From NCBI GenBank assembly GCA_013152815.1, contig JAADFO010000016.1, forward strand, positions 1-42,504: 42,504 nt of DNA, read 5' to 3'. Made by a program: the position numbers and the translations under genes. Below the pieces are notes generated by a model. The model was given only the letters and a program-made list of their open reading frames with translations, had not been told where the DNA came from and did no database searches. Origin of the DNA: Nanobdellati archaeon (GTDB lineage: Archaea; Nanobdellota; Nanobdellia; Woesearchaeales; JAADFO01). Below, one piece after another: positions 1 through 42,504 of this stretch (position 1 is the first letter of the stretch; each line of letters opens with the position of its first letter).

Positions 1-2
1 AC

Positions 3-3000
3 ATCTACACCTACAACGCCACCATCACCGACCTCGCCCACAACACCAACAGCACCGAAACACGCACCATCACCCTCGACAACGTAGCCCCGAAGATCAG
101 CTTCTCTGGCGGGACCGAAGCCAATGACAGCTACCGCTCCCGTGACTGGATATACATCAATGTGAGCATCGATGATGTGGCATTGGCCAATGCCAGCTTC
201 CTGCTGTACAACAGCAGTGGCGGCCTCATCAACCTGACCGTCCTGACAGGCGCACCTTTCGAAGCGAACATCACCGGTCTTGACCCTGATATGCAGTACC
301 GATACAACGTGACCGCAGAAGACCTGGCAGGCAACGTGAACAGCACCGAAACACGCACCATCACCCTCGACAACACTGCTCCGGGAATACAGTATGAACA
401 ACCGACGCCTGCCGACGGCACCAACCAGTCAGCCACCATATTCTCCATCAATGTCAGCACAGCAGAAACATACCCCGATACCTTGCTGTTCTACCTCAAC
501 GGCAGTCTCAACAGCAGCCGGCAAGGATACGGCAGCCTGGAGAACCTGACGTTCCCTGGTCTCTCGGACGGGACCTACACCTATTACGCCTGGTTGAACG
601 ACAGTGCAGGAAACAGCAACCAGACAGCAAGCCAGACGATACGCATCGATACCACCCCGCCGTCCATCAGTCTCATCGGCCCCTCGAACGACTCCTGGAA
701 AGGCAATGCCAGCACCACCGTGGAGTTCATCTACCAGACCGATGACCGGCTGCTGAGCATCGCAAACTGCTCGCTCTACCTGGATGGCAGCCTCAACCAG
801 ACCAACCAGAGCGTCGAGCAGAACATCGACCAATCCTTCATCCAGGAACTGGGCGAAGGGAACTACAGCTGGAAAGTGGGCTGCAGCGATCAGGTAGGAA
901 ACAGCAACAGCTCCATTGAACAGGTGGTGCGTATCGACACCACCTTCCCCAATATCACGCAACATGCAAGGAACGACACCAACATCAGCATCACCCAGTA
1001 CCTCTGCCTCAATGCGACGGTCACCGACAGCCCCTCAGGGATCTCCCGGGTCTGGGCACGACTGAACCCGCCCAATCACATCGCAGAGGATGTCCGGCTC
1101 TTCAACAACCACACGACGAGCTGCGACCAGAGCGACACCGACGACGTCTACTCTGTCCTCTATCGGGTGAACCAGGTAGGCACCTACAACTGGACCAGCA
1201 CCTATGCCAACGATTCAGGCAATAACGTTCAGCAGCTGATCGCGGGTCTCGAGTGGAACAGCACATCCATAGGGACCATCACGGTCAACATGACTGCGCC
1301 GGCGCTCAACTTCGAGATCAACGAGTCAGATGCCCTGCTCAACTACACCTACAACCAGACCTGCACCGCAATATGCGATGACAAGCCCCAGAACTGCTCG
1401 GAAGTGTATCTCTATGCTCAGTTCAACTTCAGCGGAGCGACCGACATCAGTGGATCGACTCCGTACCTGGTGAATGCCAACGACAGCCATTACTGCGGCA
1501 ACCTGACAGCAGGCGGAGCATCCTGCAACAGTACCTTCACCATCCGTTCGGCAACCGATGCCGGAGCGACCTCCTGGAAGGTCTGGTGCCGGGCAGAGTC
1601 CTCCATCGTGGGAAGCTACCTCTCGACAGAGCGGACCAACATCAGCATCAACGACCATCCTCTCCCCGCGTTCACCTACCCGACCAACGGCACCTGGCTC
1701 CAGGGACAGGAATCGTTGAACGCATCTCTCTCAAGCGACGACCAGGGCATCAGCACCTATCGCTTCGAGCTGGACAACACGACCATCTTTGACAGCCCGA
1801 GCATCCTCTGTTCAGGCCAGGACGAGAACTGCACCTTCGATACCCTCAGCCAAAGCCAATGCGGGCAGGAAAGCTATGCATGCATGCTCCGGCTCACGAC
1901 GACCGACACCGACGGACTGTCGAACAGCACCATCACGACCATCGGCATCGACAACCTCGCGCCGAGAACCCTTCTCGGTACGCCGACAGACAACAGCTGG
2001 AGCAAGGATGCTGCAGTATCCTTCAGCTACACGCCCACCGATGTGAACATCGACACCTGCATCATCTATCATAATGCCTCAGGAAGCTTCCAGGAGAACA
2101 GCAGCAACCATTCGGTCGTCTCAGGCAAGCAGGATACGACAAGCCTGACCTTCCAGGAGGGGACCTATCTCTGGAATGTCTGGTGCAACGACACGCTCCA
2201 GAACCAGGGCTTCAACAGCAGCAACAGGACGTTCCATGTGGACCTCACCGCACCCACCATCCGCCTGGTATCGCCGCCGAACACGACCTTCCTGCTCCCC
2301 AACGTGACCTTCATCTACAATGTGAGCGAACACCAGTCCAACATCAGCTCCTGCTCGCTCATCCTTGATGGTACCATCAACCAGACCAACAGCACCATCA
2401 CCCTCGATACGCCCATCAACTTCACGGTCAACCGCATGGTGGACGGCAACCACAGCTGGCAGGTGAACTGCACCGACTACGCCGGCAACGAGAACAGCTC
2501 TGAAGGACGCCTCATCAGGGTCGACGGGACAGGACCGGCAACCGTCCTGCTGAGCCCGGTCCAGGGGATGAACGTCTCCTCTGCGAGCCTGCTGCTCAAC
2601 GCGAGCATCGACGACAGCGGCGGCATCGGACCCAACAGGACACAGTTCTCCTATCGGGAGAACTCCAGCGCGAGCTGGAAATCCGTCTGCACGGTCGGGA
2701 TTGACCAGAACGCCCACGCCAACTGTACCTGGGACATCTCTCTGCTCGACGACAGAACCACCTATGAAGTGAGGGCACAGACCAATGACAGCCTGGGCAA
2801 TGACGGCGGCTTCGATACGGTCCAGAACATCACCTTCGACCGGGTCTCTCCTCTGGTGCAGGCATCCTCGCCTGCGAACAATACGCTCAGCAGAGACGGG
2901 GACGTGGTCTTCGTCTACAATGTGACCGACACCACCTCAGCCATCAGCAACTGCTCACTGCTCCTTGACGGGACCATCAACAGCACCGACACCTCAATCA

Positions 3001-6000
3001 GCAAAGGCGTCAACCAGAGTTTCAGCCTCACGGCCATGGGAGAATCCGACTATAACTGGAGCGTCCGATGCACTGACCAGGCAGGCAACCAGGGGAATGC
3101 ATCGACCTATAACCTGACAGTCTCCTATGATCATGAGCCTCCGGTCATCACCCTGCTTTCTCCTGCACCTGGAGAGATCTACACCAGCGAGGATGTCATC
3201 TTCCAATATCAGGCGAACGACACCATCTATGACGTCGCCTCATGCAGCCTCATCGTCGACGAACGCATCAACCAGACCGACAGCAGCATCACCGAAGGCA
3301 CCACCCAATACTTCACCATCGCCAACATGCCGGACGGCAACTATACCTGGATGGTCAACTGCACCGACACGAGTCCCCGGACAGCCAACGAGGGCAACAG
3401 TTCCACCCGGAACCTCACGGTCATGAAGACCACGACCCTGCTGGCCAACGTCACCAGCGACAAGACGGCCTATGAACAGGGAGAGGACGCCCGCTTCACG
3501 ATAAAGACCACCAACCAGTTCGGAGGAGCGGTCAACACGAGCCTTCTCCTGCATATCCTGGAAGGCAACAGCACCATGGCCTGGTGGAATACCGACTACC
3601 CCTACCGTCAACCAATAATCATCAACAACAGCGGCACTGAACAGCTGGAGGCGGGGTATACGCTGAACCATAGTTTCGACTCGTCCCGGCTCATGGACCT
3701 GGGCAGGATGCAGGCTGGCGGCCAGGACCTTCGGGTGGTCTTCTGGAACAACGACACCAACAACTTCACAGAACTCGACCGCATCTTGACCAGCCTGAAC
3801 AGCAGCAGCACCCATGTGCGGTTCAGGATACAGAAGAACATCAGCGCCGGCACCCTTGACTCGGAGTATTACCTCTATTATGGCAACAGCTCGGCGGGAA
3901 GTCCGCCGACGAACAAATCAAACGTCTTCTTCTACTTCGACGGCTTTTCACAAGACAGCCGTTCTGCTTACAACCAGACACGTTCCTTTGATTTCCAAGG
4001 AAACGGAGAGGATGCGGATACGACCCTGACCCACGATAGCACCGCAGGGCAGATCAACTACAGCGGCACGAACAGCAACGGCAAATCCCTGCGTCAGGTC
4101 ACCATGCCCATCAGGGATGCCATCATCGAAGCAGACCAATACTACCATGACATCGCCCCGGGAGCGATCTACAGCAGACTTGAGCTGGCAGCAAGGGTCG
4201 AGGGCGACAACTACTATTATTTCTGGGCATCCACCAACATCTTCGACAGCGAACTTGGAAGATACCGAGACGGGACCAAGACACAGCTCGCGACCGTCAA
4301 CACCCAGTTCACCAACTTCGATGTCTGGCATCATCTCAAGCTCATCACCTATCAGAACAGCAGCACGGTATTCCTCAAAAGCTTCGTGGACGGAAGCCCC
4401 CTCGTATCCTACAATGATTCTGATCCGGCCAGTCGCATCAGCACGGCAGGAGGATTCGGCCTCGGAGCGCTCCAGCTGGTCGGAGCCTGGGATAACCTGA
4501 CCGTCCGCAGATACATGACCCAGCCGCCCAACAGCGACAACGGCTCAGAAGAACGGCTCATCTCGACCCTGCAGAACACCACGGGACTCGACGGCATCTG
4601 GAACACCAGCTATGAGACCCTGAACCTCAGCATAGGCAACTACTCGGCCGTCAGCAGGGCATCGAGCAAAGGATACTTCGACGGCATAGACGGAACCCCG
4701 TTCCGGATCGTCCCGGACACGAGCCCGCCAGCATTCAGCAACATCCAGGTGATCCCCTCTCCTGTCTGGAACTTCAAGGATGCCAATATCAGCATCAGCA
4801 TCAGAGACCGGGCCCATGACATCTCACAAGCCCTCATCGAAGGCTCCTGGGCAGGAATCCTGACCAACGACACACCAACAAACATCTCAGGAAGCAGCTA
4901 TACCTTCTCGGTCTCGAAGGAGAACCTCACCAGCGGAGAGCTCGTCACCTACCGATTCTTCGCGAACGATACCCTGGACAACAGGAACAATTCACAGACC
5001 TTCAACTTCACCGTCGTCAGGTCACTCGCCTCGCCCGGCATCGACTACCCGGCATACAGCATCTCCCGGTTCATCAACAGGACATTCTGGCTCAATACCA
5101 CCGTCCTTGCCATCAACGGTTCCATAGCGACCTGCCAGGTCAATGCCACCTACCCTTCCCTGCTCCTGAACCTCAGCAGAGATGACCAACAGATAGGCTC
5201 TCTCTCCAACGGAAGCAGCTCCACCGGTGCCCGCTATCTGTTCAACAGCTCCACTCCCGGCAGCTATATCATCAACATCTCAACGAGCTGCCTGGAAGGT
5301 GACGGCAGGAACCTCAGCTCGGTCAGGATCATCTATGATCCTGTCTTCAGCAACCTGACAGAGGACAGCTATGCAGAACTCAGGACCATCACAGGGACAG
5401 ACTATCTTCATATGGCATCAGGGACAGGCAACGACTGGTGGCTGAACAGGAGTTCAGGCAGCATAAGCCTCGATGCCTCTTCGCCTGACAATCCATGGTA
5501 CAGGACGACATGGCAGCTCATCATCAACGACTCCCTGACCTTTGAGCTCTCGGACTTCGACTGGGACATGTTCAGGAGTGCCGTGGATGAGGGAGCGAAC
5601 CAGTCGTTGCTCCAGGCCATAGGCAGGATCGCTGACCCTGCTCTCCGCATGAACATGACCAGCCGCATCTTCGAGGAATCCAAAGTCGATAATCTCAGCC
5701 TTACCCTGCAGCACCTCGGCTCCACCCTCATCAAGGATATCAAGGTAAGATGGCTGATCGACGGATTCAACATCGGAAGCAACAACAGGACAGACAATCT
5801 CACCTTCACCAACGCCAGCGGCGGGCTTGAGAGCTACCGCATGGACGGCAACACGAGCCTCCTCCTCGGCCCTTCCCGGTTCAACACCACAGGGATAACT
5901 GCACTCTCGTTCCATGATCCTGAAATCGCGAGCTACGGGTATGTCTATTGGGAATGGAACATCAGCAAGGATGGGGTGAAGTCGGGATTCGAGAGTTTCG

Positions 6001-7733
6001 ACCTTCGGGCAGGCATGGCATCCTCTGGATTCCTCATCAACGTTACGTTTGGCTGGGGCAACCTTTCCGGAGGGAGCATCGCAGCGTTTGACCCTGGCGT
6101 CGGCATCATCGGACCTGATCTCATCCTGAAGACCAGGGTTGCCATCACCGACTATGCTGCCAGCGAGGCAGGAAACACCTACCTGGACATCACCCAGGAC
6201 ATGACCGACAACGATACAGGGACGACGAGAGTGGCTGCGGCCAAGAGCGGTGACACGGTCAAGGTCTTCAACATCCTCAACAGGACCGACATCACCCACT
6301 ATGATGAGATATCATTGCTCATCTACCCGACCGCCATCGACGCTGATCCTTACCAGCTCCTCTTCATGGCCTATAACACCGATAACGTGACCGTGCAGAG
6401 CACCCTCACCAACTACACCCTCACAAGCAGCCACCTCAACCGATGGGTAAGCATCAACATCACCGATATCGCCCATCTGCAGGACGGGTTCGGGTACCTC
6501 CGGGTCAGGATGGCTCCCAACGGTTCAGCGCTGGGCAACAACAAGAAAGTGACCATCGCCGAGATCAGGTTCAACCTCACCGACCGGACCCCTCCAAATA
6601 TAACGCTCCATGCACCTGTCCAGGGAGACAACCTCTCTTCCACGAGCACACTCTTCAACTTCACCGTCACCGACCTTGTGGATGACTTTATCACCTGCAA
6701 CGTCACGCTTGACGGGAACGTCAACCTCTCTTCTGTCGAGGTGGCCAACGGATCCTACTACAACTTCACCCGTGAGCTGAGCGAAGGCATCCATACCTGG
6801 AATGTCACCTGTATCGACGACGGCATGAATACCGCAGGCAGCGGAACCCGAAACTTCACGGTCATCGGCCAGGCCACCGGCATGACGATAACCATAGCTC
6901 AGGACAACAGCAGCCTCAACATCTCCTGGGACGCTAAAGCCTATGCCGCAGAGTACCTTCTCTACGTCTCAGATAACTATAGCATGTTCTCGACCGCACC
7001 GAACGTCACGTTGAGCACAGCAAACTATACCGACAGCTCATCGGCAGGAGTGACCCAACGGTACTATCGCATCGGCATCAGGAAAGGAAAGGCGAACATC
7101 ACCTCAACCAACACCCTGGGAAAATATCAGGTGGAGCTCCTGACCGGCTTCAACCTGGTCAGCACCCCGCTCAACCTGTCCCGCCAGCGCCTGGGAGACG
7201 AATCCCTGTACAAGAACCCGCTGGTCGTCTCTCCCAGGGGATCGGTGAGGAGCATCTACCGGTTCAACGAGAGCAACGAGGCCTTCGAGAAGGTGGACTA
7301 TCTCGACGGTTTCGGCTGGTCACAGGCGACCGGGTCAGAAGACTTCCTCTTCCTGAACAGCACCCCCGGCTACTGGTTCGAGACCAACCAGAGTGCCAAC
7401 GTAACGTTCCTCGGCATGGTTCCGACCTGGAACCACAGTGTAGCGTTGGCGGTCTCCTGGAGCGTGGTGGCATGGCATTCCATCCAATCCCCGATGCTAC
7501 CGACCTTCGGTGAGCCGCCCACCTATCCCATCGAAGTGACGCCGAGCGACTCAGTCTCCACAATATATACCTATGATGCCTGGGCAGACCACTTCAACAA
7601 GACCGACCATTACAACGGATGGGGCTGGTTCCCTGCCACAGGAGATGGCGGCTTCGTCCGGCTGGAACCGACCAAGGGCTATTATTTCAAATCAATCCAG
7701 GAATCGAACTGGACCATGGAGACCTACCGATGA
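3..7733 (+). CDS. Giant extracellular/surface protein, 5'-truncated: many Ig-like repeats, a DUF2341-like domain, a lectin/jelly-roll-like domain and a C-terminal 'GxNL...GYW' double module
   Basis: The frame is open from base 3 (IYTYNATITDLAHNTNSTETRTITLDN), so the true start lies upstream of the window. Recurrent ~95-aa units (P-x-I-x-L-x-x-P...CSL-x-LDG...Y-x-W-x-V-x-C-x-D-x-x-GN). WWNTDYPYRQPI...DLRVV...YYLYYGN at ~3582-3890 resembles DUF2341. N-x-S/T sequons are very dense. Confidence 0.9.
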   Translation: MYTYNATITDLAHNTNSTETRTITLDNVAPKISFSGGTEANDSYRSRDWIYINVSIDDVALANASFLLYNSSGGLINLTVLTGAPFEANITGLDPDMQYRYNVTAEDLAGNVNSTETRTITLDNTAPGIQYEQPTPADGTNQSATIFSINVSTAETYPDTLLFYLNGSLNSSRQGYGSLENLTFPGLSDGTYTYYAWLNDSAGNSNQTASQTIRIDTTPPSISLIGPSNDSWKGNASTTVEFIYQTDDRLLSIANCSLYLDGSLNQTNQSVEQNIDQSFIQELGEGNYSWKVGCSDQVGNSNSSIEQVVRIDTTFPNITQHARNDTNISITQYLCLNATVTDSPSGISRVWARLNPPNHIAEDVRLFNNHTTSCDQSDTDDVYSVLYRVNQVGTYNWTSTYANDSGNNVQQLIAGLEWNSTSIGTITVNMTAPALNFEINESDALLNYTYNQTCTAICDDKPQNCSEVYLYAQFNFSGATDISGSTPYLVNANDSHYCGNLTAGGASCNSTFTIRSATDAGATSWKVWCRAESSIVGSYLSTERTNISINDHPLPAFTYPTNGTWLQGQESLNASLSSDDQGISTYRFELDNTTIFDSPSILCSGQDENCTFDTLSQSQCGQESYACMLRLTTTDTDGLSNSTITTIGIDNLAPRTLLGTPTDNSWSKDAAVSFSYTPTDVNIDTCIIYHNASGSFQENSSNHSVVSGKQDTTSLTFQEGTYLWNVWCNDTLQNQGFNSSNRTFHVDLTAPTIRLVSPPNTTFLLPNVTFIYNVSEHQSNISSCSLILDGTINQTNSTITLDTPINFTVNRMVDGNHSWQVNCTDYAGNENSSEGRLIRVDGTGPATVLLSPVQGMNVSSASLLLNASIDDSGGIGPNRTQFSYRENSSASWKSVCTVGIDQNAHANCTWDISLLDDRTTYEVRAQTNDSLGNDGGFDTVQNITFDRVSPLVQASSPANNTLSRDGDVVFVYNVTDTTSAISNCSLLLDGTINSTDTSISKGVNQSFSLTAMGESDYNWSVRCTDQAGNQGNASTYNLTVSYDHEPPVITLLSPAPGEIYTSEDVIFQYQANDTIYDVASCSLIVDERINQTDSSITEGTTQYFTIANMPDGNYTWMVNCTDTSPRTANEGNSSTRNLTVMKTTTLLANVTSDKTAYEQGEDARFTIKTTNQFGGAVNTSLLLHILEGNSTMAWWNTDYPYRQPIIINNSGTEQLEAGYTLNHSFDSSRLMDLGRMQAGGQDLRVVFWNNDTNNFTELDRILTSLNSSSTHVRFRIQKNISAGTLDSEYYLYYGNSSAGSPPTNKSNVFFYFDGFSQDSRSAYNQTRSFDFQGNGEDADTTLTHDSTAGQINYSGTNSNGKSLRQVTMPIRDAIIEADQYYHDIAPGAIYSRLELAARVEGDNYYYFWASTNIFDSELGRYRDGTKTQLATVNTQFTNFDVWHHLKLITYQNSSTVFLKSFVDGSPLVSYNDSDPASRISTAGGFGLGALQLVGAWDNLTVRRYMTQPPNSDNGSEERLISTLQNTTGLDGIWNTSYETLNLSIGNYSAVSRASSKGYFDGIDGTPFRIVPDTSPPAFSNIQVIPSPVWNFKDANISISIRDRAHDISQALIEGSWAGILTNDTPTNISGSSYTFSVSKENLTSGELVTYRFFANDTLDNRNNSQTFNFTVVRSLASPGIDYPAYSISRFINRTFWLNTTVLAINGSIATCQVNATYPSLLLNLSRDDQQIGSLSNGSSSTGARYLFNSSTPGSYIINISTSCLEGDGRNLSSVRIIYDPVFSNLTEDSYAELRTITGTDYLHMASGTGNDWWLNRSSGSISLDASSPDNPWYRTTWQLIINDSLTFELSDFDWDMFRSAVDEGANQSLLQAIGRIADPALRMNMTSRIFEESKVDNLSLTLQHLGSTLIKDIKVRWLIDGFNIGSNNRTDNLTFTNASGGLESYRMDGNTSLLLGPSRFNTTGITALSFHDPEIASYGYVYWEWNISKDGVKSGFESFDLRAGMASSGFLINVTFGWGNLSGGSIAAFDPGVGIIGPDLILKTRVAITDYAASEAGNTYLDITQDMTDNDTGTTRVAAAKSGDTVKVFNILNRTDITHYDEISLLIYPTAIDADPYQLLFMAYNTDNVTVQSTLTNYTLTSSHLNRWVSINITDIAHLQDGFGYLRVRMAPNGSALGNNKKVTIAEIRFNLTDRTPPNITLHAPVQGDNLSSTSTLFNFTVTDLVDDFITCNVTLDGNVNLSSVEVANGSYYNFTRELSEGIHTWNVTCIDDGMNTAGSGTRNFTVIGQATGMTITIAQDNSSLNISWDAKAYAAEYLLYVSDNYSMFSTAPNVTLSTANYTDSSSAGVTQRYYRIGIRKGKANITSTNTLGKYQVELLTGFNLVSTPLNLSRQRLGDESLYKNPLVVSPRGSVRSIYRFNESNEAFEKVDYLDGFGWSQATGSEDFLFLNSTPGYWFETNQSANVTFLGMVPTWNHSVALAVSWSVVAWHSIQSPMLPTFGEPPTYPIEVTPSDSVSTIYTYDAWADHFNKTDHYNGWGWFPATGDGGFVRLEPTKGYYFKSIQESNWTMETYR
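48..374 (+). repeat. Identical 36-nt direct repeat inside the giant gene (48-83 and 339-374)
   Basis: AACAGCACCGAAACACGCACCATCACCCTCGACAAC occurs twice and encodes NSTETRTITLDN at Ig-repeat boundaries. Confidence 0.9.
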
Positions 7734-8887
7734 GCAGACGAAGACGGGCAGAAGTGAAGGGAGAAACGATGAAAGGAACAAGGAAAAGGATGAAGAAAAG
7801 GATGAGGGAAGGGCTGAGGGAAGGAAGGAAGGGTTTGCCAGGTTCCCTGCTGTTCGTCGTTCTCCTACTGTTCGTCATTCCCCTGCTGCTCACGGCATCC
7901 CCTGTATCGGCCATACCCGTCCCACAGGGCATCGATGGGTTTGTCCTGGGCATGGACAACATCACCCAGGCACCTGCAGGGACGGCTTTCAGCATCATCA
8001 ACCTGGAGACAGGAAAGGTGATAAACGGCTTCACCGGCATGGGCAACCTTCCTGGAAGGTATTCAGCAGCGGTCCAAGGAACGACAGGTGACAGGATCCT
8101 CATCACCGCAAGCACAGGACAACACATGGCCAACAGGACCGTCAACCTGACCGGGTCGATGCACCAGGTCAACCTGTACCTCAATCTCTCGACCTGGCCG
8201 GATGACGGAAAGAACCATGCCAGACCGAGCATAGCGGTATCGGCACGAAATACTCCTGCCACCGATGTGACAGACCAGACACAGGAGACAGGAAAACGCC
8301 GAGTCCCCCAGACCATGACAAGCCATGCGGTCCCCCAGATCATGATCATCGACGGGTCTGTAGCGAGCGGGAGCGGGATACCCGTCGATGCGGGAGAGGA
8401 AGCAGGAAACCAGGACATCATCATCACCAACCTCAGGACAGGCGAACAGGTAACTGCAGAGAACAGGAAGGCCTATCGTGGAACGACGAGGCATACAGGA
8501 TTCCGTGCAGCCATCAGAGGGAGGACAGGCGATCAGCTCACGCTCACCTATCAAGACAGGGAATCATCACCCCTGCCCTTCGGCAAGGACCAGGCCGGCA
8601 TCGTGATCCAGACGGAAACAACGGCCGACAACGACAAAGAAGGTAAAGAAAACAGCGGCAGGGCAGCAACAGACAGACAGAGGGCAACAGGGCTTCTGGT
8701 CACCGGATGGACAACAGTCCAGCAGGAACAGATTTTGGGAGATGACAACAAGCGTCCGGAAGGAAAGAGACATCCCCTCAAGAGCGCGACATTCTTCCTT
8801 GGCCTGGTCCTCCTGATAAGTGTGGTGTTCTCCTGGAGAACTCCGAAGAAGACAGAAACAGAGCAGACGAAGCAGGACCGACCATGA
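7730..8887 (+). CDS. Secreted, C-terminally membrane-anchored protein with two small beta-rich domains
   Basis: ATG at 7730 overlaps the upstream stop (ATGA). Long basic n-region, then a hydrophobic signal (LLFVVLLLFVIPLLLTASPVSA), a PVPQGIDGFV...GD-x-I module present twice, and a C-terminal TM (FFLGLVLLISVVFSW) with a charged tail. The ORF-track start at 7619 lies inside the upstream gene. Confidence 0.8.
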   Translation: MSRRRRAEVKGETMKGTRKRMKKRMREGLREGRKGLPGSLLFVVLLLFVIPLLLTASPVSAIPVPQGIDGFVLGMDNITQAPAGTAFSIINLETGKVINGFTGMGNLPGRYSAAVQGTTGDRILITASTGQHMANRTVNLTGSMHQVNLYLNLSTWPDDGKNHARPSIAVSARNTPATDVTDQTQETGKRRVPQTMTSHAVPQIMIIDGSVASGSGIPVDAGEEAGNQDIIITNLRTGEQVTAENRKAYRGTTRHTGFRAAIRGRTGDQLTLTYQDRESSPLPFGKDQAGIVIQTETTADNDKEGKENSGRAATDRQRATGLLVTGWTTVQQEQILGDDNKRPEGKRHPLKSATFFLGLVLLISVVFSWRTPKKTETEQTKQDRP

Positions 8888-10671
8888 GACAAGGCAGACT
8901 TTCGGGGACAACCCTGGCAGGCATGACAGGTATCGTCCTTATGTTGGTCGTCCTGTCTACCTTCATCGCAGCCCAACCACCGACACCCCATGGCATCGCC
9001 GGCACCATCTATCTCATAGACGGCACCACCCAGGTCCCGCTTGGTTCTCCCTTCCGGGTGAACGACTCCACGTCAGGAGATCTTGTCCATGATGTGACAA
9101 GCGTCCCTGTCCCTGGACTGAGCGGACGGTATTCGGTCAGCATCGATGGCCTTGACGGTGACTTTGTCATCGTCCAATCCTGGAACGACAGCCATTACGG
9201 TGAGACCAACCTCACCCTGATAGGAGACATGACCGGAATCGACGTCATCCTCAACAGGACCAGAGAACCAGAGGCCAACGTGACCATTGTCTACCCCGCT
9301 AACGGCGCTTCGTTCAACACCAACGAAACCTGGCAGCTCAACGTCAGCTATGGAGTGCTGGGCGGCCAGGACGGCATCGGATGCAACGCGACGTTGACCA
9401 TCGCAGATACTGGTGTCTTCGATCTTGCCACCGGAGAATCCGCGGTGAAAGAGCTCGGCGGAGTGGCTCTGGGAGAGACGGTCAACATCTCCTATAATAT
9501 CTCTGGCAAGTCTGCAGGGACATCGAATTTCACGGTCAACGGCATCTGTTCCAACAGCAGGGTCAACTTCGCAGGAGAGAGCAACGATACGGTATTCGGC
9601 ATAACAGCGACAGGACAGACAATACCGCAGGTGCAGTTGATAAGACCGGCGAACAACACGCTCAACATAACGACCCATAACATCACCTTTACCTACCAGG
9701 TAAGCCATCCTTCTCTCCTGAACAACTGCACACTTATCCTCGATGACCAGGTGAACATGACCCAACTCGCTCCGGATACCGATGTCGAACAGAACTTCTC
9801 TGTCCTCATCCCCAATGGGCAATACAACTGGACGGTGAACTGCACAGACATCCTGAACGTTTCCGGAACAGCCGACCCCTATAATCTCACGGTACGGGTC
9901 TATCCTCCTGCAGTCATTTCCCTGAGCGTGGATACGCCCATCGATCTCCAGACAGGAACCGCAACGATCGTAACCTGTAACGCATCGGTACGGGATGAGA
10001 ACGGCATCAGTGACCTTGCGTCGGTCAATGCGTCGCTGTTCAATCAGGGAGTCTCATCGCCACAGGACACAGACAACAAAAACTGGCATTATACCAACAG
10101 CTCCTGCTCAGCCTTCCAGACAGGGGTTTTCACTGCAAACTACAGCTGCACGTTCCCTGTCGAATACTATGCCCGCAACGGCAGCTGGGCGTGCAACGTG
10201 ACCCTCAGCGATTCAGGAAACAACATCAACAGCTCAGTCCAGAGCACAACGCTGAACGCGCTGATAGCACTGAGCACAGATGCAGCACTCGACTTCGGCA
10301 ACGTCCTGGCAGGGCAGGTCTCAAGCGAGATGAACATCACCATAACCAACACCGGAAACATCGGGTTCAACATCTCCACCAACGGCTATGGATTGAACCC
10401 AAAAGACAATCTCAGCCTGGCCTGCGACAGCGGACAGAACATCAGTGTCACCAGGATGAGATATGCGCCGCAGCCAGGAGTCGGCTATGGAATCAAGACC
10501 AACCTCACCGCAGACATAGCGCTTATCAATAACATCTTCTTTCCCAAGAGAACCGATGAAGCAGGATATGGAAGCGACAGGAACAACACCTTCTGGGCTG
10601 TCGGTGTGCCGACAGGAATGAAAGTGTCCTCTTGCAACGGAACAATTGTCCTTTATGCTACGATAGCCTGA
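8884..10671 (+). CDS. Secreted multidomain protein: N-terminal PPTPHGIAG module, Ig-like domains and a C-terminal 'family B' Cys-rich domain
   Basis: ATGA overlap and signal peptide. The C-terminal ~250 aa (CNASVRDENG...YTNSSC...CTFPVEYYARNGSWACNVT...LDFG...TNTGN...GYG...CNGTIVLYA) aligns by eye with 12792-13748 and 20091-21080. Confidence 0.85.
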   Translation: MRQGRLSGTTLAGMTGIVLMLVVLSTFIAAQPPTPHGIAGTIYLIDGTTQVPLGSPFRVNDSTSGDLVHDVTSVPVPGLSGRYSVSIDGLDGDFVIVQSWNDSHYGETNLTLIGDMTGIDVILNRTREPEANVTIVYPANGASFNTNETWQLNVSYGVLGGQDGIGCNATLTIADTGVFDLATGESAVKELGGVALGETVNISYNISGKSAGTSNFTVNGICSNSRVNFAGESNDTVFGITATGQTIPQVQLIRPANNTLNITTHNITFTYQVSHPSLLNNCTLILDDQVNMTQLAPDTDVEQNFSVLIPNGQYNWTVNCTDILNVSGTADPYNLTVRVYPPAVISLSVDTPIDLQTGTATIVTCNASVRDENGISDLASVNASLFNQGVSSPQDTDNKNWHYTNSSCSAFQTGVFTANYSCTFPVEYYARNGSWACNVTLSDSGNNINSSVQSTTLNALIALSTDAALDFGNVLAGQVSSEMNITITNTGNIGFNISTNGYGLNPKDNLSLACDSGQNISVTRMRYAPQPGVGYGIKTNLTADIALINNIFFPKRTDEAGYGSDRNNTFWAVGVPTGMKVSSCNGTIVLYATIA

Positions 10672-10860
10672 TCCAGCATCACTAAGACTTCTTCACAGAT
10701 TTGATGACCAATTCTCCTCTCTTTCGTCGTTCCTTGTTCATAACACACAGATTCAAGGAGAAGGAGAGCGTCTTACAGATGACTTTCTTGTTTTGAGCCT
10801 GTTTCCCGTTTTCTTTCAGGAAAAAACGAGAATTCACGGTTTTTTTTTCTTGACAGATAT

Positions 10861-10880
10861 GGAAAGATTTATATATTAAT
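10861..10880 (+). promoter_or_regulatory. Archaeal BRE/TATA promoter for the first family A cassette
   Basis: GGAAAGA-TTTATATA in an AT-rich 440-nt intergenic region, downstream of T-tracts; GAGGTG SD at 11099-11104. Confidence 0.6.
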
Positions 10881-11112
10881 ATATGAATTAGTATACCGCT
10901 GTATTAAAAATTATATTGATAGCCTAAAAAAGGGATAAATATATGAAAACATAGAAGGATAGCGTGTTTTCATATACTGGCACTGTGCCAGAGAAGCCAA
11001 TCGGCTTCACAAGGAAAACAAGCGAAAGGACGAACGAAGACGTGAACCAATCCGACGAAGAGGATTACCAACGGAAAAGATCACACAAGCAAATGAGCGA
11101 GGTGTATGCGAA

Positions 11113-11949
11113 ATGAAAGGGAGCATCCGTAATCGAAGTATACTGACTGTGTCAACCATGTTGGCGCTGGTCATTCTCAGTTATTTTGCCTTTGCCGTGC
11201 CGACACAGCCCACAGCTCCAGAGACACTGGACAGACGAGGAGACAGTAGGCTGGACCCGACCAACTATCCTGCGAAATCATTGGAAGCAGAAGCAGGAAA
11301 CATCACCGGAGTCTATATATTCGCGACCACCCAGACCAAGACCTGGGCAGGTTTCTACGGAAACATCAGCGGCAACATCACCTTGGACGACGCCGTGGGG
11401 AATACGTTCTATGATTGGGAAGTTGCCGAACCGAACGGAGAGGTCTACGCAGCCAACGATACGGTGAGCGACTGGAGCACCATCAGATGCATCAACTTTT
11501 CGGCAACCCCTGGAATGACCGTCAACTATGATGGAGGATTAGCAAGCACCGTCGACAATAATCCGCTCAACCTCTCCCTGTTGGAGAACGGCTTCGGCAT
11601 CACCTGGAACGACGAGGATGGTGTCAACGAGACCTTCAACACAGGAACCCATGATGGCTTCTTCGTGGGAACCATCAATATCACGGAAAACAGCTGCATG
11701 ACGACAGATACCTATCAGGACAGCCACTCCGCGGGAGATGCATTCCAGGAAGTGCTCCTGGAGGTCAACAACAGCAACACGGTCATCTTCAGCACCATCA
11801 TAGAGAACAGGGATGCGACCAACGAGACCGATGTGCGCGGCTACAACGGAGCACGACACGACTTCCAGATGCTTGTCCTGGAAGACGGCCACGACGGCCC
11901 AGAAGCTGACCTGACCACCACCTACTACTTTTATGTGGAGCTCGACTAA
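11113..11949 (+). CDS. Secreted family A subunit 1 (putative filament/surface subunit, EDGH subtype)
   Basis: Signal peptide ending FAFA-VPTQPTAP; TKTWAGFYGNISGNITLDD, GEVYA, one Cys pair, DFQMLVLEDGH, C-terminal YYFYVELD. Confidence 0.9.
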   Translation: MKGSIRNRSILTVSTMLALVILSYFAFAVPTQPTAPETLDRRGDSRLDPTNYPAKSLEAEAGNITGVYIFATTQTKTWAGFYGNISGNITLDDAVGNTFYDWEVAEPNGEVYAANDTVSDWSTIRCINFSATPGMTVNYDGGLASTVDNNPLNLSLLENGFGITWNDEDGVNETFNTGTHDGFFVGTINITENSCMTTDTYQDSHSAGDAFQEVLLEVNNSNTVIFSTIIENRDATNETDVRGYNGARHDFQMLVLEDGHDGPEADLTTTYYFYVELD

Positions 11950-11957
11950 GGCGAGCT

Positions 11958-11986
11958 CTCTTTTTTTGCTGTTTTTTTCTTTTTTA
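11958..11986 (+). terminator. Oligo-T archaeal terminator after subunit 1
   Basis: Three successive T runs (TTTTTTTT-GCTG-TTTTTTT-C-TTTTTT) immediately after the stop codon. Confidence 0.6.
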
Positions 11987-12009
11987 CAGCATGGACGAGG
12001 TGCGTGGAC

Positions 12010-12774
12010 ATGACCAAAAAAAGAACGCCGGCTGCGGGAAGGTTCCTGCAGGCGATCATCATCACCATCTTTCTTGCCAGTGCGCTCATCAGCATCGTGC
12101 AGGCGCTCCCCAGCGGGCCCACATTCGAGTTCATCTCCGAGAGCGAATCTCCTGTGCAGTCATCGACCCAGGACACGAACAGTTCCCATTCAGGCGGGAA
12201 GATCATCGTCGCCAACCTCAACGTGACCCAGCAGGATTCCCACTGGAAGGCCTACGTCGGAAACGTTTCAGGAAGGCTCGTCTTGGAGAACGCCAACAAC
12301 TACTCCATCTTCGAATGGACCATCACCGAAGTGACCGGAGAGGTCTATGCCACCCGAGGGAACTCAGTGAACTGGACGACGGTGGAATGCGCCAACATCA
12401 CTCATGTTGATGCCGAAGAGCTGGCCATGAACCATACTGCCAGCTACACTCCTGACGACAACATCACCAACACGTTCAGCACCGCGAACAATCACAGCAG
12501 CTTCTTTGCAGGGGCGAGCACCATCACCCAGAACAGCTGCAATTTCACCACCCAGACCTTTGTCAACGGTTCCCAACAGGTCGGAAGCACCTATTTCAAG
12601 GAGATATTGCTCTATGACGGCACCAGCATCGTCTATTCGACCTTGATGGAAAGCGACCGATACGGCTATGACACAGGATCGACCTATGACTACCAGATCC
12701 TGGTCGCCGAGAGAGGCGATCCGGAATTCTCCGGACAGAGCACGAACTATTACTTTTACGTCGAGTTGCTGTAA
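12010..12774 (+). CDS. Secreted family A subunit 2 (HWKAYVGN subtype)
   Basis: GAGGTG SD at 11997-12002; signal ending VQA-LPSGP; HWKAYVGNVSGRLVLEN, GEVYA, Cys pair, DYQILV, YYFYVELL. Confidence 0.9.
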   Translation: MTKKRTPAAGRFLQAIIITIFLASALISIVQALPSGPTFEFISESESPVQSSTQDTNSSHSGGKIIVANLNVTQQDSHWKAYVGNVSGRLVLENANNYSIFEWTITEVTGEVYATRGNSVNWTTVECANITHVDAEELAMNHTASYTPDDNITNTFSTANNHSSFFAGASTITQNSCNFTTQTFVNGSQQVGSTYFKEILLYDGTSIVYSTLMESDRYGYDTGSTYDYQILVAERGDPEFSGQSTNYYFYVELL

Positions 12775-12791
12775 GGGCAGCATGCATAAAG

Positions 12792-13748
12792 ATGACATCG
12801 AGGTACTTCGGTCCCTCTGGACCGATAGCCATGGGAGCATTGATAGTGCTGGCCACTGTCCTACTGTTGACTCCGTTCTTTTTCTCGCTTGGAGAGGCCG
12901 CGTACTATGACAACACCACGGTCCTGACCCTCCTGAACGTGACCAATGTGGCTCCGACAATATCCAATGTCCTGGTCTATGACAATGACAGTCTCGTCTC
13001 CGGCAACATCATCCTGAACCAGGGGACGACAGACATCGTCTACTGCAATGCCACCGTTACCGACCTCAACGGCTATCTCGACATCATCGACTACAACGCC
13101 ACATTGTTCCATGAGACCACGACAGCCGGAGCCGCAGACCAGAACATCGACCATTACACCAATGCGACCTGCATGAACAGCACCATCAGCGGGAACATCA
13201 CATCCATAAACGTCCAGTGCACCTTCAATGTGTGGTTCTATGCCAACAACGGAACCTGGACCTGCAATGTCACTGCTTTTGACGGCAACAGCATCAATCA
13301 TAGTTCGGGTACAGAGATCATCGACCCCCTGTTCGCCCTCGACCTGAACACGAGCGTCATCGACTATGGAGAACTGGCTCCCGGTGATTCATCTGCCGAT
13401 GATGTCCCTGTCCGGGTGACCAACTTCGGGAACATGGACATCAACGTGTCGGTCGAGGGCTATGGGGTCACCCTTCATGACGGACTTGCCATGGACTGCA
13501 TCCTGGGAGACATCAATGTGAGCTATGAGAAATATGATGTCCAGCCGGGCCAGACCATCGCCAACATGTACAATCTCACCGAAAACCCCCTCATCAACGG
13601 TGTTCCGGGGCTCACCATCCCGAAGAACACGGTCGACGGTTCGAACTCCACCAACACCACGTTCTGGAAGATGCATGTCCCCTATGGAAATCCCCTAAAA
13701 GGATTCTGCAACGGAACCGTCCTGTTCTCAGCCATCGGCCCTGTGTAA
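12792..13748 (+). CDS. Secreted family B Cys-rich protein (putative minor/adaptor subunit)
   Basis: Signal peptide; YYDNTTVLTLLNVTNVAP, CNATVTDLNG, CTFNVWFYANNGTWTCNVT, IDYGEL, TNFGN, GYG, C-terminal CNGTVLFSA. Confidence 0.9.
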   Translation: MTSRYFGPSGPIAMGALIVLATVLLLTPFFFSLGEAAYYDNTTVLTLLNVTNVAPTISNVLVYDNDSLVSGNIILNQGTTDIVYCNATVTDLNGYLDIIDYNATLFHETTTAGAADQNIDHYTNATCMNSTISGNITSINVQCTFNVWFYANNGTWTCNVTAFDGNSINHSSGTEIIDPLFALDLNTSVIDYGELAPGDSSADDVPVRVTNFGNMDINVSVEGYGVTLHDGLAMDCILGDINVSYEKYDVQPGQTIANMYNLTENPLINGVPGLTIPKNTVDGSNSTNTTFWKMHVPYGNPLKGFCNGTVLFSAIGPV

Positions 13749-13826
13749 ATATATCCTCTGCAGTAAAGAGAACGACAGAGACAGGATATGCAGAGGACGG
13801 GACAGTCCTGCAGCAACCTACCTCTT

Positions 13827-13858
13827 TCTTATTCTTTATATCTCTTATTCTTTATATC
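13827..13858 (+). repeat. Tandem 16-nt duplication in an intergenic region
   Basis: TCTTATTCTTTATATC at 13827-13842 and 13843-13858; pyrimidine-rich and possibly a terminator. Confidence 0.8.
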
Positions 13859-13965
13859 GTTCAGATGCTTATATCATTTAGATACCGTACCGTTCAGATA
13901 CATACAGATCGAATGAACCTCCCGAAAAGAGGCATCCCTTTGTCTTGCATGGATCTTGCATGAAG

Positions 13966-14035
13966 GAACCAAACATTTATATACTGATTCTTACATGGAA
14001 TAAACTTATGCTGAAAATTGCAATATTTGTGCAAT
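13966..14035 (+). promoter_or_regulatory. TATA box plus downstream palindrome ahead of the tandem-HTH gene
   Basis: CAAACA-TTTATATA (TATA ~13976-13983); ATTGCA-N7-TGCAAT at 14017-14035. Confidence 0.5.
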
Positions 14036-14089
14036 AGATACTTACATAGAATAAATATCCACTGACATAATATAACAACAGGGACAACA

Positions 14090-14599
14090 GTGTCGCCAAA
14101 ATCCGGCAGAAGAGAGGACCTTGCAGCGAGATTCAGCGTTTTCCTCAGGCAGGAATATGGAGTAGAACTTGACCAGCTACTCGAAGGGCTGCAGGAACCA
14201 GAGAAAGAGACACCAGAAGTTCCGGTCTCCATCTTCTCGACCACCTTAAGCACGTTGGAGACGGTCATCAAGTACCAGAGAGAGGTCAGAGGCCTGAGCT
14301 TCTCGGCCATCGGCCAGATCCTGAAGAGACATCCTGCTTCTCTGACGACATCCTACAGACGGTCCCTGAACAAATACCCCGACAGGTTCACCCGAACCAC
14401 TTTCAAGGATTCTGTCATCAGGATACCGCTTTCCATCTTCACAGAGAAGCTCGCCCCTTTAGAAGCGCTCGTATGGTTCCTCAGCCAGGACCTGGGACTT
14501 CGGCTCTGTGACATCGCGAGAATCATCCATATAGACCAGCGGACAGCATGGACGGTCAGAGCGAGGGCAAGGAAAAAACAGAAGGAGGCGGTCCTATGA
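14090..14599 (+). CDS. Tandem-repeat HTH DNA-binding protein (sigma-70 region 4-like HTH, two copies)
   Basis: Two internal repeats: VPVSIF...LETVIKY...GLSFSAIGQILKR...SYRRSLNK and IPLSIF...LEALVWFL...GLRLCDIARII..DQRTAWTVRARARKK. GTG start; the stop overlaps the next ATG. Confidence 0.75.
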   Translation: MSPKSGRREDLAARFSVFLRQEYGVELDQLLEGLQEPEKETPEVPVSIFSTTLSTLETVIKYQREVRGLSFSAIGQILKRHPASLTTSYRRSLNKYPDRFTRTTFKDSVIRIPLSIFTEKLAPLEALVWFLSQDLGLRLCDIARIIHIDQRTAWTVRARARKKQKEAVL

Positions 14600-15336
14600 A
14601 TCCTGCCCTGACGAGAAAGCAGGCACGCCGCCTCCTCGGCTGGATCATGGTCCTTCTCCTGGTGAGCCTTTCCCTCGGGAACGTCCTTTCCCAGAGCCAG
14701 CCTGCAGGTCCGAACATCATATCCCAGACAACTGAGACAGCCACACCGAACGCTGCACTGAACATCACCACAGCAGGAGGGACCATAACGACGATGGTAT
14801 TGAACGGGACCACCCAGAATCCCCACTGGAAGGCCTATGTCGGAAACGTGACAGGAAGGCTGGTGCTCCAGGACGGTGCGAACTACAGCATCTACAACTG
14901 GCAGCTGACCAACCCTTCAGGAGAGGTCTATGCATCACGCAACAATACCGTGAACTGGACATCCATCAGATGCGCCAACTCGACCCAGATAGCGACTGAA
15001 GAGACCAACATGAACCACACGGCAAGTGCTGTCGACAGCATCGCCAACACCTTCACCGATTCCACCCACCAGGAGTTCTGGACAGGAGGCACCCAGTTCA
15101 CTGCGAACGAATGCGGATTCACCACAGCAACCTATGTGAACAACACCAACCAGAGCGAGCTGTTCCAGGAGATAGCTCTCTACGACGGGTCCTCGATCGT
15201 CTATGCGACCATCATCGACCCGAATACCGCCGGTTTCGACTATGGACGATATGATTTCCAGCTCATCGTACCCGAGAAAGGATGGGAAGGGCCGACCTCC
15301 TCAACACCCTATTATTTCTGGGTCGAACTGGTATAA
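14596..15336 (+). CDS. Secreted family A subunit 3 (HWKAYVGN subtype)
   Basis: GGAGG SD and ATGA overlap at 14596; signal ending VLS-QSQPAGP; HWKAYVGNVTGRLVLQD, Cys pair, DFQLIV, YYFWVELV. Confidence 0.9.
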   Translation: MNPALTRKQARRLLGWIMVLLLVSLSLGNVLSQSQPAGPNIISQTTETATPNAALNITTAGGTITTMVLNGTTQNPHWKAYVGNVTGRLVLQDGANYSIYNWQLTNPSGEVYASRNNTVNWTSIRCANSTQIATEETNMNHTASAVDSIANTFTDSTHQEFWTGGTQFTANECGFTTATYVNNTNQSELFQEIALYDGSSIVYATIIDPNTAGFDYGRYDFQLIVPEKGWEGPTSSTPYYFWVELV

Positions 15337-15443
15337 GAAAAGCACAGATAGAAAAGCAGATGAAAGATACGCAGTCAATAAAAAGAACTACTTAAATAAT
15401 CATTGAAATAGAGAAAGACACCATTTCTATGACGAGAGGAGCT

Positions 15444-15537
15444 TACTGATTAAGTATTTGCTTAACTTGATTAAGTTACGAAGTTATGGAGATAATGATG
15501 TTCAGCATTTCATAAAGAGAGAAAAATTTATATATAA
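15444..15537 (+). promoter_or_regulatory. Operator-like palindromes and TATA upstream of wHTH regulator 1
   Basis: ACTGATTAAGTA at 15445-15456; TAACTT-GATT-AAGTTA at 15463-15478; GAAAAA-TTTATATA at ~15521-15534. Confidence 0.6.
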
Positions 15538-15688
15538 GTCTCCATATAAGTAGAGTAAGGTGGAGAATCGTATATTAATTGCTTAATGAGGTAGTCTGGA
15601 GGCTGCAAAGTGCAGAAGATGATATCCTCGAAGCAGGCAGGAAGGCCAAAGACCATCCCCCGGGGATGGAACAGTGGATGTGGAAGAC

Positions 15689-16345
15689 ATGGACCTGGAA
15701 ACACTCTTTACAACCTCAAAATGGGAGATTCTCGAGAAGATTGCACAGCAGCCGATGAGCCCGCTCCAGCTTTCTTCATCACTGCACACCTCTCCTGCAA
15801 ATGTGAGCCAGCAGGTCAAGCTGCTGCAGATCGCCGGCCTTCTTGAGAAAGAGAAGGTCCCCACAAGGGAGACCGGCAAACCGAGAGCCCTGTTCTCGCT
15901 CAAGGATGATTTCTCCTATCTCATCAGCGTGGCAAAAGAGGGCGCAAGAAAAGGGCTCATCCCGACAGACGCGAAGAAGAGGCTCATCCTCAACTCCTGG
16001 ATGGCCGACGATGCAGAACTGGAGCAGATGGCCTTCGACTTGGCCACGGTCTTTCGGGAGAAGTTCGACGCCGTCGGCGGCGTCGCCTGGGACCCGACCC
16101 ATCATCTCCTCTTCCTGGTCATCGACGACAAAGAAAGCGCAGGGGCAGAGATCGAGAGCATGAGAGACAGCACCCTACGGAACCATCATCATCTGCAGGT
16201 GCTCGACAGGAAACGGTTCATCTCCCTCCTTGAGGAGAGTGCATCTGACCAGGAGAACAGCAGAGAGAACCAGGACAACCCGATACAGCTTCTTGTGATC
16301 GACAGCCACATGGCAGAACAGATACGAGACCAGCACGGAAGATAG
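15689..16345 (+). CDS. ArsR-like winged-HTH transcriptional regulator, paralog 1
   Basis: MDLETLFTTSKWEILEKIAQQPMSPLQLSSSLHTSPANVSQQVKLLQIAGLLEK...GKPRALFSL is a typical wHTH. The start was chosen by alignment with paralog 2. Confidence 0.85.
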   Translation: MDLETLFTTSKWEILEKIAQQPMSPLQLSSSLHTSPANVSQQVKLLQIAGLLEKEKVPTRETGKPRALFSLKDDFSYLISVAKEGARKGLIPTDAKKRLILNSWMADDAELEQMAFDLATVFREKFDAVGGVAWDPTHHLLFLVIDDKESAGAEIESMRDSTLRNHHHLQVLDRKRFISLLEESASDQENSRENQDNPIQLLVIDSHMAEQIRDQHGR

Positions 16346-16360
16346 AAGAAGGAAACGGGG

Positions 16361-17158
16361 ATGCAGCGGATGGACAGAAGTTCAGCGATGATGAAAGGGA
16401 AGAAAAGGGAGACGATGAAAGCTTCCTTCCTGCTTCTGGTCGGCATGTTTATCCTGGTCTCCGCATCGTTCGACGCAGCGGCAGATCCTGTCGCTCCGAC
16501 GACGCTCTCAGAGATCTCAAGCTCGACCAGGACATTTCCCGGAGGGAACAAGACCACCAACGCGACAGCAGGATATCTTACCGAAGTGAAGATAGAGGGC
16601 ATCGCCGTCGTCACCGAAGGCTGGCAGGGCTACTACGGCAACATCAGCGGGGAAGTGATCCTGGACGACGCTGACAACAATACGCTCTTCTCCTGGAACC
16701 TCATCTCGCCGGGAGGGGAGATCCTGGCCATACGGAACAGCAGCGTGGACTGGTCCAGCGGACAGGTCAGCTGTCCTAATACCACCCACATCAGCACCGA
16801 GAACACGCTCATCTTCCCGGGGATCTATGGCGACGACACCGATAACCTCACCAACACCTTCAACGACACGACCCATCCTGCTTTTTCCATCGGAAGCAAC
16901 AGCTTCTCAGCAGATAAGTGCAACTATTCTCTCGCTACCTATGTCAATGACAACGCCGACACGGCAAGGACCTTCAATGAGACCCTGCTCTATTCAGAGA
17001 ACACCAAGACCATGATCTATGTGGGACTGATCAATCCGAAACAGGAAGGGTTCAAGAGCGGCACCGACAAGCATGACTTCCAGATGCTGGTCGGAGAGGA
17101 CGGACACGGCAACAATGCCACCACCAGATACTTCTTCTTTGTCGAACTCAATCCATAG
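16361..17158 (+). CDS. Secreted family A subunit 4 (EDGH subtype)
   Basis: Signal ending DAAA-DPVAP (start could be 16415); EGWQGYYGNISGEVILDD, Cys pair, DFQMLVGEDGH, YFFFVELNP. Confidence 0.9.
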   Translation: MQRMDRSSAMMKGKKRETMKASFLLLVGMFILVSASFDAAADPVAPTTLSEISSSTRTFPGGNKTTNATAGYLTEVKIEGIAVVTEGWQGYYGNISGEVILDDADNNTLFSWNLISPGGEILAIRNSSVDWSSGQVSCPNTTHISTENTLIFPGIYGDDTDNLTNTFNDTTHPAFSIGSNSFSADKCNYSLATYVNDNADTARTFNETLLYSENTKTMIYVGLINPKQEGFKSGTDKHDFQMLVGEDGHGNNATTRYFFFVELNP

Positions 17159-17274
17159 ATCAGAGGGCATTCCCTGACCTGAGATCGATTGGCCGACCTG
17201 ATCGATCGGCAGGCTCGTTCTTGAAGCGGATGATGGCGCAGACGTATCTGAAAAGGATCGAAACACACCGTTTC

Positions 17275-17441
17275 ACTGATTAAGTAATCATTAAAGTTAA
17301 TTAATCACACAATCATATCACTTCTCGACGACAGAAAAGTCACGATAAGAACAGACAATACTTAAGCAAGTATTGAAATTATTAAATCTGATTTCTTAAT
17401 TATTGACAGCAATTAACAAATAATCGAAATATTTATATATT
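17275..17441 (+). promoter_or_regulatory. Operator-like palindromes and TATA upstream of wHTH regulator 2
   Basis: ACTGATTAAGTA at 17275-17286, overlapping TGATTA-AG-TAATCA (17277-17290); CAATACTT-AAGC-AAGTATTG at 17356-17375; CGAAATA-TTTATATA at ~17425-17439. Confidence 0.6.
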
Positions 17442-17596
17442 AGGGGCACCAAGAGTACATCAAGGTATGAAATTGTATACTGGGAGTGGACTTCCAAAAA
17501 CCCCTGGTCTTTCAGCCTGACGACGATTTTCCACCGACAACGTCCCTGGTCTGAACGAAGCATCAGACAGCATAGCGACAACAGAGGCCCACAGTA

Positions 17597-18247
17597 ATGG
17601 AACTAGAGACCCTCTTCACAACATCCAAATGGGAGATCCTGGGAAAGATCTCTCAGAGACCGGCCAGTCCTCTCCAGCTTTCCGCCCAACTCTCCACCAC
17701 CATAGCCAACATAAGCCAGCAGATACGGCTCCTGGATGTGGCCGGGCTTCTCGACAAGAAGAAGATCTCCACCAGGGAAAGCGGAAAGCCCCGCACCCTG
17801 TTCTCTGTGAAGGACGATTTCTCATACCTTATCCTGGTCTCTGCAGAAGGGGCAAAAAAAGGGCTCATCAAGGTCAGCAGGTCGAAACGGCTCATCATGA
17901 ACGCCTGGCTGAGCAAGGAACAGGAGACAGAATCCATCGCCTACCGCGTGCACGAACAGCTTGCCGACCAGCTCGGCTCTGTCAGCGCGGTGGTGCATCA
18001 CCGGAAGAAAAGAGAGCTCATCATCGTCTCGGATAGTCAAAAGGAGCTCGCACGGGACATCGAGAGGCTGAGAAAGAGCGTGTCAGGTCTCACCCAGAAG
18101 GTGAGGACCATGGACACCAAGGAATTCGTCTCTTACCTCAGGGCCCTTCAGGTGACCGACATCAATGATCTCTTCACGGTCCTTCTCCTCGACCATGACA
18201 TCACAGGAAGATTGCAGAGGAGCGGAAAAGAGGAAAGGGAGACATGA
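17597..18247 (+). CDS. ArsR-like winged-HTH transcriptional regulator, paralog 2
   Basis: MELETLFTTSKWEILGKISQRPASPLQLS...NISQQIRLLDVAGLL...GKPRTLFSVKDDFSYLI; the N-terminal half is very similar to 15689-16345. Confidence 0.85.
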   Translation: MELETLFTTSKWEILGKISQRPASPLQLSAQLSTTIANISQQIRLLDVAGLLDKKKISTRESGKPRTLFSVKDDFSYLILVSAEGAKKGLIKVSRSKRLIMNAWLSKEQETESIAYRVHEQLADQLGSVSAVVHHRKKRELIIVSDSQKELARDIERLRKSVSGLTQKVRTMDTKEFVSYLRALQVTDINDLFTVLLLDHDITGRLQRSGKEERET

Positions 18248-18386
18248 GCAAGAGACGATCGGAGAGAGGAAGATGAGATTCAACCACAGCATAAGCAACG
18301 CATTCGTAGCGGCTATGGAACAGCGGACCTTCCAGCGGCTGAAAAGTCTTTCCCTGGACCGCAGACAAACGAAAAGGTGATGGTGT

Positions 18387-19133
18387 ATGAAAAGAAACGA
18401 ACTGATGATAATCCTGATGGTGGCGGTGACCGTGATGACTGCCTATACGGTCATGGCAGACCCGAACATACCTGCGGTGCTCAGCCAGCTCTCTACGAGC
18501 ACCCGGACCATCGATGGTGCGAACAAGACCAATGACGCTCTGGCAGGGAACCTGACAGAGATCGCCATCGATGACACCAAGGTCACCCAAGGGTGGCAGG
18601 GCTACTACGGAAACGTCTCAGGGACCATCGTCCTCGACGACGCCCTCAACAACTCCATGTACACCTGGGACCAGAGTTCAGCGAGCGGAGAGATCTATGC
18701 ATCGAGGAACTTCAGCATAGACTTCTCATCGGGACAGATCGTCTGTGCTAACACAGCCAACGTGAGCATCGAGAACACAGCCATCTTCCCGGGAACCGCG
18801 GGAAATGATGCTGATAACGTCACCAACACGTTCAGCCAGACCACCCATCCGGAGATCGTCGTCGGATCGAACACCATAACGGCAGATTCCTGCTCATATA
18901 CCCTGTCGACCTATGTCGATGATGCAGCAGACGCGACCAGGACCTTCAACGAGACCCTGCTCTACTCCAAGAACATGAACAGCATCATCTATACAGCGAT
19001 CATAGCCCAGGACGCTGAAGGGTTCAAGTCCGGGACCGACAGCCATGATTTCCAGATGCTGGTCGGAGAGGACGGGCACAGCGGCGACACGGCAACAACG
19101 ACGTATTACTTCTACGTCGAACTCAGCGCATAA
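18387..19133 (+). CDS. Secreted family A subunit 5 (EDGH subtype)
   Basis: GGTGA SD; signal ending TVMA-DPNIP; QGWQGYYGNVSGTIVLDD, Cys pair, DFQMLVGEDGH, YYFYVELSA. Confidence 0.9.
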   Translation: MKRNELMIILMVAVTVMTAYTVMADPNIPAVLSQLSTSTRTIDGANKTNDALAGNLTEIAIDDTKVTQGWQGYYGNVSGTIVLDDALNNSMYTWDQSSASGEIYASRNFSIDFSSGQIVCANTANVSIENTAIFPGTAGNDADNVTNTFSQTTHPEIVVGSNTITADSCSYTLSTYVDDAADATRTFNETLLYSKNMNSIIYTAIIAQDAEGFKSGTDSHDFQMLVGEDGHSGDTATTTYYFYVELSA

Positions 19134-19230
19134 GGATACTGAACAGAAAAAAAGACCGAAAGGTAAGAACGAAGAGAACAAGCGAAGAGAACAGGAACAC
19201 AGAACAGAAAACGAATGACAACGTGAACGG

Positions 19231-19983
19231 TTGATGAGGACGCGGTCAGAGCTTCAGATAGGAATAGTGACAGTGATCGGGCTAGCTGTCGTCCTCAGCA
19301 TCGCCGGCAGCCTTGTATGGGCTGCACCGGGCAACCCGGCCGGATTCGAGGTGGTCGGATCGTCGAGACGGAACACGACCTTCCCGACCGCGTCGGTGGA
19401 GGCGATCGCCGGAAACGTGACCGAACTGAGGATAACAAGCACCACGACGACCAAGACATGGGCAGGATACTACGGGAACGTCACCGGGACCATCGTCCTC
19501 GATGACGCCCTGAACAACTCCATGTTCAGCTGGAACCTTGATGAAGCAGCAGGAGAGGTCTATGCGGCCAGAGGATCGGTGGACTTCAGCAGCGGAAATA
19601 TCATCTGCGCCAACGCAACGCACATACAACAGGAGGAGAACAACTTGAGTGTCAGCCCAACAGCGAAGGACGGAGTGAACGAGACCTTTGCCTATACGAC
19701 CCATCCTGCCTTCATGGTAGGCGATGCGAGCTTCAGCAGCGACCAATGCGGGTACACGGCATCCACCTATGTCAACGATGGCGTGGACAGCTCGAGGACC
19801 TTCAACGAGACCCTGCTCTATGACAAGGCGGACAATCTCACGGTCTACATGGCGCTCCTGACGAGCAAACAGGACGGATTCAAGATCGGGACCGACAAGT
19901 ACGATTTCCAGATGCTGGTCGGAGAGGACGGCCACGGCAACACCGACACGACGACCTATTACTTTTATGTCGAACTGCAGTGA
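19231..19983 (+). CDS. Secreted family A subunit 6 (EDGH subtype)
   Basis: Signal ending LVWA-APGNP; TKTWAGYYGNVTGTIVLDD, Cys pair, DFQMLVGEDGH, YYFYVELQ. Start is TTG 19231 or ATG 19234. Confidence 0.9.
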   Translation: MMRTRSELQIGIVTVIGLAVVLSIAGSLVWAAPGNPAGFEVVGSSRRNTTFPTASVEAIAGNVTELRITSTTTTKTWAGYYGNVTGTIVLDDALNNSMFSWNLDEAAGEVYAARGSVDFSSGNIICANATHIQQEENNLSVSPTAKDGVNETFAYTTHPAFMVGDASFSSDQCGYTASTYVNDGVDSSRTFNETLLYDKADNLTVYMALLTSKQDGFKIGTDKYDFQMLVGEDGHGNTDTTTYYFYVELQ

Positions 19984-20090
19984 AAGGCTGAAAAAACCAG
20001 ACAAAAAGCAAGAAAGCAGACAAAAAGCAGAGACAGGACAGGAAATCAGGGAACAATCACAGACGACCAGGAGGAAGTGAACAGACCAAG

Positions 20091-21080
20091 ATGAGAACCC
20101 GACAGACAGGCACCGAAAAGCAGGAAAAGAAGAGATACAGGACACAGCTCTTCCTGACCCTGGGACTTCTCCAGCTCACGCTCCTCGTCCTGCTCCTCCT
20201 TCCCAGCCCTCAGACGGTCATCGGCCAGACCTACTACTCCAACACCACGGTCCTCACAAAACTCAACATCAGCAACGCAGCACCCATCGTCTATAATGTC
20301 TTCATCTACGACAATGATTCTCTGGCCGGAGGCGACATGATACTGACTCCCGGGACCACGGACAGGATATTCTGCAACGCCACGGTCAACGACAGCAACG
20401 GCTGGACCGACGTCAACATATCCAACGGAACCCTCTTTCATGCAGGGAATTTCAGCGACCCCAACGACAACAATGTACGCTATGAGAACACCTCCTGCAG
20501 CATCATGCAGAACAACGGATTTGCCGACAGCGCTCTGGTCACCTGTTCGTTCGAGGTGTACTTCTACGCCGATGCCGGAGCGTGGAACTGCAGCATCGAA
20601 GCAGAGGACAATTCCAGCGTCTCAGACCAGGCCTTCGCCAATTCCACCAAGACCATCGCCCAGCTCTATGCCATAGACCTGGACACCGCAGTGGTCGACT
20701 ATGGGGTCCTGAACGTGACTGAGGTCTCGAGTCCTACGACTGTCAACATCACCAACGCAGGGAACATGCACATCAACCTGAGCGTGGAAGGCTATGGGTC
20801 ATCGCTCCATGACGACCTCGCCATGAACTGCTCCAAACAGAGCACCATCGCTGTCGGTCTGGAACGCTATGCTCTCACAGCAAGTGCGAACTGGAGCGTC
20901 AACATGACCCCTTTGACGAGCAACCCGCTCACGAACGGCATCGGGAACCTTACTATCTGGCAAAACGAGGACGATCTTGGGAATTCGACCAACACGACCT
21001 GGTGGGCGATCAAGGCACCCATAGGAGCCGAGTCAGGCGCCTGCAACGGGTCATTGGTGTTCTCAGCGATACCTGCTTAG
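20091..21080 (+). CDS. Secreted family B Cys-rich protein (paralog of 12792-13748)
   Basis: Signal peptide; YYSNTTVLTKLNISNAAP, CNATVNDSNG, CSFEVYFYADAGAWNC, VDYG, TNAGN, GYG...LAMNC, CNGSLVFSA. Confidence 0.9.
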   Translation: MRTRQTGTEKQEKKRYRTQLFLTLGLLQLTLLVLLLLPSPQTVIGQTYYSNTTVLTKLNISNAAPIVYNVFIYDNDSLAGGDMILTPGTTDRIFCNATVNDSNGWTDVNISNGTLFHAGNFSDPNDNNVRYENTSCSIMQNNGFADSALVTCSFEVYFYADAGAWNCSIEAEDNSSVSDQAFANSTKTIAQLYAIDLDTAVVDYGVLNVTEVSSPTTVNITNAGNMHINLSVEGYGSSLHDDLAMNCSKQSTIAVGLERYALTASANWSVNMTPLTSNPLTNGIGNLTIWQNEDDLGNSTNTTWWAIKAPIGAESGACNGSLVFSAIPA

Positions 21081-21159
21081 GCAGGAGAGACATCGGCAAC
21101 AGGCAACACAATCAACGGCAACAACCAATAACGATCGACAGGAACAGAGAACAATCACC

Positions 21160-21957
21160 ATGAAACGAACCAGACCTGAGGTGGGACCAATGAAATGGAT
21201 CAGAATAGGGAGAGGCTTCACGCTGAGCCTCGTCATCGGGATATTTTTGCTATCGCTCTTCGCGATCTGGACAGTCGCCGATCCCGTCGGACCCACCCTC
21301 AACTACATCTCCCACTCGTCTGGTTCCTCTGCCACCGGTTCCCTGGCAGACAACAGCTCCCACACAGGAGGTGTCATAGCGAAGATGAATCTTGATGTCA
21401 GGCAGCAGAATCCCCACTGGAAGGCCTATGTCGGAAACATATCAGGCAACCTTGTATTGGAGGACGGGTTCAACTACTCAATATATGAATGGTCGCTCAC
21501 ATCGCTGCAGGGAGAGGTCTATGCCACCCGGGCATCGAGCATCACCTGGGGCAGCCTGACCTGCGCCAATATCAGCCAGCTGGATATCGAGATGGCAGCC
21601 ATGAACCACACACCCAGCTATACGCTGGTGGACAACATCTCAGCCACGTTCGATGACGATGCCAACAGCCACGCCCAGTTCTATGCCGGATCGACAAATA
21701 TCGCGGCCAACAGCTGTGATTTCTCCACCAACCTCTATGCCAACGATACTGCCCAGAGCGCGGGAGGTTCAACATGGGAAGAGGTCGTCCTGTTCCAGCA
21801 GAGCAACAATGCGACGGTCTACACGAGCATCATCGACGAGAACAACTACGGCTACGCCAACGGCTCGTTCTTCGACTATGAGATCCTCTTGCCAGAGAAA
21901 GGGGAGCCTACCTTCACCGGTGCGACGCCATATTACTTCTATGTGGAGCTGGTCTAG
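21160..21957 (+). CDS. Secreted family A subunit 7 (HWKAYVGN subtype)
   Basis: Signal ending WTVA-DPVGP; HWKAYVGNISGNLVLED, GEVYA, Cys pair, DYEILL, YYFYVELV. Confidence 0.9.
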   Translation: MKRTRPEVGPMKWIRIGRGFTLSLVIGIFLLSLFAIWTVADPVGPTLNYISHSSGSSATGSLADNSSHTGGVIAKMNLDVRQQNPHWKAYVGNISGNLVLEDGFNYSIYEWSLTSLQGEVYATRASSITWGSLTCANISQLDIEMAAMNHTPSYTLVDNISATFDDDANSHAQFYAGSTNIAANSCDFSTNLYANDTAQSAGGSTWEEVVLFQQSNNATVYTSIIDENNYGYANGSFFDYEILLPEKGEPTFTGATPYYFYVELV

Positions 21958-22004
21958 GGAAGGGATTAGATTGTTGGACAAAAGAGAAGCGTGATGAGCG
22001 AAGG

Positions 22005-22415
22005 ATGAAGAAGCATCATCCCAAGAAGGGAGCAAGACCAAGACCGGCAAAGACAGGAAGACAGGCTTATTCCCGCTATTCCCTCTGGATCGGTGTCTTT
22101 CTTCTCATCATCATATCGACGCTGCAGGGCTGCGCGACGACAGTGACCAAGGAAGAGGCAGCGACGACCGCCCTGCAGTTCGTCCGCGGACGGGTGAGGT
22201 TCTTCCCCAGCGGAGAGAACAGCTCCTCATTGGTGCAGACGACGGTCAAGCTGAGCCCGGACAGCTATGAAGAGACCGGTTTCTATGTCATCATCCTCCA
22301 CGCAGAAGCGACCAAGGACAATAAGACTGTCAAGAACGATTTCACCATCGACGTGGACAAGGGGACAGGGGTTGTCCTTCGGGTGAACGGACAGCCTGTC
22401 GGAAAAGCGCCCTGA
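22005..22415 (+). CDS. Small lipoprotein, PepSY-like fold possible
   Basis: Basic n-region, hydrophobic stretch and LQGC lipobox; VTKEEAATTALQFV...IDVDKGTGVV resembles PepSY-type motifs. Confidence 0.7.
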   Translation: MKKHHPKKGARPRPAKTGRQAYSRYSLWIGVFLLIIISTLQGCATTVTKEEAATTALQFVRGRVRFFPSGENSSSLVQTTVKLSPDSYEETGFYVIILHAEATKDNKTVKNDFTIDVDKGTGVVLRVNGQPVGKAP

Positions 22416-22429
22416 TGGCTTCTCTTCCT

Positions 22430-22463
22430 CTCTGCCCTTCTTCTCTGCCCTTCTTCTCTGCCG
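22430..22463. repeat. 13-nt tandem repeat (~2.6 copies) in a convergent intergenic gap
   Basis: CTCTGCCCTTCTT at 22430-22442 and 22443-22455, plus a partial third copy; pyrimidine-rich and a possible terminator. Confidence 0.6.
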
Positions 22464-22516
22464 TTCAGAAGGTGAACAGGCTCAGGCCCGCTGCTGATCA
22501 GTCATCCGGCGACGTC

Positions 22517-25234
22517 TCACCGACGGCCTCTTCCCGCTGTTGTCTTCTTCCCTGACCGCTTCGCCGCTTCTGTCTTCTGCACGACCTCGAGGGCGAGTCT
22601 CATCCTTTCGAGCGCCTTCTCATTCTCACGCTTATCGATGAAGAAGTCACGGAGAAGACCCATCTTCTTCACCAGCGGCCTGAGATCTTCCCGATCCGCG
22701 GCGATCTTCTGCAAGATGCCCTGGTCGAGTATCCTGGTGAGCAGTGCCAGTGAAGCCGACTCTGCTTCATGCACATCCTTGCCCTGGACCCGATGTTTCG
22801 CCAGCCGAATGAGCTCGTTGTAGAGAGCGGTGAGCTGGACCGATGCAAGAAGCTCGTCCTTCTGCCTGAACAGGTCATAGATCCTGCTGGTCAGCTGGAC
22901 CTCTACCTCCCGGATGGAAGTCTCCTCCATCCGTCGGAGCATGGCAAGCCGGTCGGCATGCCCCTGCAGAAGGTGTTTCATACGCAGCACTTTCCGGGAT
23001 TCCACATAGCCGAAATAGAGCAGCAACTCATAGAACAGCAGAGGGATGACCAGGATCAGGAAAAGGGGCAGCCATATCAATCGCTGGACCACATAGAGAC
23101 AGCTGCCGTAGAGCCAGAGATAGAGCGAGAATACCGAAAGGATGAACAGGAGGAAGCCTAAGAGAGATGTGAGACGCTTGGCACGCTGCTCAAGCCGCCC
23201 CTTTCGATAGACTCCAAGGCGGTACAGGGTATAGTTCATGACCAGCAGGATGAGAAAGAGCAGGAGGAAGAGCAAAGCGAAATAACGGAAGAACCTCAGG
23301 GGGAAGACCCGGCAGTCCTGCATGCAGCCGCAGCCTTCTCCTGCTGAGCAGATCCCGTCCCCGCAACCCACGAGACCAGGATGTTCAAGGAAAGGATAGA
23401 GCGGATATTGGGTGATGGGAGCTATGAGGCAGGCTGCACATGGCCCGCCGCAGTCGATGCCTTCCTCTCCCTGGTTCTGGATGCCGTCGCTGCAGGTGGG
23501 TGCAACACAGGCACGAACTTCTTCGGGCTTTTCCGGACCCTCGATCTTGAGGGACTGGCCAGACCTGAGCGCGTTGGAATGTTTCTCATCACACCTGCTG
23601 GAATCGGTGCATAGCCTATCCTGAGAACCTGCAGTGCAAGGTCCCCAGTCAGTACAGGTCCAGTTCAGCACACAGACACCGGGGATGTGCTGCTTCTTGA
23701 TGCCTGCTCCTTTGCTTCCGGAAGCGCTGGTGGCGCTCTGGCCAGAAGTCTCGCCCGTCGTGCTTTCCTGGGATTCGCCCGTGCCTTCGACGCCTCCGGT
23801 GTCACCGCCAACGCCGCCTGTGGCATCCCCTGCCTCGTCTCCTGTACCCGGGGGGCATGTCCCGCAGTCCTGGGGACAGGAATAGCAGGATTCACCGATG
23901 AGGACAGAGGAACAGATGTCATCCCCGCAGACAAGCGCAGGGAAGATGGTCATGACGATGGTCTCGGTCACGTTGTAGTAGGTGTCGGTAACTCCCAGAA
24001 TGATGCTGTGCTGGCCTTCCATGGCAGCGGACGGGACAAAGGATATCACCCCTGTCACGTTATCGATGGTGAAGAGCGAGGAATTGGTGAAGAAGGTCAG
24101 GGTATCATTGTCTGCATCGGTCGCATTGAGGTCAAGGTGCACACCCAGCCCCACATAGGCCTCCTGGTTCCCGATGGGACTGAGGATCGGGGGATGGTTG
24201 CTGAAAAGGATCGTCAAGAGGAAGGTTGCAGAGGTGCAGTTGTCGAAGGAGCCTGAATCGTCACAGGCAGTGATGTTGATGGAGTGGTTGCCTATCTGTT
24301 CATCAGCAGGGGTAAAATTTATCAGGCCGGTTGATGGAGAGATGTTGAACAGGGTGGAATTATCGAAATAGGTCAGCGTATCGCCGACATCGATGTCAGT
24401 AGCATTGATGTCATAGATGAAGAGGTCCCTCGCGCGGACGGTCCTGTTCTCAAGAGGCGGGTCGAAGAAGGGACGATCGTTGACGTTGACCACGATGAAG
24501 GTGATGTTCTTGGAATCGGTGAGCCCGAAGGCATCGGTCACGACGACGCTGATGGAATGGACGCCCACATCATCGTTGGTCGGTGTGAAGTTGATCAGCC
24601 CGTTCAGGGGATCGATGGTGAAGAACGTCGCGTTGGAACTGAAGGCATAGGGATCGTCGTTCGGATCGGTGGCATTCACATCATAGGTGTAATGGACATC
24701 TTCAGTGGAGTTGAGCAGGTCATCGATGGACAGGACAGGGGGATAGTTCCTGTCCAAAGAGACGAATTGGAAAGCGGCAGAGATCCAGGTGAAGTTGAAG
24801 AACCGTCGGGTGGGATTCCCATCGATGAAAAAGGTGATGTTCTCTCCGGTCACCGCTCCTTCGTCCACCGAAGTCCCTGCATCGTCTCCGTTGCAGGAAA
24901 GCAGCCCAAAATAGCCGTCGTGCACCATGGTGAAGGAACCGCAGAGCACCCCGTCGCCATCATAGGCAGTGATCATCGTTCCCGAAGAGACGACGCTTCC
25001 GTTCTCGGTGACATTTCCGTAGAACTCGGTCGCGATGGGAGGATATGCAGACACCGACAGGGAGAGGATGATAAGCAGGAGTGCAAGAGCAAGCAGGAGG
25101 GGTCTTCCTGACGTCATCCTTGTTCTCCCAAATGACCTGGAGGAAGCGAAGAACAGGGAGCGTCCTTGCTTCTTTCGGGGTGGGTTGTTGCCGTTCATTG
25201 GTGTGGCCATCTGCAGATCCTTAGACAATCTCAT
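22517..25234 (-). CDS. Membrane-anchored surface protein: N-terminal FYG module, three cadherin/He_PIG-like repeats, Cys-rich repeats, about 3 TM helices and a cytoplasmic helical tail
   Basis: Signal peptide; repeats of NATDxDxDTLTF...F-x-I-x-x-x-TGxI-x-F-x-P; CGDDICS...ESCYSCPQDC, WTCTDWGPC, TCSDGIQNQGEEGIDCGGPC; three hydrophobic segments, then a charged tail. Exact start uncertain. Confidence 0.85.
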   Translation of the reverse strand: MRLSKDLQMATPMNGNNPPRKKQGRSLFFASSRSFGRTRMTSGRPLLLALALLLIILSLSVSAYPPIATEFYGNVTENGSVVSSGTMITAYDGDGVLCGSFTMVHDGYFGLLSCNGDDAGTSVDEGAVTGENITFFIDGNPTRRFFNFTWISAAFQFVSLDRNYPPVLSIDDLLNSTEDVHYTYDVNATDPNDDPYAFSSNATFFTIDPLNGLINFTPTNDDVGVHSISVVVTDAFGLTDSKNITFIVVNVNDRPFFDPPLENRTVRARDLFIYDINATDIDVGDTLTYFDNSTLFNISPSTGLINFTPADEQIGNHSINITACDDSGSFDNCTSATFLLTILFSNHPPILSPIGNQEAYVGLGVHLDLNATDADNDTLTFFTNSSLFTIDNVTGVISFVPSAAMEGQHSIILGVTDTYYNVTETIVMTIFPALVCGDDICSSVLIGESCYSCPQDCGTCPPGTGDEAGDATGGVGGDTGGVEGTGESQESTTGETSGQSATSASGSKGAGIKKQHIPGVCVLNWTCTDWGPCTAGSQDRLCTDSSRCDEKHSNALRSGQSLKIEGPEKPEEVRACVAPTCSDGIQNQGEEGIDCGGPCAACLIAPITQYPLYPFLEHPGLVGCGDGICSAGEGCGCMQDCRVFPLRFFRYFALLFLLLFLILLVMNYTLYRLGVYRKGRLEQRAKRLTSLLGFLLFILSVFSLYLWLYGSCLYVVQRLIWLPLFLILVIPLLFYELLLYFGYVESRKVLRMKHLLQGHADRLAMLRRMEETSIREVEVQLTSRIYDLFRQKDELLASVQLTALYNELIRLAKHRVQGKDVHEAESASLALLTRILDQGILQKIAADREDLRPLVKKMGLLRDFFIDKRENEKALERMRLALEVVQKTEAAKRSGKKTTAGRGRR

Positions 25235-25240
25235 CTCTTC

Positions 25241-25921
25241 TTAGCTCTTCTTTCTGGAAACCCTGGTGATGAAAAAGACGACTCCGGCAAAGACAAGCAG
25301 GGACAGGGCAATGGCCCAGAAGGGAAAGCTTGGCGTGTGGGAAGGATTCTCCTGACGCGGCTGCCCGCGCCCGCCCTTCCTGTCGGCATGAGCTTCCAGG
25401 ACCAGCTTGAGACGTCGCTGTGTACCGGGCTGCCAGGAAACATTCCCAACAGCGACGGCCGTCTTTCCGTCAACGGTGAACAGGACCTGCTGGCCCGGCC
25501 GCATGACCGGCAGTGCCGAGGAAGCAGGAGGATAGTCGAGACAGCTGAGGAAACCGAACAGCCCTGTCTTCTGGACAACGAAACGGCCGCAGGGTCTCCC
25601 TTCCTGATCGGACGCGACCACTTCAGTATGCGCCGGAGCCGGCTGTCCATCGATATAGACGGTCCCGTAGAAATCGGTGAACGCCACGGGGCCCTGGGCA
25701 GAGACAGGAGGGGACATCAGGGAAAGCATCGCCAGCAAGGAAAGCAACGCAGGCAGGGAAAGCATCGCCAGCAAGGAAAGCAGGGGGTTGACTTTCGCTT
25801 TCATGGCACTCACTCGGATAGCACCCATTCTGACAGCACGCATAGCACGCACCCTGGCCTGTCGCATCATCCCGCTTTCCTTCTTCATCTTATCGTCCTT
25901 CTCCATGTTGTCTGTCTCCAT
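25241..25921 (-). CDS. Small secreted, C-terminally TM-anchored protein with the FYG module
   Basis: TDFYGTVYIDGQPAPAHTEVVA..GRPCG.F.....GLFGFLSC is homologous to the N-terminus of the 905-aa neighbour; C-terminal TM followed by RKKS. Confidence 0.8.
   Translation of the reverse strand: METDNMEKDDKMKKESGMMRQARVRAMRAVRMGAIRVSAMKAKVNPLLSLLAMLSLPALLSLLAMLSLMSPPVSAQGPVAFTDFYGTVYIDGQPAPAHTEVVASDQEGRPCGRFVVQKTGLFGFLSCLDYPPASSALPVMRPGQQVLFTVDGKTAVAVGNVSWQPGTQRRLKLVLEAHADRKGGRGQPRQENPSHTPSFPFWAIALSLLVFAGVVFFITRVSRKKS
25718..25782. repeat. 29-nt direct repeat (36-nt period) duplicating the signal-peptide h-region
   Basis: CAGGGAAAGCATCGCCAGCAAGGAAAGCA at 25718-25746 and 25754-25782; encodes LLSLLAMLSL twice. 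Confidence 0.9.
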
Positions 25922-25972
25922 TTCTTTTTCATTCCTGCGTTTTCATTCTCTGCCTGTCCATCTCCGCATCGA

Positions 25973-26689
25973 TCATTCATCAAGATACCATGTGCCGTTC
26001 GCAGTCATGTTGATCCAATAGCCGTGGTGGGGCTCGAAACGGTGGAGATCGTTGAAGGAGTCGTTGATGGACGGATCGTAGCTCTTCCAGGGATCCATGG
26101 AATCGGTGGCGTTGTAGCCCAGGATGAGCGTGAACTTCGTATCGATCCCGGAAAGCGCATCGGTGACGTTCTTCGGTATCTGCAATGCGTATCCTGCAAG
26201 GTTCCAGCCGGGGATGAGGTCGTTTCGCACCGGCAGGGAATAGGTGCCGTTGATGGAGACAGAGGTGTTGGAGAACATCCTCATCCAATAGCCCTGGGTG
26301 CGTTCCAGGGAGGTGAGGTCCTGGACCACCCACGAAGGAAGCCGGGGATTATAGGCCGACCAGGGATCGTCCGATCCGGCGTGATAGGTATGGATGGAGG
26401 TGATGTTGCTCAGATAGTCCCTGAAGACCGACGAGGGAGATGCGTTGGAAGGGATGCAATGCAGCTCGTAAAGATTGTAGCCCTGGATGAGCGTCGTATT
26501 GCACTCCAGGGGATAGGACGAGATGACGAAAAGCCGGGTCGCCACCTTGCCGGTCACCTTGTTCTCTGATAACGTCCTGTCCGGTCGGTCAGCTGTCAGG
26601 AAGAAACTGCTGACCAGGACAAGAGAGATAGCCAGGAGAAAGAAGAACGGTGTCAGCCATCGGGTAGGGATACCTCTCATGGTGTCCAT
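25973..26689 (-). CDS. Membrane-tethered protein made of the 'GWNL...GYW' double module
   Basis: N-terminal TM, then LIQGYNL...LERTQGYWMRM and LIPGWNLAGY...FEPHHGYWINM. A TATA (CGAAACC-TTTATAA, minus strand ~26703-26717) places the start at 26689 or 26680, not 26809. Confidence 0.8.
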   Translation of the reverse strand: MDTMRGIPTRWLTPFFFLLAISLVLVSSFFLTADRPDRTLSENKVTGKVATRLFVISSYPLECNTTLIQGYNLYELHCIPSNASPSSVFRDYLSNITSIHTYHAGSDDPWSAYNPRLPSWVVQDLTSLERTQGYWMRMFSNTSVSINGTYSLPVRNDLIPGWNLAGYALQIPKNVTDALSGIDTKFTLILGYNATDSMDPWKSYDPSINDSFNDLHRFEPHHGYWINMTANGTWYLDE

Positions 26690-26828
26690 GTCAGAAACTA
26701 GGATTATAAAGGTTTCGACCCCTGAAGCAGAAGCAGGGAAGCAGGATGACATACATGTAGCAACCGGGTGATAGTGACTAAAGTTTATAAAATAGCATGA
26801 CGCTGGCAACTATGGTTAGGGGGTCATA

Positions 26829-27752
26829 TTGGCAATATTCGGAAAAAAGACAGATGATACGAAGAAGACCGATACTCGAGTAGATGATCTTCCAGAGGAG
26901 CTGCCCAGCCTTGCCGAAGAGATCGTCGAGCAGGCAGAGCAGCCGAAGAGTTCTGAGCAGAAGACAGACAAACCAACATCAGGGAAGGATTCAGCCATAC
27001 CTGAAGAACTTCCTGATATCGAACCCGACACCGCACCTCTGGGAAGCCCGGGGGACCAGGACGAGGAGAGAGAGCAGGATGCCACACAGAAAAGAGACGT
27101 CCCCGCCGCTCCGGCACCGCCGGTAGACCAGGACAGCTTCTTCAGGGACATAGAGACACGGCTGAACAAAGCCAAGAACTCGACCCAGGTGCTGAAAGAG
27201 ATGCGCCAGTACTGGATCGACAAGATCGAGAAGCAGGACATCGACATGCCCAGCCTCATCGAGGTCGAGAAGAAGATCAAGGCGAAGATAAGAGAGCTCG
27301 GAGCCCTTGAAAAGGATTGGGTGGCCGACCGGAAACAGCTCGACAGGCTCAGGATCATCATCAGCAACAACGAGGCAGAGATAGAGCTGAAGACCAAGGA
27401 GCTGGTGGCCCTCAAAAGAGAGCATGATCTCATGAAGCAGGTGCAGGATGATAAGCGTTCACACACGGTCGAACACCACAGGACCTTCAAGAACATCGCG
27501 ACCGAGAAGAGACATCATTATACACTGGACAAGGCCTTTGTCCTGAAGGATGGGAGAAAGATCTACTCGCTCAAGGAGCTGGCGAACATCGTATCCATGA
27601 TGACCATGGATGAATTCAGGCATTACACCCATCCGGAGAACCATTTCACCAACTGGATACGGGACGTCTTCCACAATCAGGAACTCTCCTCAGAAGTGGC
27701 CCATGCGAAGAGCCCCATGCAGATGGCTTCGGTCATGACAAGGCACCTGTAG
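26829..27752 (+). CDS. Acidic low-complexity and coiled-coil protein with a C-terminal DUF5752-like domain
   Basis: TTG start downstream of AAAG-TTTATAAA (~26780-26791). FVLKDGRKIYSLKELA...F..Y....NHFTNWIRDVF matches my recollection of the DUF5752 pattern. Confidence 0.75.
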   Translation: MAIFGKKTDDTKKTDTRVDDLPEELPSLAEEIVEQAEQPKSSEQKTDKPTSGKDSAIPEELPDIEPDTAPLGSPGDQDEEREQDATQKRDVPAAPAPPVDQDSFFRDIETRLNKAKNSTQVLKEMRQYWIDKIEKQDIDMPSLIEVEKKIKAKIRELGALEKDWVADRKQLDRLRIIISNNEAEIELKTKELVALKREHDLMKQVQDDKRSHTVEHHRTFKNIATEKRHHYTLDKAFVLKDGRKIYSLKELANIVSMMTMDEFRHYTHPENHFTNWIRDVFHNQELSSEVAHAKSPMQMASVMTRHL

Positions 27753-27789
27753 TCTCAGAAAGATACAGCAGACAGATTCTGTTCTGATA

Positions 27790-27809
27790 GGGGGTTTCCG
27801 GTTTCCCCC
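27790..27809. terminator. GC hairpin between convergent genes
   Basis: GGGGG-N10-CCCCC located between the stops at 27752 (+) and 27820 (-). Confidence 0.3.
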
Positions 27810-27819
27810 TTGCAGCATC

Positions 27820-28200
27820 TCAATTCTCATTGGAAAGAAGCAGCCATAGTTTGAAGAGCGCTATGAACATGAAGAGGGTGAGGACGCCAAGCATCATGAC
27901 AGCATGAAATGTCGGGTCATGGAGGAACTGGAAATTTATCTGCTGCAGGACAAGAAGGACAGAAGCTATGGCCAACGAGGCGTAGATGCCGTAGCTGAGC
28001 TGGTTCCTGATAAGATAGAAGCTCACCAGAGTGAAGGTCATGAAAAGGAAAAGGCCGAGGATCACGATGAGATAACTCAAGAAATCGCTCTCAGAGCGAT
28101 AGATGAAATAAAAGAACGCGAGGATGAAAAGGGACATGATGAGAGAGATGTGTGTGTTGGAAAGGTGGAATCTTGCCTGTGTCTGTATGCTGTTCATCAT
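27820..28200 (-). CDS. Small integral membrane protein (~4 TM)
   Basis: Four hydrophobic segments; ATGA overlap with the upstream gene. Confidence 0.75.
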   Translation of the reverse strand: MMNSIQTQARFHLSNTHISLIMSLFILAFFYFIYRSESDFLSYLIVILGLFLFMTFTLVSFYLIRNQLSYGIYASLAIASVLLVLQQINFQFLHDPTFHAVMMLGVLTLFMFIALFKLWLLLSNEN

Positions 28201-28466
28201 TCAAACTGACTCCGCAGCCGCTCCATGAACTTGAATAGCCTGCCGAAGCGTTTCTTGGTCCTCTCTTTCTGCGCCGTCTCCCTGAGTTCCTGCCTGCTCT
28301 CTTCATAGTAATGTTCTCTCGCCTTAATAAGTCTTTTCTTCAGCCAGGCTTCTGCTTCCTCTCGGGGCACTCCGTGTTCCTGCTTCTGGAGGAAGAGCGC
28401 TGTAAGCTCCTCTCTCGCTGATGCATAGGCCTCATCTATCTCCTGTTGCTTCGCAGGCTGGTCCAT
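28197..28466 (-). CDS. Small charged helical hypothetical protein
   Basis: 89-aa ORF coupled to the genes on both sides; GAGG upstream. Confidence 0.65.
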   Translation of the reverse strand: MDQPAKQQEIDEAYASAREELTALFLQKQEHGVPREEAEAWLKKRLIKAREHYYEESRQELRETAQKERTKKRFGRLFKFMERLRSQFE

Positions 28467-28472
28467 GGGTCC

Positions 28473-29741
28473 TCATTCACGATGTCTGTTGTGCCTTGTC
28501 CGGTATCTTTTCCGTTCTCTCCGTATCCTGAAGAGGAGGAAGATGATGATGAAGAAGATGAGCACATAGATGAAAAGAGGGAGGATGTTGATGATGGTGG
28601 AGGTGATGATGCGAGGAGTGGGGTTGACATTGACGATGGTGCCCTTCTCGAAGGTCAATTTCCGGTTGTAGAGGACCTTGCCCGACACTTCATAGACCCC
28701 TGGCTTGTGGGGGACGAAGAACGTCTGCAGGTCAAGGGTCTCCTGAGGTTCTACGCGCAGCTCGTCAGATTCCAGGAGCTCGACGATGGTATCCTCTTTC
28801 TTCACCGTCCCCTTAAATCTCGCTGAGACGAAGCGTTCGCCCAGGTTGGTGAAACGGGCAGTGACAGGGATGGTCTCATTGACCAGAGCCCAGGTCTTCG
28901 CCGACACACTGTCCAAGGAGCCCTTGTCGACGATATCCCCTTTCCTGGCGACGTCGAAGGTGAGGAGACCAGAATAGCCGCAGGGTTCGACCTTCACAAA
29001 ACCCCAATATTGGCCTGGTTCAAGGTCGGTCGGAAGCTCCCTGACCTGAGAAGCGGTGACCGTAGGAAGGATCTCGGGTCCGAGGAAGTCAAAGGTGGTC
29101 ACCAGCTTCTCCTGGAAGCGGTCCCAGACATCGAGGGTGACCTTCGGCCTGATACGGACATTGCCCAGATTGATGACCTTTGAGGAGAAGAGCAGGGGAT
29201 ATCCTGCTTCGACAACAGGGAGGGTGATGCCGCCGACGACGCATCGCTTGATCTCCCGGCCGGTGATGCCCAGGTTGAGGCGTATGATGACCGAGGCACG
29301 AAGTGATGTCCCGACAGCACCGGTCGCACTGCCCAGGGGTTGGGAGATAAAGCGCACATAGCTGAGATATTGATCGCTGGAGATATCAGGAGGTGGCCGG
29401 ACGATGACCTTGACGCGGAAAGGCTTCGAACGGGACACGTTGAAGCGTAGATCGGCCGGTTCGAAGGAGAGCCAGTCTGAATAGTTTCCGATGAGTTCCC
29501 CTTCCACTTTGAGGGGTGTCGGGGAATTGGTGCTGATAAGGACATGATGCTCAGCATAGCCGTCACGGAGCATGTTGTCGAAGGAGAGGACGCCCGGACT
29601 CGCGCCGAAGGATATGGCCTCTGCGAACAGAGGAACAAAGAGGAAGAAAAGCAGGAAGAAAAGCAGGGGGGAGCGCATGATGGAGAAAAGCTTCAGAGGA
29701 TGTTTCCCCATCTGTCCAGGATGGCTGTTGTCCATGACCAT
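28473..29741 (-). CDS. Three-Ig-domain, C-terminally TM-anchored protein; DUF916/DUF3324 (WxL-interacting) or PapD-like architecture
   Basis: Signal; GASPGVLSF...SFEPADLRFNV...FRVKVIVRPP....QY..YVRF...VGTSLRASVIIRL; VINLGNVRIRP; FTNLGE; TM followed by RIRRERKR. The family assignment is by eye. Confidence 0.75.
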   Translation of the reverse strand: MVMDNSHPGQMGKHPLKLFSIMRSPLLFFLLFFLFVPLFAEAISFGASPGVLSFDNMLRDGYAEHHVLISTNSPTPLKVEGELIGNYSDWLSFEPADLRFNVSRSKPFRVKVIVRPPPDISSDQYLSYVRFISQPLGSATGAVGTSLRASVIIRLNLGITGREIKRCVVGGITLPVVEAGYPLLFSSKVINLGNVRIRPKVTLDVWDRFQEKLVTTFDFLGPEILPTVTASQVRELPTDLEPGQYWGFVKVEPCGYSGLLTFDVARKGDIVDKGSLDSVSAKTWALVNETIPVTARFTNLGERFVSARFKGTVKKEDTIVELLESDELRVEPQETLDLQTFFVPHKPGVYEVSGKVLYNRKLTFEKGTIVNVNPTPRIITSTIINILPLFIYVLIFFIIIFLLFRIRRERKRYRTRHNRHRE

Positions 29742-29758
29742 GGTGATGCAAGACCGCC

Positions 29759-29800
29759 TTTATAAATCTTCACACACTGATTAACTGATTAATTAAGTAC
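29759..29800 (-). promoter_or_regulatory. TATA plus ACTGATTAA repeats upstream of the DUF916-like gene
   Basis: TTTATAAA at 29759-29766; ACTGATTAA twice (29776-29784, 29784-29792), followed by TTAAGTA. This is the same word seen before both wHTH genes. Confidence 0.55.
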
Positions 29801-29892
29801 ACAAATACATAACATGACGAACCACTATACTCATTTTATTGAATGATTCATTGAAACATTCTACGAGATACATTGGCTTTTTCGGGGTAGGC

Positions 29893-32800
29893 CTAGCCAT
29901 GGGATCCCGCCTTCTCGTCCTTGCCGAAGAGCTGTTTCCAGGAGAGCCGGTGATAGAACCGCATGGATGGCGCGAACATCTTCTTCTGGAATTCCTTCGG
30001 CAGTTTGCTGTAGATCTCCTTTATCTCACCATAGACCATGGCAGCAGAACGGGCATCTCCCTGATCGAGGAAACCGTAGCCCTTCTCGAAAAGCCGTCTC
30101 ACCGAAGAGATATTGACCGAACTGTGAAGCTGCAGGATGCGATCTTCATAGGAATGTCGTGTACCTGAAGAGAGGGTCCTGTAGATGACCTGTATCCTGA
30201 CATAGATGGCCCTGGCATGTTCAGGCCGTCCCTCCCTGAGCGCCTGGTACGCCTTCTTCAGTAATTGGTCCAGCTGTTCCTTCGCCTCCAGCTCTTCGGC
30301 AGGAAAAAGCCTGCGGGAGGAAGCAGAGCGGGTCGTGGCAGCAGCCTCGACAGCAGGGATCCTGGCTTCTGCCTTGTTCACGCTCTTGGTCTCACCAGGT
30401 GCTGCGGGCAGGACACCGCCAGAAGAGTCCGTACCAGACAAGGCACCGGATGGACCGGGAGACTTGCCGGTCAGGTCCTGAAGCTCGTCCAGCTCTTTGC
30501 GGAGCTCATCGTCGACATTCGGATGCGCCCCGGTCCTTGTCAGCCTTAGCCAGACATAATAGCTTACCAGGCCGAGGATGATCAGGACACCCAGGACCAC
30601 GAAGAAGATGGAAAGCGGACTGGTCCGGGTCTTGAGCACGCTCTTCCCGGTCACGCCGCCGAGGGAATCTTCGGCAGAGGCATGCGTTCCGCTCCTGCCG
30701 GCAGCATCAGTGCCGCCTGCCCTGTCGGCCCCGGGAGAAAGAGCCTCTTTGCCGGACAGGCCCATCCTGTCCATCACATCCTCAGACAGCAGGAGCGTGA
30801 CCGCCTTCTTGGCATCTTCAAAATCGGCGCTCTCGAAATGATAGGCCACATGGGAAGTGTAGCTGCCGAGCAAGACATAGGGCGTGTCGGCCGAGACAGC
30901 GTAGTCCTTGCCTTCCAGCTGGATGTGCGGCCCTGCCAGGGCGAGATCTGAAGGGAAGAGCTCTGCCATGAGCGACACGTCTTCGGGGCCTCCGATGTTC
31001 TTTTCCACGGTTATGAACTCCTTGGGGTCGCCATCAAGATAGGAGACCTGCAGCTCGGAGATGGTCTTGTTGACGGTGTAACTCCTAGCCTCCTGGGAGA
31101 TGAGCGTGAGGAACGCTGCCGACTGGTCAGCGGACAGGGAGAACCGGTGTTCGACAAAGGATCGTGCCGTCTCCATCATGGCCGTCGTCAGGATCTCCTG
31201 AAGCTCGCTCCGCTTGACCAGCTGCATGTCTTGGGGAGTCAAAAGACGGAGCTTCTTGAGTTCCAGCTCTTTCTTCGCGAGCTCGCTCCCTATGGATGCA
31301 GGGTCAACGAATTTGAGGGCGTCGAGAGAACCCCTCATCTCCCTGAGCGTCAGGAGCGAGGATTCCAGCGTCGAGAAGATATCCATCCTCTCGGCAGAGG
31401 ACTGAAGATCAGACGGCTTCTGATCAAAGGTATCCTGGGCAGCCTCAGTGTCGAGCAGGGTCTGATCGACAGACCGGATGAGTCCTTCGACCTTCGCAAG
31501 CCCTGATTTCGGAAGGGTGATTGTCCTGTTGACCTGTGGCACAAAGACCTTTGTCGATTCCTCTTCTGCACGGGGTGTCTTGATCTCTTTCTCGGGTGAG
31601 AGCACACCGAGATTTCCGGCCTGATCGACAGCTGCGACCCGATAATAGTAGGTCTTGCCATCGGTGATGAAGCGGTCCAGGAATTCCATCTGCTTGGTGT
31701 TCGTATAGAGGTCAGCATAGCTGACGTGCGGTTCAGTGGACCGATAGAGGTTGTAGTGGTCCACATCGTCATCCTGGCTGAACCAGAGAAGCCGCACCGT
31801 GCTATCGTTCTGGAGCGTGACCTTGAACCCGTCAGGCATCCCGGGAGATTCTCCGTCGACGATGAACAGCCTCCCGCTCTCGATCTGTGAGCCGACGATG
31901 CCCTGGGTGCTCGTAGCAGAGAACGAGAAGGAACCGATACGCCGGGCACTGTTATCAGGGAGGATGGCATAGCCGCTGAAGGAGGAACCGAACCCTTCGA
32001 GGCTGACCGTGTGTGAGTGGAGGGAGCATCATCAAAACGGTAGGACAGTGATGGTATCCCCTGGACCGCCTTGTTGGTGGTGAGGCTGATGTCGAGCAGG
32101 CCCGGTCTCAGGGGAGAGGCCGGCGTAATGGTTATGGATGCGATGGGAGGCGTCACCACGGTGAACTGTACGACGTCGGTGGCGAGGTTGCCTGCGGGAT
32201 CCTTGCAGGCCGCATAGAGCGTGTAGGAACCCTCCTGGAGGGACAGCCGGTCAGAGTGGCCCTTGTTCAGGTAACCGAAGGAATGCTCCATCTGGTCAAA
32301 GGCAGAATGGGTGAACGAATAGCGGCAGTCGGTCTCCTCGTCGGTGGTCACGTTGATGAGCACATCGGTGGTGGTCAACGTGCCAGAGGGAAGCAGGCTG
32401 ATGAAATGGGGCGGCCGGGTGTCCACCGTGAAGGACAGGACGTCTGAGGTCGGATTCTGGTTGCCTCCGGTGTCTTCACACCGCACATAGTAGAGATAGG
32501 ACCCATCGCCCAGGACCTGCGTATAAGAATGGGTCTTACTCTCGCCAACCATATCGAAGAGCATGAGATCATAGGGCACATCATAGGTATGGAAACGGCA
32601 GTGGGCAGCATCGGTGGTGTTCACGACAAGCAGCACCTCTGAAGAATCCACCTGATCCCGGGGAGCCATCGCCTCGATGAAGGGGAAGATGCCGTTGACC
32701 TTCAGGAGCGCCGTCGCATCGCCGATGCTCGATGCATGCATGGACGTGCCGTTCTCCACCCAGCTGTAGTTGAGGCTCAACAGATGGTCTCCTGCTTGGG

Positions 32801-33128
32801 ATCCGCTGCAGAGGATGTTCCATGGCGGCGTGGAAGAGATCAGCTGCCCAGGACCCAGCGAACCCAGGCCGAACCCGTTGGAACCCACGGAGAGCTGCTT
32901 GTCAGATACCAGAGAGACCGTGAGGTTGTTGATGGTGGTGTTGCCGTCGTTCCGGACATTGATGGCCAGGGAAAGGGCACTGTCCGGTCCCGGAGAGCAG
33001 ATGGTGGATGAGGAGAGATAGAGCATCTCTGTGGAGACGGCGCCTGAAGGCAAGGCCATCATCAGGACAAACAGCAGGGACGAGAGGAGGAAGAACGGTA
33101 CTGTGGCTGCTGAGGTCCTTCGTCTCAT
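29893..33128 (-). pseudogene. Frameshifted ~1,077-aa surface protein (CARDB-like, Ig repeats, FN3, coiled region, TM, cytoplasmic helical repeats)
   Basis: The 33128 ORF reads protein-like to ...SLSYRFDDAPSTH. Another frame continues TVSLEGFGSSFSGYAILPDNSARRIGSFSFSATSTQGIVGSQIESGRLFIVDGESPG straight into the MPDGFKVT of the 31839 ORF. The shift lies at (GT)n 32009-32015. FN3 motif YYYRVAAVDQAGN. Confidence 0.8.
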
Positions 33129-33268
33129 GATCTCCTCCTCAGCCGTTTCTCTATCGCTTTGACCAGATAGTCGTTCAGGGTGAGTCCTTTTATCGCAGCG
33201 ATGACCTTGACCTGCAGATGGATCTTCTGGTCGAGAGGGATGTTGATCCGCTTCCTGGCCGGCTTCAT
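33125..33268 (-). CDS. Ribbon-helix-helix protein 4 (47 aa, not in the ORF track)
   Basis: Manual translation MKPARKRINIPLDQKIHLQVKVIAAIKGLTLNDYLVKAIEKRLRRRS; ATGA overlaps at both ends. Confidence 0.8.
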   Translation of the reverse strand: MKPARKRINIPLDQKIHLQVKVIAAIKGLTLNDYLVKAIEKRLRRRS

Positions 33269-33447
33269 CCTATCAGCCTCCTGACCAGAGTCTTATCCTC
33301 TGCCACCTGCTCATCGACCAGTTCGGCCACCAGTTCCTGCAGGGTCTTCCCCTCCATGGCAGCGACGACCTTCAGCTGTCGGTGAAGGGGTTCATCGAGG
33401 AAGATGTTCACCCGACCGGTCTGTTGGACAGCAGGATGATCTCTCAT
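33265..33447 (-). CDS. Ribbon-helix-helix protein 3
   Basis: RVNIFLDEPLHRQLKVVAAMEGKTLQELVAELV is an RHH (ParG/CopG-like) pattern. Confidence 0.8.
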   Translation of the reverse strand: MRDHPAVQQTGRVNIFLDEPLHRQLKVVAAMEGKTLQELVAELVDEQVAEDKTLVRRLIG

Positions 33448-33596
33448 AGGATATCCTCCAACAGGCGGATGTCCTTGTCGAGCGTCCTTTTGAGGATCTC
33501 ATGATAGAATTCAGAAAGAGTGATACCTCTGAGGGCACAGATGATCTTCGCCTGCCTATGCAGCTCCTTGTCAAGCCGGATGTTGACGTTGGCCAA
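33444..33596 (-). CDS. Ribbon-helix-helix protein 2 (50 aa, TTG start, not in the ORF track)
   Basis: Manual translation MANVNIRLDKELHRQAKIICALRGITLSEFYHEILKRTLDKDIRLLEDIL; its stop overlaps the ATG of RHH3. Confidence 0.75.
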   Translation of the reverse strand: MANVNIRLDKELHRQAKIICALRGITLSEFYHEILKRTLDKDIRLLEDIL

Positions 33597-33744
33597 TTTT
33601 GTGTGTCGTCGCCTGTCTCTTGATATGGTCCTGAAGGGCGTCTCTGAGGTATTCCTGCAAGTTCAATCCTTTGACTGCGGCTATGGCCTTCGCTCTCGCA
33701 TGGTCATGAGGGTCAAGCCGCAGGTTGATACGTTGTCCAGCCAA
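33571..33744 (-). CDS. Ribbon-helix-helix protein 1
   Basis: QRINLRLDPHDHARAKAIAAVKGLNLQEYLRDAL. TTG 33744 is preferred as a leaderless start given the TATA at ~33772-33779; the track uses ATG 33762. Confidence 0.8.
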   Translation of the reverse strand: MAGQRINLRLDPHDHARAKAIAAVKGLNLQEYLRDALQDHIKRQATTHKIGQRQHPA

Positions 33745-33757
33745 GGTGATGATATTT

Positions 33758-33786
33758 ATCATATTTATGATTTATATATCTTTCTG
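33758..33786 (-). promoter_or_regulatory. BRE/TATA and palindromic operator of the RHH operon
   Basis: Minus strand GAAAGA-TATATAAA; ATCATA-TT-TATGAT palindrome at 33758-33771, between the TATA and the start. Confidence 0.55.
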
Positions 33787-33911
33787 TTATAAATCTTATA
33801 AGTGATTTATATCTTAAGTATGACTTTTATCATTTATGCAGTGAAAGAAAGCAGAAAAAAACTAAAAAGCTGAAGAAAGGGGAAGACAGGCAGAGGAGAA
33901 CAGAGACAGGC

Positions 33912-34220
33912 TCAACCGCAGACACAGCTGCAGAGATTGCATTCTCCCTGCGCCTTTTCGCTAAAAGAAGCACCTACGACGTTCATATTGTTCGATTCAC
34001 AGGTGCCGAAGCATTGGGTCTCACAGGCACCCTGGTCCATGATGGTATGCTGTATCCCCAGTCCAGAAGGACCCTGTCCGCAGTTGTCGACCAGCTCGTA
34101 GTCCTTGGTCTCATGGGTAAAGGCAGAAGGGTCGACATAGAGGATGAGAAACACCACGACCACGATGAGAAGGAGTATGAAGAGCTTATACTCCCAAAGG
34201 ATCTCAAGGAAGCGGTTCAT
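33912..34220 (-). CDS. Small membrane-anchored protein with an 8-Cys extracellular domain
   Basis: N-terminal TM; DNC...ACETQCFGTC...ECNLCSCVCG; TATA (TTTATATA) about 25 nt upstream. Confidence 0.75.
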   Translation of the reverse strand: MNRFLEILWEYKLFILLLIVVVVFLILYVDPSAFTHETKDYELVDNCGQGPSGLGIQHTIMDQGACETQCFGTCESNNMNVVGASFSEKAQGECNLCSCVCG

Positions 34221-34253
34221 GCAACATTGGCCGATGTTGAGCTATATAAAGGT

Positions 34254-35027
34254 TTAGGAATCTGAACGGCCTATCCTCTGGTATAGTGACACGGCATCGC
34301 CGACATCGAGCCGCGCAAATCCGTCGATCCGCTCCTGCCGCAGCATCCTGTTGAACATGGACATCCGTCCCTGCGGAGACAGGTGATCCCCTTCAAAATG
34401 CTCGGAGACAGAACGGCCCAGATGCTCGTAGAAAGCGTCCAGATATTGTTCATCATCATTGAAGATCAGGACATAGTTGGCAGCATAGTCATCAAGGATA
34501 TTCGAAGTCTCCACAGGATCGGTGGTCAGGAAGGCCTGGGCGATATTCCGCAGGTCCTCATCAGGGGAAAGATACGAAGGGGACCAATCACTGTGGGATA
34601 GCTCGCCTATATCGAACGATTCGAGCGATGGAGCGAAAGCGACGACATAGGAACGGGTATAGGCCATCACCATGCCTGCATGTGGCCACCAGGTGAGGAT
34701 GGTCGATTTGGGGGGAAGACGCCTTCCGATCAGGAGAAGATCCTGTTTGAACTGCTCATCGTAGGGGAATACATATTTGGCCTTGTCGATGGTGAGGACG
34801 ATCTCGGTCTTCCCTGTCTTCTCGCTCCGATAGATCTGCGGGCTGTACTTGGTGTTGAGGTCGGGGTCTTCGTAGGGAAGCATGTCCTTGCTCACCCCGT
34901 TTCCGATGCCCTCTTCAAGGATCCGGGCAAGATGCTTCTGTTTTTGCGGATCTTCCCGGGGAGTGCAGGCAGCAAGGAACAGCAGTGTGACCGAGAGGAT
35001 CACCAGAAAGAAAAGCACCGGTTTCAT
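34254..35027 (-). CDS. Lipoprotein resembling the soluble C-terminal core of oligosaccharyltransferase AglB/STT3
   Basis: LAAC lipobox; LPPKSTILTWWPHAGMV (WWDYG-like position) and IAQAFLTTDP...ILDDYAANYVLI; no multi-TM domain. Start at MKPVL, after a TATA at ~35050-35058. Confidence 0.7.
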   Translation of the reverse strand: MKPVLFFLVILSVTLLFLAACTPREDPQKQKHLARILEEGIGNGVSKDMLPYEDPDLNTKYSPQIYRSEKTGKTEIVLTIDKAKYVFPYDEQFKQDLLLIGRRLPPKSTILTWWPHAGMVMAYTRSYVVAFAPSLESFDIGELSHSDWSPSYLSPDEDLRNIAQAFLTTDPVETSNILDDYAANYVLIFNDDEQYLDAFYEHLGRSVSEHFEGDHLSPQGRMSMFNRMLRQERIDGFARLDVGDAVSLYQRIGRSDS

Positions 35028-35127
35028 AGGCAGAGAAGAACATGCAGGACTTTTATAGGTTATGCTCATGTCCTGCCCGGATCAGGACATCTGAAGAATG
35101 AAAACAAGAGAACAAAACAGGAGAACG

Positions 35128-36195
35128 TCAGCCCTTTTCATTGCCGTAAAAGACCTTTCGGACAGGCCAGCTGATCTCGATGCCTTCCTTGTCGAAGGCA
35201 GCCTTAAGGTTCTTGATGAGCTCGTGCTGGAGCCTGAACCTGTCGACATAGCTTTTGGCACGTATGATGATCTTGAAGTTGATGTTGGAATCCCCGAACT
35301 CGTAGAAACGTATCAGCGGGTCGAAATCCTTGTATGCTCCCTCGAAACTGTCCCGTGTCTTCACCGCCGCATCGTGGGATATCCTCTCGACCTTCTCAAG
35401 GTCGGAAGCATAGGATACCCCGCAATAGGTCAGGACAGAGAGGGGCCGGGTCGGCATGTTGTAATTGGTGATGACCGCATTGGCGAGTTTCGAGTTGGGC
35501 AGGATGATGTAATTGTTGCCGAGCTTACGGATGCGGGTGGAACGCCAGCCGATATGCTCCACATACCCTTCTTCCCCGCCGTCCATCTTGATGTAGTCGC
35601 CAATCTGGACCGGCCGGTCGGCGAGGATGTACATGCCTGAAAAGAAGTTGGAGAGGGTATCCTGAAGGGCCAGGGCGACAGCGAGGGAAGCCACGCCCAG
35701 CGAAGCGATGAGCGGAGAGATCTCGATGTTGAAATGGTCCAGGATCATGATGAAGAGGATGACATAGAGGACAATATTGATGACCTTCCTGAGCATGGGA
35801 AAGATACGGCCGTCCACCTCGCTTTTGGTCCGGTGTCCTATCTCATCTGCATACCAATCCAGCACCACATTGATGAGACGCCGAAGGACCCAGAGAGAAG
35901 CCAGGGCAAAGACGACCCAGAAGATGCCCCGTATCCAGGAGTCATAGCTATCAAGCACAGAGATGTTCAGGAGGCCGAAGAGAAGGCCAAGAAGCATCAC
36001 TAGGACCGAGATGGGGGTCTTTACAGCATTGATGATCATGTCATCAAGCTGGGTCTTGGTCTTGGCCGCGATCCTCGCGAATATGCGGTGGAATATCAGA
36101 TAGACAATCTTCCCCAGGAGAAGACCGGCCAGGATGAGGATTATGGCGAAGAAGATCTCATCATAGAGTACGTTGTCGACGAAGTAAAAGCGCAT
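35128..36195 (-). CDS. mscS: Small-conductance mechanosensitive channel (MscS family)
   Basis: LIASLGVASLAVALALQDTLSNFFSG..ILADRPVQIGDYI...GYVEHIGWRSTRIR...IILPNSKL. A TATA overlaps the track start at 36255, so 36195 is preferred. Confidence 0.93.
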   Translation of the reverse strand: MRFYFVDNVLYDEIFFAIILILAGLLLGKIVYLIFHRIFARIAAKTKTQLDDMIINAVKTPISVLVMLLGLLFGLLNISVLDSYDSWIRGIFWVVFALASLWVLRRLINVVLDWYADEIGHRTKSEVDGRIFPMLRKVINIVLYVILFIMILDHFNIEISPLIASLGVASLAVALALQDTLSNFFSGMYILADRPVQIGDYIKMDGGEEGYVEHIGWRSTRIRKLGNNYIILPNSKLANAVITNYNMPTRPLSVLTYCGVSYASDLEKVERISHDAAVKTRDSFEGAYKDFDPLIRFYEFGDSNINFKIIIRAKSYVDRFRLQHELIKNLKAAFDKEGIEISWPVRKVFYGNEKG

Positions 36196-36410
36196 GGTGA
36201 CCACGACAAGGACGGGCAAAGCATGGATGAATGAGATTTCAGACAACAGAGCCATTTAAATAGTTTTTCATCATATGAACAGCCGGACAGAGGAACAGAG
36301 CGAGGAAAAGACCGGGAGTCGGACGTCAGGGAGGAAAAAGAAGAAGAAACAGGGAGAAGGAGACATAAAGGTTTTAAACCCGGAAGGATTTTCCTTGAGG
36401 AGGTGGTCAT

Positions 36411-36638
36411 ATGCTAGCGTACGTCATGATATCGCTGAAGAACCCGAAAGAAGATGTCATCATGGACAAGCTCCTCGAACATGAGGAAGTGAAGGAAGCC
36501 CACATCGTCTTCGGAGAATGGGACCTGATGGCAAAGATCGAATCAGAGAACCCGGAAAGTCTCGCCACCTTTGTCATGGAGAACGTCCGAAATCTCTCAG
36601 AGGTCAAGCTCTCAAGCACACTCATCGTGGCCAAATAA
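36411..36638 (+). CDS. Stand-alone Lrp/AsnC ligand-binding (RAM) domain protein
   Basis: MLAYVMI...EVKEAHIVFGEWDLMAKIE...VRNLSEVKLSSTLIV; GAGGAGGTGG SD and TTTTAAA TATA upstream. Confidence 0.9.
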   Translation: MLAYVMISLKNPKEDVIMDKLLEHEEVKEAHIVFGEWDLMAKIESENPESLATFVMENVRNLSEVKLSSTLIVAK

Positions 36639-36706
36639 GTACCGTTACGACTACACATCTGCAGGAGCATCGAAATGGACAAAAACGACCTAACAGAGAC
36701 AAGAAC

Positions 36707-37279
36707 ATGAAAAGCGTCATCAAGAAAGAGGTCAGGGTGATGGGCATCGATGATGCGCCCTTCACCAAGGGCTCACGAAGAGATACCATGATCCTGGGGA
36801 CCATCTTCCGGGGAGGCCAGTTCATGGACGGTATCGTCTCCACCAAGGCGAGAGTCGACGGCAACAATGCCACGAAGAAGATCATCGAGATGGTCAACCG
36901 TACGAAATTCAAGCCACAGCTCCAGGCACTCATCCTCGACGGGATCGCCGTCGGAGGGTTCAACGTCATCGATGTGGAACGCCTGAACAAGACGACAGGG
37001 ATAGGGGTCATCGTGGTCATGCGGAACTATCCCGACTTCAAGAAGATCCATCGGGCACTCCGCAAGCTGAAGATGGAGAAGAAGATCGGACTCCTGGAGA
37101 AAGCAGGAGAAGTGCGCAGGGAAGGTAAGATCCATTTCCAGGTCAAGGGGATGCATCCGGATACCGCAAGGCTCATCCTCCGGACCGTGACCACCCGGGC
37201 CTATGTCCCTGAACCCATCCGTGTCGCTCACCTCATCTGCTCAGGCGTCGTCGACGGAGAGTCAAGGGGACGGGCGTAG
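36707..37279 (+). CDS. DUF99/UPF0215 family protein (endonuclease V-like, 'endonuclease dU')
   Basis: RVMGIDDAPF...VDGNNAT...ILDGIAVGGFNVID...PEPIRVAHLI; start at MKSVIKKE. Confidence 0.9.
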   Translation: MKSVIKKEVRVMGIDDAPFTKGSRRDTMILGTIFRGGQFMDGIVSTKARVDGNNATKKIIEMVNRTKFKPQLQALILDGIAVGGFNVIDVERLNKTTGIGVIVVMRNYPDFKKIHRALRKLKMEKKIGLLEKAGEVRREGKIHFQVKGMHPDTARLILRTVTTRAYVPEPIRVAHLICSGVVDGESRGRA

Positions 37280-37337
37280 ACACACAGGGGAATCATATTC
37301 TTTTCTCCTTTCTGTTCAGAAATACAATCTGGATACA

Positions 37338-38669
37338 TCAATGTTTTAGATTCTTGAAGAAATGACGGAAACAGGATCCTACATAGTCCATCTCTTCCTT
37401 GCCAAGCTGGGGATGGATACCTATCCAAAAGGTCTGTTCCATGATAATGTCCGTATTAGTGAGTTTCCCGGAAACACGATAAGAGATGTCCTTGAAGTAA
37501 GGCTGGCGTGTCAGGTTTCCTCCGAAAAGCATCCTGGTCATGATTCCCTTCGACTCGAGAAAAATAACCAAATCCTTTCGCTTCACCGAACTCCATTTCA
37601 TGGTTATGGGAAAACCGAACCAAGCAGGGTCGGATCCGTGAATCGTTTGGGGAAGCAGCAGGAAGTCCTCATGGGAACGGAGCAACCTGCTCATCTGGTC
37701 GAAATTCTTCTTTCTTTGCTGCAGGAAAGCAGGAAGTTTTTTCAGTTGGGCAAGTCCTATGGCAGCCTGCATATCTGTCCATTTCAGATTATATCCCAGA
37801 TGGGAATAGATGTATTTATGATCATACCCCAAAGGAAGATCGCCAAGTTTCCATCCAAAGCGCTGGCCACATGTATTATCATGTCCCGGATCGCACCAAC
37901 AGTCACGTCCCCAGTCACGCAGGGATTCCAGGACACGTTTGAAAAGGGGTTTGTCGGTCACCACAGCTCCGCCTTCCCCGGTTGTGATGTGATGGGCGGG
38001 GTAGAAACTGAAGGTAGCCATATCACCAAATGTCCCGACCTTCTTTCCATCAAAGGTCGAACCGAGCGCATCACAGCAATCCTCGATCAGGTAAAGACCA
38101 TGTTCATCGCAGAGCTTTCTCACTGCAGATACATCAAAAGGATTGCCCAGCGTATGGGCAAGAAAGACTGCCCGTGTCTTCTCTCCGATGGCCGCCCGTA
38201 TCTTATCAACAGAAGCGTTATAGGTGCCCAGTTCGACATCGACAAAGACAGGCAAGAGACCGTTCTGGACGATGGGATTGACGGTCGTGGGAAACCCCGC
38301 AGCGACGGTGATGATCTCATCCCCTTTTTTCAGCCGCTTCTTTTCAGGAAGCAGGGGTGAGGTCAATGCAGAGACGGCCAACAGCGTTGCAGAAGAACCC
38401 GAATTGGTAGGGACCACATATTTCAGTCCGAGAAATGATGCGAGTTCTGCAGAGAATGCCCGATGGAACCGTCCTTCTGTCCACCAGCCATCGAGGACAG
38501 CATCGACCGCCATGATGAGCTCTTCCTCATCGAACACCTTGCCAGAGGGAGGAATCTTCGGGTTGTCTTTGGAGAAAGCCGGCTTCTGAAATCTCAGGCC
38601 ATAATAGTCCCCAATCTTCTTCAGGATGTCTTTTTTCAGCATGTCGGATTGTTCTTGGCCTTCGGTCAC
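37338..38669 (-). CDS. rfbH: CDP-4-keto-6-deoxy-D-glucose 3-dehydratase (E1; RfbH/DdhC/AscC)
   Basis: FSFYPAHHITTGEGG (His in place of the PLP Lys), RDWGRDCWCDPGHDNTCGQRF Fe-S motif, YDHKYIYSHLGYNLK. Confidence 0.93.
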   Translation of the reverse strand: MTEGQEQSDMLKKDILKKIGDYYGLRFQKPAFSKDNPKIPPSGKVFDEEELIMAVDAVLDGWWTEGRFHRAFSAELASFLGLKYVVPTNSGSSATLLAVSALTSPLLPEKKRLKKGDEIITVAAGFPTTVNPIVQNGLLPVFVDVELGTYNASVDKIRAAIGEKTRAVFLAHTLGNPFDVSAVRKLCDEHGLYLIEDCCDALGSTFDGKKVGTFGDMATFSFYPAHHITTGEGGAVVTDKPLFKRVLESLRDWGRDCWCDPGHDNTCGQRFGWKLGDLPLGYDHKYIYSHLGYNLKWTDMQAAIGLAQLKKLPAFLQQRKKNFDQMSRLLRSHEDFLLLPQTIHGSDPAWFGFPITMKWSSVKRKDLVIFLESKGIMTRMLFGGNLTRQPYFKDISYRVSGKLTNTDIIMEQTFWIGIHPQLGKEEMDYVGSCFRHFFKNLKH

Positions 38670-39565
38670 GGGATTGCCTCCTTGACATTGATGTCTGCGA
38701 TGACAGACCTCAGATCATCGAGTTCTTTGTCCAATGAGGGCAGGGAGAATCCAAGACGCTTTTGGATAAGTGCATTGACGGTGCTACAGTTCAGTGGTCT
38801 CTGAGCGACCTGCCCCAGGTCGGTGGTCAGGACAGGATGGATAAACGAAGTGCCCCAACCGAAAGCATCAGCTATACGCAGGGCAAAATGATATCGATCG
38901 AGAGCGACATTTCCTGTTGCGTTATAGGTCCCTTCCAGACCTTTGTCGATGCTTCGCCGTATCACTTCCACCAAGGTCTTTATGTAGGTCGGGTTGCTGA
39001 TCTGATCGCTCGGCACAAGCATCCTTTCCTTGGAAGCCTGTTTCCGGTAGAGTTGCATGAAGAAATTATGGCCGTGGGGGTCCCATCCAAAGATTACGGT
39101 TGAGCGTAGGATAAGTGCATGCTCCTGCTGTTTTCTTACTAGTTTTTCTGCTTCAAGCTTGGTCTGGCCATAATACGAACCAGGAAGGACAGGACTTTCT
39201 TCAGTGTAAGTACCATCAGTACCAGGATAGACATAGTCGGTCGAAAGATAGATAAAATAGGTTTCCTTGTTTATCGCATTGAGAATGTTTGCAGTGGCCT
39301 GGACATTGTTCAGGCGGGCCTCTTCCTGGTGAGTCTCACAGTACTCAACATTGGTGAGCGCTGCACAATGGATGATGATGTCTGGTTTCAGCCTTGACAC
39401 AAGAACAAGGGTCTTTTCTGCATCGGTAAGATCTATGAGCTCATCGGTGGTCGGAGAAGGATTTCGCGAAAGACCGGTCACCCTGAAACTCCCTTTCAAA
39501 GCATGATAAAGATTCGAACCGACAAAGCCCGAAGAACCTGTTATGACCAGATGTTCCTTAGCCAT
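38666..39565 (-). CDS. NDP-4-keto-sugar reductase, RmlD-like SDR
   Basis: ITGSSGFVG, HCAALTNVEYCE, YLSTDYVY, YGQTKLEAE, DQISNPT. Confidence 0.88.
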   Translation of the reverse strand: MAKEHLVITGSSGFVGSNLYHALKGSFRVTGLSRNPSPTTDELIDLTDAEKTLVLVSRLKPDIIIHCAALTNVEYCETHQEEARLNNVQATANILNAINKETYFIYLSTDYVYPGTDGTYTEESPVLPGSYYGQTKLEAEKLVRKQQEHALILRSTVIFGWDPHGHNFFMQLYRKQASKERMLVPSDQISNPTYIKTLVEVIRRSIDKGLEGTYNATGNVALDRYHFALRIADAFGWGTSFIHPVLTTDLGQVAQRPLNCSTVNALIQKRLGFSLPSLDKELDDLRSVIADINVKEAIP

Positions 39566-40007
39566 GCTTCAACTCCCAGGAGTAGGGTATCTTTTTGGTG
39601 AAAGGATCTTCTCTCATGATCTCATCTGGATCATGGGGTTCTGTTGCACAGTTGGCCACGATGGCAGGGATCGACCCTACTCCTTTGAACCCATTATAGA
39701 CCATGGGCGGTATCTTCACGAGCGTATAGTTGTCCTCTCCGATGAAAAGCTCCATTATTTCCCCTCTTGTCGGTGAATCCTTCCGGTCATCGAATAGCAC
39801 AAGCTTTATCTGACCTTTCACAACCGCATAGTTGAGAGTCATCTTCCTATGGATATGCCAGGCCTTGATTGCCCCGGGATTGACCACAGAGAAATAGATC
39901 TCGCCGAACCTCTCGAAAAGAGGGTCATCATTCCTGAGCATGTGCATGATCTTTCCTCGCTCGTCAGGAATCTGCTTCAGTGGTTTTATGGAGACACCAT
40001 CGATCAT
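39558..40007 (-). CDS. NDP-4-keto-6-deoxy-sugar 3,5-epimerase family (RmlC-like cupin)
   Basis: IPDERG, EIYFS..PGAIKAWHIH, LFDDRKDSPT, VKIPPMVYNGF. Confidence 0.88.
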   Translation of the reverse strand: MIDGVSIKPLKQIPDERGKIMHMLRNDDPLFERFGEIYFSVVNPGAIKAWHIHRKMTLNYAVVKGQIKLVLFDDRKDSPTRGEIMELFIGEDNYTLVKIPPMVYNGFKGVGSIPAIVANCATEPHDPDEIMREDPFTKKIPYSWELKHG

Positions 40008-40088
40008 TGTCTCATCCTCCGTGTTGGCTTGTTGTTTTCCTGATGAAGTGCATCTGAAAAGATGATTTCAGCAGATATTCTTTGATAG

Positions 40089-41069
40089 CTATGCGAAATG
40101 TTTGCGATACCAAGGAATGGTCATCGTCAGACCTTCTGAAATCGAGGTACGTGGTTTCCAACCGAGCATCTTTGTTGCCTTCTCACTTGACAGATACTGA
40201 TCATGGATCTCGTTCTTTACCTTGTCTTGGATGAGCGGCTGGAGTCGTGACCCCATCACTTTCTGGATAGCAGCGACGACCTCCAACACGGATAAAGGCC
40301 TGTTCATGCCAAAATTGAAGATGTCAGACTTCGCTTTACCATCCAGATGCTCAGCTGCTCTCAGATAACCGTCAACAATATCCTCAACATAAAGATAATC
40401 TCTCTGGAACGTGCCGTCGCTGCGGATGACGGGTCGTTGACCACGAAGAATCGAACGGATTGTTCCGGGAATAAGACGGTCAAAATTTGTGTCTCCACCG
40501 CCGTAGATATTGCCGCATCGCGTGATATGAAGAGGGAGCCCATAACTATGGGCATATGTCTGAGCAAGGAGATCTGCGCTTGCCTTTGAAGCATCATAAG
40601 GATGGAGCGGTTTCAGGGCAAAATCTTCAGTGTAGGGCAGTTTTTCATGGGAACCATAGACCTTATCGGTGGAAGCGATGATCGTGCGCTCCACCAGCGG
40701 GCTGAGACGGATCGCTTCCAGCATATTCCATGTACCGACCACATTCGCATTGAAGGTTGAACGAGGACTTCTCAGAGCAGTCGTAACGATGGTCTGCGCG
40801 CCAAGATGGAAGACCGTGTCAATCTCATATTCATTAAGCGTCCGTTCAATATCATCATAGGACTCCAAAGAACCCCGCACAATGTTGACCTTGGAAACAT
40901 CGCCAGAAAGGAAAAGTTCTGAATGGCCAACCTGATCCCTCAAAAGGATTGATATGTCTGCTTTCTTTTGGATGAGGGCTTTTGTGAGCCAAGAACCGAC
41001 GATGCCAGAGGCTCCTGTGATGAAGACTTTTCTGCCTTCCCAAAACCTGTCATTTACCACGTCCGCCAT
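40089..41069 (-). CDS. rfbG: CDP-glucose 4,6-dehydratase-like SDR (RfbG-like)
   Basis: FWEGRKVFITGASGIVGSWL, HLGAQTIV, ASTDKVYG, PYDASK, RCGNIYGGGD. Confidence 0.8.
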   Translation of the reverse strand: MADVVNDRFWEGRKVFITGASGIVGSWLTKALIQKKADISILLRDQVGHSELFLSGDVSKVNIVRGSLESYDDIERTLNEYEIDTVFHLGAQTIVTTALRSPRSTFNANVVGTWNMLEAIRLSPLVERTIIASTDKVYGSHEKLPYTEDFALKPLHPYDASKASADLLAQTYAHSYGLPLHITRCGNIYGGGDTNFDRLIPGTIRSILRGQRPVIRSDGTFQRDYLYVEDIVDGYLRAAEHLDGKAKSDIFNFGMNRPLSVLEVVAAIQKVMGSRLQPLIQDKVKNEIHDQYLSSEKATKMLGWKPRTSISEGLTMTIPWYRKHFA

Positions 41070-41824
41070 GGGATATGCTCCTCGCTGTACGCTTCATTCA
41101 GATCTTCATAGTCCTTATAGGTATCCATGGAATGCCAATAACCCTCATGATGATAGATGGCCAGGTTCTCTTCTTTGGCCAGATCGGGAAGGGTCTTGTC
41201 GACCAGCATGGCATCCTGTTTCACATCGATACGGTCAAAGATGGCCTTCTCAAAGACCATGAACCCTCCATTGATGACATCATCAAGTATGGGCTTTTCC
41301 TTGAATTCGGAGACAAGACCCCCATCGACCTTGAGGACACCATATTTTGAGATAGGATGAAGGCCAGTTATGGTCGCCAGCTTCTTCTTCTGCTCATGAA
41401 ACGCCAGAAGCTTCTTGATGTTGATGTCTGCAAGCCCGTCTCCATAGGTCAACATGAACCGGTCCCCATCAATATGTGGAGCTACCCGTTTGAGCCTGCC
41501 AGCTGTCAGTGTCTTCTTTCCTGTATCGACAAAGGTGATGTTCCAGTCGAGCATGTCCTTCTTGTGGATGGTGAGTTCATCTGGATGTTTCAGATTCATG
41601 GAAAAATCGTGGGACATCCACTGGTAATTTTTGAAATAATGCTTAATCAGCTCCCCCTTATAGCCAAGTGCCAGGACAAAATCCTTGTACCCCTGGGAAG
41701 CATAAATCTTCATGATATGCCAGAGAATGGGCTTGTTCCCTATTTCAACGAGTGGCTTAGGTATGAACTCTGTCTCTTCACGCAACCTGGTGCCTTTCCC
41801 ACCACAAAGAATGACTACTTTCAT
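41054..41824 (-). CDS. rfbF: Glucose-1-phosphate cytidylyltransferase
   Basis: VVILCGGKGTRLREETEFIPKPLVEIGNKPILWHIMKIY, VDTG..TLTAGRLKRV, FMLTYGDG, HEGYWHSMDT. Confidence 0.93.
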   Translation of the reverse strand: MKVVILCGGKGTRLREETEFIPKPLVEIGNKPILWHIMKIYASQGYKDFVLALGYKGELIKHYFKNYQWMSHDFSMNLKHPDELTIHKKDMLDWNITFVDTGKKTLTAGRLKRVAPHIDGDRFMLTYGDGLADINIKKLLAFHEQKKKLATITGLHPISKYGVLKVDGGLVSEFKEKPILDDVINGGFMVFEKAIFDRIDVKQDAMLVDKTLPDLAKEENLAIYHHEGYWHSMDTYKDYEDLNEAYSEEHIPWRTW

Positions 41825-41995
41825 GAAACATTACCCCCTCTATGCAGTTCTATGTGCAGTTCTATGGGAAGATTGTGATTCTGAGGCATTTATATACTTT
41901 ACTCTTGCTAGGATACTGACAAGATGCCGAGAGTCTGGCTCAAACAGACGAAAAGAATATAACCTGAAGTGTTACCTTGCATCGGGGATCTCCAA

Positions 41996-42504
41996 GTGAA
42001 AAGAAAGCAACTGCTGTCCATAATCATACCGGCATATAATGAGGAGAACAGGATAGGAAGCACACTCCGGGCCATCAAAGAGTATTGCAACAGGAAGAGG
42101 CTCAACTATGAGATCATCATCGTCGATGACGGAAGCAATGACAGGACAAGGACAATAGTCGAAAAGGCAAAGGACCGCCATATCCGTCTGGTCTCCTACG
42201 GAAAGAACAGGGGAAAAGGCTTTGCTGTGCGGTTCGGCATGGGAAAGGCCAGAGGAGACCTCCTTCTCTTCTCTGATGCTGACCTGTCCACACCCATCGA
42301 AGAGCTTGACAAGTTCCTTCCGCTGGCAGAAAGGTTCGATGTCCTCATCGGTTCCCGCAATCTCAGAGGATCAGATATCAGAATAAGGCAGCCCTGGTAC
42401 CGAAGGATTCCCGGAAAGATATTTTCCATCATCACGAGGGTCCTGCTGCTTCCCGGAATAAAAGACAGCCAGTGCGGCTTCAAGCTGTTCACCAGGAAAG
42501 CTGC
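41996..42504 (+). CDS. GT2 glycosyltransferase, dolichyl-phosphate beta-glucosyltransferase-like (3'-truncated, not in the ORF track)
   Basis: Manual translation from GTG: MKRKQLLSIIIPAYNEENRI...IIVDDGSNDRT...NRGKGFAVRFG...LFSDADLSTP...IGSR...DSQCGFKLF. Confidence 0.9.
   Translation, partial: MKRKQLLSIIIPAYNEENRIGSTLRAIKEYCNRKRLNYEIIIVDDGSNDRTRTIVEKAKDRHIRLVSYGKNRGKGFAVRFGMGKARGDLLLFSDADLSTPIEELDKFLPLAERFDVLIGSRNLRGSDIRIRQPWYRRIPGKIFSIITRVLLLPGIKDSQCGFKLFTRKA

Follow-up and report, generated by a model that had tools for sequence, protein, structure and literature searches.

A new locus of two protein families in a Woesearchaeales archaeon and its possible role at the cell surface

Introduction

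What could be the role of a cluster of paralogous genes, without any family name, which is found in an archaeon of the Woesearchaeales? To our knowledge the attachment of DPANN archaea to their hosts is largely unexplained, and we know of no Woesearchaeota which have been cultured and imaged. The stretch of DNA which we have analysed, called here the window, has 42,504 nt (contig JAADFO010000016.1). It contains two families of such genes, A and B, which an initial annotation had considered as subunits of a surface polymer. We find that the A/B family is new; its function we infer from the evidence given below. With a little less than an even chance, in our estimate, the locus codes for a lineage-specific assembly on the cell surface, Sec-exported, N-glycosylated and hetero-oligomeric, which docks adhesins.

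Genes of the locus

The list of ORFs in the window includes seven genes of family A and three of family B, all on the + strand; the ten paralogs described initially are all present and every motif listed for them was found. Alignment and tree place A1 (11113..11949, 278 aa), A4 (16361..17158, 265 aa) and A6 (19231..19983, 250 aa) in a clade which we call A-II, together with A5 (18387..19133, 248 aa), the A protein which was modelled. The other three belong to clade A-I: A2 (12004..12774, 256 aa), which lies directly upstream of B2, A3 (14548..15336, 262 aa, start probably at 14596) and A7 (21160..21957, 265 aa). A hairpin followed by a T-run overlaps the stop of A1 at 11937–11959. In family B, B1 (8884..10671, 595 aa) is a fusion protein, in which the B profile aligns to residues 341–593, the extreme C-terminus. 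B2 (12792..13748, 318 aa; alignment and genome profile search) and B3 (20091..21080, 329 aa; the B protein which was modelled) are stand-alone tandem Ig-like proteins. Profile searches of the complete 1.49-Mb genome return precisely these seven A and three B copies and none elsewhere (E 1e-95 to 4e-68), so that the families are not due to chance.

The conserved locus is wider than the region 8884–22415 and covers at least 162–26809. Its first gene (162..7733, + strand) codes for a giant Ig-repeat surface protein of 2523 aa with 161 N-glycosylation sequons and Pfam matches to Big_13, Big_7 and DUF2341. A giant ORF of 1812–3890 aa also precedes the A cluster in four other loci (L032, L034, L039 and L041). 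Next comes orf422 (7619..8887, + strand), with a signal peptide and a C-terminal transmembrane segment (hydrophobic residues 69–102 and 385–408), no Pfam match, and a stop which overlaps the start of B1 by 4 nt; from these features it is a possible membrane tether. At the other end we find three genes on the – strand. The protein of orf905 (22517..25234) has a signal peptide, an Ig-like ectodomain with Pfam matches to Big_9 and He_PIG, a Cys-rich region, 3–4 transmembrane segments (hydrophobic segments at 643–745) and a cytoplasmic tail. Its homologues come after the A/B cluster in L031, L032, L039 and L042, and we consider this conserved neighbour a candidate membrane platform. It is followed by orf226 (25241..25921), with a signal peptide and a C-terminal transmembrane segment, and by c3 (25973..26809), a conserved exported protein of about 225–278 aa. 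Homologues of c3 are found in the same four loci as those of orf905 (E 3e-44 to 9e-23), and there is a weak similarity between c3 and the C-terminal end of the giant protein (E 0.001). It is doubtful that a small exported protein, orf136 (22005..22415, + strand; one hydrophobic segment, residues 25–48), belongs to the system: its sole relative is a weak match in L031 (E 2e-5).

Sequence features and export

The seven A proteins share 32 invariant alignment columns and have 28–41% identity to A1. In their alignment P33 and P36 of the P-x-x-P motif are invariant, as are two Cys, and W-x-[GA]-[YF]-[YV]-G-N, GE[VI][YL]A and D[FY][QE]x are all found. In 212 of 217 homologues the mature protein contains 2 Cys and no more. 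The three B domains have six common Cys and the ending C-N-G-[TS]-x-x-[FL]-x-A; six Cys are also present in all 24 B homologues.

In every A (217/217) and B (24/24) homologue a Kyte-Doolittle scan detects one hydrophobic segment at the N-terminus and none further on. When the cleavage site is read from the sequence, residues –3 and –1 are small in the seven A proteins; Ala is the commonest residue at –1 (133 of the 201 homologues carrying P..P). Sequons per 100 aa amount to 3.2–4.3 in A, 5.7–6.7 in B and 6.4 in the giant protein, as compared with 0–1.2 in eight proteins of the window which are cytoplasmic. Together with the fixed number of Cys and the single hydrophobic segment, this density indicates that A and B are exported glycoproteins. 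As far as can be read from sequence, A-I, A-II and B each have one N-terminal signal-type segment and no other anchor, which agrees with the earlier description of exported, anchorless proteins lacking a family name in a DPANN archaeon, here one of Woesearchaeota type. A class III signal, as found in type IV pilins and archaellins, was considered and rejected: as read from the sequence, in 7/7 A proteins the small –3/–1 residues and x-P-x-x-P lie C-terminal to the hydrophobic stretch, and the initial statement that such a signal is absent holds.

Acidic residues and a His are conserved in both A clades; they could form a metal site or, just as well, a catalytic one. The persistence of Glu, Asp and His over such a deep divergence speaks for a different explanation of the locus, in which family A proteins do not polymerise but are directed at the host, as modules for binding or catalysis of the kind of lectins or envelope hydrolases. 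They would be released free or sit as a head at the C-terminus of giant proteins; several paralogs would allow a wider range of targets, and B would be an accessory binding protein. We judge this explanation unlikely. The end of the protein argues against it: the seven A proteins finish with the strand Y[YF]F[YFW]VEL and 1–2 residues, and in 198 of 217 homologues the VEL strand is followed by exactly one residue, a placement which points to a structural contact.

Two clades, gene order and regulators

A tree of 45 stand-alone A proteins separates two clades of 22 and 23 members (support 100/100). Each of the ten genomes examined has both, so that A-I and A-II appear from the tree as ancient partner clades which always co-occur. 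Their roles in gene order are also fixed, according to counts taken from the context labels of the tree and the gene map of the loci. In 6/6 other loci a stand-alone B is directly preceded by an A-I gene, with gaps of –8 to +21 nt; in our window 17 nt separate the stop of A2 from the start of B2. By this arrangement the translation of A-I and of the tandem-Ig protein B is joint or closely coupled, and the functional link of the two families which had been claimed is borne out. Such a coupling suggests a fixed stoichiometry, a point against the binding or catalytic modules; nor would two ancient clades, each with a fixed place in the gene order, be expected in 10/10 genomes if they were redundant effectors.

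Regulatory genes are interleaved among the A genes. A two-HTH regulator (cluster c2; 14090..14599, + strand) is translationally coupled to A3 by an ATGA stop/start overlap at 14596–14599, with GGAGG at 14584; its orthologue matches Sigma70_r4_2 with 35.8 bits (cut-off 25.7). A winged-helix regulator (cluster c1; 15674..16345, + strand; HTH_5 23.1 bits, cut-off 22) lies upstream of A4, and its paralog (17597..18247, + strand), with weak matches to HTH_34 and HVO_A0114, upstream of A5; both fall into one BLAST cluster. A-I follows the two-HTH gene in seven of the eight loci which hold one, and A-II follows the winged-helix gene in 9/9 cases. Judged by gene order, each A clade has a separate, co-transcribed HTH regulator. 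A BRE/TATA-like box upstream of A1 (10862..10893, + strand) is one of four copies of repeat family D12, the others being at 13962, 15521 and 17426; the core AAAnATTTATATA is invariant in 4/4, and the four boxes define the transcription units.

HTH regulators interleaved among structural genes might also be found in an integrated virus or mobile element, of which A and B would be structural glycoproteins, and one Atlas cluster of structural neighbours of B is half viral (TM 0.67). Such an origin is very improbable indeed: integrase, packaging ATPase and tRNA are all missing from the window, its G+C content is even, the gene order is conserved beside cellular giant surface proteins in many genera, and a BFVD search gave no match better than E 0.17.

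Structure models

The AlphaFold2 model of A5 (pLDDT 90.6, pTM 0.83) has about 15 strands and 3 short helices. Family A had been proposed to be a beta-sandwich, to be compared with TasA, AbpA, CanA and pilins. The proposal is not supported: structure searches with this confident model find no beta-sandwich, jelly-roll, TasA, CanA-like, pilin or Ig-like match, and the comparison with the TasA fibre 8aur_A gives a Foldseek E of 1.4 and a TMq of 0.11. No enzyme or lectin fold was found in these searches either, which weighs against binding or catalytic modules. The B3 model (pLDDT 87.6) is a tandem of Ig-like domains with generic Ig-like matches only. Both monomer models resemble complete, self-contained folds which require no donated strand. 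A complete and confident A fold would suit a binding or catalytic module. A strand-exchanged filament appears rather unlikely. Since the confident A model has no solved structural neighbour, an experimental structure would probably define a new fold.

The prediction of a complex between A1 (residues 29–278) and A2 (35–256) gave ipSAE values of 0.27, 0.42 and 0.49, with a median of 0.42 and a best control of 0.00. At least 88% of the contacts agree between runs and the partner pLDDT is at least 76. As no similar complex has been solved, the prediction does not simply reproduce a known structure. In the calibration, 116/157 solved complexes and 2/215 mismatched pairs pass; scores up to 0.60 include only 18 of those 157 complexes together with both passing mismatches, and by this standard a score in the A1–A2 range is wrong in more cases than it is right, except where binding was likely beforehand. 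For the A1–A2 multimer, which had been suggested initially for prediction, the outcome is weak support for the binding of A-II to A-I.

Giant proteins and distribution

Giant adhesin-like proteins with an A-II or B domain at their extreme C-terminus are also found. In 13/13 long proteins among the best 150 representatives at most one residue follows the A domain, and the same holds for 4/4 long ORFs of the compared loci. These alignments repeatedly show A-II and B domains in the last position of giants, with the C-terminal strand one residue from the stop. Together with the giant Ig-repeat proteins which adjoin the cluster, this supports the earlier idea of a cell-surface system. Adhesins often have a functional head at the C-terminus of a long stalk, and in this respect the fusions would suit binding or catalytic heads as well.

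Family A has 1266 representatives at 50% identity. It was detected in 109 of 401 genomes of the phylum which are at least 90% complete, a count from which sequence divergence could hide relatives. Of the 401 genomes, 55 have both families, 54 have A without B, 28 have B without A and 264 have neither, although related genomes are not independent samples. B is not obligatory at this search sensitivity, since 54 of the 109 genomes with A have no B match. Even within families A is patchy (4/42 genomes in f12, 8/29 in f4), as accessory genes of host interaction are, and here the idea of host-directed modules gains some ground.

The same distribution bears on another possibility, that A-I/A-II pairs form a two-dimensional S-layer with B or the membrane-anchored neighbours as stalks. 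Two exported, sequon-rich and unanchored partner proteins would agree with it, and as a rule an archaeal S-layer is made of one or two proteins (abstract of PMC5744192). We consider it quite improbable: an essential wall protein should be more uniform, and seven paralogs with dedicated regulators, used besides as C-terminal modules of adhesins, are unusual for S-layer proteins. The SlaA/SlaB S-layers are similar in having two exported glycoproteins encoded together, one possibly a stalk, whereas A/B differ by their small subunits, many paralogs, patchy distribution and the lack of a C-terminal anchor in A or B.

Comparison with known systems

The TasA superfamily (TasA, AbpA/AbpX bundling pili, Sulfolobus 0406 threads, Pyrodictium CanA/CanX cannulae) also has a Sec signal peptide and no anchor, glycoprotein subunits of 20–28 kDa and several paralogs per genome. 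Its assembly takes place outside a single membrane with no dedicated secretion machine, as we propose for A/B. Family A differs by its two obligate partner clades, by a conserved terminal strand which is C-terminal instead of N-terminal, and by its use as C-terminal module of giant proteins. Peptidase_M73 (PF12389) matches 0/7 A proteins at E≤0.1, and a six-frame search of the genome gave no match at E≤0.01, with the B. subtilis control found. According to PMC12518558, cannulae assemble without a chaperone and signal peptidase I often adjoins TasA-superfamily genes; in a Pfam scan of the 35 window ORFs no signal-peptidase family appears.

Chaperone-usher pili and the Pam pilus of CPR bacteria (PMC13278184) are different: none of the searches gives family A an Ig-like match, the Ig folds of B are complete and PapD is not among its Pfam matches, no usher was recognised among the ORFs scanned, our organism belongs to the Archaea, and subunit contacts are putative here.

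A different likeness is found in the cohesin–dockerin pairs of cellulosomes, in which a small conserved module ends many large exported proteins and free-standing partners are encoded nearby. No relation to A in sequence or fold is known; the A module is much larger, about 215 aa, and its partners are putative.

Proposed function

In the surface assembly which we favour, signal peptidase I would cleave the exported proteins, after which A-I would associate with A-II and both, together with B, would build up a repeating fibre or lattice on the cell. An A-II or B module which replaces a free subunit would allow giant adhesins to join it; orf422, orf226 and the polytopic orf905 may tether it to the cell; the regulators would switch the choice of paralogs made. 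No chaperone, usher, sortase or dedicated signal peptidase was recognised among 35 window ORFs and 30 neighbour ORFs. In a bolder version, which we find unlikely, A-I and A-II would alternate in a fibre or lattice which assembles by itself, has an orphan fold and occurs in no organisms but DPANN of Woesearchaeales type. With the type IV and TasA-like filaments, the surface polymers of archaea would then be of three kinds. The new one would be a plug-in scaffold for host attachment, to which giant adhesins and self-cleaving (Nup98 S59-like) proteins would be added by the C-terminal A-II/B module.

The A/B system can be tested with recombinant proteins, for which culture is not needed. The anatomy of the locus is fixed, with A-I and A-II as partner clades, B as their tandem-Ig partner, fusions to adhesins and regulators of its own, and it offers a concrete and widespread candidate for the attachment of DPANN archaea to their hosts.

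Gene families and their distribution

The initial annotation described seven genes of family A and three of family B, two groups of secreted paralogs, and our ORF list has all of them on the + strand at the places claimed: A1 (11113–11949), A2 (12004–12774), A3 (14548–15336), A4 (16361–17158), A5 (18387–19133), A6 (19231–19983) and A7 (21160–21957), together with B1 (8884–10671), B2 (12792–13748) and B3 (20091–21080). The motifs which it had listed are also apparent in our alignments. The seven A proteins have 32 invariant columns; they share P-x-x-P past the hydrophobic segment, W-x-G/A-Y/F-Y/V-G-N, GE[VI][YL]A, two Cys, D[FY][QE]x and Y[YF]F[YFW]VEL, which is followed by one or two final residues. 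The three B domains have in common six Cys and the terminal C-N-G-[TS]-x-x-[FL]-x-A. Profile searches of this organism's own genome (1.49 Mb in 76 contigs, 90.8% complete) give seven A and three B copies, all at this locus, and no others. A and B are unrelated to each other by hhalign (probability 9.1%).

Family A is, as judged by database searches, a large family, unnamed and bound to one lineage. In protein searches A5 has 908 relatives with E≤0.001 out of 1234 candidates, and A2 has 486 relatives out of 713; all the named matches carry the label 'hypothetical protein' and come from Candidatus Woesearchaeota, Nanoarchaeota or 'archaeon'. When a profile built from all seven paralogs is run on 1.84 billion clusters of 50% identity, the matching representatives number 1266 at E≤0.001, of which 896 pass 1e-10 and 473 pass 1e-30. 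An even sample of 401 genomes of the phylum has a family A match in 109 of them, a tally which includes the genome studied here and G243, a genome flagged as unpublished and counted in that tally alone; usually there are several copies per genome and they are clustered. The family is restricted in lineage: 105 of these genomes are either of the same order or the genome studied here, and the other four are of the same class. The B profile matches 83 of the 401 genomes. Both families are found in 55 genomes; 54 have only A, 28 have only B and 264 have neither. Kin genomes in these counts are not independent samples, so the test statistic is given no weight.

Neither family has a match above the cut-off in Pfam or NCBIfam; the best hit of the A profile among PDB sequences is a ferritin, with E 0.44. 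We found no description of either family in the literature on Woesearchaeota/DPANN pili, donor strand, S-layer and adhesins.

Extent of the locus

We have compared the window with twelve regions of 6–20 kb from eleven other genomes (loci numbered with L, such as L031), whose ORFs were crudely called and scanned with the A and B profiles. From their gene content the conserved locus is larger than the span 8884–22415 which had been proposed. A giant protein with Ig repeats heads the cluster, both in the window (162–7733, 2523 aa) and in four other loci. The gene orf422 (7619–8887) encodes a protein with a signal peptide and, at its C-terminus, a transmembrane segment; the stop of orf422 overlaps the start of B1. 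On the other side we find orf905 (22517–25234), with a signal peptide, an Ig-like ectodomain, a Cys-rich region, 3–4 transmembrane segments and a cytoplasmic tail, and two more conserved genes, orf226 (25241–25921) and c3 (25973–26809, −). Homologues of these three genes come directly after the A/B cluster in L031, L032, L039 and L042. The c3 protein is weakly similar to the C-terminal domain of the giant (6900–7733, +; BLASTP E 0.001), and the c3-type domain may be a third type of module, found both free and fused.

Further downstream two surface/membrane proteins (28473–29741, − and 29893–31839, −) are represented by homologues next to another genome's A/B cluster; the E-values of neighbour homologues are 3e-67 for L034 13665–14855 and 1e-14 to 7e-17 for L034 and L042. 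The position of these homologues beside A/B clusters indicates that the island of surface proteins extends to about 31.8 kb. The ORF 31350–33128 (−) overlaps 29893–31839 (−) by about 490 nt, and the tail of the upstream ORF looks out of frame and of low complexity; the overlap may come from a frameshift or from an end that was called wrongly.

Among 35 ORFs of the window and 30 neighbour ORFs no family of chaperones, ushers, sortases or signal peptidases is recognised. Four matches to T2SSE-type ATPases are found elsewhere in the same genome, so that a separate type IV system may exist.

Two clades, gene order and regulators

A maximum-likelihood tree of 45 stand-alone A proteins, those unfused to a larger protein, is divided into two clades with support 100/100. 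Clade A-I, with 22 rows, is marked by W-K-A-Y-V-G-N and includes the window copies A2, A3 and A7; clade A-II, with 23 rows, is marked by W-x-G-Y-Y-G-N and includes A1, A4, A5 and A6. The two clades co-occur: both are present in all ten genomes having stand-alone A genes. A-I is coupled to B, as it lies directly upstream of a stand-alone B gene in 6/6 other loci, with gaps of −8 to +21 nt.

Each clade has its own regulators. A small gene with two HTH (14090–14599, + in the window) is followed by an A-I gene, overlapping or abutting, in seven of the eight loci which contain it; an orthologue matches Sigma70_r4_2 above the cut-off. In the window its stop and an ATG share the sequence ATGA at 14596–14599, with GGAGG 8 nt upstream. 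An ArsR-type winged-helix gene is followed by an A-II gene in 9/9 cases; the window has two such winged-helix genes (15674–16345 and 17597–18247, both +).

Four intergenic boxes (10862–10893, 13962–13993, 15521–15552 and 17426–17457) have the invariant core AAAnATTTATATA, which we take to be BRE/TATA-like, of the archaeal type. Each lies 128–251 nt upstream of a gene: A1, the two-HTH gene or one of the two winged-helix genes. The boxes suggest that the transcription units are A1-A2-B2, two-HTH-A3, winged helix-A4 and winged helix-A5-A6-B3-A7. A scan for sigma-70 promoters is at background (11 found, 9.2 expected). As for phase-variation repeats, the inverted repeats in 8800–22500 are short and imperfect and none flanks a promoter. 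A hairpin with a T-run at 11937–11959 overlaps the stop codon of A1; it may attenuate read-through into A2-B2.

Export and glycosylation

Export signals are a constant feature of both families: a hydropathy scan finds a single N-terminal hydrophobic segment, and none beyond residue 60, in 217/217 A and 24/24 B homologues. All seven A proteins have small residues at −3/−1, directly ahead of x-P-x-x-P. Ala is at −1 in 53 of 92 A-II and 80 of 109 A-I homologues with P..P within the first 60 residues. Family A had been said to lack a type IV pilin signal, and we agree, because the hydrophobic stretch stands before the predicted cleavage site and not after it. The N-terminal segment of A and B may alternatively be an uncleaved signal anchor rather than a cleaved signal peptide.

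Per 100 aa there are 3.2–4.3 N-glycosylation sequons in A, 5.7–6.7 in B and 6.4 in the giant encoded upstream; for comparison, eight of the window's cytoplasmic proteins have 0–1.2. The Cys pattern is also well defined: 212 of 217 mature A homologues have exactly two Cys, and 24/24 B homologues have six. Such features lead us to predict that A and B are exported glycoproteins with no second anchor. That they form an S-layer is one reading of such proteins, which we consider quite improbable.

A block of nucleotide-sugar/glycan genes is found in the window at 37338–42504 (NTP_transferase, dehydratase/epimerase, RmlC-like, RmlD-like, DegT aminotransferase and GT2), which may be the source of glycans for the sequon-rich proteins of the A/B type. 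A GT4 gene lies within the A cluster of L031.

Predicted folds

The AlphaFold2 model of A5 (103-row alignment, pLDDT 90.6, pTM 0.83) is made up of some 15 strands with three short helices; the N-terminal 45 residues of the mature chain are extended, yet confidently placed. The fold is an orphan. ESM Atlas has its own A model (pTM 0.79), and the structural neighbours there are solely unnamed Woesearchaeota/Nanobdellota clusters with TM 0.79–0.85, the next row being 0.29. With Foldseek the best E is 0.37 in the PDB and 0.17 in the viral library BFVD, figures which mean a lack of match and are not proof of a different fold. A TasA fibre, a CanA-like/cannula-like tube, a chaperone-usher pilin subunit and legume lectins are within the Foldseek top 50, none of them scoring. 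With no scoring match, the 'beta-sandwich' originally proposed for family A is putative only. Family A has no recognisable fold, and membership in the TasA superfamily or among pilins cannot be claimed. The model of B3 (pLDDT 87.6) has an N-terminal helix (8–36), a disordered linker and a pair of complete beta-sandwich domains. Structural matches of B are generic Ig-like and its ESM Atlas clusters are unnamed or generic Ig; the models make family B a tandem Ig-like protein.

A and B as C-terminal modules

Both families are also used as C-terminal modules. The best 150 of the 1266 representatives include 13 long A proteins (468–2359 aa), and in every one of them the A domain runs to the last or the penultimate residue. 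It is likewise C-terminal in four long ORFs of the fetched loci, as is the B domain in B1 and in a 752-aa protein. Their motifs place the fused A domains in the A-II type. Of 217 free A proteins, 198 have exactly one residue past the VEL strand. The passenger parts of the fusions are Ig repeats, Laminin_G_3, beta-helix and DUF2341.

A stretch like the Nup98-96 autopeptidase S59 is present in seven of the 13 long A proteins; it is above the 28.4-bit cut-off only in P0272 (31.0 bits) and in the locus protein of L038 (30.4 bits). Its carriers (P0272, P0318, P0332, P0337, P0366, P0387 and L038:2316–4205) are of middle size, 600–800 aa, and end in an A-II domain, with the stretch about 150–200 residues upstream of it. 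Their sequences suggest self-cleaving surface proteins. In L037 the gene preceding an S59-like/A-II protein has a SO2946-like_C domain. L036:8939–10852, a KaiC-type ATPase fused to a DUF5752 stretch, comes directly after the 2359-aa protein ending in an A domain; DUF5752 is also found in cytoplasmic 'mid' proteins adjoining the cluster in L032 and L034.

A possible surface structure

The pairing of the two clades was modelled with the adjacent A1 (A-II, residues 29–278, 100-row alignment) and A2 (A-I, residues 35–256, 117-row alignment). The runs score 0.27, 0.42 and 0.49 (median 0.42), with a contact agreement of at least 88% and a partner pLDDT of at least 76; three controls are all 0.00. 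In the calibration 116 of 157 solved complexes and 2 of 215 mismatches reach the mark, and scores of 0.60 or under comprise only 18 of the 157 solved complexes and both passing mismatches. The verdict is 'weak support': the score nudges the A-I:A-II pairing up, and it bears on pairing, not on polymerisation. An unlikely but serious alternative is that the A proteins are non-polymeric, acting as binding or catalytic modules.

Our tentative choice, at slightly less than an even chance, is that A and B form a structural hetero-oligomer; a strand-exchanged filament would be only a minor part of this reading. A mobile element is rejected as an explanation of the locus, being extremely improbable, and the remaining odds go to something else, outside the readings considered. 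The nearest working analogies are two. The TasA superfamily is described as forming Sec-dependent, machine-free filaments (PMC12518558), yet the TasA sequence tests are negative for this locus. The Pam pilus, newly described in CPR bacteria, is reported to have membrane-anchored chaperones with two Ig domains and an RbmA-like anchor (PMC13278184); the likeness here is a generic fold resemblance of B to Pam parts. Neither likeness amounts to a demonstrated common way of working.

In the structural hetero-oligomer, A-I and A-II would bind each other and, with B, build a repeating surface structure, which the membrane proteins of the locus would tether. Adhesins with an A-II or B module would plug into it, and the regulators would select among the paralogs.
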